64,000 nucleotides of DNA from a virus (IMGVR_UViG_3300044825_002608:1-64000); one strand, 5' to 3'; shown: positions 1-64,000, counted from the stretch's first letter. Notes: a model not told the origin generated them from the letters alone. Program-made: numbers and translations.

Positions 1-44
1 GAAACTAACCTTTTGGGAATACTTGAAGTACAACAAACCTGATT

Positions 45-632
45 ATGAATCCTAATTTTCAAAAATTAACTAAAAAGCAGCAGGAAAGGTTAATTGACTA
101 TGCACGTATTGTGTATACTGATTTGAAATCCCAAAGTGAAAATTGGAAACTGTATAGGGATAACAGGCACTGTGTACGTGCAATTACGCATGGAAATTAT
201 GATAGGATACACACTCTATCAGTTCCTTCTGGGTTAATAAGTTTGGGAGCATGGGAAGCAAAGAAAAGGGATCGTAAATTTCTCCCAACAAAAGATCATT
301 GTTATAGACCTCAGTTTATGATCCAAATGTTTATGGATAAACCAGAGGTATTTTTGGTTGATTTTAACATTTTCCTGGAATATATTATCATTGCTTCTAC
401 AACTATTTTAATTACTTCAGAAGAAAATGAAAAATTGAAAAATTTTACCAAAAATAAAAATGGTAAAATTACAATCAAAGTTCCCACTGATAAAATCTAT
501 CAAGAAGCAAACATTGAACTGTTTGAATTTGCAGGAGGATCTAAATGGTGGGAAAAGGATTTGAAACCTGCTAGTAATTATTTAATTACTCCAAAAGAAT
601 ATCTTGAGTATGAAGAGGCATTTTTAGGATGA
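45..632 (+). CDS. hypothetical protein
   Basis: 195-aa ORF whose stop overlaps the start of the next gene (ATGA); no family recognised. Confidence 0.6.
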   Translation: MNPNFQKLTKKQQERLIDYARIVYTDLKSQSENWKLYRDNRHCVRAITHGNYDRIHTLSVPSGLISLGAWEAKKRDRKFLPTKDHCYRPQFMIQMFMDKPEVFLVDFNIFLEYIIIASTTILITSEENEKLKNFTKNKNGKITIKVPTDKIYQEANIELFEFAGGSKWWEKDLKPASNYLITPKEYLEYEEAFLG

Positions 633-1693
633 GTTTACTTTCTGAAAAAGATGCCATTTGGGCGGCAGATCAATTTATTGAATATTATTCCAAATTTAAC
701 CGTATTGATGATTACCTTCGATACGTTAAACAAAGTAGGATGGATAATTCTTCTGGAAAATTATTTGGACCTGAGGATGAAATTTTTTCAGACTTTCATA
801 TTCATCCAAATGATATGTCCTTTTCAATTCATGAAGTAGATACCAATCCAAAAACAACATCAAAATACAATCAAGATCTTTACTCAGAAATATTGCACGA
901 TACTGCTTCAAATCCCATTGAAGAAGCAATTCCGGGTAGAACTTTGAAATGGATCGTAACTGAAAATACTACCAATAAAATAGTTGGAGTTGTTCGTTTT
1001 GGATCTCCTACAATTAACTCAAAACCAAGAAACGATTATTTTGGTGAAGTTCTGTCACTTTCCAGAATCAATAGTGAGTTTGTGATGGGGTTTAATATTG
1101 TTCCTGTTCAACCATTTGGATATAATTATCTTGGTGGAAAACTCCTTGCTCTTTTGGCATCATCAAACGAACTGAAACGTCAATTTGATAGTAAGTATAA
1201 AATTAATCTCCAATACTTTGAAACAACTTCATTGTATGGCACGACAAAGGGAGTATCCATGTACGATGGACTCAAACCATATATTCGGCACATAGGAGAT
1301 ACTGAAAGCAATTTTCTTCCCTTGTTTCACGATAATTACTTTAAAGAAATGTTTTGGTGGTTTAATAATACTGCCAATGGAGGACAGAGACTTATTTCTG
1401 CAGACAAGTCTTCTAAAAAATTGAAAATTCAAACCAAAATGATTTCTATCATTAGGAACTCTCTTAAGGGTCATCCAAAATTAGATGAATTCAATTCATG
1501 TATTGAACATGCAAAAACTCTAACCGAAAAAAAGAGATATTATCTTTCTAAATTTGGATATGAACCAGATGAAGTTATTGAGTGGTGGAAGAAAAAAGCA
1601 TCTAAGCGATATGAAAAACTTAAAAATGAGGGACGTTTAAGGATGGAACTCGAACTATGGAAACATGGTAATGATTTGGAGATCATTCGATGA
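629..1693 (+). CDS. DUF4338 / DruA-like protein
   Basis: Motifs IVGVVRFGSP, PFGYNYLGGKLLALLA, FETTSLYG and SMYDGLKPY resemble the DUF4338 (Druantia DruA-like) family. Confidence 0.6.
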   Translation: MSLLSEKDAIWAADQFIEYYSKFNRIDDYLRYVKQSRMDNSSGKLFGPEDEIFSDFHIHPNDMSFSIHEVDTNPKTTSKYNQDLYSEILHDTASNPIEEAIPGRTLKWIVTENTTNKIVGVVRFGSPTINSKPRNDYFGEVLSLSRINSEFVMGFNIVPVQPFGYNYLGGKLLALLASSNELKRQFDSKYKINLQYFETTSLYGTTKGVSMYDGLKPYIRHIGDTESNFLPLFHDNYFKEMFWWFNNTANGGQRLISADKSSKKLKIQTKMISIIRNSLKGHPKLDEFNSCIEHAKTLTEKKRYYLSKFGYEPDEVIEWWKKKASKRYEKLKNEGRLRMELELWKHGNDLEIIR

Positions 1694-2076
1694 CTTGTGA
1701 ATTAAAAGACTGGTTAAACTCAATCAACCAAACAAAAGAGAACTTAATCGATGAAGATCCTTCACTTGAGAAGGAATATCCTCCATATATTATTAATCGT
1801 TGTTTCTCTGGTCATGTTGATTGCATTCTTTTTGCAAATGAAATGAATCGATATCATTTCCTTCCCAAAAAAATGCAATATGACTTTTTTATAAATAGTC
1901 TGAGGAAAAAGAAGAGATTTTCTCCCTGGCTCCGTCAAGATAAAATCAAAGACCTTGATTATGTCAAACGTTATTATGGATATAGTAATGAAAAGGCAAA
2001 ACAAGCTTTGAGGATTCTTACTAAAGAACAACTAACATTTATTAAATCGAAATTTGAAACTGGAGGAACAAAATGA
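1690..2076 (+). CDS. gp62: clamp loader small subunit (T4 gp62-like)
   Basis: YPPYIINRCFS...QYDFFINSLRKKKRFSPW...YYGYSNEKAKQAL; directly upstream of regA. Confidence 0.9.
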   Translation: MTCELKDWLNSINQTKENLIDEDPSLEKEYPPYIINRCFSGHVDCILFANEMNRYHFLPKKMQYDFFINSLRKKKRFSPWLRQDKIKDLDYVKRYYGYSNEKAKQALRILTKEQLTFIKSKFETGGTK

Positions 2077-2513
2077 GTGTCGTTCAAGAACCTGAAGTGA
2101 AGTGGACGCCCGACCAAATGGTTGAGGTTATTCTTAATGAACCCGATGACTTTTTGAAAGTTCGTGAAACTTTGACTCGTATCGGAGTTGCTTCAAGAAA
2201 GGAAAAGAAAATCTATCAGTCTTGTCATATTCTTCACAAGCAAGGTAGATATTACCTCGTTCACTTTAAGGAACTGTTTGCTCTTGATGGCAAACACGCT
2301 AACCTAACTGTGAATGATGTTCAGCGTCGTAATCGTATTGCCCAACTTCTTGCAGATTGGGGACTGATTACAATTGTTGATGTAAAAAAAATTCAGGATA
2401 TTGCTCCACTTAATCAAATCAAAGTCCTTGCATATAAAGATAAGGGCGATTGGATTCTAGAAACCAAATACAATATTGGTTCTAAAAAGAAAAGAGGTGA
2501 GGAAACCGAATGA
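2073..2513 (+). CDS. regA: translational repressor RegA
   Basis: DDFLKVRETLTRIG...QSCHILHKQGRYYLVHFKELFALDG signature. Confidence 0.95.
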   Translation: MSVVQEPEVKWTPDQMVEVILNEPDDFLKVRETLTRIGVASRKEKKIYQSCHILHKQGRYYLVHFKELFALDGKHANLTVNDVQRRNRIAQLLADWGLITIVDVKKIQDIAPLNQIKVLAYKDKGDWILETKYNIGSKKKRGEETE

Positions 2514-2564
2514 AAATGGGCGGGTTTTACACCTGCCTTTTTTTATGGAAGTTGTATAATTATA

Positions 2565-2621
2565 TGTGGATGCCGAAAAGGGTCCACACAATCAAAACTC
2601 GCTTTTAAAGGAGATGCTATA
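2565..2621 (+). promoter_or_regulatory. structured 5' leader of hsp20 with a ROSE-like RBS-sequestering hairpin
   Basis: Hairpin TGTGGAT..GTCCACA (2565-2588); UCGCU (2599-2603) can pair with SD AGGA(G) (2609-2613) leaving a bulged G; TATAAT at 2555-2560. Confidence 0.55.
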
Positions 2622-3062
2622 ATGCCTAACCTTACAACTTCTAGGTTTACATCTGCGGATATTCCTACTTTGATGGAAAAAATCGCTCGCAATAGTATTG
2701 GAATGGACGAATATTTTGATCGTCTATTGAATCTTCATGAAACCACTTCTAACTATCCACCATATAATCTTGTTCAACTAAGTAATGTAGAATCACGATT
2801 AGAGATTGCACTTGCTGGATTCAAAAAGGAGGAAGTACATGTATACACAGAGTATGGAAAACTTTTTATCGAAGGACAAAAGGAGGACAGGGAGTCTGAT
2901 ACCCACTACGTCCATAAGGGATTGGCTCAACGATCTTTCAAGAGAGCATGGACACTATCTGATGACACGGAAGTCAGGGAGGTCTTATTTGAGGATGGAC
3001 TGTTAACTATTAAACTTGGTAAGATTGTTCCAGATCACCATACAAGAAAGGATTATCTCTAA
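2622..3062 (+). CDS. hsp20: small heat shock protein Hsp20
   Basis: NYPPYNL...LEIALAGF...HKGLAQRSFKRAWTL...FEDGLLTIKL alpha-crystallin domain. Confidence 0.95.
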   Translation: MPNLTTSRFTSADIPTLMEKIARNSIGMDEYFDRLLNLHETTSNYPPYNLVQLSNVESRLEIALAGFKKEEVHVYTEYGKLFIEGQKEDRESDTHYVHKGLAQRSFKRAWTLSDDTEVREVLFEDGLLTIKLGKIVPDHHTRKDYL

Positions 3063-3081
3063 ATAAAATAAAAAGTCAAAA

Positions 3082-3246
3082 ATGAAGACTTATTCAGAGT
3101 TTATTAAAGTTATTCAAGAAAAAATTGGTGACTTTGGTGCTACACCAAAATATAAAAAACCAAAAGAAAATTGTTATGGAAGAAAACAATATTATGCAAT
3201 GCTTGATAAAGAAGTTTGTGCTTTTAAGAGAAAAAGAGAAGAATAA
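3082..3246 (+). CDS. small protein with T4 capsid-targeting-like N-terminus
   Basis: 54-aa ORF read by eye (MKTYSEFIKVIQEKIGDFG...), absent from the ORF track; CTAAATA just upstream. Confidence 0.55.
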   Translation: MKTYSEFIKVIQEKIGDFGATPKYKKPKENCYGRKQYYAMLDKEVCAFKRKREE

Positions 3247-3293
3247 ATAACTCTGAATATCGTCGGCGTAGGGAGGTGACTGGCAAAAACCAG

Positions 3294-3322
3294 TTGACAC
3301 CTCCCATTTTTCTTGGTATAAT
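3294..3322 (+). promoter_or_regulatory. sigma70-like early promoter overlapping a terminator hairpin
   Basis: TTGACA-17bp-TATAAT; the -35 lies in the 3' arm of GGGAGGTG...CACCTCCC followed by a T-run. Confidence 0.7.
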
Positions 3323-3344
3323 ACCTGGAGAAATAATGTGAAAA

Positions 3345-3680
3345 ATGTCTATTAAATTAGCACTACTCAAATCTGGTGAAACAATTATTTCTGATGCTAA
3401 GGAATTGTTTACCGGAGAAGATGAATTTCGTGGATATTTATTTACGAAACCTCATAAGGTAGAGGTTAGAAAAACAATGCTTTTGGTCGAAGAAACTGAA
3501 AATCCAAAAGGCGATTTAGAAGTGTCTTTGTCTCCTTGGATTATTTTAACCAGTGACGATCAAATTTTAGTTCCACCTGATTGGGTTGTTACTCTTGTGC
3601 AACCAATCAAAAACATTAAAGAAATGTATGAGGAGAAAGTAAATGCAGAAAACAGTCAAGTGTCTTTTACTGAAAGTTGA
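3345..3680 (+). CDS. hypothetical protein (cyanophage type, upstream of gp43)
   Basis: 111-aa ORF with GGAG RBS; MSIKLALLKSGETIIS. Confidence 0.75.
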   Translation: MSIKLALLKSGETIISDAKELFTGEDEFRGYLFTKPHKVEVRKTMLLVEETENPKGDLEVSLSPWIILTSDDQILVPPDWVVTLVQPIKNIKEMYEEKVNAENSQVSFTES

Positions 3681-3897
3681 TAACGTAATTATCACTGAAA
3701 TAGATGAAGTTGGTTCTGAACTTGGTGAACCTGATTGTAAACTTACTAACCCATATAGGATAGATGTTGATGGTAATCTAACACCATGGCCTGATGTTAC
3801 AGATCAACGAGAACTGATGATTCACTCTGATAGTATTTTGACTATTGTGGATCCTAAACCTGAAATTATTGAAAAGTATCTAGAACTAACTGCCTAA
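3643..3897 (+). CDS. hypothetical protein (cyanophage type, upstream of gp43)
   Basis: 84-aa ORF (ELGEPDCKLTNPY) abutting the gp43 start. Confidence 0.7.
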   Translation: MQKTVKCLLLKVDNVIITEIDEVGSELGEPDCKLTNPYRIDVDGNLTPWPDVTDQRELMIHSDSILTIVDPKPEIIEKYLELTA

Positions 3898-6398
3898 TGA
3901 GATTTTATACTAACGTCCAAATGGTCGGGGATCACTTCTTGGTCCGTGGTTATGAAAATGGTAAACATTTTATGACCCGTGAGAAGTTTTACCCGACTCT
4001 TTTTGTCCCTTCTAATAAAAAAACAAAATATCAAACTCTAACTGGGGAGTATGTTGAGTCAGTTCAACCTGGACCTGTTAGAGATTGTCGAGAGTTTATT
4101 AAAAAATATGAGAGCGTAGACAATTTTAAGATTTATGGAAACACTGGATACATTTATCAGTATATTTCTGATATGTATCCGGAAGAAGAAATTAAGTTCG
4201 ATATTAATAAAATTAAATTGACAACCCTTGACATTGAGGTTGCATCTGAGAATGGATTCCCCGATGTAGAATCTGCAGCGGAAGAAGTGCTTTTGATTAC
4301 AATTCAGGATTATTCTTCAAAACAAATTCGCACCTGGGGTCTTGGTCCATTCCAAAATAAACAACAGAATGTTATCTATAAGTCTTTTTCAAGTGAAAGA
4401 GATTTGTTGATGGATTTTATTAATTGGTGGATGGTTGAAGATAATACTCCGGAAGTCGTGACTGGTTGGAATATTGAACTATATGATATTCCATATCTTG
4501 TTCGTCGCCTTGATCGTATTCTTGGTGAAAAACTGATGAAACGCATGTCTCCTTGGGGACTAGTTACGGAGAGTGAGATTTATATCTCTGGTCGTAAGCA
4601 TATTTCTTATGATGTTGGTGGTATTACTCAACTTGACTACATCAATCTTTACAAGAAGTTTACTTATAAAGCACAGGAATCTTATCGTCTAGATTACATT
4701 GCTGAGGTTGAACTTGGACAGAAAAAACTTGATCACTCTGAATTCGATACTTTTAAGGATTTCTATACCAAAGGTTGGCAAAAGTTTGTAGAGTATAACA
4801 TCGTTGACGTAGAACTTGTTGACCGCTTGGAAGATAAGATGAAACTGATTGAACTTGCAATTACAATGGCATATGATGCTAAAGCAAATTATGCTGATGT
4901 ATTTTCTCAAGTTCGTATGTGGGACACTATTATATACAATTATCTTAAGAAAAGGAATATTGTTATTCCACCAAAAGAAAAGTCTGATAAAGACTCTAAG
5001 TATGCTGGTGCTTATGTAAAAGAACCAATTCCAGGTAAGTATGATTGGGTTGTGAGTTTTGACTTGAACTCACTTTATCCTCACCTAATTATGCAATACA
5101 ACATTTCACCAGAAACTCTTCTGGATGAGCGACATCCAACTGTAACTGTTGATAAGATTCTGAATCAACAAATTACGTTTGAGTTGTACAAGGACAAAGC
5201 AGTTTGTGCGAACGGTGCAATGTTTCGCAAAGATGTTCGTGGGTTTCTTCCTGAACTGATGGAAAAGATCTACAAAGATCGTACAATTTATAAAAAGAAA
5301 ATGCTTGCGGCAAAACAGGAGTATGAAAAGAAAAAGACGAAAGAGTTGGAAAAGGAGATTGCTAGGTGTAACAACATCCAAATGGCGAGGAAAATTCAAC
5401 TTAATTCTGCTTATGGTGCTATCGGCAATCAGTATTTCCGTTATTACAAACTAGCAAACGCTGAGGCAATCACCTTGTCTGGTCAGGTTTCTATCCGTTG
5501 GATTGAAAACAAGATGAATGCTTATTTGAACAAAATTCTTAAAACAAGTGAGGTTGATTATGTCATTGCTTCTGATACTGATTCTATCTATCTCAATATG
5601 GGTCCTTTGGTCGAAAGTATATACAAAGGAAGAGAAAAAACTACTGAAAGCGTTGTCAACTTCCTTGATAAGGTCTGTAAGGTGGAACTTGAAAAATATA
5701 TTGAAAGTTGCTACCAAGAATTGGCGGACTATGTAAATGCTTATGAGCAGAAAATGCAGATGAAACGTGAAAATATCGCAGAACGTGGAATCTGGACTGC
5801 CAAAAAGCGTTACATTCTGAATGTTTGGGATAGTGAAGGTGTTCGTTATGAGGAACCTAAACTAAAGATGATGGGCATTGAGGCAGTGAAATCTTCTACT
5901 CCAGCTCCTTGTCGTAAAATGATTAAGGATGGATTGAAATTGATGATGAGTGGTACTGAAGATGATGTAATTAAATTCATTGATGAGTGCCGTTCTGATT
6001 TTAAAAAACTTCCTCCAGAGCAGATTGCCTTTCCAAGAACTGCTTCTGATGTGAAAAAATACTATTCTTCTTCAAGTATTTACGCACATAAAACTCCTAT
6101 TCACATTCGTGGAGCTCTTTTATTCAATCACTATATTAAGGAGAAAAAATTGACCAATAAATATTCTCTTATTAATAATGGGGAGAAGGTTAAATATATT
6201 TTTCTCAAAAAACCAAATATAATTCAAGAAAATGTAATTTCATTTATCCAAGATTTTCCTAAAGAACTTGGTCTTGACAAATACATTGACTATGAATTAC
6301 AATTTGAAAAAAGTTTTATTGACCCACTTAAATCTATTCTTGATGCAATTGGTTGGTCTGTAGAAAAAACTGTTAGTTTAGAATCATTTTTTGCCTAA
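3897..6398 (+). CDS. gp43: family B DNA polymerase (T4 gp43-like)
   Basis: Exo motif LDIEV; SFDLNSLYPH, KIQLNSAYG, ASDTDS, KKRY. Confidence 0.98.
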   Translation: MRFYTNVQMVGDHFLVRGYENGKHFMTREKFYPTLFVPSNKKTKYQTLTGEYVESVQPGPVRDCREFIKKYESVDNFKIYGNTGYIYQYISDMYPEEEIKFDINKIKLTTLDIEVASENGFPDVESAAEEVLLITIQDYSSKQIRTWGLGPFQNKQQNVIYKSFSSERDLLMDFINWWMVEDNTPEVVTGWNIELYDIPYLVRRLDRILGEKLMKRMSPWGLVTESEIYISGRKHISYDVGGITQLDYINLYKKFTYKAQESYRLDYIAEVELGQKKLDHSEFDTFKDFYTKGWQKFVEYNIVDVELVDRLEDKMKLIELAITMAYDAKANYADVFSQVRMWDTIIYNYLKKRNIVIPPKEKSDKDSKYAGAYVKEPIPGKYDWVVSFDLNSLYPHLIMQYNISPETLLDERHPTVTVDKILNQQITFELYKDKAVCANGAMFRKDVRGFLPELMEKIYKDRTIYKKKMLAAKQEYEKKKTKELEKEIARCNNIQMARKIQLNSAYGAIGNQYFRYYKLANAEAITLSGQVSIRWIENKMNAYLNKILKTSEVDYVIASDTDSIYLNMGPLVESIYKGREKTTESVVNFLDKVCKVELEKYIESCYQELADYVNAYEQKMQMKRENIAERGIWTAKKRYILNVWDSEGVRYEEPKLKMMGIEAVKSSTPAPCRKMIKDGLKLMMSGTEDDVIKFIDECRSDFKKLPPEQIAFPRTASDVKKYYSSSSIYAHKTPIHIRGALLFNHYIKEKKLTNKYSLINNGEKVKYIFLKKPNIIQENVISFIQDFPKELGLDKYIDYELQFEKSFIDPLKSILDAIGWSVEKTVSLESFFA

Positions 6399-6538
6399 TG
6401 GAATTACCAATTAACGAAAAGGAACTGAATACTATTATTAATGCCATGCGTCTTGGTGGAGACACTGCACTCTATCAAAAACTGTGGAGTTTTAAAATCA
6501 ATTATATGGATAATCAAAAGAAAGAGGAGAACAAGTGA
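6398..6538 (+). CDS. small hypothetical protein
   Basis: 46-aa [33 protein letters not shown]..., overlapping the gp43 stop and the uvsX start. Confidence 0.6.
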
Positions 6539-7539
6539 TGGATTTTCTTAAAGATATTGTAAAGGAAATTGGCGGTGAGTATACACAACTTGCTTCTGAT
6601 ATTGATGAAACTGAAAAGTATGTTGACACTGGTTCTTACATCTTTAATGCACTGGTTTCAGGTAGTATTTTTGGTGGTGTGTCTGGGAATAAGATTACTG
6701 CTATTGCTGGAGAGTCTTCTACTGGAAAGACTTTCTTCTCTATCGCTGTGGTTAAGAATTTTCTTGATACTAATCCCGATGCTTACTGTCTCTACTTTGA
6801 TACTGAGGCTGCTATCACTAAGTCTCTTTTAGAATCCCGTGGCATTGATACGTCACGTCTTGTAGTTGTAAATGTTGTTACAGTAGAAGAATTTCGTAGC
6901 AAGGCACTTAAGGCAGTTGATATTTACCTAAAGAAACCTTTAGAAGATCGTAAACCTTGCATGTTTGTGCTAGACTCTTTGGGTATGCTTTCAACAGATA
7001 AGGAAATTACCGATGCACTCAATGACAAACAAGTTCGTGACATGACAAAATCACAACTTATTAAGGGTGCGTTCCGTATGCTTACTTTGAAATTGGGGCA
7101 AGCAAATATTCCAATGATTGTTACCAATCATACTTACGACGTTATTGGTTCTTATGTTCCTACTAAGGAGATGGGTGGTGGTAGTGGTCTTAAGTATGCC
7201 GCTTCTACTATCATATATCTCAGTAAAAAGAAAGAAAAGGATGGAACGGAAGTCGTTGGAAATATTATCAAGGCAAAGACTGCTAAGTCGCGTCTGAGTA
7301 GAGAAAATAAAGATGTGGAAGTTCGTCTATTTTATGATGAGCGTGGACTTGATCGGTATTATGGTCTACTAGAACTTGGTGAAATTGGTGGTCTTTGGAA
7401 GAATGTTGCCGGTCGTTATGAAATGGATGGTAAAAAAATCTACGCCAAACAAATTCTGGCAAATCCCGAAGAATACTTTACTGAAGAAGTAATGCAAAAA
7501 CTTGATTCTATTGCTAAAGAAGAATTCAGTTATGGATGA
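6538..7539 (+). CDS. uvsX: RecA-like recombinase UvsX
   Basis: Walker [31 protein letters not shown]. Confidence 0.95.
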
Positions 7540-8089
7540 ACTAAATGATTTTATTCACATCTATGAAAATGCTCTCGAATCTGATATTTGTGACTTTTTG
7601 ATTTCTCTATTTGAGCAAGTAACTGATAAACATGAACGTTACGATAATAATGGTAAACCAAATTTTACTCAGTTTAACCTCACTCAACATAGAGAACTAT
7701 CCCCTGAAGTAAGTCAAATTCACAATCACATCATTAAAAAAATACTCGAATATAAAAATAAGTATTATGAATTTATTGACGATCGAGTATTTCCTAAAGA
7801 ACATGCATTTGAACAATTTAGGATTAAAAGGTATAATCCTGGAGGTGAAGATTGGTTCAATACACATGTCGATGTAGTTGATCATGAAACTTCTAGGAGG
7901 TTTTTATCTTTTATGTGGTATTTAAATGATGTTAAAGAAGGTGGAAACACGGTCTTTAAAGATTTAACTATTTCTCCTAAAAAAGGAACACTGATTATGT
8001 TTCCCCCACTTTGGATGTATCCTCATCGTGGGGATCCTCCTATCAGTGAACCAAAGTATATTATGAGTGCCTATTTGCATTATAAGTAA
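7532..8089 (+). CDS. 2OG-Fe(II) oxygenase
   Basis: HVD...WYLNDV..GG.T.F...PKKG...FPP.W.YPH...KYI (HxD..H triad). Confidence 0.9.
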
Positions 8090-9468
8090 TGGAAAGACTT
8101 GAACTAACAATTTTACGCAATTTAGTTTTCAATGAAAATTATTCAAGGAAAGTTATACCTTTCATACAACCAGATTATTTTGAGCAACGCACGGAGAAAA
8201 TCGTATTTGAAGAAATTGTTAAGTTCATTGTTAAGTATGGTTCGTCAATAACAACTGAAGCACTTAATATTGAGGTAGAAAACAGAACTGATATTAATGA
8301 AAGTGAAATCAAAGAAGTTCGTGATTTAGTTTCTAAGTTTAATGATTCTGCTGTAGAGTCTCAATGGTTACTTGATACTACTGAAAAATGGTGTCGTGAC
8401 AGGGCAATTTATCTTGCCTTAATGGAATCCATTCATATTGCTGATGGTAAGAATGAAAAGAAGAATAGAGATGCAATCCCTAGTATTCTTTCTGATGCTC
8501 TAGCAGTATCATTTGATAACAATATCGGACACGATTATCTTCAAAATTATGAAGAGCGATATGAGTTTTATCATCGTAAGGAAGATAAAATCGAATTTGA
8601 TTTGGAATATTTCAACAAAATCACAAAAGGTGGTATTCCTAATAAGACTCTCAATATTGCTCTTGCTGGTACGGGTGTTGGAAAATCGCTATTCATGTGT
8701 CATGTGGCTAGTTCCGTCCTGTTACAGGGTAGGAATGTTCTCTACATCACTCTTGAGATGGCAGAGGAACGAATTGCTGAAAGGATTGATGCCAATCTGC
8801 TTAACGTCCCGATTCAACAATTGGTAGAACTTCCTCGCCAAATGTTTGAAAATAAAGTAACCAATCTAGCAAAGAAAACACAAGGAACTCTTATAATTAA
8901 AGAATATCCAACTGCTTCTGCTCATAGTGGACATTTTAAAGCACTTCTTAATGAACTTTCACTTAAGAAGTCATTTAGACCTGATATTATCTTCATTGAT
9001 TACCTTAATATTTGTGCTTCCTCTAGGTATAAGTCGAACTTCTCTGTCAATTCTTATAGTTATATTAAAGCAATTGCAGAAGAACTTCGGGGACTCGCCG
9101 TCGAGTTTAATGTCCCGATTGTCTCCGCTACTCAAACCACCCGCAGTGGTTATGGTAATTCTGATGTTGAACTTACTGATACTAGCGAGTCCTTTGGTCT
9201 CCCTGCTACTGCTGATTTTATGTTTGCCCTTATTAGCACAGAAGAGTTGGAACAACTTGGGCAGATTATGGTAAAACAATTGAAGAACCGTTATAATGAC
9301 CCAACAGTCTATAAACGTTTTATTGTTGGTATTGACCGTGCCAAAATGAGACTTTATGACTGTGAGCAGACTGCCCAAAAAGACATACTTGACAGTGGGC
9401 AGGATGATGAGTATAATGATTACGAAGACAAAAAACCCAAAAAGTCGTTTGAAGGATTTAAATTTTAA
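8089..9468 (+). CDS. gp41: replicative helicase (T4 gp41-like)
   Basis: AGTGVGKS, ITLEMAEERI, FIDYLNIC, SATQTTRSG, KQLKNRY. Confidence 0.97.
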   Translation: MERLELTILRNLVFNENYSRKVIPFIQPDYFEQRTEKIVFEEIVKFIVKYGSSITTEALNIEVENRTDINESEIKEVRDLVSKFNDSAVESQWLLDTTEKWCRDRAIYLALMESIHIADGKNEKKNRDAIPSILSDALAVSFDNNIGHDYLQNYEERYEFYHRKEDKIEFDLEYFNKITKGGIPNKTLNIALAGTGVGKSLFMCHVASSVLLQGRNVLYITLEMAEERIAERIDANLLNVPIQQLVELPRQMFENKVTNLAKKTQGTLIIKEYPTASAHSGHFKALLNELSLKKSFRPDIIFIDYLNICASSRYKSNFSVNSYSYIKAIAEELRGLAVEFNVPIVSATQTTRSGYGNSDVELTDTSESFGLPATADFMFALISTEELEQLGQIMVKQLKNRYNDPTVYKRFIVGIDRAKMRLYDCEQTAQKDILDSGQDDEYNDYEDKKPKKSFEGFKF

Positions 9469-9884
9469 TGGAAACTGCAAAACACGTTGATTTTGATAAG
9501 TACGCTGAATTTGTTGACGCTGTAACTTCTGATGCGTCAAAAGATTTTCTTGCTCTTTCTGATCGTCTGGTTCAACTTGATGAGAAAGGTGCAAATATTG
9601 AGCGTCTTCTAACTGCCGCTGTTGGTATTAATGCTGAGGGTGGTGAGTTTATGGAAATCGTGAAGAAAATGGTTTTTCAAGGTAAACCATACAACGAAGA
9701 TAATCGTGAGCACTTGATTATCGAACTTGGTGATATTATGTGGTATGTTGCTCAAGCATGTATGGCACTTGAAGTTTCAATTGATGATGTAGTTGCTCGT
9801 AATGTACAAAAACTTCTGAAGCGTTATCCTGAAGGTGCTTTTGATGTTTATTTCTCTGAAAACCGTGCTGCTGACGACCGATGA
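9468..9884 (+). CDS. mazG: MazG-like NTP pyrophosphohydrolase
   Basis: AEGGEFMEIVKK...ELGDIMWY...NVQKLLKRYP. Confidence 0.92.
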   Translation: METAKHVDFDKYAEFVDAVTSDASKDFLALSDRLVQLDEKGANIERLLTAAVGINAEGGEFMEIVKKMVFQGKPYNEDNREHLIIELGDIMWYVAQACMALEVSIDDVVARNVQKLLKRYPEGAFDVYFSENRAADDR

Positions 9885-10066
9885 CTAAAGAAAAAAAAGT
9901 AACGATTAAAATGGATGCACGTTGTGCTGCTGCAGTCCGTCAAGTTCTATTTGAAGCACAGCGAGGATACACATATAATGAAATGAGTGTTCCTCCTCGT
10001 ATTACTGATATTCGTACAGTTATTAAAGATATTGACGATAGTATTGGTGCTGTTCTTGGAGCATAA
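9881..10066 (+). CDS. hypothetical protein
   Basis: 61-aa ORF coupled to the mazG stop (ATGA). Confidence 0.6.
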   Translation: MTKEKKVTIKMDARCAAAVRQVLFEAQRGYTYNEMSVPPRITDIRTVIKDIDDSIGAVLGA

Positions 10067-10081
10067 TAAATACTTGAAAAA

Positions 10082-10486
10082 ATGTCTTTGATTGGAAAAA
10101 GAAGAGGAAGACCAACTACAAAAATTTATTTTGAGTCCATTCTCAAAAGATTTGTAATCTTCCTTAAGCGGGAACTTCAACTCACTTATGATATTCCAGT
10201 TGTTTTGATTGATGATACTGACTTTGCTAAAAGAATAGCAGCGTTCGGTGAAATTTCTGATAGGAATGTTATTCAACTCAGTATCATCAATCGCCATCCA
10301 ATGGATATATTCAGAACACTCGCACATGAGTTTGTTCATTATAAACAGCATGTTGAAAAAGGTTCCAGAGGAAGTAATAAACCTGGAAGCATTACTGAAA
10401 ATCAGGCAAATGCAAAAGCAGGCGAAATTATGAGAAAATATGGATCCTTACATCCAGAATTATTTGACTTAATGCCAATTAGGTGA
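10082..10486 (+). CDS. putative zinc metallopeptidase-like protein
   Basis: RTLAHEFVHYKQ (HExxH) plus downstream ENQANA. Confidence 0.6.
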   Translation: MSLIGKRRGRPTTKIYFESILKRFVIFLKRELQLTYDIPVVLIDDTDFAKRIAAFGEISDRNVIQLSIINRHPMDIFRTLAHEFVHYKQHVEKGSRGSNKPGSITENQANAKAGEIMRKYGSLHPELFDLMPIR

Positions 10487-10501
10487 TATAATTCTTTTCT
10501 T

Positions 10502-10572
10502 GGGGAATTAGTTAAACGGTATAACGGGTGCTTTGCAAGCACTTATTAGGAGTTCGATTCTCCTATTCTCCA
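10502..10572 (+). tRNA. tRNA-Ala(TGC)
   Basis: Acceptor GGGGAAT/ATTCTCC with G3:U70; anticodon loop TTTGCAA; GTTCGATTC T-arm. Confidence 0.9.
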
Positions 10573-10641
10573 TTTATTAGGAAAATAAATATATACAAGA
10601 ATAATTCTTGTAAAGACTGTTCGTAACAGTATAAGTAAGTA

Positions 10642-11970
10642 ATGAAAAGATTCAATCAATTTCTCAAAGAAGCAACCTCAGCTTCAGTCCAAGCAAAGCG
10701 ACTTGGACTTGTTGGCGATGGGCACGGAGGGTGGTATAATAGGGCCACTGGCGAATTTGAGGCTAAAACCGTGGGTGGTCAACTCAAGTATTTCAACAAG
10801 AATCAGGTGATTGGGGGGAAAGACCCTAAACAAGGGGAGTTTGAGAAGAACATTCCTTTGGGTTCTTCTGCCCCAGTTCAAGCACCACCTCAAGAGCAGG
10901 TTCCAATGAATCAGCAGGAACTTCCCCAAGAACCTGCTCCAGAGGAAGTTCCATTAGTAACTCCACCACCAGTTCCTAAAACTAAAGGAACTCTGACAAT
11001 TGCATTTGGAAGGTTTAATCCTCCAACTATTGGACATCAGCAATTGATGGATACTGCTGCTATGGCAGCAGAGGAAGATGGTGGAGACTACATTATTGTT
11101 CCTTCACGCACTCAAGATAAAAAGAAAAATCCTCTAGACCCTGATACTAAAATATCATTCATGAGGAGGATGTTTCCCGAACACAGTGGAAGAATTGTTA
11201 ATGACGTAAATTACAATACTATTTTTGATGTTCTGAAAAAAGCACATAATGATGGATACACTAATGTGAGAATTGTCGGTGGTGCAGATAGGGTAAAAGA
11301 GTTTGAAAAACTTTCTAATAATTATAATGGACAATTGTATCAATTTGATGTGATTGAGGTTTTATCTGCAGGTGATAGAGATCCTGATAGCAACAAAGGT
11401 GTAGAGGGTGTGTCTGCATCTCGACTTAGACTTGCTGCGGCAGAAGGAGATTTTGTAACCTTTAGATCTGGACTACCTTCTGATGTAAAAAATAAAGAAG
11501 CACTTGAACTTTTTGATTTTGTTCGTTGGGGGATGGGTATTCAAGAAATACAACAAGAGGGATATAACACTTGGGAAATTGCTCCTAAATTTGATCAACA
11601 ATCTTTAAGAGAAAATTATATTGATGAAAATATTTTTAGGATTGGAACTTTTGTCGAAAACTTGAATACTGGATTAAATGGAAAGATTATCCGCAGAGGA
11701 ACAAATTATTTAATTTGTGTCACTGAAAATGGTATGATGTTTAAATCCTGGATCAAGGATGTTAAAGAATCTTATTCTGAAAAAATGATGTCAAGAATGA
11801 TGCGACTTCCTGGAAAACCAAATACTTTAACAGGAACACTTGGTTATTTTAAATACGCATCTAAAATGACACCAGGTGCAATTGGAGTTGGTGCTGAGAA
11901 TTTGCAAACAGGTGGAAAACCTTATGGTGTTAATTTCATAAATAAACATAGGAAAAAAGTAAAGCGTTAA
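10642..11970 (+). CDS. cytidyltransferase-like (HIGH-motif) nucleotidyltransferase with capsid-targeting-like N-terminus
   Basis: TIAFGRFNPPTIGH, VGGADR, SASRLR; N-terminus MKRFNQFLKEA. Confidence 0.8.
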   Translation: MKRFNQFLKEATSASVQAKRLGLVGDGHGGWYNRATGEFEAKTVGGQLKYFNKNQVIGGKDPKQGEFEKNIPLGSSAPVQAPPQEQVPMNQQELPQEPAPEEVPLVTPPPVPKTKGTLTIAFGRFNPPTIGHQQLMDTAAMAAEEDGGDYIIVPSRTQDKKKNPLDPDTKISFMRRMFPEHSGRIVNDVNYNTIFDVLKKAHNDGYTNVRIVGGADRVKEFEKLSNNYNGQLYQFDVIEVLSAGDRDPDSNKGVEGVSASRLRLAAAEGDFVTFRSGLPSDVKNKEALELFDFVRWGMGIQEIQQEGYNTWEIAPKFDQQSLRENYIDENIFRIGTFVENLNTGLNGKIIRRGTNYLICVTENGMMFKSWIKDVKESYSEKMMSRMMRLPGKPNTLTGTLGYFKYASKMTPGAIGVGAENLQTGGKPYGVNFINKHRKKVKR

Positions 11971-11979
11971 ATTCTTCTC

Positions 11980-13263
11980 ATGAAAAAGCATATTGCTGAG
12001 GATCTTCCTGCAAGAAAGCACCCACAGGCACAATTATCTACTCAAAATAAAAAACCACAAGGTAAAGATTCTGGTAGGGATGACGACAAGGGTGGTGAAA
12101 AAACTCCAGAAGAAAGAGTAAGACAAGCAGTTTACGATATTCGCTATCGTGCAAGAAGAGAAAATCTTCCTCTTCGTTCTGCATATTCTCAATATATGCA
12201 GAATAGTTCAATGGCAGAATCTGAAAAGGCAGAAGTAAGATCAAAACTATTTGGTAAAGGTGGAATGCAAGCAGAAGATTTTTCTATGGATATGAAAAAT
12301 TCTGCTTCAAACGCAATGGCGAAGGCACTTTATAAAGTGTTTGTTGATAATCAACCAGAAGTTGTTGCTGAAGATAAGTTAAAAGAAGAATTAGAAAAGA
12401 GAAGTAGTGCATCTGGAGAAAGAAAATATAAAGTTAGAGTAACTGATAAGGAAAGTGGAGTTACTTATACCAGATACGCAACCCGTGAAAAAATCAGTAA
12501 ACTTAGATCAAAAGGACTTGAGGTTGAAATGACCGAATATGGTACTCCATATGAGGGTGAAAGAACCAAAGGTGAAAAGACTGCACAAGTTTTAGGCAAG
12601 AGAGCGAAAAAAGATTATGATGGTGATGGTAAAGTAGAAAGTGGTGCCAAGGAATATCGTGGTGCAGTTCACAATGCAATTCAGCGTAGAAAGGGTGGTG
12701 TAGCTGATGGCAAAGATACTTCTAATGTAAAAGAAGAATTTATTGGTGAAGTATCAAGAATGGCAAATTTGCCACAAACTGATGCACCACAGTCTGTAAA
12801 TCCTGATGCTAACAATACTCCAATTGATGTTCTTCCTGCAAATAGAAAAAATAAAGTAATTGTAAATCCATCAAATACAATTCTTGCACACACAGAACCA
12901 TCAGGTGAAACTATTTGCGAAACTGGTTATTCTAAGTTTCTTGCGATTCTTCATGAAAAAAAGATGACTAAGAGTGAAAAATCCAAAGAAAAAAAATTAA
13001 AGAAAAAGTATGATCCTTCCGAAATGAAGGCAAGTATGAAGAAACAATATGGTGCAGAAAAGGGTGAAAAGGTTTATTTTGCCACAATCCGTAAGCAAGC
13101 AATGAAAGAGGAATCTGCATGTGAAACTGGTGACAAAATGAATCTTAAAAAAGATGAAAAGATGGATCCTCGTTCAATTCCAACTACAATGAGTCTGGCA
13201 AAAATGGGTGCCAGATACAGAGGAATGAAAAATCCTATTTTAATGATATCTCCAGATAAATAA
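11980..13263 (+). CDS. hypothetical protein, probably virion-associated
   Basis: 427-aa charged ORF with DYDGDGKVESG and KQYGAEKGEKVYFATIRK motifs. Confidence 0.65.
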   Translation: MKKHIAEDLPARKHPQAQLSTQNKKPQGKDSGRDDDKGGEKTPEERVRQAVYDIRYRARRENLPLRSAYSQYMQNSSMAESEKAEVRSKLFGKGGMQAEDFSMDMKNSASNAMAKALYKVFVDNQPEVVAEDKLKEELEKRSSASGERKYKVRVTDKESGVTYTRYATREKISKLRSKGLEVEMTEYGTPYEGERTKGEKTAQVLGKRAKKDYDGDGKVESGAKEYRGAVHNAIQRRKGGVADGKDTSNVKEEFIGEVSRMANLPQTDAPQSVNPDANNTPIDVLPANRKNKVIVNPSNTILAHTEPSGETICETGYSKFLAILHEKKMTKSEKSKEKKLKKKYDPSEMKASMKKQYGAEKGEKVYFATIRKQAMKEESACETGDKMNLKKDEKMDPRSIPTTMSLAKMGARYRGMKNPILMISPDK

Positions 13264-13290
13264 AACAGGATACTTTTTACGGAGGCCATT

Positions 13291-13476
13291 ATGTCTATCG
13301 CAGCATTAATTGCTTGGGCAAAGGCAAACGAAGCTCTTATTGCAACAATCTTGTTTGCACTTTCTGAAGTTTTAGGTGCCAATCCAAAATTTAAATCCAA
13401 CGGTCTTGTATCATTTGTTCTTCTTCAACTTCAAGGAAAACTGAAAGAAAAGGGTGCAAAGGATTTAACTCCCTGA
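13291..13476 (+). CDS. small membrane protein (holin-like?)
   Basis: 61 aa with hydrophobic segments; GGAGG RBS. Confidence 0.55.
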   Translation: MSIAALIAWAKANEALIATILFALSEVLGANPKFKSNGLVSFVLLQLQGKLKEKGAKDLTP

Positions 13477-13499
13477 GATTTAAATTAAAATAGTGTATA

Positions 13500-13536
13500 A
13501 AGGAGACCAAACTAAGGTCTCCTTTTTTTATAAATA
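13500..13536 (+). terminator. intrinsic terminator followed by T4-type late promoter
   Basis: AAGGAGACC/GGTCTCCTT stem, T-run, then TATAAATA at 13529-13536. Confidence 0.75.
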
Positions 13537-13566
13537 TCAGTATAATAAGAATTAAGGGTAAGAAAC

Positions 13567-14595
13567 ATGGCTCTTTGGGGCATTTCAACAATCTCTGAAA
13601 CTGCGGCAAATAATTACGCTATTCCAAAATTCTTAAAGGAGACTGATAGAAATAGAACTCCTTGGAATTGTTTTGCTGATGTCCGTGGTTGGGTTCAGAG
13701 AAGATACAAAACTAAAGTAAATTCCGGAATTTCTACAAGATATTATGATGAAGTTTTAGTTCCAGTTGTTGGTCTTAACAGCACCAATCTTGGTGGTACA
13801 ACCGGAATCGGAACAGCAGGTCCAGTTGCAGTATTTTTTGAAGATCCTAACCAAGCATCTCCAATTTCTGTTGGTGGTGGTGGAACGACTGGAATTACTA
13901 CAGGAACAACTGGATATGTTCATGTAGTATTTAATGAACTTGTTTTTGCAGGAGCAGGTGCAACTGTATTAATCCGCACTTTTGATGCAAACAATAATAA
14001 TGAATCTACATCAATTGTTGGAACAGCAGTATCTAATCCAAGCACTCAGTATGCTTGGGTAGGTGACGCCGCAACTCATGGATCTCCAAACGTCTATGAG
14101 AATTATAATGGACAAATCACTAATCGCGTAGCATTTGCTTTTACAGCACCAAGCACAGTTTTAACTGCAAATGTACCTTTCCTAACCACCGCAACTACAA
14201 CTGGTCAAACTGTTGCTATTGGTGGAACAGTAATTTGGGTTGACTCCGTTACTAATGTTTCAGTTGGCAGTTCACTTACAATTACTGGAAAACTTGCAAA
14301 CGTTCCTGTTGTTTCTGTTGGTAATACTTTTGTAACAATCGGTGCTGCAAATACAATTAGTTCAACAATCACAGCAGGTCTTGCCGCTACATTTAGCACT
14401 CGTACAAACGCCACTGTCCTTAAAATTGATTTACAAAGAGGATTTGTCGGAGTAATTACTGATGGATCTAACGGTGTTGGCGTAATTAGTTCATTCACCT
14501 CTCAATTCGGAGATGTTCTAATTCGCAATGTTGGTGGTGCTGGAACCACAGGATCTGTTGGACTTGGAACTACTACATTAACAGTAACTGCATGA
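13567..14595 (+). CDS. virion structural protein (Thr/Gly-rich)
   Basis: MALWG N-terminus, beta-rich composition, late promoter upstream. Confidence 0.65.
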   Translation: MALWGISTISETAANNYAIPKFLKETDRNRTPWNCFADVRGWVQRRYKTKVNSGISTRYYDEVLVPVVGLNSTNLGGTTGIGTAGPVAVFFEDPNQASPISVGGGGTTGITTGTTGYVHVVFNELVFAGAGATVLIRTFDANNNNESTSIVGTAVSNPSTQYAWVGDAATHGSPNVYENYNGQITNRVAFAFTAPSTVLTANVPFLTTATTTGQTVAIGGTVIWVDSVTNVSVGSSLTITGKLANVPVVSVGNTFVTIGAANTISSTITAGLAATFSTRTNATVLKIDLQRGFVGVITDGSNGVGVISSFTSQFGDVLIRNVGGAGTTGSVGLGTTTLTVTA

Positions 14596-14596
14596 T

Positions 14597-14968
14597 ATGA
14601 AATTTGATGAGTTGAACGAAGATAATTACTTATTATTTGCCATAAAATTCTATGATAACCCTCAAGCCTTAACTAAGGAGGATTTTGAGGATGATTTGAA
14701 AAGAATTAAATACATTAAAAGACTTTTGAAAAGATATAAAAACACTGGCGAATTGAAAGTTCATTTAATTCTAAATCATTTAACTGTTCTTTTTAATGTA
14801 TTCAATGATGCTGCAGTTCCATTACTATTTTATAACTTAGAAAAAGATCTTTGGCCATATATAAAAAGTTTTCTTTTATTTTTGAATAGATTTCCCGAAT
14901 ATCCTAAGACTGAAATTCATAATATACAAGAAGATAAAAAATGTTTGTCTAACTTGCAATCAATTTAA
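14597..14968 (+). CDS. conserved T4-like hypothetical protein
   Basis: FAIKFYDNP...DLKRIKYIKRLL...LILNHL. Confidence 0.75.
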   Translation: MKFDELNEDNYLLFAIKFYDNPQALTKEDFEDDLKRIKYIKRLLKRYKNTGELKVHLILNHLTVLFNVFNDAAVPLLFYNLEKDLWPYIKSFLLFLNRFPEYPKTEIHNIQEDKKCLSNLQSI

Positions 14969-15180
14969 TGGATAGAATAGATAAAATAATCTGTATTATT
15001 AGAAACTTGAAAGAAGAGAATGGGATGGTAACAAGTGGGATAACTAATGCTTCAAATAAATCTGGACTAGGATTTGATCCAAAAACCGAAAGTCCTCCAG
15101 TTTTTAAAAAGTATGCATATTTGGGAAGAGGATCTAGATCAAGATGGATGCAAAGAAGAAATAGTCCAAAAACAAACTAA
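14968..15180 (+). CDS. hypothetical protein
   Basis: 70-aa ORF coupled to the previous stop. Confidence 0.55.
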   Translation: MDRIDKIICIIRNLKEENGMVTSGITNASNKSGLGFDPKTESPPVFKKYAYLGRGSRSRWMQRRNSPKTN

Positions 15181-15247
15181 AATAAATATTGATATGATAA
15201 TTGACTAATTTCTTTATGGGTGGGTAAATATCGATCTTAAGAAAAAA

Positions 15248-15661
15248 ATGTTTAATCCAAATATATCCACCGATACAAAAATCGCTGTTCTTGAAGAGAG
15301 ACTTTCATCTTACGAACTTATGATGAAAAAAATTGACGAAGCAATCCAGATAATGGGTAGAACTAGTCAAAATATCAGTAAGATGCTTGCAGTTCATGAA
15401 GAAAGAATAGAGCAGTGTAATAAATCAGATGAATCAATTAGTAGAATGATTGATGATTTAAGAAGTGAAAATAGTAAACAACATGAGGAAGTTGCCTCAA
15501 GAATTGAAAAAATAGAAATTAAATTAGAGGACTTTGTAAAGTTCCGTTGGATTTTAGTTGGAATTGTCGCAGTTGCTACATTTGCAGTGTCGCAGTCCCA
15601 CCTAGTCGTCGATTTCTTGACACCAGACGCCCAACCTGTTAAAGTGGAAGCACATAAGTAA
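15248..15661 (+). CDS. coiled-coil protein with C-terminal TM helix
   Basis: Heptad-rich N-terminal part; WILVGIVAVATFAV hydrophobic segment. Confidence 0.65.
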   Translation: MFNPNISTDTKIAVLEERLSSYELMMKKIDEAIQIMGRTSQNISKMLAVHEERIEQCNKSDESISRMIDDLRSENSKQHEEVASRIEKIEIKLEDFVKFRWILVGIVAVATFAVSQSHLVVDFLTPDAQPVKVEAHK

Positions 15662-15673
15662 TATTCCATTGTA

Positions 15674-16645
15674 ATGGATCTGATTGACTCCAAGTATATT
15701 GGTCTTCTTTCTTCACGTCTGCAAAAATTTAAGAAAGTTAAAACCAATCTTTATAATTTTCGATGCCCCCTATGTGGGGATTCACAGCGGAATAAAAACA
15801 AAGCAAGAGGTTATTTTTATTCTGTAAAGAACAATACTAACTTTAAATGTCACAACTGCGGTGCTAGTCTATCCCTTAATAATTTCCTAAAAGAAATAGA
15901 CACTACACTTCATAAGCAATATACTTTAGAGAAATTTAAAGAGGGATTTACTGGTAAAGGATTTGTTGTTGAAGAACCCAAATTTGAGTTTACTAAACCG
16001 GTATTTAAATCTCAAATAAGTCTTCCCAAAGCAATAGAAAATCCTATTGCAAAAAAATATCTTGAGTCTAGAAAACTAGATCCTGAAAAGTTTTATTATG
16101 CAGAAAAATTTAAGCAGTGGACTAATGAACAAAAACTAACATTTGATAATATTGTCAGGGATGAAAGTAGGATTGTTATACCATTGTTTGGATTTGATAA
16201 AGAATTGCTAGGATTTCAGGGTAGAGCACTGGATTCTAGTTCTGTTAAATATATTACTGTGATGCTTTTTGATGACGTACCAAAAATTTATGGTCTCGAT
16301 TTAATTGATCAATCCAAACCAATTTACATTGTTGAAGGACCCTTTGATTCAAATTTTGTTAAAAATTCTATCGCTATGTGTGGTTCTGATGTTGATGTTA
16401 AAAATTTTGGATGGAATGATTACATATATGTTTTCGATAACGAACCACGAAATAAAGAAATTGTAAATAGGTTATCAAAAATTATTGATAATGGGAACAA
16501 GGTGATCATATGGCCAAAATCGATCGAACAAAAGGACATTAATGACATGGTTCTTGCTGGACATAATGTTATGGATGTGTTAAAATCAAATACCTACTCT
16601 GGTTTAGAAGCAAAAGTAAAGTTTACCGAATGGAAGAAAGTATGA
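15674..16645 (+). CDS. gp61: DNA primase (T4 gp61-like)
   Basis: Zn finger CPLCGDS...CHNC; TOPRIM VEGPFDS, FDNEPRN, KDINDM. Confidence 0.95.
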   Translation: MDLIDSKYIGLLSSRLQKFKKVKTNLYNFRCPLCGDSQRNKNKARGYFYSVKNNTNFKCHNCGASLSLNNFLKEIDTTLHKQYTLEKFKEGFTGKGFVVEEPKFEFTKPVFKSQISLPKAIENPIAKKYLESRKLDPEKFYYAEKFKQWTNEQKLTFDNIVRDESRIVIPLFGFDKELLGFQGRALDSSSVKYITVMLFDDVPKIYGLDLIDQSKPIYIVEGPFDSNFVKNSIAMCGSDVDVKNFGWNDYIYVFDNEPRNKEIVNRLSKIIDNGNKVIIWPKSIEQKDINDMVLAGHNVMDVLKSNTYSGLEAKVKFTEWKKV

Positions 16646-18939
16646 GTAACGAAACAAAAGTAATAAAAAGAAATGGATCTGTTGAGGGTCTAGAACTTAA
16701 TAAACTTCATATTATGGTTGAAGAAGCTTGCAAAGATCTTGCGGGAGTTTCTGCTTCTCAAGTTGAAATGCAATCTGGTATTCAGTTTTATGACGGAATC
16801 ACTACCGCTGAAATTCAAGAAATTTTAATTCGTTCAGCAAGTGATCTTATTAGTCTTGATCACCCAAATTATCAGTTTGTTGCTGCTCGTTTACTTCTCT
16901 TTTCTCTACGCAAGCAGTTGTTTGGACGTATGCATGAATGTCCATCAGTCCTTCAACATACCCAACGGTGTGTAGAAATGGGAGTTTATGATGCTGAAAT
17001 TTTAAGTCTTTATTCAACTGAAGAGTTTGAAAAACTTCAGTCATTTATTGATCATGATAGGGATTACTTGTTCACTTATGCTGGTCTTAGGCAAGTAGTC
17101 GATAAGTATCTGGTACAAGATCGCAGTACTAATCAAGTATACGAAACACCTCAGTTTATGTACCTTTTGATTGCTGCAACTATTTTTTCCAAGTATCCAA
17201 AAGAGACACGTTTAGATTACGTTAAGAGGTATTATGACGCAATCTCAAAACACAAAATCAACATTCCCACACCTATCATGGCAGGGGTGCGAACTCCACT
17301 TCGACAATATGCGAGCTGTGTTCTTGTTGATGTTGATGACACCCTCGATAGTATCTTTAGTAGCGATATGGCTATTGGTCGGTATGTTGCACAACGTGCA
17401 GGAATCGGCATCAACGCAGGTCGAATCCGTGGCATCAACAGCAAAATCCGTGGCGGAGAAGTTCAGCACACAGGTGTTGTCCCTTTCCTCAAGAAGTTTG
17501 AATCAACTGTCCGCTGCTGCACTCAAAATGGCATCCGTGGTGGATCAGCAACTGTCCACTTCCCAATCTGGCACCAGGAAATCGAAGACATCCTAGTACT
17601 AAAAAATAATAAAGGAACAGAAGATAATCGTGTTCGTAAGTTAGACTACAGTATCCAAATTAGCAAATTGTTCTATGAACGATTCATCCGTAATGAAGAG
17701 ATTTCTCTCTTCTCTCCTCACGCAGTTCCTGGTCTGTATGATGCTTTTGGTACTGATGGATTTGACGATTTATATGTATCTTATGAACGAGATGAGTCTA
17801 TTCCAAGAAAAACTATCAGTGCTCAAGAACTCTTTCTGGACCTCCTAAAAGAACGTGCTGAAACTGGTCGTGTTTATATTATGAACATTGACCACTGCAA
17901 TTCACACTCATCCTTTATGGATAAGGTTGAAATGAGCAATCTCTGCCAAGAAATTACTCTACCAACAAAACCAATTCAGCATATTGATGATACTAATGGT
18001 GAAATTGCCCTCTGCATCCTTTCTGCCGTTAATGTCGGAAAGCTTAAGCACTTTGATGATCTAGAGGAACTCTGTGACCTTTCAGTTCGTTCTCTTGATG
18101 AACTGATTGATTTTCAGGGATACCCTGTTAAAGCGGCAGAAATCGCCACAAAAGCACGTCGTTCCCTTGGAGTTGGTTATATTGGTCTTGCACACTATCT
18201 TGCTAAAAATGGTGTAAAATATGAAGATCAAAAGGCGTGGGAATTGACTCATGATTTAACAGAGGCATTTCAATACTATCTAATTAAATCAACTGTCGAA
18301 CTTGCTAAGGAAAAGGGTGCTTGTGAATACTCAAATCGAACCAAATATGGACATGGTATTCTACCTATCGACACTTACAAAAAAGACGTTGACGAAATCG
18401 TACCTAATAACCTAAAATATGATTGGGAGAGTCTTAGAGAGCAAGTTAAGCAGTACGGTGTTAGGAACTCAACACTGTCCGCACAAATGCCATCGGAGAG
18501 CAGTTCCGTTGTGTCAAATGCAACCAATGGAATCGAACCTCCTCGCGGATACTTGTCCATTAAGAAATCGAAGAAAGGACCACTTAAGCAAATTGTTCCA
18601 CAGTATCAAACCCTTAAGAACAATTATACGCTTCTTTGGGATATGCCTAGCAATCGTGGTTACATCAGTATTGTTGCTGTTATGCAAAAATTCTTCGATC
18701 AGGCGATTTCTGGAAACTGGTCCTATAATCCAGAAAATTATGCTGATAATGAAGTTCCTACTTCAGTAATGGCACAAGACCTCTTGACTACATATAAGTA
18801 TGGTTGGAAAACCAGTTATTACCAAAACACATATGATGCAAAGACTGATGAAGTGGAAGATTCCAAACCATCTCTCACTGATTTAGTCAATGATATTTTA
18901 AACACGGAGGAAGAAGATTGTGAGTCTTGTAAGATTTAA
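16642..18939 (+). CDS. nrdA: ribonucleotide reductase class Ia alpha subunit
   Basis: ATP cone VIKRNG, SCVL, SNLCQEI, MPSESSS, C-terminal CESCKI. Confidence 0.97.
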   Translation: MSNETKVIKRNGSVEGLELNKLHIMVEEACKDLAGVSASQVEMQSGIQFYDGITTAEIQEILIRSASDLISLDHPNYQFVAARLLLFSLRKQLFGRMHECPSVLQHTQRCVEMGVYDAEILSLYSTEEFEKLQSFIDHDRDYLFTYAGLRQVVDKYLVQDRSTNQVYETPQFMYLLIAATIFSKYPKETRLDYVKRYYDAISKHKINIPTPIMAGVRTPLRQYASCVLVDVDDTLDSIFSSDMAIGRYVAQRAGIGINAGRIRGINSKIRGGEVQHTGVVPFLKKFESTVRCCTQNGIRGGSATVHFPIWHQEIEDILVLKNNKGTEDNRVRKLDYSIQISKLFYERFIRNEEISLFSPHAVPGLYDAFGTDGFDDLYVSYERDESIPRKTISAQELFLDLLKERAETGRVYIMNIDHCNSHSSFMDKVEMSNLCQEITLPTKPIQHIDDTNGEIALCILSAVNVGKLKHFDDLEELCDLSVRSLDELIDFQGYPVKAAEIATKARRSLGVGYIGLAHYLAKNGVKYEDQKAWELTHDLTEAFQYYLIKSTVELAKEKGACEYSNRTKYGHGILPIDTYKKDVDEIVPNNLKYDWESLREQVKQYGVRNSTLSAQMPSESSSVVSNATNGIEPPRGYLSIKKSKKGPLKQIVPQYQTLKNNYTLLWDMPSNRGYISIVAVMQKFFDQAISGNWSYNPENYADNEVPTSVMAQDLLTTYKYGWKTSYYQNTYDAKTDEVEDSKPSLTDLVNDILNTEEEDCESCKI

Positions 18940-20104
18940 AACTAAACTAGAGGAGAAATCAATGGTCGAATCAATGACCGTTTTTAACTCTGAAGAAGTA
19001 GACACCAAGAAACAACCAATGTTTTTTGGTCAACCATTGGGAATACAGAGATACGATTCTTACAAGTATCCAATTTTCGATAAACTTACAACTCAACAAC
19101 TAGGATATTTTTGGAGACCTGAAGAGGTCTCTTTACAAAAAGATAGAGCAGACTATCAAACGCTTCGCCCAGAGCAGAAGCACATTTTTACGAGTAATCT
19201 TAAGTATCAAGTAATGCTTGATTCAGTTCAGGGTCGTGGTCCTGGTATGGCATTTGCACCATATTGTTCCCTTCCCGAACTGGAAGCATGTATGAAAGTA
19301 TGGGAGTTTATGGAGATGATCCACTCCCGTTCATACACTTACATTATCAAAAATGTTTATTCAGATCCATCTGAAATTTTTGATACAATCCTAAAAGATG
19401 ATCGCATTCTTGAACGTGCTGTGAGTGTTACTCAAGCATATAATGACTTCATCAATAGTGCCCATCATTATGGAACTTCTGAAGTTTGGAAATATGCCCA
19501 AGAACAAGTTCCACATGCACTAGGAGAAAGGTATGAACTCAAACGCAAACTGTTCAGAGCAGTTGCAAACGTTAATATTCTTGAAGGTATTCGCTTTTAT
19601 GTCAGTTTTGCTTGCAGTTTTGCTTTTGGCGAACTCAAGCTTATGGAAGGAAGTGCAAAAATCATCTCTCTAATTGCTAGAGATGAGAATCAGCACCTAG
19701 TCATCACTCAGAACATTCTAAACAAGTGGAAAGAAGGTGATGACCCTGAAATGAAGAAAATCTCTCAAGAAGAAGAACAGTGGGTTTATAGGACCTTTGA
19801 GGAAGCAGTTAATCAAGAAAAACTTTGGGCAGAATACCTGTTCAAGGATGGTTCTATGATTGGACTGAATGATAAACTTCTACAGCAATATGTTGAGTGG
19901 ATTGCAAATCGTCGTATGAAGGCAATTGGTCTTAAACCAATTTATGACATTCCAGCGAAGAATAATCCACTTCCATGGACAGAACATTGGATTTCCTCTA
20001 AAGGTCTTCAAGTTGCTCCACAGGAAACCGAAGTAGAATCCTACATAGTAGGTGGGATTAAACAAGATGTTACCAAGGATACTTTCTCAGGATTCCAACT
20101 ATGA
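18920..20104 (+). CDS. nrdB: ribonucleotide reductase class Ia beta subunit
   Basis: FWRPEE, EMIHSRSY, LEGIRFY, RDENQH, APQETE. Confidence 0.97.
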   Translation: MSLVRFKTKLEEKSMVESMTVFNSEEVDTKKQPMFFGQPLGIQRYDSYKYPIFDKLTTQQLGYFWRPEEVSLQKDRADYQTLRPEQKHIFTSNLKYQVMLDSVQGRGPGMAFAPYCSLPELEACMKVWEFMEMIHSRSYTYIIKNVYSDPSEIFDTILKDDRILERAVSVTQAYNDFINSAHHYGTSEVWKYAQEQVPHALGERYELKRKLFRAVANVNILEGIRFYVSFACSFAFGELKLMEGSAKIISLIARDENQHLVITQNILNKWKEGDDPEMKKISQEEEQWVYRTFEEAVNQEKLWAEYLFKDGSMIGLNDKLLQQYVEWIANRRMKAIGLKPIYDIPAKNNPLPWTEHWISSKGLQVAPQETEVESYIVGGIKQDVTKDTFSGFQL

Positions 20105-20226
20105 TGAATGGTGTGAACAGGACATCCTGAACGCTTATAAAGAAGCGGCAGCATATGATGATTTTCTTTTTGGAGATTATGATTATGAATCTGAGTGGTT
20201 AGGTAAAAAGAATGATGATGCGAATT

Positions 20227-20258
20227 GAGGGTCGAAAGACCCTCTTTTTTTATAAATA
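20227..20258 (+). terminator. intrinsic terminator followed by late promoter
   Basis: GAGGGTC-GAAA-GACCCTC, T-run, then TATAAATA at 20251-20258. Confidence 0.8.
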
Positions 20259-20285
20259 ATTTTATAAAAAAAATAAAAAGAAAAA

Positions 20286-21200
20286 ATGTCTAGACTTACT
20301 GGATCTGATGCTTTGGGATTAATCGAGGCATATTCTGCAATTTATTCTTCAGAAGAAGAAGAAGTTATTGAACTTACTGAAGAAGAAATTCAAGAAGATT
20401 TTGAAAACTGGGTAAATTCACTTGTAGAAGAAGGTTATGACCTCAGTGAATATACTTGGGAAGATATGTATGAGGAATACCTGAACGAAATGGGTCAGAG
20501 ACCAACAACAGGGCAAGCAAAAGCACCAATTTCGAATGCTCCATACCAATCCAGATTTGCTCGCCCAATGAATGCAGGAACTCCACAACAAACTGGAAGA
20601 GGAACTGCAGTATCTAGACCCCAGATCGGGGGTCTTCCTGCAAATTATAGAGGACAAGAACTTCAGCAAGCAGCAAGAGCAAGAGCATCTCAAGTAGGTA
20701 CTCCTAGACAAGGTTCTGCAGGCAGTGGTGCTGCCCCTTCTGCTGCTGCAAGAAGACCTGTTCCTGCTCCAACAAGACCTGTTCCATCCGCAACAGCAAG
20801 ACCAGGATCTGTAATGTCCAGACCTGCTCCTACTACTACAGCAAGAACTACAGCACCAGCATCTGCACGACCAGCATCTGCAGCACCAGCACAAACATCA
20901 ACTCAATCACCTGTTCTGGGTTATCAATTAGCACAGAGAGGAACAAATATTGGTAGTAATATTCTTCAACAGCAAAGACCTTCTCTCGCTCAACAGGCAG
21001 CAGAACTTCGTGCAATGAGACAAGCATCTCAGCAAAGACAAGGATTGACTCAGAGTTTCGATCCATTTGATGTTGTCATGGGTCATCTAATTGATGAAGG
21101 TTATGCTGAAAATGAAGAAGCAGCGGCAGTTATTATGGCAAATATGAGTGAAGAGTGGAGAGAGGAAATTCTCGAAGGATTCATGAATCAGGAAAACTGA
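20286..21200 (+). CDS. low-complexity protein, putative internal virion protein
   Basis: Acidic EEGYDLSEYTWEDM and DEGYAENEEAA modules flank an Ala/Pro/Arg-rich core; late promoter upstream. Confidence 0.65.
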   Translation: MSRLTGSDALGLIEAYSAIYSSEEEEVIELTEEEIQEDFENWVNSLVEEGYDLSEYTWEDMYEEYLNEMGQRPTTGQAKAPISNAPYQSRFARPMNAGTPQQTGRGTAVSRPQIGGLPANYRGQELQQAARARASQVGTPRQGSAGSGAAPSAAARRPVPAPTRPVPSATARPGSVMSRPAPTTTARTTAPASARPASAAPAQTSTQSPVLGYQLAQRGTNIGSNILQQQRPSLAQQAAELRAMRQASQQRQGLTQSFDPFDVVMGHLIDEGYAENEEAAAVIMANMSEEWREEILEGFMNQEN

Positions 21201-21283
21201 TTTAATTTTCAAAAATTTATTAAGTTTATTGAGGGTCTAAACAACCCTCCTTTTTTATAAATAACTAAAAAGTAAGAAAGAAG

Positions 21284-22666
21284 ATGAAGTCTTTTAGTCA
21301 ATTTTTGCAGGAATCATATTTAAGTGAGGAAGAGGCAGAACAACTCAGATTGTTAAAGAGAGATAATAAAACAGCATATAATCTTAGAAAAAATGTTGGA
21401 AATAGAGGTATTGCAGCAGATCCTACTCCAACACCAGCATCTAGAAGATTTTCTGCTGCTGCTCCAGAAGCACCAAAAGAATCTCCTGGTCAACAAGTAA
21501 TTAGACAAACTCCAAAACCACCGACTACAAAAGCACTTATTCCAGGTAAAGAAGGTGGTCCTTTAGCAGGTCGTGAAACTAATCCACAGGCACCTCCAGA
21601 ATCTATGATGAAAGGAGCATATGATGCTGCAAATAAACCTACAACGACTGCCAAACCTTCTTCTGCTAAAACTTCTGCAACTCCTAAACCTAGAACTACA
21701 GCATATCGTAATGCGGGTTTGGGTCGTGAAACTGTAAAGATACCTACTTCACCAGCATCAACTAGTAGTAGTGCTAGAAGAGAATTTACTCCAGAACGTG
21801 AAGCAGAAATTCGCCGTGAAAGAGCGGCAGCAAAAAAAGCAAGAGAAGCAGCATATGATGCCAAACAGTCTCCAGGCAAACTAGCAACAAGATCATCATC
21901 TTCTTTATCTACTCAAGCAAAACCATCTTCTTCTGCAATTGTACCTGCAGGAAAACAACCTTCCGGTCCAAAGGTAAGAGGTGGTTTTGGCAGACTTGCT
22001 GGACCAGGATTTGCAGCATTGGATACTGCATTGTCTGCTGCAGATGAAAGAGCAAAAGGATCTGGTTGGGCAAGATCATTAGCAAAGGGTGCCACAGTTG
22101 CTGCTGGAGGTGCTTTGGGAGGTACTTTAGGTGCAATTGGTGGTGGAGGTTTAGGTAGTGCTGCTTTAGGTCTTGCAGGTGCTTCAGCAGGAGGTGCGGC
22201 AGCAGGAAAAGCATTTGATGTTGCTGCAGGTGCTAACGCAAGAGAAAGAAAAGCAATGGCAACTGCAAATCGTCAGCGTCAAGCAGGAACCGCTGTTAAA
22301 GGTATTGGTGGACAAACTACATTCAGTCAGAAAAAACCAGGTGGTCCAGCATTCATGTCAACTGGTGTTGGTAAGCAAAGAAAAACTGTTGAACTTGCTA
22401 AAACTGGTGTAGTTCAAAGAGGTGGTCAATCAACTGCAGGACACCTTGCATTTAAGGGTGGAAAGGCAGTTTATAAGGCAGGTCCAAGTGCTCAATCACT
22501 TGCTAAAACTTCTTCTAATCCACTAGAAAGAATCGGTAGATCATTGTTTGCTGGTGCTTATAAAAAGCATGATGCAATGAAAGCACAACAAGCACTTCAA
22601 AAAGCAAGAGCATCAGATGCTGCCCGTAATAAAAAACTTGGAGTAAAAGCAAAACCAGCAGGTTGA
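21284..22666 (+). CDS. basic Ala/Gly-rich protein, putative internal virion protein
   Basis: N-terminus MKSFSQFLQES; TATAAATA at 21256-21263; glycine-zipper-like segment. Confidence 0.65.
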   Translation: MKSFSQFLQESYLSEEEAEQLRLLKRDNKTAYNLRKNVGNRGIAADPTPTPASRRFSAAAPEAPKESPGQQVIRQTPKPPTTKALIPGKEGGPLAGRETNPQAPPESMMKGAYDAANKPTTTAKPSSAKTSATPKPRTTAYRNAGLGRETVKIPTSPASTSSSARREFTPEREAEIRRERAAAKKAREAAYDAKQSPGKLATRSSSSLSTQAKPSSSAIVPAGKQPSGPKVRGGFGRLAGPGFAALDTALSAADERAKGSGWARSLAKGATVAAGGALGGTLGAIGGGGLGSAALGLAGASAGGAAAGKAFDVAAGANARERKAMATANRQRQAGTAVKGIGGQTTFSQKKPGGPAFMSTGVGKQRKTVELAKTGVVQRGGQSTAGHLAFKGGKAVYKAGPSAQSLAKTSSNPLERIGRSLFAGAYKKHDAMKAQQALQKARASDAARNKKLGVKAKPAG

Positions 22667-22708
22667 TTTTTATAAATACCTTTATATAAAGGTATTAAAA
22701 TCATAACA

Positions 22709-24298
22709 ATGTCTAGAATTTCTCAGCATTTTATTAATAATATTGGATATTTGTATGAAGAAATTAATATTCAGAATAATGATTTTCTGAATGAAGAATC
22801 TCAATATTATGATGTGGAATCGGCAGAAATAGTAGAAGATATTTTTTCTACTATTTCTGCATCGATGGTTTGTGAAGGATATAGTGCAGAAGGCATTATT
22901 GGATTTCTTGCTGATTCATCAGAAGAAGATATTATTGAAAAGTATTTAAATTTTGATGAAAGTATTCTTACAGAAAGTGTAGTATCAGAAGATTATATTT
23001 TAGAACAATTAGAAATCTTTGATGATGCAATTAATGAAGGATTAGGTTCATTGATTGGAAAAGCTGCTCAGGGTGCTTTCCGTCTTGCTGGAAAAGTGGC
23101 ATCAAAATCTGCTAGAGCGAAAGTTGCTAAAAAAATTATGTCCAGTAAAAATCCAGAGAGATTAACTGGAAGTGCTAGTAGAGTTAGTGCTGGAGGAAAA
23201 AAACTAGATCCTACTGGAGCGGTTGAAAGATTAGCAAGAATGAAATTAAATAAGGCAGGAATGCCTTCCGATATGACAAAAAAGGTTTTAGATAATTCAC
23301 CAAATATTGGAACTAAAACTAGTCTTGCAGCGTTTGCTCCAACAATGGGTAAGGTTGTTAAAGGTGTTCAAAAGGTAAAAGATATTGCAAAAGGTGCAAA
23401 AAAAGCACTTCCTACAGTTGCTAAAGGTGCTGCAACACTTGGTTTAGGTGCTCTTGGTGGTGCTGGTTATGTTGCTTTAAGAGGATCTAAAGAAGATTCA
23501 AAACCAACTTCATCAACTAAATCAGCACCTTCAAGTTCAAAAGATGATTTCTTAAAAGGAAGTGCTCTCGCAAAACTTGGTGGTAAAGAAGGTAGAATTA
23601 AAGATGGTGAATTTAGAACTATGGCATGGTCTCCAGAATCTAAGAAGAGATATGCTGCAGCAACTAAAGGATCTGCAAAATCAACACCTTCTTCAACGGC
23701 AGCAAGATCATCTGGAGGATCTTCTACAGCACCAGCATCAAAACCATCTTCTAAACCTGCATCTGAAACCAAACCACTAACTGCAGATGAAAAGATGAAG
23801 CAATGGGCAAAAGCAAATCCAAAACTCGCTGCTAGAGTAAAACCAGGAGAGTCTGGTTATGAAGCGATTTCTCAAGTAAGAGAAAAACCAAGTTCATATG
23901 AAAAGCAAGATCAAACTCCAACTCAAGGTCCAAAAACAACTCCTGAGCAAGAGAAGGAACTTTCTCGACAAGCAGCACAGGCTGCAAAAGAATATCAGGA
24001 TAAAGTTAAGAAGGAAAAATCTACAACTGCAAAGGAATCATACGAACCTTACAACATCATTCTGGAATATTTAATGGGACGTGGACATGCAGATACCGTT
24101 GATGAGGCACACTATATTATGTTAGAGATGAACGAATCTTCTGTTGCATCAATCATGGAAGAGTATAATGATTATCTTCTTGCAGAAGAGGTTTCTGAGT
24201 GGGTTGATGAATTGTTAGAGGAAGGTTATGATCTTTCTGATTATACGTGGGACGACATTGTTGAATATTATGTAAATGAAGGAAAAAAGACTTGTTAA
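22709..24298 (+). CDS. low-complexity protein, putative internal virion protein
   Basis: Acidic termini including EEGYDLSDYTWDDI, basic core; TATAAATA at 22671-22678. Confidence 0.65.
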   Translation: MSRISQHFINNIGYLYEEINIQNNDFLNEESQYYDVESAEIVEDIFSTISASMVCEGYSAEGIIGFLADSSEEDIIEKYLNFDESILTESVVSEDYILEQLEIFDDAINEGLGSLIGKAAQGAFRLAGKVASKSARAKVAKKIMSSKNPERLTGSASRVSAGGKKLDPTGAVERLARMKLNKAGMPSDMTKKVLDNSPNIGTKTSLAAFAPTMGKVVKGVQKVKDIAKGAKKALPTVAKGAATLGLGALGGAGYVALRGSKEDSKPTSSTKSAPSSSKDDFLKGSALAKLGGKEGRIKDGEFRTMAWSPESKKRYAAATKGSAKSTPSSTAARSSGGSSTAPASKPSSKPASETKPLTADEKMKQWAKANPKLAARVKPGESGYEAISQVREKPSSYEKQDQTPTQGPKTTPEQEKELSRQAAQAAKEYQDKVKKEKSTTAKESYEPYNIILEYLMGRGHADTVDEAHYIMLEMNESSVASIMEEYNDYLLAEEVSEWVDELLEEGYDLSDYTWDDIVEYYVNEGKKTC

Positions 24299-24401
24299 TA
24301 TTATAACATAATATCTAAGGGGTTGACAAGACCCCTTTTTTATTGCTAGACTAGGTTTGTCTCCATTGAAGATAAATAATAGCTCTTTAAGATTATTAAT
24401 A

Positions 24402-24842
24402 ATGAGCTATGAGAATCCTTGGAGATATAATGGACAGACTTTTGAGTCTGATGATATTCAGGATCACTTTGGTTTTGTATACCTTATATCTTGTAGTGAA
24501 AATAATAGGAAATACATTGGTAGGAAGTTTTTTTGGTCTTTTAGAACTCCTCCAGGTAAAAAGAGAAGAGTAAAGCAAGAATCAGATTGGAAAAAATATT
24601 ATGGTTCTTGTCCTGAATTAAAAGAAGATATTAAAAAATACGGTAAAGAGTTTTTCAATAGAGAAATATTAAGTCTTCATAAAACAAAAGGTGAATGTAA
24701 TTATGAAGAAACTAAGCAACTTTTTCTAAATAATGTACTGAAAGAATCACTTGACGATGGGAGTCCAGCGTACTACAATAGTAATATACTCGGACGCTAC
24801 ATGCGAAAAGACTATGGAAACTTTGGAACAAACCCTACGTGA
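24402..24842 (+). CDS. GIY-YIG endonuclease
   Basis: GFVYLI...KYIGRKFF...WKKYYGS...YYNSNI. Confidence 0.8.
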   Translation: MSYENPWRYNGQTFESDDIQDHFGFVYLISCSENNRKYIGRKFFWSFRTPPGKKRRVKQESDWKKYYGSCPELKEDIKKYGKEFFNREILSLHKTKGECNYEETKQLFLNNVLKESLDDGSPAYYNSNILGRYMRKDYGNFGTNPT

Positions 24843-25002
24843 GTCGCACGACTGGGCAGTGGATCGCATTCATTTTCTTTGCGATAAAAATGAAGAGCAT
24901 CAATATCAAAATGCGTATGCGATTCATAAAGAATTTGAAGAATGGTTAAACCCTGATATTCAAGAGCATGATATTTTTTCACTAGAATACATCGGAGATT
25001 AA
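24814..25002 (+). CDS. hypothetical protein
   Basis: METLEQTLRESHDWAVDRIHFL..., overlapping the nuclease 3' end. Confidence 0.6.
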   Translation: METLEQTLRESHDWAVDRIHFLCDKNEEHQYQNAYAIHKEFEEWLNPDIQEHDIFSLEYIGD

Positions 25003-25003
25003 C

Positions 25004-25693
25004 ATGAAGGTAGATTTACACAATTTTTTTAAGTTTTATGATGAAAAAAATCCAAAGCATGTTGCTGCAGTAGAGCAACTTGAAAAGGATCTAGCAGAAT
25101 CGCCATTAATTGACGATACTGCTAATTGGATAAGAATTTATAGAACACAACCAGAAAAACCAAAGTCTTCAATTCTTGAAGTTCCTTTTTACCCACAAAC
25201 TGACAATTACAGGGATGCTAATCGTACATGTAATAGTTCTGCTTGTGCAATGTGTCTTGAATATTTCAAACCAGGCACACTAAAAGGAGTTAAAGGCGAT
25301 GATGCCTACATTCAAAAAGTATTTGCAATTGGTGACACTACAGATCACGCGGTTCAAACCCGTGTTCTTGAGTCTTATGGAATTAAGTCACGCTTTAGTT
25401 ACAATCTTACTTTTGCTGATCTTGATCGAGAACTATCTAACGGCAGACCTATTGTTATTGGTATCTTACATAGGGGTTCTTTATCTGCACCTACTGGTGG
25501 GCACATGGTTGTAGTGATTGGTAAGACTCCAGATGGGGATTATGTAGTAAATGACCCATATGGTTCATTAAATGACAGATATACTGGACCTGTAACCAAT
25601 GGTAAAGGTGCTGTATATAAGAGAATTGATCTTAGTCGTAGATGGTGTCCCGCTGGTAACGATGGGTGGGGAAGAATTTTTGATGTAAAATAA
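25004..25693 (+). CDS. peptidase C39-like protein
   Basis: Q..CNSSACAM (Cys), GGHMVVVIG (His), VNDPYG (Asp). Confidence 0.8.
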   Translation: MKVDLHNFFKFYDEKNPKHVAAVEQLEKDLAESPLIDDTANWIRIYRTQPEKPKSSILEVPFYPQTDNYRDANRTCNSSACAMCLEYFKPGTLKGVKGDDAYIQKVFAIGDTTDHAVQTRVLESYGIKSRFSYNLTFADLDRELSNGRPIVIGILHRGSLSAPTGGHMVVVIGKTPDGDYVVNDPYGSLNDRYTGPVTNGKGAVYKRIDLSRRWCPAGNDGWGRIFDVK

Positions 25694-25702
25694 TTGAAGA
25701 TC

Positions 25703-26047
25703 TTATTTTATCGTATAAGGTTTAGCAATACCTTCATTCAACATTTTTTCATTTATTGAAATTGATTCTCCTACAGAGTAAATAGTTCCAAGTATTCTTC
25801 CATACTTGTCTTCTTTATTTGTTTCAATTATCCACTCTTTTTTGTGGGATAGTTCTTTTTTCAACCATTCTTTTGCTTCAAGACCTTTTGATTTTTCTTC
25901 AATATTTAAGGTTTTTGTTTCTGGAGTATTGATACCTTTTAGACGAACTTTTTGGGATAATGTAAGACCAAATCCTAAATCTATATCCAAATCAACAGTG
26001 TCACCATCAATGATTCTGTTGATTTTTTTTATCTTGTATTGATACAT
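25703..26047 (-). CDS. thermonuclease (SNase)-family protein
   Basis: IIDGDTVD...VRLKGINTPE...DKYGRILG. Confidence 0.85.
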   Translation of the reverse strand: MYQYKIKKINRIIDGDTVDLDIDLGFGLTLSQKVRLKGINTPETKTLNIEEKSKGLEAKEWLKKELSHKKEWIIETNKEDKYGRILGTIYSVGESISINEKMLNEGIAKPYTIK

Positions 26048-26145
26048 CTCTCATTTCTTCGTAGGATAATTTAAATATATGGTAAATCACATAAAGAACT
26101 CCTATGAGTCCTATTCCAAGTAATATATTTACGCTCCAAATAGTA

Positions 26146-26340
26146 TTAGTCATTTTTTTCTTGATGGTGTATCCAAGTCTTTAAATCTTTTACATACTGC
26201 CTTAGAATTTCTGCTTGATGTAGATGCCAAACATCCTTAGTGTCTAGATGTAATTCAATGTGCTTATCGATTGCATCTAGACACTTTTTGATTACAGGAT
26301 TCCAAGGTTCTCTAATTGGAGTGTTCCATTCTCTTGGCAT
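26146..26340 (-). CDS. hypothetical protein
   Basis: 64-aa ORF MPREWNTPIREPWN in a short minus-strand operon. Confidence 0.65.
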   Translation of the reverse strand: MPREWNTPIREPWNPVIKKCLDAIDKHIELHLDTKDVWHLHQAEILRQYVKDLKTWIHHQEKND

Positions 26341-26343
26341 ACA

Positions 26344-26445
26344 TTATTTCTTTTTACCACCATTTTTTGCTTTTTTCGCAGTCGCATTACCTTGATTTTG
26401 TTTTGAAGGTCCTTTTTTACCCTTCTTGTTAGGCGACTTGGACAT
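26344..26445 (-). CDS. very basic 33-aa peptide
   Basis: MSKSPNKKGKKGPSKQNQGNATAKKAKNGGKKK read by eye on the minus strand; heads the minus-strand operon. Confidence 0.5.
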   Translation of the reverse strand: MSKSPNKKGKKGPSKQNQGNATAKKAKNGGKKK

Positions 26446-26500
26446 TTTTAGTTACGGTTATTACACAATATTTAGGTGGACTCTTCAAAAATTGGCACAC

Positions 26501-26529
26501 TTGACAAAACCTAAATAAAAACTTATTAT
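26501..26529 (+). promoter_or_regulatory. sigma70-like promoter with embedded late-type CTAAATA
   Basis: TTGACA-17bp-TATTAT. Confidence 0.6.
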
Positions 26530-26656
26530 GTAAAATCCCTGTTATGAGCAGGGTATTCGTCATGAGTCCTTGAGTTTGATTTAGAGCCGTGGGCACTGCC
26601 CCTGAGAAGGGGAACCTCTCCTTTGCCTATACGGATGTAGAGTTCTATTAATTTTA

Positions 26657-27019
26657 ATGCTTAAAGCAATTTCTTCAATTATTGTCTTTGGTCTAGTCGG
26701 TTTGGCACCCGTAACAGCAAAGGCAGCAAGTGGATGCTCACTTGCATCTCATTATGGCATTGGTGATGGGTATCATGGGCAGATAACTGCCAATGGCGAA
26801 AGATTTAACGCTTATGGAAAATCAGTAGCACATCGCTACCTACCGTTTGGAACAAGACTAAGAGTAACGAATAGATCTAATGGTAGGTCAGTCATTGTGC
26901 GTGTAAATGATCGTGGTCCGTTTGTAGGTGACAGAGACCTTGACCTATCATATGGTGCATTCTCGTCTATTGCTCACCCAGGGCAAGGTGTAGCTAAAAT
27001 CTGTTACACTACTATTTAA
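26657..27019 (+). CDS. RlpA-like lytic transglycosylase (DPBB domain) with signal peptide
   Basis: ASHYG...TANGERFN...AHRYLPFGT...VRVNDRGPF...DLSYGAF. Confidence 0.9.
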   Translation: MLKAISSIIVFGLVGLAPVTAKAASGCSLASHYGIGDGYHGQITANGERFNAYGKSVAHRYLPFGTRLRVTNRSNGRSVIVRVNDRGPFVGDRDLDLSYGAFSSIAHPGQGVAKICYTTI

Positions 27020-27059
27020 ATTGTAATAAATATCGGGGAGTGCTGCAGAACTCCCCTTT

Positions 27060-27473
27060 ATGTTTAATTTTGGAAACAAAAAACATAATATAAAGTACTA
27101 TGCGATTGTAGCAATTGTACTAACTTCTATTATTGCAACACTTTCTCAATGCAGTGGTATTAAAGAAAATACATTATGGGATTTACTGGATGAAGTCCAG
27201 AGAAGATATTTCCCCCAAACAATCATTAATGATTTTATTATCAAGGATCCTGAAAAACTTGATAGAAGAATCAAAAGAGATGTTGATAGGGCAATTGAAA
27301 ACGTAACCCCAGAGTATGATCGTATCATCGAAGAAGCAAACAAAAAATATCAACCACGATATATGGACTTGCAAAATGATGATCGTCTGTGCTATACTAA
27401 AGAATGTAAAGCACTCTCACCCCCAATGAGAATATGTGCTGCATGGGTAGATGACTGTAAAACCGATAAATAA
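27060..27473 (+). CDS. membrane-anchored hypothetical protein
   Basis: N-terminal hydrophobic segment ending LSQC; Cys-rich C-terminus. Confidence 0.6.
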   Translation: MFNFGNKKHNIKYYAIVAIVLTSIIATLSQCSGIKENTLWDLLDEVQRRYFPQTIINDFIIKDPEKLDRRIKRDVDRAIENVTPEYDRIIEEANKKYQPRYMDLQNDDRLCYTKECKALSPPMRICAAWVDDCKTDK

Positions 27474-27496
27474 AACACTTGTTTAATTGTGAAAAA

Positions 27497-27715
27497 ATGA
27501 CAGAACAACAAAATCATCTTGCACAACTAGTTGAACAAAGAGATCGACTTTCCCAAGAACTGGAAAAACTTGGTTCTCAATCTACAAAAACTAGGGATCT
27601 TCTACTAAAAACTCAAGGAGCAATTGAGTATCTTAATGTAATTGGGGTCACTCTTCCAGAACCGGAAGTAAATTCAGAAACTGAAGAAATTTCTGAAGAA
27701 CCTGCAGAGTCTTGA
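27497..27715 (+). CDS. hypothetical coiled-coil protein
   Basis: MTEQQNHLAQLVEQR...LKTQGAIEYL. Confidence 0.6.
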   Translation: MTEQQNHLAQLVEQRDRLSQELEKLGSQSTKTRDLLLKTQGAIEYLNVIGVTLPEPEVNSETEEISEEPAES

Positions 27716-27740
27716 CAGCAGATTCCAGATACCCTATAAT
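27712..27740 (+). promoter_or_regulatory. sigma70-like promoter for the tRNA cluster
   Basis: TTGACA-17bp-TATAAT. Confidence 0.75.
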
Positions 27741-27826
27741 TGTCTCATGAGCGGCGGGGGTCCAAACCTCGCGTAAGTCTCTCACCTCCTATGCCTCTCA
27801 ACGATGCACAAATCAGGAGGTCTCTT

Positions 27827-27899
27827 GGGCACATAGCATAATGGATAATGCAACATCCTTCTAAGATGACGATTGGGGGTTCGAGTCCCTCTGTGCCTG
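27827..27899 (+). tRNA. tRNA-Arg(TCT)
   Basis: Acceptor GGGCACA/TGTGCCT; loop CTTCTAA; GGTTCGAGTCC. Confidence 0.9.
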
Positions 27900-27986
27900 C
27901 TTGGAGTTATAAACTCCATATATAAAAGTGATAGAGATTAAGTCACTGTTATATCCTTATGAGATATATTACACTTAATCCATCAT

Positions 27987-28059
27987 TCCCTTATAGCTCA
28001 ATTGGCAGAGCACGGAGCTGTTAACTCTGGGGTTCCTGGTTCGAGTCCAGGTGGGGGAG
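27987..28059 (+). tRNA. tRNA-Asn(GTT)
   Basis: Acceptor TCCCTTA/TGGGGGA; loop CTGTTAA; GGTTCGAGTCC. Confidence 0.9.
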
Positions 28060-28123
28060 TTAGAAGGTCTGGAAATGTTCGGGTCTTCTAAAACGAGTCG
28101 GGATCATCATATCCGACTCACCT

Positions 28124-28195
28124 GCCTCTGTAGCACAACGGTAGTGCATCTCACTTGTAATGAGAAGGTTGCTGGTTCAAATCCAGTCGGGGGCT
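28124..28195 (+). tRNA. tRNA-Thr(TGT)
   Basis: Acceptor GCCTCTG/CGGGGGC; anticodon arm TCTCA-CTTGTAA-TGAGA. Confidence 0.9.
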
Positions 28196-28223
28196 TGACA
28201 GAATATTAATTCTGTCTTATAAT
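28195..28223 (+). promoter_or_regulatory. sigma70-like promoter
   Basis: TTGACA-17bp-TATAAT upstream of tRNA-Gly. Confidence 0.7.
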
Positions 28224-28267
28224 CCCTTCCGTGTGAAATGTGCTGGGAGAGAAATCTCCCACCGTTT

Positions 28268-28338
28268 GCGAAATTGGTGTAGTGGTAACATCCCATCCTT
28301 CCAAGTTGGTGTCACGGGTTCGAATCCCGTATTTCGCT
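28268..28338 (+). tRNA. tRNA-Gly(TCC)
   Basis: Acceptor GCGAAAT/ATTTCGC; loop CTTCCAA; GGTTCGAATCC. Confidence 0.9.
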
Positions 28339-28394
28339 TGCTCCAAATCCTGGAGCGTCTAAATAAACTTCGTAGTTGTAATTCTTAATACAAT

Positions 28395-29276
28395 ATGACT
28401 TTTCAAAACATTATTGCTGCTGGTGTAGTTGCTGCGACTTCTATCGCTGCTCCCGCTATGGCACAAGTCACCAGTGTTACCCAACTGCGTGATGTTCAAC
28501 CTACTGAGTGGTCTTATCAGGCAATTTCTAACCTGGTTTCACGTTACGGTTGTGTTGCTGGTTTCCCCGATGGCACCTTCCGTCCCGGTGAACCTGCCAC
28601 CCGTGCTCAACTTGCTGCTCTGACAAATGCTTGTCTGGATCGCATTACTGAGTTTCAAACTGCCGCTGATGCCCAGCTTGCTGCTGCTCTTCGTGCTGAG
28701 TTTGCCAAAGAACTTGGTGCTACTAACGCCCGTGTAACTGCCCTTGAAGTTGCTGCTGCTCAAAAGGCACAAGGTGTTGGTAACTATCTGGGTGCTGGTG
28801 TCCTGCTGAATAAGCAAGGAATTGCTGGTAATGGTTATACCGAAAACCGCACTGTCGCAGGTGCTACCGTCCAAGGTCGTTATGCTGTAAAGACCTTTGG
28901 TAATCAAAATGCCGTTGCTGTTCGTCCTTATGCCAACTTTGTAGGTACTCCTGCTGGTCAGATCGGTGCTGGTGGTGGTGCTCTGGTCTCCTATGATTGG
29001 TCCATTGCTCGTAAGGTAGGCGTGAGTGCTGCTAACGTGTATGCTGGTGTTGGTTATCAGATTCCTTTTGTTAACAACACTGCTGCTAATTTCCAGTCTG
29101 CTGTCGGTGAGAAGGGTCAAGTTGTTCTTGCTCTAGGTGTTGAAGGTCGTCTGACTAACTCTCTGGTTGGTTTTGCTGATCTGAAATTCCCTACCACCAA
29201 TGCTGCTAACAGTTATGGTGCTGTTAATGGAACTTATTCACCAGTATTCACCACCGGTCTAGGATTTAAGTTCTGA
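28395..29276 (+). CDS. SLH-domain outer-membrane beta-barrel protein (cyanobacterial porin-like N-terminus)
   Basis: Signal peptide ..APAMAQ; SLH DVQPTEWSYQAI..YGCVAGFPDGTFRP..TRAQLAA; C-terminal GLGFKF. Confidence 0.85.
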   Translation: MTFQNIIAAGVVAATSIAAPAMAQVTSVTQLRDVQPTEWSYQAISNLVSRYGCVAGFPDGTFRPGEPATRAQLAALTNACLDRITEFQTAADAQLAAALRAEFAKELGATNARVTALEVAAAQKAQGVGNYLGAGVLLNKQGIAGNGYTENRTVAGATVQGRYAVKTFGNQNAVAVRPYANFVGTPAGQIGAGGGALVSYDWSIARKVGVSAANVYAGVGYQIPFVNNTAANFQSAVGEKGQVVLALGVEGRLTNSLVGFADLKFPTTNAANSYGAVNGTYSPVFTTGLGFKF

Positions 29277-29343
29277 TCAACCACTCACGAGTTGAGTGAA
29301 ACCACCCCTTTTGGGGGTGGTTTTTAAATTTATAGGGTTTTCT

Positions 29344-29508
29344 AATGAAAATTAATCTCTGGTATTGTAATAGCATGAAACAGTGGCGTTGGACTCTAAC
29401 GGATGACCATCGCCCAATTATAAAACAAGAATCTGGTCAAAGAGAAGATCTTCGCTCTGCTATGAATGATATAGCAAATACAGTTGAATATCTATTAAGT
29501 CATTCTTG
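29344..29508 (+). CDS. small hypothetical protein
   Basis: 54-aa ORF MKINLWYCNSMKQWRWTLTD... read by eye. Confidence 0.55.
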
Positions 29509-29515
29509 ACTTTTG

Positions 29516-29539
29516 GGGCGATTAACTCAGCGGTAGAGT
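29516..29539 (+). pseudogene. 5' remnant of a tRNA (acceptor 5' strand plus D-arm)
   Basis: GGGCGAT-TA-ACTC-AGCGGTA-GAGT then abrupt loss of tRNA structure before the HNH gene. Confidence 0.7.
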
Positions 29540-29572
29540 ATCTTATAAATAATAAAGTATTCTACTAAACTG

Positions 29573-30004
29573 ATGAAACAAACCACCACTTGCTTAAATT
29601 GTTCTACAACATTTACTTACAATCCTTATCATAAAAGAGGTAAGTATTGTAATAATAAATGCCAACAAGAACATGTAAGAAATCAGTATATTACTGAATG
29701 GAAACAAGGTTTAGTTTCAGGTGGTTCTTCTTACAATTTATCGCAATATGTAAGAAACTATCTTTTGGAAGAAGCACAAAATAAGTGCTCTAAATGTGGT
29801 TGGTTTGGAACTAATATTCATACTGGTAAAGTTCCATTAGAAATCGACCATATTGATGATGACCCATTTAATCATTCACCAAGCAATTTACAGGTTCTCT
29901 GTCCAAATTGCCACTCTCTTAAAACTCAACCTCCAAGCAAGAGTAAAGGTGGAAGATATAAAAACGGTGGACATCCTAAACACGGGAGCATAGCTCAGCG
30001 GTAG
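29573..30004 (+). CDS. HNH homing endonuclease
   Basis: CSKCG...LEIDHIDDD..N....NLQVLCPNCH; TATAAATA at 29544-29551. Confidence 0.88.
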   Translation: MKQTTTCLNCSTTFTYNPYHKRGKYCNNKCQQEHVRNQYITEWKQGLVSGGSSYNLSQYVRNYLLEEAQNKCSKCGWFGTNIHTGKVPLEIDHIDDDPFNHSPSNLQVLCPNCHSLKTQPPSKSKGGRYKNGGHPKHGSIAQR

Positions 30005-30056
30005 TAGCGTCTGCTTTACACGCAGAATGTCGGGGGTTCGAATCCCTCTGCTCCCA
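29984..30056 (+). tRNA. tRNA-Val(TAC)
   Basis: Acceptor GGGAGCA/TGCTCCC; arm TCTGC-TTTACAC-GCAGA; overlaps the HNH 3' end. Confidence 0.9.
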
Positions 30057-30089
30057 TTTTATAAATATTTCCAAAAGAAGTATAGTGTG

Positions 30090-30524
30090 ATGGAAAAATT
30101 ATACAAAATTTTATCTGATACTCAAGCAAGTCTTTTTGTTCTGTTTCAGAAAACTTGGGTATATCACTGGCATATTACTGGATCTGATTTCTATCAAATT
30201 CATACTCTTTTTGGAGAACAATACAATGCACTCTTTGAAGAGGTAGATAGAATCTCAGAACATATTCGTTTTCTTGGTGCTAAACCAATTAGTGCTCTTT
30301 CTAGAGTATCTGAAGTGGCAAGAGTTTCAGAAGCAAAAAGTGGTCTGTCTGAAATGGATATGATTAAAGATCTATTACAGGACCATAAAACTCTTATAGA
30401 TATGTTTAGTGAAGCAGCAAAAGTTGCTGAAGAACTAAATTCAAGAGGAACAACAAATCTACTTGATGATTTAAACGAAGCACACGGTAAGTTTGTTTGG
30501 TTTTTAAGATCGTTCACTGAATAA
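30090..30524 (+). CDS. dps: Dps / ferritin-like protein
   Basis: YHWHITGSDFYQIHTLFGEQY...EVDRISEHIRFLG...KFVWFLRS. Confidence 0.88.
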   Translation: MEKLYKILSDTQASLFVLFQKTWVYHWHITGSDFYQIHTLFGEQYNALFEEVDRISEHIRFLGAKPISALSRVSEVARVSEAKSGLSEMDMIKDLLQDHKTLIDMFSEAAKVAEELNSRGTTNLLDDLNEAHGKFVWFLRSFTE

Positions 30525-30543
30525 AATTATCTCATAATGAAAA

Positions 30544-30801
30544 ATGGAAAATTTAAGAATCAGATGCCGCTCCTGTGGAAAGGAGTTAGAGGGGCATCCT
30601 ACTAAAACAGTAACGTGTGGTTGTCCCAATATGGCAACTATTCGCGGTGATAAGATTTCAGCAGTTGACTTATCTAAAGTTATTATGCTAAACTCTAATC
30701 AAATCAAAAAGAAATCTGGAGTTCTTACAAACGAAGACATTGCTTGGCAAGAAGCAAGGCGTCAACGTAAAGTAAGAAAACTCGATTTTGAAGTCCGCTG
30801 A
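30544..30801 (+). CDS. Zn-ribbon hypothetical protein
   Basis: CRSC...CGCPN. Confidence 0.65.
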   Translation: MENLRIRCRSCGKELEGHPTKTVTCGCPNMATIRGDKISAVDLSKVIMLNSNQIKKKSGVLTNEDIAWQEARRQRKVRKLDFEVR

Positions 30802-30810
30802 GGACTTTTT

Positions 30811-30897
30811 GGAAGGTCAATCCGATTGGTGACGGAACCGCTCTTGAAAAGCGTTGAGGTGTTAAAGCCCTTGGGCGTTCGACTCGCCCACCTTCCG
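30811..30897 (+). tRNA. tRNA-Ser(TGA)
   Basis: Acceptor GGAAGGT/ACCTTCC; loop CTTGAAA; long variable arm. Confidence 0.9.
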
Positions 30898-30995
30898 TTT
30901 TTAATAATTTCTTCAAGTATGTTTTGATATTCTCACATACTTGACAGTCTAAAACTACTTGTTAGTATAACTAGTAGTATTCAATTTTAAACACT

Positions 30996-31145
30996 ATGGA
31001 TCAGCACACCTACCTTAATTGGGTGAAGATCAAGGCAACGTTTGAGGAGTCTGGTAATACGGACAATATGTTTTACAAACGTGCAGTTGAAATTGTAAAA
31101 ACTCGTAGAGATCCTCTTGCAAAGTTTCTTGGAGATGAGAAATGA
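30996..31145 (+). CDS. small hypothetical protein
   Basis: 49-aa ORF MDQHTYLNWVKIKATFEESGNTDNMFYKRA... downstream of a TTGACA promoter-like site. Confidence 0.6.
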   Translation: MDQHTYLNWVKIKATFEESGNTDNMFYKRAVEIVKTRRDPLAKFLGDEK

Positions 31146-31242
31146 TTAAAACCATAATCACTGCAATTGCACTTTTTGGTTCCATCATATTTTTTATTAT
31201 TTGGGGACTTAATAATGCTTATCCACAATAAGGAGTTATTGT

Positions 31243-31908
31243 ATGAAAATTTTTTTAGATACTGCTGATATTTCATTAATTAAATCAGCATACGACACAG
31301 GATTGCTTGATGGTGTAACTACAAATCCATCAATTATTCTTAAAAGTGGTAAACAACTTTTAGAAGTAATTAGAGAGATATCAACCAATTTTTCAAACTT
31401 GATTAGTATCTCTGCAGAAGTTGTTGCAGATACTGCAGAGGAGATGCTTTCGCAAGCACAGCAATATTACACAATCTCCCCTTCAGTTACCATTAAAGTT
31501 CCTTGTACAGTGGAAGGACTTAAAGCATGTAAGTTTCTTTCTGATAAAGGAATACAAACAAATGTAACTTTGGTTTTTTCTGTTTCTCAAGCAATACTTG
31601 CATCAAAGGCAGGTGCAACATTCATTTCACCTTTTATAGGTCGTTGGATGGATAATTCAGTTGATGGAGTTGAATTAATTAAAAATATTCGTAAAGCATT
31701 TGATTACTCTGGCACATCAACACAAATTCTTGCAGCATCTATTCGTGATGTAAGACAAGTAGAACAGTCTGCTTTGAATGGTGCTGATGTAGTTACTATT
31801 CCACCAATCGTATTTTGGTCAATGTATAAAAATGTTTTGACCGATAAAGGTTTGGAACTATTCCAAAAAGATTGGGAAGAAGTGCTGAATTCTGTGGATA
31901 AAAAGTGA
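31243..31908 (+). CDS. talC: transaldolase (TalC type)
   Basis: IFLDTAD, GVTTNPS, TIKVP, NVTLVFS, SPFIGR, LAASIR. Confidence 0.95.
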   Translation: MKIFLDTADISLIKSAYDTGLLDGVTTNPSIILKSGKQLLEVIREISTNFSNLISISAEVVADTAEEMLSQAQQYYTISPSVTIKVPCTVEGLKACKFLSDKGIQTNVTLVFSVSQAILASKAGATFISPFIGRWMDNSVDGVELIKNIRKAFDYSGTSTQILAASIRDVRQVEQSALNGADVVTIPPIVFWSMYKNVLTDKGLELFQKDWEEVLNSVDKK

Positions 31909-32108
31909 AAACGGAACATCAATGCTGGCATTTTGTGATGTCTTCTCTTGCGAGAATTTATGGTGTACCTAAAGTAAAAAGTGAAGAATCATTTCATGTA
32001 TTTGCATTAGAATGGTGTGACGAGCATAATTACAGATGTGATATTCTTAGTGGATTAAATGAGGTTGATAGTTATTTTAAACAACAATACGAATCTTGGG
32101 AGAATTAA
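31905..32108 (+). CDS. hypothetical protein
   Basis: 67-aa ORF between talC and gnd, tightly packed. Confidence 0.55.
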   Translation: MKTEHQCWHFVMSSLARIYGVPKVKSEESFHVFALEWCDEHNYRCDILSGLNEVDSYFKQQYESWEN

Positions 32109-33131
32109 ATGAAAGTAGGATTAATTGGACTTGGTAGAATGGGTGAAGGGATGTCCCGTCGTATGATGAAATCGGGAATAGAAGTTTGGGGTTATCGTAG
32201 GAATTACGATAAGGCACAAGAAGCATATGAAAAAGGATATGTTAATGGCGTTACAACTTCTATACAAAGTCTTGTTCAAGTAGTTAAAGAAGGTGGAAAA
32301 CCAGGAATTTTCCAAATGGTTGTTCCTGCAGAAACGGTGGAGGAAACGATTAATGAGTTATTACGATTTTGTGGTGAAGGAGATATTATTATTGATCATG
32401 GCAATAGCAATTTTAAAGACAGTCGGAAAAGAGCAGAACGTCTGGCAAAATTTGGTATCCAATATATTGATTGTGGCACTAGCGGTGGTGTTTATGGTCT
32501 GGATCGTGGATACTGTCTTATGGTTGGGGGTGGAGATACTGCAGTCTCCACTTGTTCGCGTATTTTTAATGCCCTTGCCCCAGGAATCGACGCTGCCCCC
32601 AGAACTCAATTTGACTCAGATATAACTTCTGCTGAATATGGATGGTTGCATTGTGGTGGACCGGGTGCTGGACACTTTGTGAAAATGGTCCACAATGGCA
32701 TTGAATATGGCATTATGCAAGCATATGCTGAAGGATTTAATATCTTGAAGAATGCGAACAATGGAGCACAATATGTCAAAGAGGGAGACGCAGAGGTTGC
32801 CCCTATGGCAGACCCAGAATCTTATTGCTATGATATTGATGTTGCTGAGGTTGCTGAGTTGTGGCGTCGTGGTAGCGTTGTTGGGTCTTGGTTACTTGAT
32901 CTTACCGCTGATGTTCTTCGCAATGATGGTCAACTTAAACAGTTCTCTGGAGGCGTATCCGACAGTGGTGAGGGTCGTTGGACTGTTTCTGCCGCTGTGG
33001 ATCTTGGTGTACCCGCTCCTGTTATCACCACTGCTCTTTATGAGAGATTTAATTCACGCAATCTGGGAACTTTCGCTGCCAAGATTCTGAATGGTATGCG
33101 ATATATGTTTGGAGGACATCATGTGAGGTAA
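32109..33131 (+). CDS. gnd: 6-phosphogluconate dehydrogenase (decarboxylating)
   Basis: GLGRMG, DCGTSGG, GHFVKMVHNGIEYG, DSGEGRW, FGGH. Confidence 0.96.
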   Translation: MKVGLIGLGRMGEGMSRRMMKSGIEVWGYRRNYDKAQEAYEKGYVNGVTTSIQSLVQVVKEGGKPGIFQMVVPAETVEETINELLRFCGEGDIIIDHGNSNFKDSRKRAERLAKFGIQYIDCGTSGGVYGLDRGYCLMVGGGDTAVSTCSRIFNALAPGIDAAPRTQFDSDITSAEYGWLHCGGPGAGHFVKMVHNGIEYGIMQAYAEGFNILKNANNGAQYVKEGDAEVAPMADPESYCYDIDVAEVAELWRRGSVVGSWLLDLTADVLRNDGQLKQFSGGVSDSGEGRWTVSAAVDLGVPAPVITTALYERFNSRNLGTFAAKILNGMRYMFGGHHVR

Positions 33132-33195
33132 AATTTTTTCTTTGGTGATGGGATTGACATGATTTTGGTATTGCTATATAATATGTGAGTTGAAA

Positions 33196-33269
33196 CGGGG
33201 TGTAGCTCAGTTTGGTAGAGCACTCGCTTTGGGAGCGAGATGTCGCAGGTTCGAATCCTGTCACCCCGA
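33196..33269 (+). tRNA. tRNA-Pro(TGG)
   Basis: Acceptor CGGGGTG/CACCCCG; arm CTCGC-TTTGGGA-GCGAG. Confidence 0.92.
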
Positions 33270-33345
33270 TTGCCAGTTTCCATACTGGCACACTTGACAC
33301 AAAACTAACCAACCCTTATAATACTAGAGTAAATCATTCAAAACA

Positions 33346-33561
33346 ATGTCTCTGATCTCAAAATTCAAGAAAGATGTTAGCACTCTTCGTCTTGCTGCTA
33401 ATGGAGAAATCTACCTTGATGTAAAGAATCCGAAACTTTATAAAAAGGTTCGTCGCTTCTACGAAAACGAAGGAGTGGTGTTCTCTGGAGAACCACTTGA
33501 TGATTATGAAATGCTTATGGAGTACGTTGCCCAAGATCTTGAATCCGTAGAGGTTGTTTGA
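33346..33561 (+). CDS. hypothetical protein
   Basis: 71-aa ORF behind TTGACA-17bp-TATAAT (33294-33322). Confidence 0.7.
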   Translation: MSLISKFKKDVSTLRLAANGEIYLDVKNPKLYKKVRRFYENEGVVFSGEPLDDYEMLMEYVAQDLESVEVV

Positions 33562-33791
33562 TGAAAGTTCTTTTTGAACGTGAAGGATACCGTTTCGTTG
33601 AAAATGGTATCCTTGAGATAAACGGAAAACCAGATTATCGTATGCAAAAGCAAAATTACTATACGAAACGCTGGAATGACATTTATCTTTTCGATAATGG
33701 TATGCAATGTTCTCTAGCAATGGAAGACATTGACTATGCCCGATGGTTGGATCCTGATGGGATTCCTTGTTATGTGAGAGATGATGGTTAA
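33561..33791 (+). CDS. hypothetical protein
   Basis: MKVLFEREGYRFVENG...WNDIYLFDN. Confidence 0.65.
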   Translation: MKVLFEREGYRFVENGILEINGKPDYRMQKQNYYTKRWNDIYLFDNGMQCSLAMEDIDYARWLDPDGIPCYVRDDG

Positions 33792-33793
33792 AT

Positions 33794-34200
33794 AGTCTCG
33801 GTTATGACTTAAAACTAAGCCCTGGTCGGGAGCAACCCCCTTATGTCCAAAACAAGTATCTTACGATATCTTGGAAATATTCTCCTCATAATTGGTTATC
33901 AAACTATGCTGTGGGGAGATTTTAAGTATGGGTTACTTCTTAAATGTTTTGGTGGTTTATTAACCATACCCTTTGCAATTAAGTTAAAACTTTGGGATGT
34001 ATTATTTTTATGTGCATTCTTTACTTTCACGGAAGTATCAAAGTTAACCCAACTTTTCCTAGTTAGTTCAAACTAGGTGGTGGAGTCAATTTGACCCCTT
34101 ATGGTTTCTTGCCTTTCCTTTAAAAGGCAAGTGGTGCGGATGGGATCTTACTCCCGCCTGGTTTCCAATTTCCAGTCAAAGAATTGGTGGCGAGCCTGAG
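33794..34200 (+). ncRNA. manA/wcaG-like structured RNA, interrupted by a small ORF
   Basis: Two similar GGUUUC-stem-UGGYG units at 34103-34192 upstream of gmd; a related GC-rich segment at 33794-33845; cyanophage wcaG and manA motifs are known upstream of sugar genes. Confidence 0.6.
33843..34076 (+). CDS. small membrane protein
   Basis: 77 aa, three hydrophobic segments. Confidence 0.6.
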   Translation: MSKTSILRYLGNILLIIGYQTMLWGDFKYGLLLKCFGGLLTIPFAIKLKLWDVLFLCAFFTFTEVSKLTQLFLVSSN

Positions 34201-34263
34201 CACACGGAGGTGGGTTGCATAAACCCACCTTTTTTAGTATAATGAAATGAGAGATATTTTTTT

Positions 34264-35265
34264 ATGAAAGTTGCTTTAATTACCGGAATTACAGGACAAG
34301 ATGGATCTTATCTTGCAGAATTTCTACTGGAAAAGGGATATCAAGTTCATGGAATTATTAGAAGAAATTCTAGTATAAACACGCATAGATTAGATCATAT
34401 CTTTGATAGTATTAAATTGCATTATGGCGATTTAACAGATTCTACAAATTTAATAAAAGTCATTCAGTGTGTCCAACCTCATGAGATTTATAATCTTGGT
34501 GCTCAAAGTCATGTAAAAGTTTCATTTGAAATGCCAGAATATACTGGTGAAACTGATGCACTGGGAACTCTTCGTATTCTTGAAGCAGTTCGTTTGCTTG
34601 GTATGGAAAATCATACTAGAATTTACCAAGCATCAACATCTGAAATGTTTGGAAAGGTGCAAGAGGTTCCTCAAAAAGAAACTACACCTTTTTATCCACG
34701 CTCACCCTATGGAGTCGCAAAAGTTTATGGATACTGGATTGTCAAAAACTACAGAGAATCATATGGACTACATGCAAGTTCTGGAATTCTTTTCAATCAC
34801 GAATCCCCTAGAAGAGGAGAAACTTTTGTCACAAGAAAAATCACTCGCGGACTATCATCTATTTCAACTGGGCAACAAGATGTATTATATCTCGGGAATT
34901 TGAATGCAAAAAGAGATTGGGGTCACGCTAAAGATTTTGTTGAGGCAATGTGGTTAATGCTTCAACAAGATGAACCTGATGATTATGTAATCGCAACAGG
35001 AAAGCAATATTCAGTTAGAGAGTTTATTGAAGCAGCGGCACCTTACTTTGGAATGAAAATTACATGGAAAGGTGAAGATATTGATGAAGTTGGAATTGAC
35101 AAACTTACCGGAAAAACGGTCATTAAAGTAGATCCTAAATATTTTCGACCTGCTGAAGTAGAGACCTTATTAGGTGATGCCACTAAGGCAAAACAAAAAT
35201 TAGGTTGGGAACCTAAAATTTCATTTGAACAATTAGTTGAGGATATGTGCATCTATGGGCAATGA
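34264..35265 (+). CDS. gmd: GDP-mannose 4,6-dehydratase
   Basis: [41 protein letters not shown]. Confidence 0.97.
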
Positions 35266-35266
35266 G

Positions 35267-36502
35267 ATGTTTTATAAAATAGATAAATGTAGAATTTGTG
35301 GAAATGAGGATCTTATTGAGATTTTAGATTTAGGAAATCAATATGTTTCTGGAATATTTCCTAAGAAAGTAGATTTAAATTTATACAGAGGACCATTAAA
35401 ACTAGTTAAATGCAGTGAAAGTGGTGGTGGTTGTGGTCATGTTCAACTAGAACACACATTTCATCTACCAACAATGTATGGTGATGAGTATGGGTATCGC
35501 TCTGGTCTTAATAAGAGTATGGTTGATCATTTAAATTCAAAATATAATAAAATTGTAGATTTTATAAATTTTGATGATAATGACATTGTGATTGATATTG
35601 CAGGAAATGATGGAACATTTCTTGGATTCTTTCCAACAAATTTAAGACTTCTAAGTATTGATCCAACATCTAAGAAGTTTTCAAAATATTTCAAAGATCA
35701 TGTGAAATATACTCCAAACTTTTTTTCCGAAGATTTGTATAGACAGAATTTTGGTAATGAAAAGGCAAAGTTGGTCACATCATTTTCTATGTTTTATGAC
35801 TTAGAAAATCCTTGTCAGTTTGCAAAAGAAGTTAACAACATTCTTGATCCAGAAAAAGGAATCTGGGTGTTGGAGCAAAGTTATATGCCAACTATGGTAG
35901 ATAAAAATTCCTTTGACACCATATGCCATGAGCATCTTTCTTATTATGGAATGAAGCAAATGAAATACATATTTGATCATTCTAATTTTAAGATTGTGGA
36001 TTTTGAATTTAATGATGTGAATGGAGGAAGTGTATCCATTGTAGTTGCTAATAAAAATAGTCAGTATGTTGAATGTAGTGAAAAACTTAATTCAATTTTA
36101 AAATTTGAAATAGACGACGGATATAATACCGTTGAATTGTGGAAAAAATTTGAAGATAATATTAATTCCTGTAAAATTAAATTTTTTGAAATTGTTAATC
36201 AACTAAAGACTGATGGTCTAAGAATTGCTGCCTTGGGTGCTAGTACAAAGGGTAATATAACACTTCAAACTTGGAATCTAAGTGAATGTATAGAAGTAAT
36301 AGGAGATGTAAATCCTGAAAAAAATGGATCATTTACCCCAGGTACATGGATTCCAATTAAAGATGAAAATAGTGTAATTGATCAGTACGATGTTTTTGTC
36401 ATTCTTCCTTGGCATTTTAGAAACTTCTTCATGAATGCCGAAAAATTTAAAGGTAAAAAACTTTTATTTCCTTTGCCAAATCCTGAACTTATCACGGTGT
36501 AA
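35267..36502 (+). CDS. NDP-hexose C-methyltransferase-like protein
   Basis: N-terminal Zn motif CRICG..C..C, YGYRSG, DIAGNDG, FDTICHEHLSYY, GASTKG, ILPWHF. Confidence 0.85.
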   Translation: MFYKIDKCRICGNEDLIEILDLGNQYVSGIFPKKVDLNLYRGPLKLVKCSESGGGCGHVQLEHTFHLPTMYGDEYGYRSGLNKSMVDHLNSKYNKIVDFINFDDNDIVIDIAGNDGTFLGFFPTNLRLLSIDPTSKKFSKYFKDHVKYTPNFFSEDLYRQNFGNEKAKLVTSFSMFYDLENPCQFAKEVNNILDPEKGIWVLEQSYMPTMVDKNSFDTICHEHLSYYGMKQMKYIFDHSNFKIVDFEFNDVNGGSVSIVVANKNSQYVECSEKLNSILKFEIDDGYNTVELWKKFEDNINSCKIKFFEIVNQLKTDGLRIAALGASTKGNITLQTWNLSECIEVIGDVNPEKNGSFTPGTWIPIKDENSVIDQYDVFVILPWHFRNFFMNAEKFKGKKLLFPLPNPELITV

Positions 36503-36505
36503 ATT

Positions 36506-37447
36506 ATGAAAATGAATAAAGATTCTAAAATTTTTGTAGCTGGTCATAGAGGATTAGTTGGATCAGCAATCGTGAGATCTCTAAACGAAAGGGGATACAC
36601 TAATATAGTAACAAGAACCAGGTCAGAGGTTGATTTGTTAAATCAATCGCAAGTCGAAGAATTTTTTAAAACAGAAAACATTGACTACGTTTTTGATGCA
36701 GCTGCCCGTGTTGGGGGAATTAATGCAAATAATAAATATTCTGCTGAATTTGTATATGAGAATATTCAGATTCAAACTAATTTAATTCATTTCTCATGGA
36801 AATACGGTGTCAAAAAGTTTCTCTTTATTGGATCTGTTTGCATCTATCCAAAATATGCAGAAGTCCCTGTAAAAGAAGAATCTTTAATGACTGGTTATCT
36901 AGAACCTACAAATGATGCTTATGCCGTCGCTAAAATTTCGGGAATCAAAATGCTTCAGGCATACCATAAACAGTATGGATTTAAAAGCGTGTCTTTGATG
37001 CCATCTAACATCTATGGACCGGGGGACAATTTTCATCCAGAAAATGGGCACGTAATTCCTGCTATGATAACGAAATTTACCAATTCGAATGGAAAAAACG
37101 TTACATTCTGGGGCGATGGAACTCCAATGAGAGAATTTCTGTATTCTGATGATCTTGCAGATGCTTGTTTGTTTGCAATGGATAGATTTGAAAATGCAGA
37201 ATTAATTAATGTAGGATCTGGCAATAACGTGAGCATCAAAGAACTATCGCAAATGGTAGCGTCAGTTGTTGGATATTCTGGTAAAATAGATTGGGACACT
37301 TCCAAACCAAATGGCACACCAAATAGACCTTTAGATTATTCCAAAATTAAAGAACTTGGTTGGCAACCAAAACACACTCTTCATGAGGGACTTAAAAAAT
37401 CATATAAATGGTTTTTTGAAAACACTTGCTATGATTCATTAAAATAA
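36506..37447 (+). CDS. fcl: GDP-L-fucose synthase
   Basis: VAGHRGLVGSA, AAARVGGI, GSVCIYP, LEPTNDAYAVAK, WGDGTPMREF. Confidence 0.95.
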   Translation: MKMNKDSKIFVAGHRGLVGSAIVRSLNERGYTNIVTRTRSEVDLLNQSQVEEFFKTENIDYVFDAAARVGGINANNKYSAEFVYENIQIQTNLIHFSWKYGVKKFLFIGSVCIYPKYAEVPVKEESLMTGYLEPTNDAYAVAKISGIKMLQAYHKQYGFKSVSLMPSNIYGPGDNFHPENGHVIPAMITKFTNSNGKNVTFWGDGTPMREFLYSDDLADACLFAMDRFENAELINVGSGNNVSIKELSQMVASVVGYSGKIDWDTSKPNGTPNRPLDYSKIKELGWQPKHTLHEGLKKSYKWFFENTCYDSLK

Positions 37448-37451
37448 AAAA

Positions 37452-38129
37452 ATGTATAATAAAGTTTTTAATTTACAGGATTTTGAGATTTTTAATAAAA
37501 TTCTATTAGAAAATCAGTGGAATTGTTTTCCACCTCAGCATCAATGGGAACACAGTACTCATGTTTGTAAAGTTGTAAGTTTACTTGAAATAGTAAAGCA
37601 ATTTGATAAACCACAAAAAATCGTAGACATAGGATCTGCTGCTGGAGCCTTTCCACACTTAGCACAAAAAATGGGACATGATGTAACTGCTATTGATCTG
37701 GAGGGGTATAAGTACTTTTCTCAACTTGGAACAAATGCACTTTCTAAACTAATTACTGGAGATATTTTTGTAGAACTTGATAAACTGGAAGACAATAGCG
37801 TAGATATTTTTTCTGATGTCTGCTCAGTTACTCATTTTAATCACGAATCATTTACAAACAAAGTTCATGATTTAAATCAATGGGAAAGAGTTTCTCAAAA
37901 AATTCACAGACCTTTGAAAAAGAATGGGCACTTTATAGTTTCAACAGATTGTAATGTTAGTAATACAAATGGTGAATTTATTTCACCATCCAAAATTATT
38001 GAATATGTTGAAAAAAATGGATTTGCTCTAAATGGTGAGTACAAAAAAGAATATGAAAATACAGATTGTTATATTGTATATAATGGTCAAAAACTTTCAG
38101 TAGTGTGCTTGGACTTCATAAAGTTATGA
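37452..38129 (+). CDS. class I SAM-dependent methyltransferase
   Basis: IVDIGSAAG motif I, VTAIDL. Confidence 0.75.
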   Translation: MYNKVFNLQDFEIFNKILLENQWNCFPPQHQWEHSTHVCKVVSLLEIVKQFDKPQKIVDIGSAAGAFPHLAQKMGHDVTAIDLEGYKYFSQLGTNALSKLITGDIFVELDKLEDNSVDIFSDVCSVTHFNHESFTNKVHDLNQWERVSQKIHRPLKKNGHFIVSTDCNVSNTNGEFISPSKIIEYVEKNGFALNGEYKKEYENTDCYIVYNGQKLSVVCLDFIKL

Positions 38130-38836
38130 AAAAAAAATTTGCTGTATGTTTTTCTGGATATCCTAGATTTGTCAAAAAAACATTTCCTGGGATATCTGAA
38201 AATTTATTAAAAGGACTGGGTGATTATGACATATATGCACACTTTCAATGGACTGATGATTGGAAAAATAAAAAAATCCATCATTGTTTTGATAAAACAT
38301 TCGAATCAAATGAATTAGAAGATTTTATTGAAGTATATACTCCATTTAATCTAAAAAAAATAAATGTAATTAAACCATATAATTTTGACGTATCAAATTA
38401 CAATGGACTATCGTTATATCCTGGAATGAATTTAACGATTGAACAGAGTAGAGATCAATTTTATAGAAGTAAGTGTCAATATCAGGGAATAGTTGATTGT
38501 ATTAATTTAATTGATAATTTGGAAGATTATGAATACTTTATCAGGATTAGATCTGATTTGATTTTTGAAAAGAAGTTAGAACTTAAAAATTTTGATAGCG
38601 ATTGTATTGTAAATCAAAATGGATATATTGCTGGTTGGGATAGGAAATTTTGCGATTGGTTTTTTATCTGTCCGCGAAATCAATTAAACTTTTTTAAAGA
38701 ACTTTCTAATATTGAACACCATTATAAAGACGGAATAGTTGCAATGCATTCTTTAGTAGAAGAATTGGGTATTCCATATAATATGAAAATTGACGAATTT
38801 AATATTCAATTACCATTTAAATTTTACTCTGAATAA
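38126..38836 (+). CDS. putative glycosyltransferase (SGxPR family, paralog 1)
   Basis: AVCFSGYPR...IRIRSDL...DWF. Confidence 0.55.
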   Translation: MKKKFAVCFSGYPRFVKKTFPGISENLLKGLGDYDIYAHFQWTDDWKNKKIHHCFDKTFESNELEDFIEVYTPFNLKKINVIKPYNFDVSNYNGLSLYPGMNLTIEQSRDQFYRSKCQYQGIVDCINLIDNLEDYEYFIRIRSDLIFEKKLELKNFDSDCIVNQNGYIAGWDRKFCDWFFICPRNQLNFFKELSNIEHHYKDGIVAMHSLVEELGIPYNMKIDEFNIQLPFKFYSE

Positions 38837-38841
38837 ACTGT

Positions 38842-39618
38842 ATGAAAGTAGCATTAATTTTATCTGGTCAACCCAGATTTGTAAGAGAATCTTTTCCATA
38901 TCTGCATCAAAATATTATCAATCAATATGATGTTGATATTTTTGCACATTTATGGTTTGATGAAAATCTAACTAAAAATCCATATAAAGTTGAAGGTAAT
39001 TGGACTTCTCAAACAATTGATCAAAATGCTGTAGAATATTTCAAAGAACTTTATAGACCAAAATTAATTGAAGTTGAAGAAAGTATTCTTTTTAGAAATA
39101 AAAATTTAAACTTTGAACCTAGTTTAAAAAAGTATGTGAATTGGCCTACACCAAATGCTCCTGAAAATATGAAAAATGGAACCGAAGGGTTTTCAAATTT
39201 GATTAAATCAAATCAGATATCATATTTTTATAGTTTGAATAAGGCAAATAATTTAAAAAGAAAATATGAATATACTCATGATTTTAAGTATGATTGGGTA
39301 ATTAGAACAAGAACAGATATTCAGTTGCATAATGCATTAAGACTAGAAACCTATGATTCAAACTTTGTTCATTACACTGACATTAATAATCAAGAGTCTG
39401 TAACTCCTGGTTTGATATGTGATTGGATAAATTTTGGAAATTCTTATGTGATGGATATATTTAATAGTTGTTTTTCGGTTTATGACCATCTCATAAATAT
39501 GTGCATAGAAACTAACGAAGGATCCTGGTGTCCAGAATTAGTTCACCGAAAAATGATTGAATTGCACGGTATTAAAGCACAAGGGCACTTCATTTCAGCA
39601 TCTTTACCTAGATTTTAA
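38842..39618 (+). CDS. putative glycosyltransferase (SGxPR family, paralog 2)
   Basis: ALILSGQPR...YDWVIRTRTDI...DWINFG..PE. Confidence 0.55.
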   Translation: MKVALILSGQPRFVRESFPYLHQNIINQYDVDIFAHLWFDENLTKNPYKVEGNWTSQTIDQNAVEYFKELYRPKLIEVEESILFRNKNLNFEPSLKKYVNWPTPNAPENMKNGTEGFSNLIKSNQISYFYSLNKANNLKRKYEYTHDFKYDWVIRTRTDIQLHNALRLETYDSNFVHYTDINNQESVTPGLICDWINFGNSYVMDIFNSCFSVYDHLINMCIETNEGSWCPELVHRKMIELHGIKAQGHFISASLPRF

Positions 39619-39619
39619 T

Positions 39620-40360
39620 ATGAATATAGTAATACCCATGGCAGGAGAGGGAACTAGATTTCCCCGAGATCAGTATAAAATACCCAAGCCACTAATAGAG
39701 ATTAATGGTAAACCAATGATTCAATGTGCTGTTGAATCTCTTGGAATAATAGGAACTTATCATTTTCTGGTTAGAAAAGATAGTTATTATGATCAGGTAT
39801 GTACCCTTCTTCACAAAATTCTTCCAGATCCAAAAATTATTAGTGTTGAGGAAACTACCGAAGGTCCTGCTTCAAGTTGTCTCTTATTTAAAAACTACAT
39901 TAATAACGAGGAAGAATTAATTATATGTAATTGTGATCAAATAATGTTATGGGATCCTGAATTATTCTTGTTAAACGCTAGGTACTATAAGTATGATGGT
40001 ATGATCGTAACATATAGTACTAATACTCCAAAAAATAGTTTTGCCCGCGTTAACTTTGAAGGATTTGTGGAACAGATCAAAGAGAAGGAAGTTATTAGTA
40101 ATATATCTTTAAATGGAATACATTATTGGAGAAAAGGTAAATATTTTGTACACAGTGCCGAAAATATGATACAATGTGATGATAGAGCTCCTAATGGTGA
40201 ATTCTACGTTGGTCCAACCTATAACTATATGATAAAGGATGGACTGAAAGTAGGTGTTCATCATATTCCAAACTACCAACACAATCCAGTGGGAGTTCCA
40301 GAAGATCTACAACTTTATATTGAAAAAGTAAAAAACAATGCAAATTACAAAAATCACTGA
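39620..40360 (+). CDS. sugar-phosphate nucleotidyltransferase
   Basis: IVIPMAGEGTRF..PKPLI, ICNCDQ, IKEKEVIS, NGEFYV. Confidence 0.85.
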   Translation: MNIVIPMAGEGTRFPRDQYKIPKPLIEINGKPMIQCAVESLGIIGTYHFLVRKDSYYDQVCTLLHKILPDPKIISVEETTEGPASSCLLFKNYINNEEELIICNCDQIMLWDPELFLLNARYYKYDGMIVTYSTNTPKNSFARVNFEGFVEQIKEKEVISNISLNGIHYWRKGKYFVHSAENMIQCDDRAPNGEFYVGPTYNYMIKDGLKVGVHHIPNYQHNPVGVPEDLQLYIEKVKNNANYKNH

Positions 40361-40664
40361 TTATGTTAGGGGGTGGTTTATTGGAAACTTTGAACCTTCG
40401 GTATTAAAAACATCAGATTTTGAAGTCGGTGTTTTAACACATAAAAAGGGAGAATACTGGGCACCACATTATCATAAAGAAAGTATCGAATATAATGTCC
40501 TGATAACTGGTAAAATGGTTGTTCAGGGAAATGAGTTAAATAGTGGTGATGTATTCGTATTTTCCAAGGGAGAGATTGCTGATCCAATTTTTCTTGAAGA
40601 TTGTACATTAGTTGTTGTAAAAGTACCTTCTATTCCATCTGATAAATTTGAGGTTGAAAAATGA
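40338..40664 (+). CDS. cupin-fold protein
   Basis: GWFIGNFEP...HYHKESIEYNVLITG...GDVFV. Confidence 0.75.
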   Translation: MQITKITDYVRGWFIGNFEPSVLKTSDFEVGVLTHKKGEYWAPHYHKESIEYNVLITGKMVVQGNELNSGDVFVFSKGEIADPIFLEDCTLVVVKVPSIPSDKFEVEK

Positions 40665-41899
40665 AATTTTTTAGAGAATTAACTGAACAAGAAAAAAATC
40701 GCTGTGTAGTTGCAACATATTATATTGAATCTTATGAACAAATTGGTTCACTGAGAGATGCTGCTTGGAATCTCGCAATTGGACAAAGTGTAGGTAATCC
40801 AAAAGTTCGTAACCGCTGGGAAAGTGATGAACTTTTTGAACTGGCATCTTGCGTCATTTATGAAGATGAGCAGGAACTCTCCCAAAAATTTTCTGGAAAA
40901 GTTAAAATTGGTTTTCCTAAGGTTAATACTGATTGGGAAGGTGACGGTATTTCTCATCTTCTTTGTCAAGTAATGGGTGGGCAGTTAGACATTGATGTTT
41001 TTAAAGTTTGTCGTCTTCAGAAACTAGAATTTCCTGCAGATGTAGAATCATTTTTTCTTGGACCCAAGAATGGTATTGATGGTATCCGTCAGTTTGTTAA
41101 TCGCTATGACAAACCACTTTCGGGTGCAATTGTAAAACCAAAGACCGGTATTTCACCACAAACTCTTGCTGAAATGGTCAAGGAACTTCTTGATGGTGGT
41201 GTAGATTTTATTAAGGAAGATGAGATTCTTTCCAATCCTTCATTCTGCCGTCTAGAGGATCGTGTAGAGTTGATTTCCAATATTGTGAATAACTGTGGAA
41301 GAAATGTAATTTATACATTTTGCATTAATGGTGATCACCATACTATTCTTGATCGTGCTAAGTTTGTTGCAGATAATGGTGGTAATGGAATTCATATCAA
41401 CTTCTGGTCTGGTCTTGGAGTTTACAACTCCGTAAGAAAAATGAATCTTCCTTTGTTCATGCATTATCAAAAAAGTGGTGACAAGATTTTGACTGATAAG
41501 AGGCACGCATTTGGTATTGATTGGGATGTTCTATGCGATCTTGCTGGACTTTGTGGTGTGGATACTATTCATGCTGGAATGTGGGGTGGTTATCTGAGTG
41601 ATGACGAAGATGAACTACGTCAAACTATGGCAACACTTCACAAGAGAAATGTTCTCCCGGCACTGAGTTGTGGAATGCATCCAGGTATCGTGAATACTAC
41701 TGCAGAGAAATTTGGAACTGACTTCCTTGCAAATTGTGGTGGTGCAATTCATGGACATCCTGGTGGAACTCTATCTGGTGCGTTGGCGATGAGGCAGGCA
41801 ATTGATAAAACTCCTGGTCCAGAATTCCGTTCCGCTATCGATAAATGGGGTTATGAAACTGGTGGTGGATCTTTGCCTGAGTGGGTACTAGATTTTTGA
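40661..41899 (+). CDS. RuBisCO-like protein (Form IV)
   Basis: GPKNG..G.R, IVKPKTG, GGVDFIKEDE, DTIHAG, LSCGMHPG, GGAIHGHPGG. Confidence 0.9.
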   Translation: MKFFRELTEQEKNRCVVATYYIESYEQIGSLRDAAWNLAIGQSVGNPKVRNRWESDELFELASCVIYEDEQELSQKFSGKVKIGFPKVNTDWEGDGISHLLCQVMGGQLDIDVFKVCRLQKLEFPADVESFFLGPKNGIDGIRQFVNRYDKPLSGAIVKPKTGISPQTLAEMVKELLDGGVDFIKEDEILSNPSFCRLEDRVELISNIVNNCGRNVIYTFCINGDHHTILDRAKFVADNGGNGIHINFWSGLGVYNSVRKMNLPLFMHYQKSGDKILTDKRHAFGIDWDVLCDLAGLCGVDTIHAGMWGGYLSDDEDELRQTMATLHKRNVLPALSCGMHPGIVNTTAEKFGTDFLANCGGAIHGHPGGTLSGALAMRQAIDKTPGPEFRSAIDKWGYETGGGSLPEWVLDF

Positions 41900-41900
41900 T

Positions 41901-42395
41901 ATGAAAATTATTTCTCATCGAGGCAATTTAACTGGCATTAATCCAATTAGAGAAAATAGTATCGATTATATTGAAGAGGCTATTGCTGAAGGATTTGATG
42001 TTGAAATTGATTTGAGAGTTGAGGATCATCAGTGTTATCTTGGTCACGACGATCCTCAATATTATGTGACCATGGAATGGCTGAGAAAATATAAAGATGT
42101 TCTTTGGATTCATTGTAAGAATCGTGAGGCACTTGAAAAAATATCTAGTTCTGTGGTAGAATTTAACTACTTTTGGCATGAGAGTGATCGATACACTTTA
42201 ACCAGCAAGGGAATTGGGTGGGTTTTAGTCGGACAACTACCATATTCAAAATCTGTGATTGTCTTGCCTGAAAATAGTGAATTGTTCTCTCAAAATCCAG
42301 AATACATACAAGAAGGATACGGTATTTGTACTGATAATCCAATTTTTTATAAAAAAATAGTAAAAGAGATTAAACCTTATGAAGTGGCAAACTGA
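41901..42395 (+). CDS. GDPD/PLC-like phosphodiesterase
   Basis: ISHRGN...EN...VEIDL...LGHD...WIHCKN...ICTD. Confidence 0.75.
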   Translation: MKIISHRGNLTGINPIRENSIDYIEEAIAEGFDVEIDLRVEDHQCYLGHDDPQYYVTMEWLRKYKDVLWIHCKNREALEKISSSVVEFNYFWHESDRYTLTSKGIGWVLVGQLPYSKSVIVLPENSELFSQNPEYIQEGYGICTDNPIFYKKIVKEIKPYEVAN

Positions 42396-43020
42396 TCTTA
42401 TCAAAGATATTAGAAGCAATACCCCATATGATGATACCGAAGCAGGTATCAATCATTTTCTACATATCTGGCCTGGTATTGAAGAAGATCCTGGTGTTCT
42501 AAATCCTTTTGATGGTGTTGAGTGTAGTGAGTGTAACAAAGCAGCTTTGTTGGAGCAATTTTTAAAAGTTCGTGATAATTGTGAAGCAATTCTTGAAATT
42601 GGAATTGGTAGAAATGGTGAAAATTCTTTTGCTCACGTTTTCTTTAAAAATAAAAAAGAAGAAACTAAGTATGTAGGAATTGACATTGAAGACCGTAGTT
42701 GGCTGATTGATTGTGGTGAAAACATCTACACAATTCAAGGTAGTAGTTCAAACTATGAGGAAAATGTAGAAATCTTCAAAACTATGGGGATTGAAAAGTT
42801 TGATTTTATTTTTATTGATGGCGACCATAGTGTAAATCAAGTTCTTAGAGATTGGGAATATTCAAATCTTCTTAATGAAGGTGGTATTGTTGGATTCCAT
42901 GATACTAGTCATCATACTGGACCTTATCTATTCGTTAGAAATTTAAATAAGGATGTTTGGGATGTAATTGAAAATGCTTGCCCACAAGACTATGGAATTG
43001 GATTTGCTAGAAAAAAATAA
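42379..43020 (+). CDS. class I SAM methyltransferase (Methyltransf_24-like)
   Basis: ILEIGIG, FDFIFIDGDHS, GGIVGFHD. Confidence 0.85.
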   Translation: MKWQTDLIKDIRSNTPYDDTEAGINHFLHIWPGIEEDPGVLNPFDGVECSECNKAALLEQFLKVRDNCEAILEIGIGRNGENSFAHVFFKNKKEETKYVGIDIEDRSWLIDCGENIYTIQGSSSNYEENVEIFKTMGIEKFDFIFIDGDHSVNQVLRDWEYSNLLNEGGIVGFHDTSHHTGPYLFVRNLNKDVWDVIENACPQDYGIGFARKK

Positions 43021-43023
43021 ATC

Positions 43024-44031
43024 ATGAATCACATTGAAAAACTAAAGTCAAAGTATAAAGTTATTGTTTGGGGATTTAAACCTAATTCCCAAGGAATTTA
43101 TAAAAATACTGTAGGATATGTTTGGAATGGATTTTATAGAGGTTTCAAATCATTAGGGTTTGAAACCTATTGGTTTTCTGATGATGATTATGATGAAACA
43201 ATAGATTATTCTAATTGTATCTTCATCGCTGAAGCCTGGGATAGTAATAAGATACCCATTAATGATACTTCTATTTACTATGTGCATTGTGCATACGATC
43301 CTGCCAAATATATTGGAAAGGTGAAGAAGTTCGTTGACATGCGTTATAATCAAAAATATATGCGTAATCCAAATTATATTTTTGATCGAAATAAAGATGA
43401 AGACGTTAAATTGGGACCATGTTGCTATTATCAACAGTCTACAAATAAAACCATTCATCTTAAGAATGGATATGTTGACTATGATATTGAAGACTTTGAT
43501 AAAATTTACACAAACTGGGCAACCGATTTACTTCCCGAAGAAATGAATGAAAATGACATTTATTTGGAAAGGGAAAATCTAATTGTATTTCTTGGGACAG
43601 TCTATTCTGATCAATACACAAATATTCCAGAATTACAGGAATTTGCACAGGTTTGTGAAAAAAATAATGTCAATTTCTTAGTTAATCCTTACTCTTATGG
43701 ATCTGACCAAATTTCTGTCAGTGATTACATATCAAATTACAAAAGATCATTATTTGGATTGGATTTAAGGGGTAAGGATAATAGAGAAACTGGATATATC
43801 CCATGTAGGGTATTCAAAAATGCAAGTTATGGTCTTTTAAGTACAACGAATTCTGAAGAAGTTTATAAAGAAATGGAAGGTTATTGTGTTTATAATCCTT
43901 CCGTGACTCAATTATTTTATGATGCTATGCAAAAAAGAACAGATTTTGAATTCATTAAAGACTCTTTTTATTATGTAAAAGAAAATCATACTTATATCAA
44001 TAGATGTTCTGACCTACTGAAAATTTTATGA
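43024..44031 (+). CDS. putative glycosyltransferase (GT-B-like)
   Basis: YIPCRVFKNASYG...VKENHTYINR C-terminal pattern; glycan-island context. Confidence 0.6.
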   Translation: MNHIEKLKSKYKVIVWGFKPNSQGIYKNTVGYVWNGFYRGFKSLGFETYWFSDDDYDETIDYSNCIFIAEAWDSNKIPINDTSIYYVHCAYDPAKYIGKVKKFVDMRYNQKYMRNPNYIFDRNKDEDVKLGPCCYYQQSTNKTIHLKNGYVDYDIEDFDKIYTNWATDLLPEEMNENDIYLERENLIVFLGTVYSDQYTNIPELQEFAQVCEKNNVNFLVNPYSYGSDQISVSDYISNYKRSLFGLDLRGKDNRETGYIPCRVFKNASYGLLSTTNSEEVYKEMEGYCVYNPSVTQLFYDAMQKRTDFEFIKDSFYYVKENHTYINRCSDLLKIL

Positions 44032-44750
44032 AAGTAGCATTTTGTTTTTGTGGACAACCTAGAAATGTTGTTAAAACTCTTGATAACATTAAGGAATCGT
44101 GGGGAACTAATCAAGAATTAGATTTTTTCTTCCATACATGGAAACCTGACGGCACAACTCCTTATCGGATTGATACGCCGTCTGATTTTTATTTTAAGGG
44201 TATTGAGCAATACTTACTGAAAAAATTAAATCCAGTTATGTATGAAATTCAGGAGCAAATAATCTTCGAAAATCAATATGAAGATTCTCCTCACTGGCCT
44301 ACCCGTAGTGTTTTTATTCCAAATCCATCTCAAAATATTCAATCATTTTTTTACTCTTTAAAAAAATCTAATGATTTAAAGAGGCAATATGAAATCGAAA
44401 ACAATTTTCGTTACGATTGTGTAATTAGATGTAGATTTGATTATATCTTTACAAAGAAATACAATGTTAAAGATTTTGACTTAAATTATTTAAATGTAAA
44501 AAATGATTGTAAGCATACTGAATATGCAATTAATGATCATATTGCAGTATCAAATAGTGAAAATATAGATGCTTATTGTTCTGTATTTGATAATCTTGAA
44601 AAATATTATAATCAGGGTATTGAGTTCAATGCTGAAGTAATGCTAGGATATAATGCTATGATGCATGGATTAAAATATCACAAAACTCTTGGTGATGGTA
44701 AAGAGTCTTATGTATCAACTCAATTTGAAAGAGCGAAGGTTTTCTCATGA
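44028..44750 (+). CDS. putative glycosyltransferase (SGxPR family, paralog 3)
   Basis: AFCFCGQPR...YDCVIRCRFD...NDHIA. Confidence 0.55.
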   Translation: MKVAFCFCGQPRNVVKTLDNIKESWGTNQELDFFFHTWKPDGTTPYRIDTPSDFYFKGIEQYLLKKLNPVMYEIQEQIIFENQYEDSPHWPTRSVFIPNPSQNIQSFFYSLKKSNDLKRQYEIENNFRYDCVIRCRFDYIFTKKYNVKDFDLNYLNVKNDCKHTEYAINDHIAVSNSENIDAYCSVFDNLEKYYNQGIEFNAEVMLGYNAMMHGLKYHKTLGDGKESYVSTQFERAKVFS

Positions 44751-45706
44751 ATATTGCTTTTATTGGTCCTGGTGTAATGCCAATCCCACCAGATGGTTGG
44801 GGTGCAGTGGAAATGATGATTTGGGATTATGCTACAATTATGGGTGATCTTGGTCACACTGGTGCAATCATTAATACTCCAGATAGGAATGAAATTATTA
44901 ATGAATTGATGCAGGATAAATTTGATGTGGTTCACTTACATTATGATGTGTTCCATGACATAATCCCAATTATACTTGAAACTATAGATACAAAACTAAT
45001 CGTTTCTAGTCATTATCCATATATTAACAATCCTAGTATGTGGAATCGTGATAATTATCATCCAATAATGAATTCTTATGCGAGAAACGATAATTTTTAT
45101 ATCTTTGCATCTAGTCAAAATGACATCAATACATTTATAAACCATGGTGCAAAAGAAGAAAATTGTTGGATGAGTAGACTAGGAGTTCTTTCTAGTTCTT
45201 ACAAGTTTGATCAGAATCATACATATGAAAAAACTCTGTGCTTCTCTCAAATTTGTGACCGTAAGCGACAGTATTTAATTCAAGATTTTGATGATGTTGA
45301 TTTTGTTGGTCGTATAGAATATGGTAAATTTAATAATCGAAAAAATTATAAAGGAGAATATACTAGAGATACTTTAAATTCTGAAATTACAAAGTATGGT
45401 AATTTTACACTATTAAGTTCTATTGAAAATACAACTCCTCTTGCAGTAAAAGAAGCTCTAGTTTGTGGGTTGGGTGTAGTTGTTTCTGAAGCAGTTTCTT
45501 TAGAATTAGATTGCACTCAAAAATTTATTGATGTAATTCCTGAAAATAAGATCAATGATTTATCTTTTCTACATGATGTGATTAAATCTAATCGAGAGTA
45601 TTCTATTTCTCATAGAGAGGAAATAAAACAATATGGTGATAATGTTTTTGGATTGCAGAGTATCATTGAAAATGAATATATTCCAAAATTAGAATCTCTA
45701 CTATGA
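44747..45706 (+). CDS. glycosyltransferase (GT4-like)
   Basis: PIPPDGWGAVE...ENTTPLAVKEALVCGLGVVVS. Confidence 0.8.
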   Translation: MNIAFIGPGVMPIPPDGWGAVEMMIWDYATIMGDLGHTGAIINTPDRNEIINELMQDKFDVVHLHYDVFHDIIPIILETIDTKLIVSSHYPYINNPSMWNRDNYHPIMNSYARNDNFYIFASSQNDINTFINHGAKEENCWMSRLGVLSSSYKFDQNHTYEKTLCFSQICDRKRQYLIQDFDDVDFVGRIEYGKFNNRKNYKGEYTRDTLNSEITKYGNFTLLSSIENTTPLAVKEALVCGLGVVVSEAVSLELDCTQKFIDVIPENKINDLSFLHDVIKSNREYSISHREEIKQYGDNVFGLQSIIENEYIPKLESLL

Positions 45707-46647
45707 AAATAAGTATTATTGGTCCAAATACTCCCATCCCTCCTATTGGATGGGGTGCTGTTGAGAGTTTGATATGGGATGTCAAACTAACATTAGATGA
45801 ATTGGGACACAATGTTCAGATCATCAACGTTGGAGATCCTTATAAGATCATTCAAATGATTAACGAGTATCGTCCAGATTTTGTTCACATCAATTATGAT
45901 GATTGGATTAGTATCTATCCATATGTTCAATATCCATGTGCGGTAACAACACACTTTGCATATATTGAACGACCAGAAATGATGGGCGATTATCGCCAAA
46001 GAATTTTCGATCAGTTTAAAAAAATTAAACCAAATGTATTTGGATTGTCTGAAGGGATTAATCACATCTACGAAAATCTTTCAAATATTCCTAAAAGCAA
46101 ACTTTATTTGAACCACAATGGTGTTGCCTTAAAAAATTTTAGAGTAACTTCAAATCCAAAGTATTCTGATAGATCAATCTATCTTGCAAAAATCGATTAC
46201 AGAAAACGGCAACATATGTTTCAAAAAATTGATTCTCTTTGGTATGCTGGGAATATTGCAGATTATAGATTTGACTCTAATAAAAATTATCTTGGTGAGT
46301 GGCAAAAAAATTATCTTTATGAAAACTTGACTGAGTATGGTAACTTAGTTCTATTGAGTGATGGTGAGGCACATCCTCTAGTTTGTATGGAAGCATTTGC
46401 TGCTGGACTGGGGGTAGTTATTAGTCAGTGGGCAGCGGCAAATTTAGATCTTAAAAAAGAGTTTATTACGGTTATACCTGAAGATAAAATAAATGATATT
46501 GAGTTCGTCGATGAATGTATTAAACGTAATAGGGAATATTCTATTCAAAATAGGAGTGAGATATTAGAATATGCAAAACAGTTTGATTGGAAAAATGTAA
46601 TCAGCAATTATTACATACCAAATATTAAAAAGGTTATTGAATTATGA
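45703..46647 (+). CDS. glycosyltransferase (GT4-like), paralog of the preceding gene
   Basis: PIPPIGWGAVE...EAHPLVCMEAFAAGLGVVIS. Confidence 0.8.
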   Translation: MKISIIGPNTPIPPIGWGAVESLIWDVKLTLDELGHNVQIINVGDPYKIIQMINEYRPDFVHINYDDWISIYPYVQYPCAVTTHFAYIERPEMMGDYRQRIFDQFKKIKPNVFGLSEGINHIYENLSNIPKSKLYLNHNGVALKNFRVTSNPKYSDRSIYLAKIDYRKRQHMFQKIDSLWYAGNIADYRFDSNKNYLGEWQKNYLYENLTEYGNLVLLSDGEAHPLVCMEAFAAGLGVVISQWAAANLDLKKEFITVIPEDKINDIEFVDECIKRNREYSIQNRSEILEYAKQFDWKNVISNYYIPNIKKVIEL

Positions 46648-47435
46648 TAGGATTTAATTCTTTAGGAAAACTTGGAAGATTTGGAAATCAAATGTTTCAA
46701 TATGCTGCTCTCAAAGGAATCGCTAGTAATCGAGGATATGAAATTTGCATACCAATATCTGAGAGTAAAAATGAATGGACTGATCATCAACTTAACTGTG
46801 CATTTAAGATGTCAACTTTAAATCAGTTGAACTATCAATACATTGACTATGATCGTCCTACTGTAGTTGAAAGTGGATTTTCTTTTGATGAAAAATTATT
46901 TAATGAGTGTCCTGATTGGGTAACTATTCAAGGGTTTTTTCAAACAGAAAAATACTTTAAACATATTCGCAATCAACTCTTAATTGATTTTCAATTTCAT
47001 GATGATATTTTAGAACCTGCAAAAGAAGTTATTCTAAATTGGAAAAATCCAGTTGCTCTTCATATACGCAGAACGGATTACATTACAAATCCAAATCACA
47101 GTGTATTACCTATTGAGTATTACGAAAAATCTTTGAAAGAATTTGATGAAAATTGTGAAATAATTATATTCTCTGATGATCCTCAGTGGTGTGCAGAGCA
47201 AAAACTTTTTGAATCTGATAGATTTATGATTTCTGAAACAGATAATAACTACTTAGACATGTGCCTTATGTCTCTTTGCTCTGGGCATATTATTGCCAAT
47301 AGTTCTTTTAGTTGGTGGGGTGCGTGGTTGTCGAATAGTAAAAAAGTTATTGCCCCATCAAATTGGTTTGGTGAGTCTCATAATAAACACCTAGATACTA
47401 AAGATCTTATACCGGAAAATTGGATGGTGATTTGA
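46644..47435 (+). CDS. alpha-1,2-fucosyltransferase (GT11)
   Basis: GRFGNQMFQYA, GFFQTEKYF, HIRRTDY, IANSSFSWWGAWL. Confidence 0.92.
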   Translation: MIGFNSLGKLGRFGNQMFQYAALKGIASNRGYEICIPISESKNEWTDHQLNCAFKMSTLNQLNYQYIDYDRPTVVESGFSFDEKLFNECPDWVTIQGFFQTEKYFKHIRNQLLIDFQFHDDILEPAKEVILNWKNPVALHIRRTDYITNPNHSVLPIEYYEKSLKEFDENCEIIIFSDDPQWCAEQKLFESDRFMISETDNNYLDMCLMSLCSGHIIANSSFSWWGAWLSNSKKVIAPSNWFGESHNKHLDTKDLIPENWMVI

Positions 47436-48151
47436 TGAAAGTTGCAATTGTATTCATTGGTACTTCAAAGTATTTAAATTTTCTTCCAAAATACTATGAC
47501 AATATCCATGAAAATTTTCTTCCCAATTCAGAAAAAACATTTTTAGTTTTTACCGATGGTGAGGGAGATTTTCCTGAAGATATTAAAGTCTACCCTCAGG
47601 AACATCTTGAGTGGCCTTATATTACATTAACTCGTTTTGAGATTATTAATAGGGCAAGGGAAGAAATTCTTAAAAATGATTGGTTAGTATTTTTGGATGC
47701 CGATACTCTTGTTGTAGATAAAGTATCTGAAGAAGAATTTTTTACAGACAAGCATTTATTTGGAGTTTGGCATCCTTGCCATTACTTACAAATGCCTCCG
47801 CATAATAAATTGCCTGGAGCATTTGAAACTAATTCAAAATCTTTATCTTATGTTGACGTTGAAAAGGAAATGCCATCCATTTACTATCAGGGATGTTTAT
47901 GGGGAGGAAAAGTTCCTTATGTGCTAGAAATGATTGATGAACTTCAAGATAGGGTAAATAAAGATCTTGATAATGATGTTGTTGCTATTTGGCATGATGA
48001 AAGTCATTTGAACAAATATTTTATAGAACATAACAACGATGTTCATACTTTAAATTCTGAATATGCTTATCCTGAAGTATTTTCTGAATATTGTAACTTT
48101 GAACCAAAAATTATTCACCTTGCAAAAGATAATTCTAAGTATCAAACTTAA
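47435..48151 (+). CDS. family 6 glycosyltransferase (alpha-1,3-Gal/GalNAc transferase-like)
   Basis: FIGTSKY, VFTD, WPYITLTRF, DAD, YYQGCLWGG, WHDESHLNKYF. Confidence 0.9.
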   Translation: MKVAIVFIGTSKYLNFLPKYYDNIHENFLPNSEKTFLVFTDGEGDFPEDIKVYPQEHLEWPYITLTRFEIINRAREEILKNDWLVFLDADTLVVDKVSEEEFFTDKHLFGVWHPCHYLQMPPHNKLPGAFETNSKSLSYVDVEKEMPSIYYQGCLWGGKVPYVLEMIDELQDRVNKDLDNDVVAIWHDESHLNKYFIEHNNDVHTLNSEYAYPEVFSEYCNFEPKIIHLAKDNSKYQT

Positions 48152-48154
48152 AAA

Positions 48155-48949
48155 ATGGACAAAAATAAATCTGCATATAAACTAAAAAACATTGCTCCAA
48201 TTTATTATCTTAATCTTGATGGGCAACCTGAGAGAATGGAGTACATGGAGGAGCAATTTAAATATTGGGAAATAGAAAATTACACTCGCATTTCTGCTTA
48301 TGATGGACGTGAAGATGATCTAAGCGATATTGTCAAGGGACGTTATCCAGAAAATATGACTTCTGGAGAAATTGGATGTACAACTTCTCATCTAAAAGCA
48401 ATTAAACACTGGTATGAAACTAGTGACTCTCCCTATGCAATTTTCATGGAAGATGATGTGGACTTGCAACTTGTTAAATTTTGGAATTTTACATGGAAGG
48501 ATTTTGCATCTAAATTGCCTTATGATTGGGATGTTATTCAACTTGCAATTATCTGCACAGGAAACCTACACGTAAAACTTCACAAAAGGTTTGTAAATGA
48601 TTTTTCTACCGCTGCATACATGATTACGCGACATCATGCAGAAAAACTCATAAAATTTCATATTCGTGATGATAAGTACAAATTAGATCAAGGTGTAAAA
48701 CCTAGAGCAGTTGCAGATGATCTAATTTATAACTCTGGTAATACGTATTCAATACCTCTATTTCTGTATCGTATTGAACTTGGGTCATCAATTCATCCAG
48801 AACATATTGATGTTTTTCATCGAGGTAGTCATGATGGACTGCTTCAATTTTGGGAAAAGCAGGGGTATGAAATGAATATTGATGATCTGATGGACTATGA
48901 TCCATATTTGGGAAGAATCACGGAGTCTTCCCAACCGCACGGTCAGTGA
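48155..48949 (+). CDS. family 25 glycosyltransferase
   Basis: YYLNLD..PER, RISAYDG, GEIGCTTSH, FMEDDV. Confidence 0.88.
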   Translation: MDKNKSAYKLKNIAPIYYLNLDGQPERMEYMEEQFKYWEIENYTRISAYDGREDDLSDIVKGRYPENMTSGEIGCTTSHLKAIKHWYETSDSPYAIFMEDDVDLQLVKFWNFTWKDFASKLPYDWDVIQLAIICTGNLHVKLHKRFVNDFSTAAYMITRHHAEKLIKFHIRDDKYKLDQGVKPRAVADDLIYNSGNTYSIPLFLYRIELGSSIHPEHIDVFHRGSHDGLLQFWEKQGYEMNIDDLMDYDPYLGRITESSQPHGQ

Positions 48950-49018
48950 ATCCTTACAAAATCGCTTGACAGCAACTCCTCTCTCATATATAATGTTGTT
49001 ACAATTCGTAATAAAAAA

Positions 49019-49213
49019 ATGACCGTTACAACTAATGAACGTGGGCAGCAAAATATTTTTGCTAAAGAACCCACGATGTATTATGAAAATTATGGAATGT
49101 ATTCCCCTAACGAAATTAAGGAGCGGACTAATGGACGCTGGGCAATGCTCGGCATTATTGCTGGGTTTATTTCTTATTCTATCACTGGCAACTTCTTCTT
49201 CGGTATCTTCTGA
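49019..49213 (+). CDS. hli: high-light-inducible protein
   Basis: ERTNGRWAMLG...ITGNFFFGIF; promoter-like TTGACA...TATAAT at 48966-48994. Confidence 0.88.
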   Translation: MTVTTNERGQQNIFAKEPTMYYENYGMYSPNEIKERTNGRWAMLGIIAGFISYSITGNFFFGIF

Positions 49214-49298
49214 TGACTGAAGTAATCTTTACTTTCACCTCAGTTGCATTTTTTGTGCTTTTGGGGTATGCTGTTAATCAACTCTCTGAGACATATTG

Positions 49299-49556
49299 AT
49301 GACTGCTGAAATGCTTGAGAAACTTACTATTGCCCTCCAAGAACTTGGTTGGGATGTTGATGATGAACTTTCTGTAGACATTGGTGGTGTGGCTGTCACA
49401 GGAACTGCCACTAACCCTGAAGCAAATCCAAAATGGGCAAAACCATTTGGAACTGTCTCTTATCAAAATGATGCTTTCATTGTAATTAAAAATAAGAACA
49501 GGAACCCAGTTGTTCCTTCAGTTCCAAATCCTGATCTCAAACAAAAACATTCTTAA
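49299..49556 (+). CDS. hypothetical protein
   Basis: 85-aa ORF, NPKWAKPFGT. Confidence 0.6.
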   Translation: MTAEMLEKLTIALQELGWDVDDELSVDIGGVAVTGTATNPEANPKWAKPFGTVSYQNDAFIVIKNKNRNPVVPSVPNPDLKQKHS

Positions 49557-49570
49557 TAAGGAGTAAACTA

Positions 49571-49690
49571 ATGGAAAAAATCTTTACTGAAAAAGCAGAA
49601 CGCTGGAATGGTCGTCTTGCAATGCTAGGATTCGTCGCCGCTGTTGGTGCATATCTTATTACTGGTCAAGTAATTCCTGGAGTATGGTGA
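49571..49690 (+). CDS. hli: high-light-inducible protein
   Basis: 39 aa MEKIFTEKAERWNGRLAMLGFVAAVGAYLITGQVIPGVW read by eye; AGGAG RBS; terminator at 49705-49740. Confidence 0.92.
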   Translation: MEKIFTEKAERWNGRLAMLGFVAAVGAYLITGQVIPGVW

Positions 49691-49740
49691 ATCCATAATA
49701 ATTGAAGACCCTCTCTATATAAAGGAGAGGGTCTTTTTTT

Positions 49741-49902
49741 ATGCCTAGAAATATTTTGACTAAAGATGAAATTCGAGTCCATGTTGAAAAATTGAAAAAA
49801 GAGTTGTATAATAGTGAGGTCTCTTGGACTTCGGATCCCAAATCTCTTGCTCACCAGTATCTCAATCGAGTCTTAGATAAGATCGCTGAGTACAGGGGTT
49901 GA
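49741..49902 (+). CDS. small hypothetical protein
   Basis: 53-aa ORF MPRNILTKDEIRVHVEKLK...AHQYLNRVLDKI. Confidence 0.55.
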   Translation: MPRNILTKDEIRVHVEKLKKELYNSEVSWTSDPKSLAHQYLNRVLDKIAEYRG

Positions 49903-49927
49903 CGGGAAACGAACCAAGTGCTATACT
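49899..49927 (+). promoter_or_regulatory. psbA promoter
   Basis: TTGACG-17bp-TATACT with overlapping late-type CTAAATA. Confidence 0.7.
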
Positions 49928-50004
49928 AAATAAGTGTTAAGGAATGTTAGCAAATACTAACAAACCTTAACAATTCATGTAAACCTAACGTTCTTTTTAA
50001 AACT

Positions 50005-52254
50005 ATGACTGCTACTATCGCTCGTCAGCGTGGTGGAAGTAACACTTGGGAACAATTCTGTGAGTGGGTAACTTCTACCAATAACCGTCTTTATGTCGGT
50101 TGGTTTGGAACTCTAATGATTCCTACCCTTCTCGCTGCTACTATTTGTTTCATTGTTGCTTTCATTGCCGCCCCTCCCGTAGACATACTGCTTTAATCTG
50201 TGTCCTTCATCCGTAAGGGTGATGTTAAAACTGGGTGAATTGCTGGAAACCGAAAGGCAATCAGCAGCCAAGCCTTAGGTACACCTAAGGAAGGTTCAGA
50301 GACTACCTGAGGGGTTTAGTCCCCTTAATAACAGGCAAGAGTGCCCAGCCCCTTTAATAACTTATAAAGGGTGAAGATATAGTCCAAACTTCACAGAGTA
50401 ATCTGTAACAACCTAAGTCTTATGATATGGTTGTTTATATGAAGTTGAGACGGGATTCGTGAACCAGTCGCTGGTTCTCTAATGTATGGAAACAACATCA
50501 TTTCTGGTGCTGTTGTTCCTAGTTCAAATGCGATTGGATTGCATTCGTAAAGGAGTGCCTTATATCAGAAATGGTATAAGAAAATCGGGTGAATTGCTGG
50601 AAACCTAACCCAGTAAAAGGATAAAAATGTATAAATAATAATATGGAATACACTTTTATCCTAATGACTATCTACGAACAGTTTATTGAGTATTGTAAAT
50701 CAAACAACTTTGATAGTGAGTATTATGAAAAACACCATATTGTCCCAAAACATAATGGTGGAACTGACGAAAAAGAAAATCTGATTTACTTACCTCCTCA
50801 TATTCATACACTCGCACATTATTATCGTTGGTTGTCATTTCAGGAAATAGGTGACAAAGTTGCTTATGAAATGAGATGGAACCAAGATATTAAAAGTGTA
50901 AAACTTCGTTCTCAACTTGCTGTTAAAAGTAATAAAGAAAAAGGTAATCTTTTTTGGAATACTGAATGGCAAAGAGAACAAGGATTAAAGGGTGGAAAAA
51001 AAGGAGGTTCTGCTAATACTCAAAACCAGTTTCTTGCCAGACAAAAAGTTGGTAAAACTTATGGAAAGCAAGTTGGACTTTCAAGACAAAAAGGTGATTT
51101 AGTAGAAATGCTAAAAAACTCAACGACTTGGAAACATAAAACTGGAAAAACTGTTACTCTTCCTCCACAAGAAAGTATTACTAAACTTTGTGAGAAACTT
51201 CAAAGTATTGAATATTTTGAAACTCCTAACAAAGCTCTTATAGGAAAACTTCTTCGTGCAGAAAAGAAACAACTTTATGGATGGTCTTTTACTGGTATGG
51301 CAATCAGCAGCCAAGTCCCAAGTACACTTGGGAAAGGTTCAGAGACTACCTGAGGAGTTCAGTCTCCTTAATAACAGGTTTAAGTGCCCGACACCCTCAA
51401 TTTAGGGTGATGATATAGTCCACACCATATGGAAACTTATGGGTTATGTGTTCTATCCAATCTGGGAAGCTGCTTCCCTTGATGAATGGCTCTACAACGG
51501 TGGTCCTTACCAACTTGTAGTCTTCCACTTCCTTATTGGTATCTATACCTATATGGGTCGTGAATGGGAACTTTCATACCGTCTAGGTATGCGTCCTTGG
51601 ATCTGTGTTGCTTACAGTGCTCCCGTCGCTGCTGCTTCTGCTGTGTTCCTGGTCTATCCTTTCGGTCAAGGTTCTTTCTCTGATGGTATGCCTCTGGGTA
51701 TCTCTGGTACTTTCAACTTCATGCTTGTGTTCCAGGCAGAGCACAACATTCTGATGCACCCATTCCATATGATGGGCGTGGCTGGCGTATTTGGTGGTTC
51801 TCTATTCAGTGCTATGCACGGTTCTCTAGTAACTTCAAGCCTAGTACGAGAAACTACCGAAAATGAAAGTCAAAATTATGGTTACAAGTTCGGTCAAGAA
51901 GAAGAGACCTACAACATCGTAGCTGCACATGGTTATTTTGGTCGTCTTATCTTCCAATATGCTTCGTTCAACAACTCTCGTTCACTGCACTTCTTCCTTG
52001 CTGCTTGGCCAGTTGTAGGTATCTGGTTCACTGCTCTTGGTGTAAGCACCATGGCCTTCAATTTGAACGGAATTAATCTAAATCAGTCTATCCTTGATAG
52101 TCAGAATCGTGTTATTAATTCTTGGGCAGATGTGCTAAATCGTGCCAACCTCGGGATCGAAGTAATGCACGAAAGGAACGCACATAATTTTCCTCTAGAT
52201 TTGGCTGCTGTTGAGCACACTCCTGTTGCTCTAACTGCACCTTCTATTGGTTGA
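50005..52254 (+). CDS. psbA: photosystem II D1 protein in three exons (50005-50186, 50448-50544, 51451-52254)
   Basis: Exons join in frame (..PPVDI|[12 protein letters not shown]|FYPIWEA..) to 1083 nt, i.e. a 360-aa D1. Confidence 0.95.
50187..50447 (+). mobile_element. group I intron 1 in psbA (no ORF)
   Basis: Exon ends in U (GACAT) pairing with IGS GTGTC (50200-50204); core TGCTG/CAGCA and GACTA/TAGTC; terminal G. Confidence 0.9.
50545..51450 (+). mobile_element. group I intron 2 in psbA carrying a homing endonuclease
   Basis: P1 GCATTC/GAGTGC with U.G pair; same core motifs as intron 1; terminal G at 51450. Confidence 0.9.
50643..51353 (+). CDS. intron-encoded HNH-type homing endonuclease
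   Basis: [20 protein letters not shown]...HTLAH; TATAAATA at 50630-50637. Confidence 0.85.
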   Translation: MEYTFILMTIYEQFIEYCKSNNFDSEYYEKHHIVPKHNGGTDEKENLIYLPPHIHTLAHYYRWLSFQEIGDKVAYEMRWNQDIKSVKLRSQLAVKSNKEKGNLFWNTEWQREQGLKGGKKGGSANTQNQFLARQKVGKTYGKQVGLSRQKGDLVEMLKNSTTWKHKTGKTVTLPPQESITKLCEKLQSIEYFETPNKALIGKLLRAEKKQLYGWSFTGMAISSQVPSTLGKGSETT

Positions 52255-52273
52255 TAAAAACTTAATAGTTTTT

Positions 52274-52300
52274 AAGACCTCCTTCGGGAGGTCTTTTTTT
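52274..52300 (+). terminator. intrinsic terminator of psbA
   Basis: AAGACCTCC-TTCG-GGAGGTCTT followed by a T-run. Confidence 0.85.
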
Positions 52301-52348
52301 ATGTCTAATTGACTAAATAGTTAAATCTATGGTATAATAAGTTTAACT

Positions 52349-52816
52349 ATGAATATCCAAACCATGAAAACATGCAATGTATGTGGTAAAATAAAATCAC
52401 TTTCGGAATATTATCCGACAAGATTTAAAAGTAAAGAGTTTCCTGACAAAACTTATTATCATGGAAAATGCAAATCTTGTTTTATTAAGGCAAAACAAAA
52501 AGACTATACTCCAGATAAAGGAAGAGATAAAAATCTAAGGCATAAGTATGGAATATCATTAGAAGATTATAATATTCTTTTAGAAAAACAGAATAATTGC
52601 TGTGCTATTTGTAGAAGCACAGATCCAAAAGGTAGAAAATCTGGCAGGGGAGGAGCAGTAGAAGTTTTTTATGTTGATCACGACCATAAAACTGGAAATG
52701 TGAGAGGATTGCTTTGTAACATTTGTAATAGAACTATGGGGTATATTGGAGAAAATTCTGGTGTATTAGAAGAAATGATTAAATACCTCGAACAACATAA
52801 ATCAAATGTCTCATAA
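52349..52816 (+). CDS. endonuclease VII-like free-standing homing endonuclease (F-CphI-like)
   Basis: KYGISLEDY..LLEKQ..CAIC...VDHDHKTGNVRGLLCNICN; directly downstream of psbA. Confidence 0.85.
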   Translation: MNIQTMKTCNVCGKIKSLSEYYPTRFKSKEFPDKTYYHGKCKSCFIKAKQKDYTPDKGRDKNLRHKYGISLEDYNILLEKQNNCCAICRSTDPKGRKSGRGGAVEVFYVDHDHKTGNVRGLLCNICNRTMGYIGENSGVLEEMIKYLEQHKSNVS

Positions 52817-52928
52817 TAATCAACACGAACCCATGGAAGATTGGGTAATCTGGGCAGGAGTAGGTATTATGATGTTTACAGTTATTATTTTTGTCGTATT
52901 TACTCTATCAATGATGTATTGGGGATAA
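52806..52928 (+). CDS. small membrane protein
   Basis: 40-aa ORF MSHNNQHEPMEDWVIWAGVGIMMFTVIIFVVFTLSMMYWG. Confidence 0.5.
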   Translation: MSHNNQHEPMEDWVIWAGVGIMMFTVIIFVVFTLSMMYWG

Positions 52929-52960
52929 GATATAACTATTAATGGTTTCTATTAAAAACC

Positions 52961-53509
52961 ATGAAGAAAGTAGCAATCTTTGGTTCAGCAAGAACAAATT
53001 CCGAATCCGGACTTTATAAGGCAGTAGAAAAACTTGGTAGAAATATCGCAGCAGAAGGATGGATAGTAGTTACTGGTGGTGGTCCAGGAACTATGGAAGC
53101 AGCAAATAAAGGAGCAATGAGTGCTTGTATTGGAAATTCTCTTTGTTCTGTTGCGGAAGCGATTTATTTGCCCTTCGAGGAAAATGTAAATCCATATGTT
53201 CAAGAATATGAGCAGCATCAAACTTTTTATTCGAGGTTGAAAACTTTTGCAGACTGTGATGCCTTTATTGTAACTCCTGGAGGTATTGGAACACTTCTTG
53301 AGATGGCAATGATTTATCAATTGGTTCAAGTGAATCATATCGACAAAAAACCAATTATTTGTGTTGGTAAAATGTGGAGAACATTTAAAACTTGGTTAGA
53401 AGACGAAATGTTAGATAATGGATTTCTCAATAATGAAGAAATGAAACTCATACATTATGTGGATAGATTTTCTGAAGCAACTCATTTACTCAAAGGATTG
53501 TTGACTTGA
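52961..53509 (+). CDS. LOG-family (SLOG) nucleotide phosphoribohydrolase-like protein
   Basis: VAIFGSAR, TGGGPGTMEAANKGA, PGGIGTLLE. Confidence 0.88.
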   Translation: MKKVAIFGSARTNSESGLYKAVEKLGRNIAAEGWIVVTGGGPGTMEAANKGAMSACIGNSLCSVAEAIYLPFEENVNPYVQEYEQHQTFYSRLKTFADCDAFIVTPGGIGTLLEMAMIYQLVQVNHIDKKPIICVGKMWRTFKTWLEDEMLDNGFLNNEEMKLIHYVDRFSEATHLLKGLLT

Positions 53510-53577
53510 GTAATATTACTTATTGACTCTTATGTTAAGAAATGCTAACATAAATATGAGAAATTACATTGGAGTCT

Positions 53578-54639
53578 ATGGTATCTTCAACACTTTCACA
53601 ACCAATTCAACAACGAGGATGGTTTGATGTACTTGACGATTGGCTTAAGCGTGATAGGTTTGTTTTTGTCGGTTGGTCTGGTTTACTATTATTCCCGACT
53701 GCTTATCTCGCTCTGGGTGGTTGGCTTACGGGAACTACGTTCGCAACCAGTTGGTATACTCATGGTATTGCGAGTTCTTACCTTGAGGGTTGCAATTTCC
53801 TTACCGCTGCTGTTTCTACTCCTGCTGATGCTCTCGGACATTCCCTTCTACTTCTTTGGGGTCCAGAAGCTCAGGGAGATTTCGTCCGTTGGATCCAACT
53901 TGGGGGACTCTGGACTTTTGTGGCACTACACGGATCTTTCGCTTTAATTGGATTTATGCTTCGCCAGTTTGAGATTGCTCGACTGGTTGGTATCCGCCCT
54001 TACAACGCAATTGCATTCTCTGGTCCGATTGCGGTGTTTGTGAGTGTGTTTCTGATGTATCCACTGGGTCAATCCAGTTGGTTCTTTGCTCCCTCCTTTG
54101 GAGTTGCTGCTATCTTCCGATTTCTTCTGTTTATTCAAGGATTTCATAATTATCTGTTAAATCCGTTTCATATGATGGGAGTTGCTGGTATACTAGGTGG
54201 AGCACTTCTCTGTGCTATTCATGGTGCAACAGTTGAAAATACTCTATTTGAAGATGGTGATAAAGCAAATACTTTCAAAGCATTTGAACCGACTCAAGAA
54301 GAAGAAACCTATTCTATGGTCACAGCTAATCGTTTTTGGTCACAAATTTTTGGCATTGCTTTCAGTAACAAGCGTTGGTTGCATTTCTTTATGCTTTTTG
54401 TTCCTGTCATGGGTCTTTGGACATCTTCTATTGGGATTATTGGTCTTGCTCTCAATCTACGTGCTTATGATTTTGTAAGTCAGGAGATTCGTGCAGCAGA
54501 AGATCCAGAATTTGAGACTTTCTACACAAAAAATATACTGCTTAACGAAGGTCTTCGTGCTTGGATGGCACCAGTAGATCAACCTCATGAGAACTTTGTG
54601 TTTCCAGAAGAGGTGTTGCCTCGCGGTAATGCTCTATGA
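53578..54639 (+). CDS. psbD: photosystem II D2 protein
   Basis: [23 protein letters not shown]...[10 protein letters not shown]. Confidence 0.98.
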
Positions 54640-54645
54640 TATAAT

Positions 54646-54668
54646 GGAGGGGAAACCCTCCTTTTTTT
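54646..54668 (+). terminator. intrinsic terminator of psbD
   Basis: GGAGGG-GAAA-CCCTCC followed by a T-run. Confidence 0.8.
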
Positions 54669-54777
54669 ATGATATCTTCAACAACTCCATATAAACTCGC
54701 AGACATACTTAGAGATACCTGGCCACAACTTTACAGGAAACCACAAGTACCGTATAATAAGGAAAAGACTTCTAAAA

Positions 54778-55071
54778 ATGAGAAAGTATAATGAAGAATA
54801 TTTTTCAGTAATTAATAGAAATACTGGAAAAAAGATTTGCGATTGTGCCGAGTATTCAGACGCGATGATGATGTTGGATATTGACCCACATAATCGGCAA
54901 ATCAAAAGAAATCGATTTCTTATGAGTCCAGTAGTTGATATTGAGATGCCAAAATCACTACCGACTAATGAGATTGTAGTCAATATGGATGGTGGTGTTG
55001 GTGGTTCTTGGAAAGTAGAAGAACCAGAAAAACTACCAGAAGGGCAAGGTAAACCTGTGATTGTCAACTAA
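54778..55071 (+). CDS. hypothetical protein
   Basis: 97-aa ORF. Confidence 0.6.
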   Translation: MRKYNEEYFSVINRNTGKKICDCAEYSDAMMMLDIDPHNRQIKRNRFLMSPVVDIEMPKSLPTNEIVVNMDGGVGGSWKVEEPEKLPEGQGKPVIVN

Positions 55072-55094
55072 ATAATCACAAGTCGCAGGTACTT

Positions 55095-55466
55095 ATGGTT
55101 CCTCTTCATTCTTCAAGAGAATATTTGTTTCAATTACAGGCAACAAGTTCAGGAGAAGCACGAAGATTATGGAGAAAGCACATTAAAGAAAGTTGGGAAA
55201 ATAAGTGTGCTTATTGTGGATCAGAAGAAAACCTAACAATTGATCACATTATTCCTCAGTCAAAAGGTGGTCTAGATACAACTAAAAATGTAGTTTGTTG
55301 CTGCCATTCTTGTAATCAAGATAAAGGTCATACTCCTTGGGAAGATTGGTATTCTTCTCAGGAGTTTTTTAGTATAGAAAATTATGAGAAAGTAAAGAAT
55401 TGGATGAAACCAGAAGCACCTGCAAATCTTTATGTTTATCGTCCAAGGAGAAATAATTTAACATAA
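55095..55466 (+). CDS. HNH endonuclease
   Basis: CAYCG...LTIDHIIPQSKGG....NVVCCCHSCNQDKG. Confidence 0.88.
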   Translation: MVPLHSSREYLFQLQATSSGEARRLWRKHIKESWENKCAYCGSEENLTIDHIIPQSKGGLDTTKNVVCCCHSCNQDKGHTPWEDWYSSQEFFSIENYEKVKNWMKPEAPANLYVYRPRRNNLT

Positions 55467-55525
55467 TAAATAGATAAAAGGCGGCAGTAGATACTGTCAT
55501 TTAAGGTATATACCGAATGTAATAA

Positions 55526-58500
55526 ATGGCAACTCCAATTCGGATTAAAAGATCCGCAGTACCTAACAAAAGACCAACACTAGCAGATTTGCAGTTAGGC
55601 GAACCCGCGATTAATACTTTTGATGGTCGTATCTATTTAAGAAGAGATACCGGAGTTGCAAGCACAATCACGCTAGTTACTCCTTGGACGGAGAATACGG
55701 GAGGATCAATTTATTATAATGACGGTAATATTGGAGTTGGAACAACGAACCCAACTTCAAAATTAACTGTTTTTGGTGATGCATTATTGGATGGTGTAGT
55801 TACAGCAACAACATTTAGCGGGCAGATTAATGCTGGTGTTGCGACTGTTACATCTCTTAGTATTGGGTCCACACAAGTCATTAGTTCTGGAAGACAACTA
55901 CAAAATATTCTTTCGCTTGATTCAATTACTGTTGCGACAATTGAATCGGCAATTTCTAATGCTCCAAATACGTTTAGTGACATTACCGTAACTGGTATTA
56001 GTACATTAGGAGTTACAAGTGCCACTAGTTTAAGAGCACAACAACTTAATGTATCGGGAATTACAACTCTTGGTGTAGTTACTGCGGGTAATATATTCTC
56101 TACTGGGATTATAACTGCCAATACTTTTGTAGGAAATTTAACTGGTAATGTAACTGGAAATCTAAACTCTTCTGGCGTTAATACCGCAACAACATTAAGT
56201 GGTACTACTGCTACTTATACAACAGGTAACTTTACTACTGCTAATATAACAACTGGCATCGTAACTACTTTAATCGGTACTAATCTCAATTATAGTGGTA
56301 TAGGCACTATTACAACACTGAATAGTACTAATGCTATATTAACCAATATTAATTCAAGCGGTATTAGCACTCTTGGAGTTACGAGTGTAACCCGTTTAAC
56401 ATCACAAAGCATTAATTCTTCTGGAATTGTAACTGGATCAACATTTAGACCTTCGACTGGTTACATTCAAGCAGCAGATGGAACTAATTCCTTCTACATT
56501 TATAATTCAACTGGAAATGTAGCGTTTCAGGGAACAATTGGTGCGTCTCAGATTAATAATGCTCAGGGATATAAGGTAATTGGATTCGCTGGAACAAATA
56601 ACACTACTTTTGAAAATCACGTTTATATTTCTGGTGTTACTACATCTATTGGTGGTTTTGTAGGAAATCTAACAGGAACTGCAACCACAGCAACTAATCT
56701 TTCTGATGCTGCAAATATTACCACTGGCATAATTAGTACTTCTAGATTATCTGGAACTTATAACATTAACATAAGTGGTAATGCAGCAACGGCAACTTAT
56801 GCTACTAATGCTGGCATAGCAACTTATGCTACTTCAAGTGGTATTGCTACTTATGCTTCAACATCTGGCATTGCTACTTATGCTACTTCAAGTGGTATTG
56901 CTACTTATGCTTCAATAGCAGGTATAGCAACTTATGCTACTAATGCTGGCATTGCTACTTATTCCGAAACAGCAGGTATAGCAACTTATGCTACTAATGC
57001 AGGTATAGCAACTTATGCTACTAATGCTGGTATAGCAACTTATGCAACTTCAAGTGGTATTGCTACTTATGCTTCAATATCAGGTATTGCTACTTATGCA
57101 ACTTCACTTCAAAACGTAAGGACTTTTGAAATCACTGGTGATATTATTGCATCTCCAATTTCTTTTGATGGAACTGGTAATGTATCTTTGGCAGCAACAA
57201 TTCAACCAAATTCAGTTGGACTTGGAACTGATACTTTTGGTGATTATGTTAAGGATATTTCGGGAACTGCAAATCAAATTACAGTTACTTCTGGGACTGG
57301 TGAGGGATCAACTCCTATTATTTCAATTCCCGACAGTCCAATACTTCCTGGAAATGTTACAATTTCAAATGATTTACAAGTCAATAATAATCTTAATGTA
57401 AGCGGAAACATTACAATTGGTGGAACTTCTGCTGTCATTTTCGTAAATGAACTTAATGTAAAGGATAAAGAAATTGTATTAGGAATTACTACAATAAATG
57501 GCGGCGTAGATAGGTCTACTGATACTACTGCTAATCACGGTGGTATTGCAATTGCTTCAACTGAGGGAAGTCCCCTAGTTAGTATGAAAGTATCTGGTAT
57601 TAATACTTTACCAGATACTTATAAACAATTAATGTGGGTTAAGTCTGGCACTATGGGTGCTGGGACCACTGGTGCTTGGATATTTAATTATGCTGTTGGA
57701 GTTGGATCAACACAAGTTCCAAACGGTATAAGATTTGCTGCTGGGTCCGTTCAATTTACGGAAAATGATCTATTGGTTATAAGAAATATTAATGCTTCTG
57801 GTATTATAACGGCATCAAGTTTTAGTGGTAATGCTTCTAGTGCTACCTATGCTACTAGTGCTGGTATTGCTACTTATGCAACTTCAAGTGGTATAGCAAC
57901 TTATTCCGAAACATCAGGCATAGCAACTTATGCTACTTCAAGTGGTATTGCTACTTATGCTACTACTGCTGGCATTGCGACTTATGCTTCAACAGCAGGA
58001 ATTGCCACTTATGCTACTAGTGTTGGTATTGCGACTTATGCTACTTCAAGTGGCATAGCAACTTATTCCGAAACATCAGGAATATCAACAAATGTTATAG
58101 GTGGTATAGGATCTCTTGCACAATTAAGTGTATCAGGTATTGCAACTATCATCACTGAACTTGATGTAGGTGTTGGTGGAACTATTTTCAATGCACTTCC
58201 TACCGGATTTATTGGCATAGGAACCACAAATCCAACATCAAAACTTTATATTGTTGGTGATACTTTTGTAACAGGTGTTATCACATCTACTGATTACAAT
58301 TCCGCATCAGACATAAAACTCAAAACTAATATCTCCACAATTTTAAATCCCCTTGATAAGGTTTCCAAATTAAATGGTGTAGAGTTTACTTGGAAAGAGA
58401 CTGGCAAAAAGTCTGCCGGAGTAATTGCACAAGAAGTTGAAAAAGTTCTTCCAAATCTTGTAAATGGTGATGAAACTAAAACTGTAAATTATAATGGATT

Positions 58501-58576
58501 GATTGGGTTACTGATTGAATGTATTAAAGAACAACAAAAAGAAATTGATTTTCTTAAGCAAAATATATTATCATAA
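55526..58576 (+). CDS. tail fibre protein with C-terminal intramolecular chaperone (peptidase S74)
   Basis: GIGTTNP motifs, Thr/Ser/Gly-rich; SDIKLKTNI...GVIAQEVEKVLP...VNYNGLIGLLIECIKE. Confidence 0.85.
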   Translation: MATPIRIKRSAVPNKRPTLADLQLGEPAINTFDGRIYLRRDTGVASTITLVTPWTENTGGSIYYNDGNIGVGTTNPTSKLTVFGDALLDGVVTATTFSGQINAGVATVTSLSIGSTQVISSGRQLQNILSLDSITVATIESAISNAPNTFSDITVTGISTLGVTSATSLRAQQLNVSGITTLGVVTAGNIFSTGIITANTFVGNLTGNVTGNLNSSGVNTATTLSGTTATYTTGNFTTANITTGIVTTLIGTNLNYSGIGTITTLNSTNAILTNINSSGISTLGVTSVTRLTSQSINSSGIVTGSTFRPSTGYIQAADGTNSFYIYNSTGNVAFQGTIGASQINNAQGYKVIGFAGTNNTTFENHVYISGVTTSIGGFVGNLTGTATTATNLSDAANITTGIISTSRLSGTYNINISGNAATATYATNAGIATYATSSGIATYASTSGIATYATSSGIATYASIAGIATYATNAGIATYSETAGIATYATNAGIATYATNAGIATYATSSGIATYASISGIATYATSLQNVRTFEITGDIIASPISFDGTGNVSLAATIQPNSVGLGTDTFGDYVKDISGTANQITVTSGTGEGSTPIISIPDSPILPGNVTISNDLQVNNNLNVSGNITIGGTSAVIFVNELNVKDKEIVLGITTINGGVDRSTDTTANHGGIAIASTEGSPLVSMKVSGINTLPDTYKQLMWVKSGTMGAGTTGAWIFNYAVGVGSTQVPNGIRFAAGSVQFTENDLLVIRNINASGIITASSFSGNASSATYATSAGIATYATSSGIATYSETSGIATYATSSGIATYATTAGIATYASTAGIATYATSVGIATYATSSGIATYSETSGISTNVIGGIGSLAQLSVSGIATIITELDVGVGGTIFNALPTGFIGIGTTNPTSKLYIVGDTFVTGVITSTDYNSASDIKLKTNISTILNPLDKVSKLNGVEFTWKETGKKSAGVIAQEVEKVLPNLVNGDETKTVNYNGLIGLLIECIKEQQKEIDFLKQNILS
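56792..57106 (+). repeat. 27-nt coding tandem repeat (ATYATxxGI) x ~11.7
   Basis: Repeated gcaacttatgctact..ggtat units. Confidence 0.9.
57842..58084 (+). repeat. 27-nt coding tandem repeat (ATYATxxGI) x 9
   Basis: Second array of the same unit. Confidence 0.9.
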
Positions 58577-58612
58577 ATACTAAAAACTACCTAGTGTAAA
58601 CGAGGACGGTAG

Positions 58613-61009
58613 ATGGCAATTAAGATTTCTAATTCTACTATTATTGATGATAGTAGAAATATTGTTAATGCAGGTATTGCAACATTAACCTCAGTAAGCA
58701 TCGGTAATACTCAGGTTATTAGTTCTGAAAGACAACTGCAAAATATTTCTTCTCTTGATGCTGTAACCACAGCAACAATTGAAAGTGCCATCGCAAATGC
58801 TCCTAACACTTTTAGTGATCTCAATGTAACTGGAGTTAGTACTCTTGGAATTACTAGTGCAACAAGTTTAAGATCACAACAACTTAATGTTTCTGGCATT
58901 ACAACTCTTGGTATAGTTACTTCTGGTAATATATTCTCTACTGGTATTATAACTGCCACTACTTTTGCAGGGAATTTAACTGGCAATGTAACTGGAAACT
59001 TAAACTCTTCAGGTGTTAATACTGCAACAACATTAAGTGGTACTACTGCTACTTATACAACAGGTAACTTTACAACTGGAAACATAGTTACTGGTGTTGT
59101 AACTACTTTAAGTGGAACTAATTTAAATTACAGTGGTATAGGTACTATCACAACACTGAATAGTACTAATGCTACCTTAACAAATATTAATTCTTCTGGC
59201 ATTTCAACATTAGGAATTACTAGTGCAACAAGTTTAATATCACAACAACTTAGTGTTTCTGGACTCACCACGACAGCATCATTTAATGTAGGAACTGGTG
59301 GAACTATTATTACCACAACTTCCGATGGTAGAATTGGTATAGGAACCACAAATCCAACGGCAAAAGTTTATATAGAAGGTGATACTTACATTGCAGGAAT
59401 TTTAACTGCAAATAGAATTTTCAGCAATGTTTATGGTGAATTTACTGGAGGTGGAATTAGTGGAACTAATATAGTTGGAACTGCATTAAGTATTTCTGGA
59501 ATTTCTACATTCACAAGTGGTCCAGTTCGTATAGGGACTGCATCATCTACTGGAACTGCAAACCAAGCACTTCAAATTGGAACAGCAACATCTCAATTGG
59601 GTGCTTATATTTCTGGTAATCTTGGAATTGGAACCACAAATCCAACAGCAGAATTACAAGTAGTCGGAAATACTTTAATACAACCAACAACAGCATTTAC
59701 TGTTCGAGGTGATACCAACATTAATAATACTTTACCAACAAAAGTTTCTTATGCTTCATCATTTAGTGTAGCATCCCAAGAAACTGAACCAAGAGACGTT
59801 TTCTTCTCTAATGATGGTAAGACTATGTATGTATTAGGTAATATTGGAAATGATATTACCTACTACACTTTGAGTACTCCTTGGTCTATTACATCAGCAT
59901 CTCATGTAAGTCAATTTAGTGTTAATGGCCAATTAACTAATCCATTAGGTTTTTATTTTAAACCTGATGGAACTAAATTTTATGTTGTAGGAACTACTGG
60001 AGTTGGTGCTGCTGCCACATCAGTCAATCAATACACTTGCTCTACTCCTTGGGACTTAACTACTGCTTCATATGATTCAGTTGCTTATAGTGTCATAGCA
60101 CAAGATACAGTTCCACAGGCGGTTGAATTCAAACCTGATGGAACCAGAATGTATATTGTTGGTTCTACTAATGATAGGGTCTATCAATATTCATTATCAA
60201 CTCCTTGGAACCTATTAACAGTATCTTATGGTTCTTCATTTAGTGTAACAAGTCAAGAAACAACAGCAGAAGGAATAAGATTTAGTCTTGATGGAACTAA
60301 ATTGTTACTTACTGGTTCCACTGGTGATGACGTAAATTATTATACCTTATCTACTCCTTGGGACATTACAACTACTTCTTTTGTTGGTATTATTACTACT
60401 GTTGAGGAACCTCCCTTTAATGAAAAATCACCATCAGGACTTTATTGGAAACCTGATGGAACTAAGTTATATCTAAGTGGTTATACAAACGATGCCATAT
60501 ATGAATTCAACATGACTTCTGATGCTGATTTAGAAGTTACAGGTAAAACAAGTCTTTATGGTAACTTAGATGTTTATGAGAATACTACTGCTTATGGTGA
60601 ATTAAGTGCTTATGAGAATGCTTATTTTTATAATAGAATTGGAATAGGAACCACAAATCCTTCACAAAAATTAGACGTTGTAGGAAATATAAATGCATCA
60701 GGAAATATAAATGCATCAGGAACAGTTACAGCAAACTCAGACCGAAGATTAAAAGAAAATATAAAAACTATTCCAGATGCACTTTCAAAAGTCTTATCGT
60801 TAAGAGGTGTAGAGTACGATAAGATTGATAATGGAGACCATCAAATTGGTGTCATTGCACAAGAAGTTGAAGCAATTATACCAGAAGTTGTCTATGGTGA
60901 AGACATTAAATCAGTTGCTTATGCTAACTTAGTTGGACTCTTAATTGAAGCAATTAAGGAACAAAATCAAAGAATTGATGAGTTAGAAAGAAGATTAGGA
61001 GAACAATAA
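58613..61009 (+). CDS. tail fibre protein with beta-propeller-like repeats and S74 chaperone
   Basis: FKPDGT..Y / LSTPW repeats; SDRRLKENI...GVIAQEVE...VAYANLVGLLIEAIKE. Confidence 0.85.
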   Translation: MAIKISNSTIIDDSRNIVNAGIATLTSVSIGNTQVISSERQLQNISSLDAVTTATIESAIANAPNTFSDLNVTGVSTLGITSATSLRSQQLNVSGITTLGIVTSGNIFSTGIITATTFAGNLTGNVTGNLNSSGVNTATTLSGTTATYTTGNFTTGNIVTGVVTTLSGTNLNYSGIGTITTLNSTNATLTNINSSGISTLGITSATSLISQQLSVSGLTTTASFNVGTGGTIITTTSDGRIGIGTTNPTAKVYIEGDTYIAGILTANRIFSNVYGEFTGGGISGTNIVGTALSISGISTFTSGPVRIGTASSTGTANQALQIGTATSQLGAYISGNLGIGTTNPTAELQVVGNTLIQPTTAFTVRGDTNINNTLPTKVSYASSFSVASQETEPRDVFFSNDGKTMYVLGNIGNDITYYTLSTPWSITSASHVSQFSVNGQLTNPLGFYFKPDGTKFYVVGTTGVGAAATSVNQYTCSTPWDLTTASYDSVAYSVIAQDTVPQAVEFKPDGTRMYIVGSTNDRVYQYSLSTPWNLLTVSYGSSFSVTSQETTAEGIRFSLDGTKLLLTGSTGDDVNYYTLSTPWDITTTSFVGIITTVEEPPFNEKSPSGLYWKPDGTKLYLSGYTNDAIYEFNMTSDADLEVTGKTSLYGNLDVYENTTAYGELSAYENAYFYNRIGIGTTNPSQKLDVVGNINASGNINASGTVTANSDRRLKENIKTIPDALSKVLSLRGVEYDKIDNGDHQIGVIAQEVEAIIPEVVYGEDIKSVAYANLVGLLIEAIKEQNQRIDELERRLGEQ

Positions 61010-61010
61010 G

Positions 61011-63734
61011 ATGCCTGTACAGATTGGTTCTAATCAAATTACTGGAATTACAACAACATCAAACTCAACTGATGCTGCAAGTAAACAGTATGTTGATAAT
61101 TACTTTCAATCACAAGCACCAAATCCTGATACTTCACAAAATAAGTTTCTAGTAACTGATGGTTCTACAACTTCTTGGGCAGCAATTGATGGATATAATG
61201 AATACACAGCAGCAGGGAATTATACTTTTAATGTTCCAAGTACTGCAAGTGAGTTTCTAATTGAAGCAACAGGTGCAGGAGGTGGTGGAGGTTCTGCAAC
61301 AACCGATGGAACTTCTTATCAACCTGCAAGTGCTTGGAGACAAAGAACTTCTGGGTTTGGTGGAACTCAAATATGGACTTTTACTTATGCAAACAATCTT
61401 TATGTTGCTGGTGGTCTTAATGGAGTTTTAACAACATCAACAGATGCAATCACTTGGACTCAAAGAACTTCTGGATTTGGTTCAAGTATTATAACAATAC
61501 TTACTTATGCAAACAATACTTATGTTGCTGGTGGCACTGGTGGAATATTAAACATATCAACAGATGCAATTAATTGGACTTTAAGAACTTCTGGATTTGG
61601 TACTACTTCAATATTAACAATTGCTTATGGTACAACACCAATTGCAACATATGTTTCTGGTGGTAATGGTGGAACATTATTTACATCAACAGATACAATC
61701 ACTTGGACACAAAGAACACCTGGATTTGGTTCAAGTGTAGTTTATGGAATAATATATGCAAACAATACTTATGTTGCTGGTGGTACTGGTGGTGTTTTAA
61801 ATACTTCAACAGATGCAATCACCTGGACTTTAAGAACTTCTGGATTTGGTACAAGTGGTATATTTTCTCTTACTTATGGAACATCACCAATCACAACTTA
61901 TGTTGCTGGGGGAAGTGTTGGAATTTTAAATACCTCAACGGATGCAATCACTTGGACTTTAAGAACTTCTGGATTTGGTACAAGACCTATAAATCAACAA
62001 GCACTTGCTTTTGGAAACAATCTTTATCTTGCTGGTGGTACTGGTGGTGTTTTAAATACTTCAACAGATGCAATCACTTGGGAATTAAGAACTTCTGGAT
62101 TTGGTTCAAGTCAAATAATTGGCATCTCCTATGCAAGTAACCTTTATCTTGCTGGAGGAGATAATGGTGTTCTCACAACATCACCAACAACAGTATCAGG
62201 ATTCTCAGGTGCAGGAGGTGGTGGTGGAGCATCAGCATCCTGGAAGATTTCAAGAGCATACATTACTGGTTCTACAATCAATCTAAGTGTTGGTGCTGGT
62301 GGTACTGCAAACACAGCAGGAGCAGCAACCACAATATCTTGGACTGGACCATCAGGGACTTATACCTTAACTGCAAATGGTGGAGGTGCTGGAAGTAGCA
62401 CAAGTACCTTTGGTTTTCCTGCTGGTGGTTCTGGTGGAACATTACCAGCAGCAAATACAAACTATCTTTCAGCATCTTCTGGAACTAATGGTGGTTCTGG
62501 AAGTGTTTTTGAACCAATTGTTGGTGCTGCAACAAACTCAACAATATCAAGTCAAACAACAGGTGGTGGTGGTGGAAGAGTGAGTGAAGGAACAGGAAAT
62601 GTTGGTGGTTCTGGTGGTACAATCAACTATTATGGGCAGACTTATACCAATAACTTTGCAGCAGTAAATGCGTTAAATTCTCAAAGTATTGCTGGACTTT
62701 CTTATGGTGCTGGTGGTGCTGGTGGTGGTGTTCAAAGTTCTGGTGCTGTTGTTTGGACTTTAAGAACTTCTGGATTTGGAACAACTACTCCTTATTTACT
62801 TACGTATGGGTCTCATAATTCCACCTATGTTGCTGCTGGTGATGTAGGAGTTCTAAACACTTCAACAGACGCAATCACTTGGACACAGAGAACATCAGGA
62901 TTTGGTATTAATCTAAGAAGTTTATTTTATTCAAATAATTTATATCTTGTTGGAGGTAATAATGGTGCATTAGGAACTTCAACAGATGGAATTACTTGGA
63001 CTGCAAGAACTTCTGGTGGAGGAGTTACCAGTATAAGGTCATTTACATACGGAAATAATCTTTATCTTCTTTCAGGAGGAGATTTAGATCCTGAATCTTC
63101 ATTATTATCGACTTCAACAGATGGAATTACTTGGACTTTAAGAACTTCTGGTTTTGGTACAAGTATTATTTGGACACTTGAATTTGGAAATAATATTTAT
63201 ATTGTTGGTGGATACGGTGGAACTCTATCCACTTCAACAGATGCAATTACTTGGACACAAAGAACTTCTGGGTTTGGTATTAATGATATCAGAGCATTTC
63301 TTTTTGCAAATAATCTTTATGTTGCTGGTGGCACTGCTGGAACTTTAACAGTTTCTACTGATGCAATTAACTGGACTCAAAGAACTTCTGGATTTGGTTC
63401 AACGCAAATTAATAATCTCAATTTTGGTAATACAAATTATATTTGTATTGGTAATACTGGAAGATTAACAACTTCAACAGATGCAATCACTTGGACACTA
63501 AGAACTTCTGGTTTACCATTCACTTTAACTTCATCTACTTTTGCGAACAATACTTTTGTTGTTTGTGGTTCTGGTGCAGTTATTCACACCTCACCAGACT
63601 CAGCACTCATAGGTTCAGGAGCATCAGGAGTCAAAGGTGGTGGAGGCGGTGGCGGTGCATTTGATACCACAACACTTGCAACAGGTACTGGTGGTACTGG
63701 TGGTGATGGTTATGTTCGTATCAGTTGGTGGTAA
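61011..63734 (+). CDS. glycine-rich virion/tail protein with two blocks of 7 WTxRTSGFG repeats
   Basis: DAASKQYVD N-terminal motif, poly-Gly segments, STDAITWTLRTSGFG repeats, C-terminal GGDGYVRISWW. Confidence 0.75.
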   Translation: MPVQIGSNQITGITTTSNSTDAASKQYVDNYFQSQAPNPDTSQNKFLVTDGSTTSWAAIDGYNEYTAAGNYTFNVPSTASEFLIEATGAGGGGGSATTDGTSYQPASAWRQRTSGFGGTQIWTFTYANNLYVAGGLNGVLTTSTDAITWTQRTSGFGSSIITILTYANNTYVAGGTGGILNISTDAINWTLRTSGFGTTSILTIAYGTTPIATYVSGGNGGTLFTSTDTITWTQRTPGFGSSVVYGIIYANNTYVAGGTGGVLNTSTDAITWTLRTSGFGTSGIFSLTYGTSPITTYVAGGSVGILNTSTDAITWTLRTSGFGTRPINQQALAFGNNLYLAGGTGGVLNTSTDAITWELRTSGFGSSQIIGISYASNLYLAGGDNGVLTTSPTTVSGFSGAGGGGGASASWKISRAYITGSTINLSVGAGGTANTAGAATTISWTGPSGTYTLTANGGGAGSSTSTFGFPAGGSGGTLPAANTNYLSASSGTNGGSGSVFEPIVGAATNSTISSQTTGGGGGRVSEGTGNVGGSGGTINYYGQTYTNNFAAVNALNSQSIAGLSYGAGGAGGGVQSSGAVVWTLRTSGFGTTTPYLLTYGSHNSTYVAAGDVGVLNTSTDAITWTQRTSGFGINLRSLFYSNNLYLVGGNNGALGTSTDGITWTARTSGGGVTSIRSFTYGNNLYLLSGGDLDPESSLLSTSTDGITWTLRTSGFGTSIIWTLEFGNNIYIVGGYGGTLSTSTDAITWTQRTSGFGINDIRAFLFANNLYVAGGTAGTLTVSTDAINWTQRTSGFGSTQINNLNFGNTNYICIGNTGRLTTSTDAITWTLRTSGLPFTLTSSTFANNTFVVCGSGAVIHTSPDSALIGSGASGVKGGGGGGGAFDTTTLATGTGGTGGDGYVRISWW

Positions 63735-63746
63735 GGAGGAACTCAA

Positions 63747-64000
63747 ATGTCACAAGCAACAGGTAATTCAATCACAGGGATTTCAACAGTTGTTTCCAAT
63801 ACTGATGTAGTCAATAAGTCTTATGCAGAGAGTGGTATTGGAACACTACCATCACAGACTGGTAATGCTGGAAAGGTCTTAACCACAACTGATGGAACCA
63901 CAGCATCTTGGGATTATGTTTCCAACTATCAGGAGTTTACAAGTACCACACCACAGTCTTTTACAGTACCAAATCAAGCAAATCTTTTATACATTGAAGC
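63747..64000 (+). CDS. paralog of the preceding glycine-rich protein (partial, runs off the window)
   Basis: AGGAGG RBS; MSQATGNSITGIST..DVVNKSY..FTVP aligns with the N-terminus of 61011-63734. Confidence 0.7.
   Translation, partial: MSQATGNSITGISTVVSNTDVVNKSYAESGIGTLPSQTGNAGKVLTTTDGTTASWDYVSNYQEFTSTTPQSFTVPNQANLLYIE

What the first reader, a model, noticed from the sequence alone, without database searches (positions are those of the whole stretch)
39620..42395. Phage-encoded RuBisCO-like protein in a nucleotidyltransferase-cupin-RLP-phosphodiesterase cassette inside a glycan island
Seen: four overlapping or abutting genes in the middle of a glycosyltransferase island. The 412-aa protein keeps the RuBisCO metal/carbamate site (GVDFIKEDE, ~41198-41224; K201/D203/E204 equivalents), KPK (K175/K177), H294, H327, S379 and the GG phosphate loop. 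By eye alignment it lacks E60 (AIGQSVG), N123, R295 (HY) and K334 (GGY). Established: Form IV RLPs do not fix CO2; they act as enolases, isomerases or (trans/de)carboxylases on sugar-phosphate-like substrates, mostly in salvage or catabolic pathways. Inference: here the RLP works in biosynthesis, making an unusual (keto, branched or epimerised) sugar phosphate. The nucleotidyltransferase and GDPD-like enzyme would activate or process it, and the flanking SGxPR-family proteins would transfer it. A virus-borne RLP in glycan biosynthesis would be a new role for this fold and is the best candidate for an undescribed system here.
Basis: partly seen in the sequence, partly recalled or inferred. Interest (0 to 1): 0.92.

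Follow-up and report, generated by a model that had tools for sequence, protein, structure and literature searches.

The report
Phage RuBisCO-like sugar-activation gene cassette
A freshwater T4-like cyanophage carries an intact RuBisCO relative that cannot fix CO2 and that sits beside, and is sometimes fused to, a sugar-activating enzyme and a small cupin in phages, SAR11, Legionella and tiny archaea, so it probably helps build an unusual activated sugar, a role never tested for this enzyme family.

Summary
Four translationally coupled genes sit at 39620-42395: a nucleotidyltransferase, a cupin, a 412-aa RuBisCO-like protein (RLP) and a mini-GDPD. They lie inside a 15-kb glycan island of a Kyanoviridae phage.

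One residue call was wrong. The H294 position is Gln and the R295 position is Lys. The Mg/carbamate triad, KPK, H327, S379 and the GG loop are kept. E60, N123, H294 and K334 are lost, so it is not a carboxylase.

The protein belongs to a separate, strongly supported clade, apart from Form III, MtnW and OiaX-like proteins. This is most likely the 'Form IV-like' phage RLP group already published by Jaffe et al. 2019, with function unknown.

New here is how tightly it is linked to its neighbours:
- The nucleotidyltransferase lies within four genes in 56 of 66 dereplicated RLP groups, viral and cellular.
- Natural RLP-NTase and RLP-NTase-cupin fusion proteins exist.
- DUF7796-like putative glycosyltransferases are a recurrent fifth partner.

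Best reading (0.6): the RLP enolises a keto-sugar phosphate and feeds an NDP-sugar pathway. The substrate is unknown and nothing has been shown biochemically.

This scan found the same cassette earlier on other DNA (at least 8 notes). It is not chimeric: the stretch is held whole in 13 freshwater runs from 5 studies, and 230 viral contigs encode a relative of the RLP.

The parts
39620..40360 (+). Sugar-1-phosphate nucleotidyltransferase-like gene (NTase), 246 aa from the ATG at 39620
   Evidence: Pfam NTP_transferase scores 26.2 bits against a cut-off of 21.2, and NTP_transf_3 scores 29.1 against 27. The family profile A2 hits PDB 4evw 'nucleoside-diphosphate-sugar pyrophosphorylase' at E 1.3e-33, then RmlA, GalU, GlmU and ManC-type enzymes. 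G9, K23, D106, E155 and K156 are invariant or nearly so. It lies next to the RLP in 107 of 110 loci that hold both.
40338..40664 (+). Small single-domain cupin, 108 aa
   Evidence: Pfam Cupin_7 and Cupin_2 match below their cut-offs. The metal motif H44-x-H46-x4-E51, plus H35, is conserved in 23 diverse homologues. The profile hits solved cupins, including a 113-aa 'mannose-6-phosphate isomerase', 7zvm. It is fused C-terminally to RLP-NTase in P0275 and P0276.
40661..41899 (+). RuBisCO-like protein (Form IV-like), 412 aa, non-carboxylating
   Evidence: Pfam PF00016 gives E 3.4e-43. It falls below every curated NCBIfam cut-off: Form III 194 against 497, MtnW 165 against 409, OiaX 154 against 700. 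The AF2 model has pLDDT 94 and TM 0.86 to Form III. For the active-site pattern see the observation check. It sits in a 28-row clade with 100% SH-aLRT support.
41901..42395 (+). Miniature GDPD-like phosphodiesterase-fold protein, 164 aa (ORF4)
   Evidence: H6, R7, N19, E35, D37, H49, H71 and K73 are invariant in 33 homologues. The profile hits solved GDPDs 3i10 and 7e0v. The AF2 model has pLDDT 95, and the top Foldseek matches are GDPDs with TMq 0.60-0.66. It gives reciprocal HMM hits with the full-length GDPDs that sit in DPANN RLP loci.
42379..43020 (+). Methyltransferase (Methyltransf_24 / CmcI-like), a frequent accessory gene of the cassette
   Evidence: Pfam. It lies within 4 genes of the RLP in 14 of 66 dereplicated groups.
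38105..39618 (+). Two tandem DUF7796-like genes (38105-38836 and 38842-39618), putative glycosyltransferases
   Evidence: Pfam DUF7796 matches weakly. They are homologous to c47 (SAR11) and c21 (Bacteroidota and viral), which flank the module elsewhere. Atlas look-alikes are viral 'glycosyltransferase / capsular polysaccharide biosynthesis' clusters with TM 0.77-0.87.
44028..44750 (+). Third DUF7796-like paralogue
   Evidence: cluster 5.
34264..48949 (+). Glycan island of 16 co-oriented genes that holds the cassette
   Evidence: It contains GDP-mannose 4,6-dehydratase, a C-methyltransferase, an epimerase, methyltransferases and GT4-like, GT11, GT6 and GT25 genes. Terminator-like hairpins lie at 34206 and 49704. 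Contigs from four studies cover it at even depth.

Best explanation
The 412-aa protein is a functional, non-carboxylating member of a distinct RuBisCO-like clade. This is most likely the published 'Form IV-like' phage RLP group.

It keeps the carbamylated-Lys/Mg2+ centre, the proton-abstracting K175/K177 pair and the P1 phosphate cradle. It has lost every residue needed to add and hydrate CO2. It should therefore still form a 2,3-enediolate on a keto-sugar phosphate, and then reprotonate it (epimerise or isomerise it) rather than carboxylate it.

It works as one step of a compact biosynthetic module. The metal-dependent cupin probably acts as an aldose/ketose-type isomerase on the same phosphorylated intermediate. 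The sugar-1-phosphate-type nucleotidyltransferase then converts the product into an NDP-activated sugar. DUF7796-like and other glycosyltransferases of the island would use that sugar to decorate a glycan during infection, either a host surface polysaccharide or a virion component.

The mini-GDPD is a conserved accessory that handles a phosphodiester, either supplying or trimming a phospho-sugar or transferring it. Its step is the least defined.

Shown: the folds, the residue patterns, the gene linkage and the fusions. Inferred: the substrate, the order of steps, the product and the glycan target.
For: (1) Catalytic pattern. K175, K177, K201, D203, E204, H327, S379, G381 and G403/404 are kept. 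E60->G, N123->G, H294->Q and K334->Y. All of these are at least 98% conserved in 134 family members. This shows a selected, altered active site, not decay.

(2) A separate clade. It has 100% SH-aLRT support and is apart from rows labelled Form III, MtnW and OiaX-like. It scores under all curated NCBIfam cut-offs.

(3) Linkage.
- 230 IMG/VR contigs and 40 GTDB genomes encode relatives.
- In 66 groups dereplicated at 90% RLP identity, these genes lie within 4 genes of the RLP: the NTase in 56, the GDPD-like gene in 41, the cupin in 33 and a DUF7796-like gene in 24.
- The NTase is directly adjacent in 107 of 110 loci. RLP and NTase divergence are correlated, rho 0.82.

(4) Rosetta-stone fusions. 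RLP-NTase occurs as P0126, 667 aa. RLP-NTase-cupin occurs as P0275 (813 aa) and P0276 (817 aa).

(5) NTase type. The profile matches NDP-sugar pyrophosphorylases (4evw 1.3e-33, then RmlA, GalU, ManC and HddC). It has the GxGTR loop and an invariant E-K pair. From memory, that pair corresponds to the EKP sugar/phosphate motif of RmlA-type enzymes.

(6) Context. In this window and in many viral loci the cassette is embedded in glycosyltransferase and sugar-tailoring genes. LicD lies next to RLP-NTase in four Legionellaceae loci (three Legionella type strains and a Tatlockia MAG), and GT2 genes flank it in Turneriella and Francisellaceae.

(7) The gene is intact and translationally coupled to its neighbours. 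The stretch is held whole (0.98-1.00 of sampled words) in 13 freshwater metagenome runs from 5 studies.
Against: No enzyme of the module has been assayed, and no solved or characterised close homologue exists: the best PDB identity for the RLP is about 27%.

The cupin is missing from about half of the groups and from most SAR11 and DPANN loci. The three-enzyme scheme therefore cannot be universal.

In some SAR11 genomes the module lies beside thyX and an Mrp-like ATPase, not glycan genes.

Synechococcus phages B3 and B23 keep a HAD-NTase fusion plus the mini-GDPD without any RLP. The NTase/GDPD pair therefore does not depend on the RLP.

Nothing here shows how a sugar-1-phosphate would arise from an RLP product.

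Expression was not tested: no RNA holder was listed.
Confidence: 0.6

Rival explanations
1. Salvage module. The RLP and cupin recycle SAM by-products (5-methylthio- or 5-deoxy-pentulose-1-phosphates), as in the MtnW/MtnX/MtnD methionine salvage pathway or the Rhodospirillum rubrum RLP + cupin MTA-isoprenoid shunt. The nucleotidyltransferase would be incidental, or would activate a salvaged sugar.
For: RLP + cupin pairs have two characterised precedents (from my own knowledge; the papers listed cover these pathways). HAD-NTase fusions occur in some RLP loci (L082, L085), which loosely echoes RLP, HAD phosphatase and cupin in methionine salvage. E60->G is shared with the MtnW clade.
Against: It is not in the MtnW clade and falls far below the MtnW cut-offs. 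Position 123 is G here, not the K of MtnW. K177 and a basic residue at 295 are kept here but lost in MtnW. No conserved gene cluster other than the NTase, cupin, GDPD-like, DUF7796-like, SDR and methyltransferase families recurs near the RLP, so no MtnA, MtnK, MtnB or MtnP-like partner was seen. The fusion of the RLP to an NTase has no place in a salvage route.
Confidence: 0.1
2. Catabolic or carbon-rerouting auxiliary gene. The RLP breaks down or rearranges a host sugar phosphate or sugar acid, as the apionate-pathway RLPs do, to feed the pentose phosphate pathway that cyanophages boost.
For: talC (31243-31908) and gnd (32109-33131) lie just upstream of the island. The protein gives a partial match to OiaX, 154 bits. 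A basic residue at position 295 is kept, as in the OiaX-like clade.
Against: talC and gnd are separated from the island by 12/12 sigma-70-like promoters and a terminator-like hairpin. The conserved partners are an NTase and transferase-like genes, not kinases, dehydrogenases or transporters. The fusion with an NTase argues for anabolism.
Confidence: 0.08
3. The RLP acts after nucleotide activation. Its P1 site binds the beta-phosphate of an NDP-keto-sugar, and it epimerises or isomerises the sugar while it is still nucleotide-linked. The cupin would act like an RmlC/FdtA-type NDP-sugar isomerase.
For: Small cupins that act on NDP-4-keto sugars are well known (from my own knowledge). The gene order NTase, cupin, RLP and the fused order RLP-NTase-cupin fit either order of reaction. 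The island also encodes a 4,6-dehydratase, which makes NDP-keto-sugars.
Against: All known RuBisCO and RLP substrates are free phosphate esters held in a closed pocket (from my own knowledge). The 4,6-dehydratase is not a conserved partner: the SDR cluster lies near the RLP in only 15 of 121 loci.
Confidence: 0.15
4. Artefact or relic: a chimeric contig carrying bacterial DNA, or a decaying, non-functional RuBisCO remnant.
For: The closest cellular homologues, in SAR11, are 60-66% identical. No cultured phage record holds the gene.
Against: Phage core genes lie on both sides of the island in one 99.7-kb record. Relatives occur in 230 viral contigs, several of 100-200 kb. The stretch is held whole in 13 runs from 5 studies, and long contigs at even depth cross the cassette. 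The frame is intact and the altered active-site residues are at least 98% conserved.
Confidence: 0.02

Closest known systems
'Form IV-like' RuBisCO-related proteins of phages and Beckwithbacteria (Jaffe, Castelle, Dupont & Banfield 2019, Mol Biol Evol, PMC6389311)
   Same: They are RLPs on myovirus-type phage contigs from IMG/VR. They are highly divergent from other RLPs, keep only part of the key residues, and have unknown function. The window's protein fits that description: it is phage-borne, T4-like and in a separate clade.
   Different: That paper reports phylogeny and residue logos only. The passages I read mention no nucleotidyltransferase/cupin/GDPD linkage, no fusions, and none of the SAR11, Legionella, Verrucomicrobia or DPANN members found here. 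I could not align its sequences directly, so identity of the two clades is inferred.
MtnW (YkrW) 2,3-diketo-5-methylthiopentyl-1-phosphate enolase, with MtnX (HAD) and MtnD (cupin)
   Same: It has the RuBisCO fold and keeps K175, K201, D203 and E204 for Mg-dependent enolisation of a keto-sugar 1-phosphate. E60 is G in both. It works alongside a cupin and a HAD enzyme.
   Different: It is a separate clade, and the window protein falls below both MtnW cut-offs. Position 123 is K in MtnW and G here. K177 is lost in MtnW and kept here. H294 is kept in MtnW and is Q here. Position 295 is P in MtnW and K/R here. MtnW has no nucleotidyltransferase partner.
Rhodospirillum rubrum DeepYkrW RLP (5-methylthioribulose-1-phosphate isomerase) + cupin methylsulfurylase
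   Same: An RLP isomerase is followed by a small cupin that acts on its product. This is a precedent for RLP-cupin coupling (from my own knowledge; the papers cover this shunt).
   Different: That is a salvage pathway leading to isoprenoid precursors, with no NDP activation. Clade membership relative to this RLP was not tested directly.
Bifunctional type II phosphomannose isomerase / GDP-mannose pyrophosphorylase (AlgA/XanB/ManC type)
   Same: An NTP_transferase domain is combined with a cupin sugar-phosphate isomerase in one nucleotide-sugar pathway (from my own knowledge). The cupin here has weak matches to small 'mannose-6-phosphate isomerase' cupins.
   Different: Here the two are separate genes, or are fused together with an RLP. 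Neither protein reaches the curated cut-offs of the ManC/PMI families.
GmhB (HAD phosphatase) + HddC (nucleotidyltransferase) steps of GDP-heptose synthesis
   Same: A sugar bisphosphate is trimmed to a sugar-1-phosphate and then nucleotide-activated. The NTase profile hits HddC structures 5xhw and 6jq8. HAD-NTase fusions occur in related loci and in phages B3 and B23.
   Different: The heptose pathway has no RLP or cupin. The similarity is distant, E about 4e-6.

Membership tests
Bona fide RuBisCO (Forms I-III, carboxylase) | Full catalytic set: E60, N123, K175, K177, K201, D203, E204, H294, K334 | tested here: not met
   E60->G41, N123->G107, H294->Q270 and K334->Y311, invariant in the family. 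The Form III model scores 194.5 bits against a cut-off of 497.
RuBisCO large-subunit superfamily (fold) | N-terminal alpha/beta domain plus C-terminal TIM barrel with the KxDE metal/carbamate motif | tested here: met
   PF00016 gives E 3.4e-43. The AF2 model has pLDDT 94 and TM 0.86 to 8dht, 2d69 and 3a12. K185, D187 and E188 are present.
'Form IV-like' phage RLP clade (Jaffe et al. 2019) | Encoded on myovirus-type phage contigs; branches apart from the described RLP clades | tested here: met
   T4-like core genes flank the gene. It sits in a 28-row clade with 100% SH-aLRT support, apart from the Form III, MtnW and OiaX-like rows.
'Form IV-like' phage RLP clade (Jaffe et al. 2019) | Groups with that paper's own sequences in a joint tree | not testable with these tools
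   The paper's sequences are not held here. Only its text was read.
MtnW / YkrW enolase | Passes the curated equivalog models and branches with the MtnW clade; K at position 123 | tested here: not met
   NF007095 scores 165 against 409 and TIGR03332 scores 122.6 against 513.6. The clade is separate. Position 123 is G.
OiaX 3-oxo-isoapionate-4-phosphate decarboxylase | Passes NF042437 | tested here: not met
   154 bits against a cut-off of 700. The OiaX-like rows form another clade.
Sugar-1-phosphate nucleotidyltransferase (PF00483) | Passes the Pfam gathering score; GxGTR loop | tested here: met
   26.2 bits against 21.2. The protein begins MAGEGTRF. The profile hits 4evw at 1.3e-33. Substrate specificity was not tested.
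GDPD (PF03009), for ORF4 | HR...E.D...H catalytic motif and a TIM-barrel GDPD fold | tested here: inconclusive
   The motif residues are invariant. The profile hits solved GDPDs at E 1.8e-5. A full-GDPD HMM hits ORF4 at 1.5e-10. Foldseek's top matches are GDPDs, but at E about 8e-3. Pfam itself gives no hit, and at 164 aa the protein is too short for a full barrel.
Cupin superfamily | HxH...E metal motif in a small beta-barrel | tested here: inconclusive
   The motif is conserved. Pfam Cupin_7 and Cupin_2 score below their cut-offs. The profile hits solved cupins at E 1.9e-5.

The most novel reading that the evidence does not exclude
This RLP clade is the first RuBisCO-fold enzyme with a biosynthetic role.

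The phosphate would stay on C1 throughout. The cupin opens an aldose-1-phosphate (for example a pentose-1-phosphate from nucleoside turnover) to the ketose-1-phosphate. The RLP inverts or shifts the stereocentre next to the carbonyl through its 2,3-enediolate. This is the same chemistry as RuBisCO's xylulose-bisphosphate misfire. The cupin then closes the new aldose-1-phosphate, and the fused or adjacent nucleotidyltransferase traps it as a rare NDP-sugar.

DUF7796-like transferases would install that sugar on a surface glycan. Phages, SAR11, Legionella and DPANN would exchange the module as a strain-variable trait.
Probability: 0.25. Interest if true: 0.85.

Novelty: new variant of a known kind. 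Interest (0 to 1): 0.68.

Why it matters
RuBisCO-like proteins have so far been tied to salvage and catabolism: methionine salvage, the MTA-isoprenoid shunt and apionate breakdown. The phage 'Form IV-like' group has stood since 2019 as a large clade with no function.

The linkage and fusion evidence turns that clade into a testable hypothesis. A RuBisCO-fold enoliser would be dedicated to making a nucleotide-activated sugar, with a defined set of two to five partner proteins and natural single-chain fusions that could be expressed directly.

If true, it would add a new reaction class to RuBisCO evolution. It would also add a new nucleotide-sugar pathway to glycobiology, and a new kind of auxiliary function to cyanophage biology: remodelling of a glycan rather than of carbon flux.

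The module is patchy. It was found in 2 of 301 SAR11-family genomes searched, in scattered Legionella and DPANN genomes, and in hundreds of phage contigs. That distribution fits a horizontally traded, surface-variation trait that is relevant to phage-host recognition.

Tried and rejected
Genomic context came from the search for related loci and my own ORF calling and clustering instead.
- tblastn of the RLP against 50,697 cultured-phage records found no match. Only the mini-GDPD matched, in Synechococcus phages B3 and B23.
- Sequencing runs: no RNA holder was listed, so expression is untested.
- Laid contigs gave a few low-support joints, for example 38019->49049 with 20-nt sides in two runs. 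These are too weak to call a deletion variant.
- The DUF7796-like profile found nothing in the PDB.
- A literature search for 'IV-GOS' found only a passing mention. From memory, I think Tabita's IV-GOS clade may overlap this family, but I could not test that.
- Searches for any paper linking RLPs to nucleotidyltransferases, nucleotide sugars, viral contigs or Legionella found nothing relevant.
- A search for CDP-2-glycerol pathway analogies was uninformative.
- T4-type late-promoter motifs are absent from the island, and sigma-70-like matches are no more frequent than in shuffles. No conclusion on timing can be drawn.
- Carboxylase, MtnW, OiaX, chimera and pseudogene readings were considered and rejected (see Rival explanations and Membership tests).


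Full report
WHAT IS THERE. The window is the first 64 kb of a 99.7-kb IMG/VR virus record that CheckV rates about 47% complete. T4-like core genes lie on both sides of the finding: DNA polymerase, DnaB-like helicase, RNR large subunit and baseplate/tail-fibre proteins. The DNA polymerase is 90% identical to that of Synechococcus phage S-SRM01 and 78-83% identical to those of S-SKS1 and P-SSM2. This is therefore a Kyanoviridae-type cyanomyovirus.

The exact stretch is held whole (0.98-1.00 of sampled words) in 13 freshwater metagenome runs from 5 studies. Contigs from four of those studies cover 34.7-49.1 kb at even depth, and single contigs cross the whole cassette. Some of these runs may be the source of the record.

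THE CASSETTE. ORF calling gives four tightly coupled genes:
- a nucleotidyltransferase (NTase) at 39620-40360;
- a cupin at 40338-40664;
- an RLP at 40661-41899;
- ORF4 at 41901-42395.

A CmcI-like methyltransferase at 42379-43020 overlaps ORF4. Two DUF7796-like genes lie directly upstream (38105-39618) and a third lies at 44028-44750.

The cassette sits in a co-oriented 15-kb island (34264-48949). The island encodes GDP-mannose 4,6-dehydratase, a sugar C-methyltransferase, an epimerase/reductase, methyltransferases and GT4-like, GT11, GT6 and GT25 glycosyltransferases.

THE RLP. Pfam RuBisCO_large matches at E 3.4e-43. The AF2 model (pLDDT 94) superposes on Form III RuBisCOs with TM 0.86 at about 27% identity.

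I aligned 134 family members with bona fide Form III anchors. One of the anchors used (P0214) passes the NCBIfam Form III cut-off. The pattern is as follows (cross-checked against the HMMER alignment to 2cwx).
- Kept: K175, K177, K201, D203, E204, H327, S379, G381 and G403/404.
- Replaced: E60->G, T65->N, N123->G, H294->Q, R295->K (or R), H298->D, K334->Y and G380->C.

Each of these is at least 98% conserved, except positions 295 and 298.

The centre that enolises the substrate and the P1 phosphate cradle survive. The residues that position and hydrate CO2 do not. A basic residue at 295 plus H327 leaves room for a second anionic group on the substrate. That last point is inference.

CLASSIFICATION. 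The protein falls far below every curated NCBIfam cut-off: Form III 194 against 497, MtnW 165 against 409 and 123 against 514, OiaX 154 against 700. I built a maximum-likelihood tree of 116 rows from an exhaustive HMMER search. In it the family forms a 28-row clade with 100% SH-aLRT support. The other 88 rows include those I labelled Form III, MtnW and OiaX-like.

The literature search led to Jaffe et al. 2019. They reported about 80 'Form IV-like' RLPs on phage contigs, some of them Myoviridae, plus Beckwithbacteria, and left the function open. The 2007 GOS paper had already noted unplaced RuBisCO homologue groups. I found no paper that assigns a function or describes the gene neighbourhood.

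LINKAGE. 230 IMG/VR contigs and 40 GTDB genomes encode relatives. The solid cellular cases are:
- a complete Pelagibacter chromosome;
- a complete Verrucomicrobiae chromosome;
- three Legionella type strains;
- an Azospirillum isolate;
- a 4.8-Mb Turneriella contig;
- many DPANN MAGs.

A few short MAG contigs, for example the 'Methanobacteriota' contig at 83% identity, are probably mis-binned phage.

I clustered all ORFs of 121 loci. The four largest neighbour families are exactly the NTase, the RLP, ORF4 and the cupin. Dereplicated at 90% RLP identity there are 66 groups. Within four genes of the RLP, the NTase is present in 56, a GDPD-like gene in 41, the cupin in 33, a DUF7796-like gene in 24 and the CmcI-like methyltransferase in 14. 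Several of the misses are at contig ends.

The NTase is directly adjacent in 107 of 110 loci that hold both genes, on either side of the RLP. RLP and NTase divergence are correlated, rho 0.82.

Natural fusions exist. RLP-NTase occurs as P0126, 667 aa. RLP-NTase-cupin occurs as P0275 and P0276, about 815 aa.

The module is rare and patchy within SAR11: 2 of 301 family genomes searched have it.

THE PARTNERS.

NTase. It passes the Pfam NTP_transferase cut-off. Its family profile matches an uncharacterised 'NDP-sugar pyrophosphorylase' structure (4evw, E 1.3e-33) and, more distantly, RmlA, GalU, GlmU, ManC and HddC. It carries the GxGTR loop and an invariant E-K pair.

Cupin. It keeps an HxH...E metal site. 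Its weak look-alikes include small 'mannose-6-phosphate isomerase' cupins.

ORF4. It has no Pfam hit. Its invariant HR...N...E.D...H...H.K pattern, its profile hits to solved GDPDs, its AF2 model with GDPDs as best Foldseek matches and its reciprocal HMM hits with the full-length GDPDs of DPANN RLP loci make it a miniature GDPD-fold protein.

DUF7796-like proteins. They turn out to be a fifth recurrent partner. The unannotated neighbours c47 (SAR11), c21 (Bacteroidota and viral) and c372 (Verrucomicrobia) belong to the same family. Atlas look-alikes are viral 'glycosyltransferase / capsular polysaccharide' clusters (a lead only).

Other context. In four Legionellaceae loci (three Legionella type strains and a Tatlockia MAG) a LicD-family transferase sits next to RLP-NTase. 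Synechococcus phages B3 and B23 carry a HAD-NTase fusion followed by the mini-GDPD, without an RLP or cupin. HAD-NTase fusions also occur in some RLP loci.

HOW IT MOST LIKELY WORKS. The shown facts are:
- an enolisation-competent, carboxylation-dead RuBisCO fold;
- obligatory pairing, and occasional fusion, with a sugar-1-phosphate-type NTase and a metal cupin;
- frequent glycosyltransferase surroundings.

The best inference (0.6) is that the RLP epimerises or isomerises a keto-sugar phosphate through its 2,3-enediolate, that the cupin interconverts aldose and ketose forms, and that the NTase traps the product as an NDP-sugar for DUF7796-like and other transferases.

A more specific scheme keeps the phosphate on C1 throughout: aldose-1-P, then ketose-1-P, then epimeric ketose-1-P, then aldose-1-P, then NDP-sugar. 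I rate this at about 0.25.

The mini-GDPD's step is undefined: supply, trimming or transfer of a phospho-sugar. It persists with the NTase in RLP-free phages, which ties it to the NTase rather than to the RLP.

RIVALS. I considered four: SAM by-product salvage (0.1), catabolic rerouting (0.08), action on an already nucleotide-linked keto-sugar (0.15) and artefact or relic (0.02). They are weighed in Rival explanations.

NOVELTY AND PRIOR NOTES. The gene family on phages is published. The conserved cassette, the fusions, the cellular distribution and the glycan-building hypothesis are not in any paper I could find.

This scan has met the same cassette before on other DNA, in at least eight notes. 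Those notes agree with my reading, and one pointed me to the Jaffe paper, which I then read myself.

I rate this as a new variant of a known kind, with interest 0.68. It is a strong, directly testable lead on an orphan RuBisCO clade, but it remains entirely inferential as to chemistry.

Noticed in passing
window 31243-33131: talC-type transaldolase (31243-31908) and 6-phosphogluconate dehydrogenase (32109-33131) lie just upstream of the glycan island. These are the usual cyanophage pentose-phosphate auxiliary genes. Two perfect 12/12 sigma-70-like promoters (33154, 33294) and a terminator-like hairpin (34206) lie between them and the island.
   Followed up: partly
window 34264-37447: GDP-mannose 4,6-dehydratase, a TylC3-like sugar C-methyltransferase (Methyltransf_13/14) and an epimerase/reductase lie in a row. 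This looks like a separate branch making a C-methylated 6-deoxy sugar.
   Followed up: no
L030-L037 and L081 (viral loci), e.g. L036:11235-12194 and L031:3326-4390: In one viral subgroup the RLP is followed by an APH/fructosamine-kinase-like kinase and a 3-dehydroquinate-synthase-like sugar phosphate cyclase. This hints at a cyclitol-type branch beside the cassette.
   Followed up: no
protein P0192 (583 aa): A distant RLP (about 30% identity) is fused to an N-terminal TIR_2 domain. This is an unexpected pairing of a RuBisCO fold with a domain typical of NAD-cleaving defence proteins.
   Followed up: no
proteins P0159 and P0169 (726 and 742 aa): These are IF-2B-family (ribose-1,5-bisphosphate / MTR-1-P isomerase type) domains fused to a full RuBisCO large subunit.
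   Followed up: no
L001 (Synechococcus phage B3, MN695334) 10631-12453: gp358 is annotated 'glucose-1-phosphate thymidylyltransferase'. It is in fact a HAD_2 + NTP_transferase fusion, followed by a homologue of the mini-GDPD (68% aa identity), in a glycosyltransferase island with no RLP or cupin.
   Followed up: partly
L097-L106 (SAR11 single-cell genomes and MAGs): A second SAR11 type of the module has two NTase genes flanking the RLP (mini-GDPD, NTase, RLP, NTase) plus a divergently oriented DUF7796-like gene. It sits next to thyX and an Mrp/NUBPL-like ATPase rather than glycan genes.
   Followed up: partly
window 38019 / 49049: Contigs of two runs (X4, X5) show a low-depth joint that skips 11 kb of the island, with only 20-nt sides. 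This could be an island-less variant or a repeat artefact.
   Followed up: no
G002:C1:975610-976794 (Verrucomicrobiae chromosome, L110): The RLP match there is read through 2 in-frame TGA codons. My own ORF call in L110 nevertheless gave an open 393-aa frame, so the match extension probably ran past the gene end.
   Followed up: no
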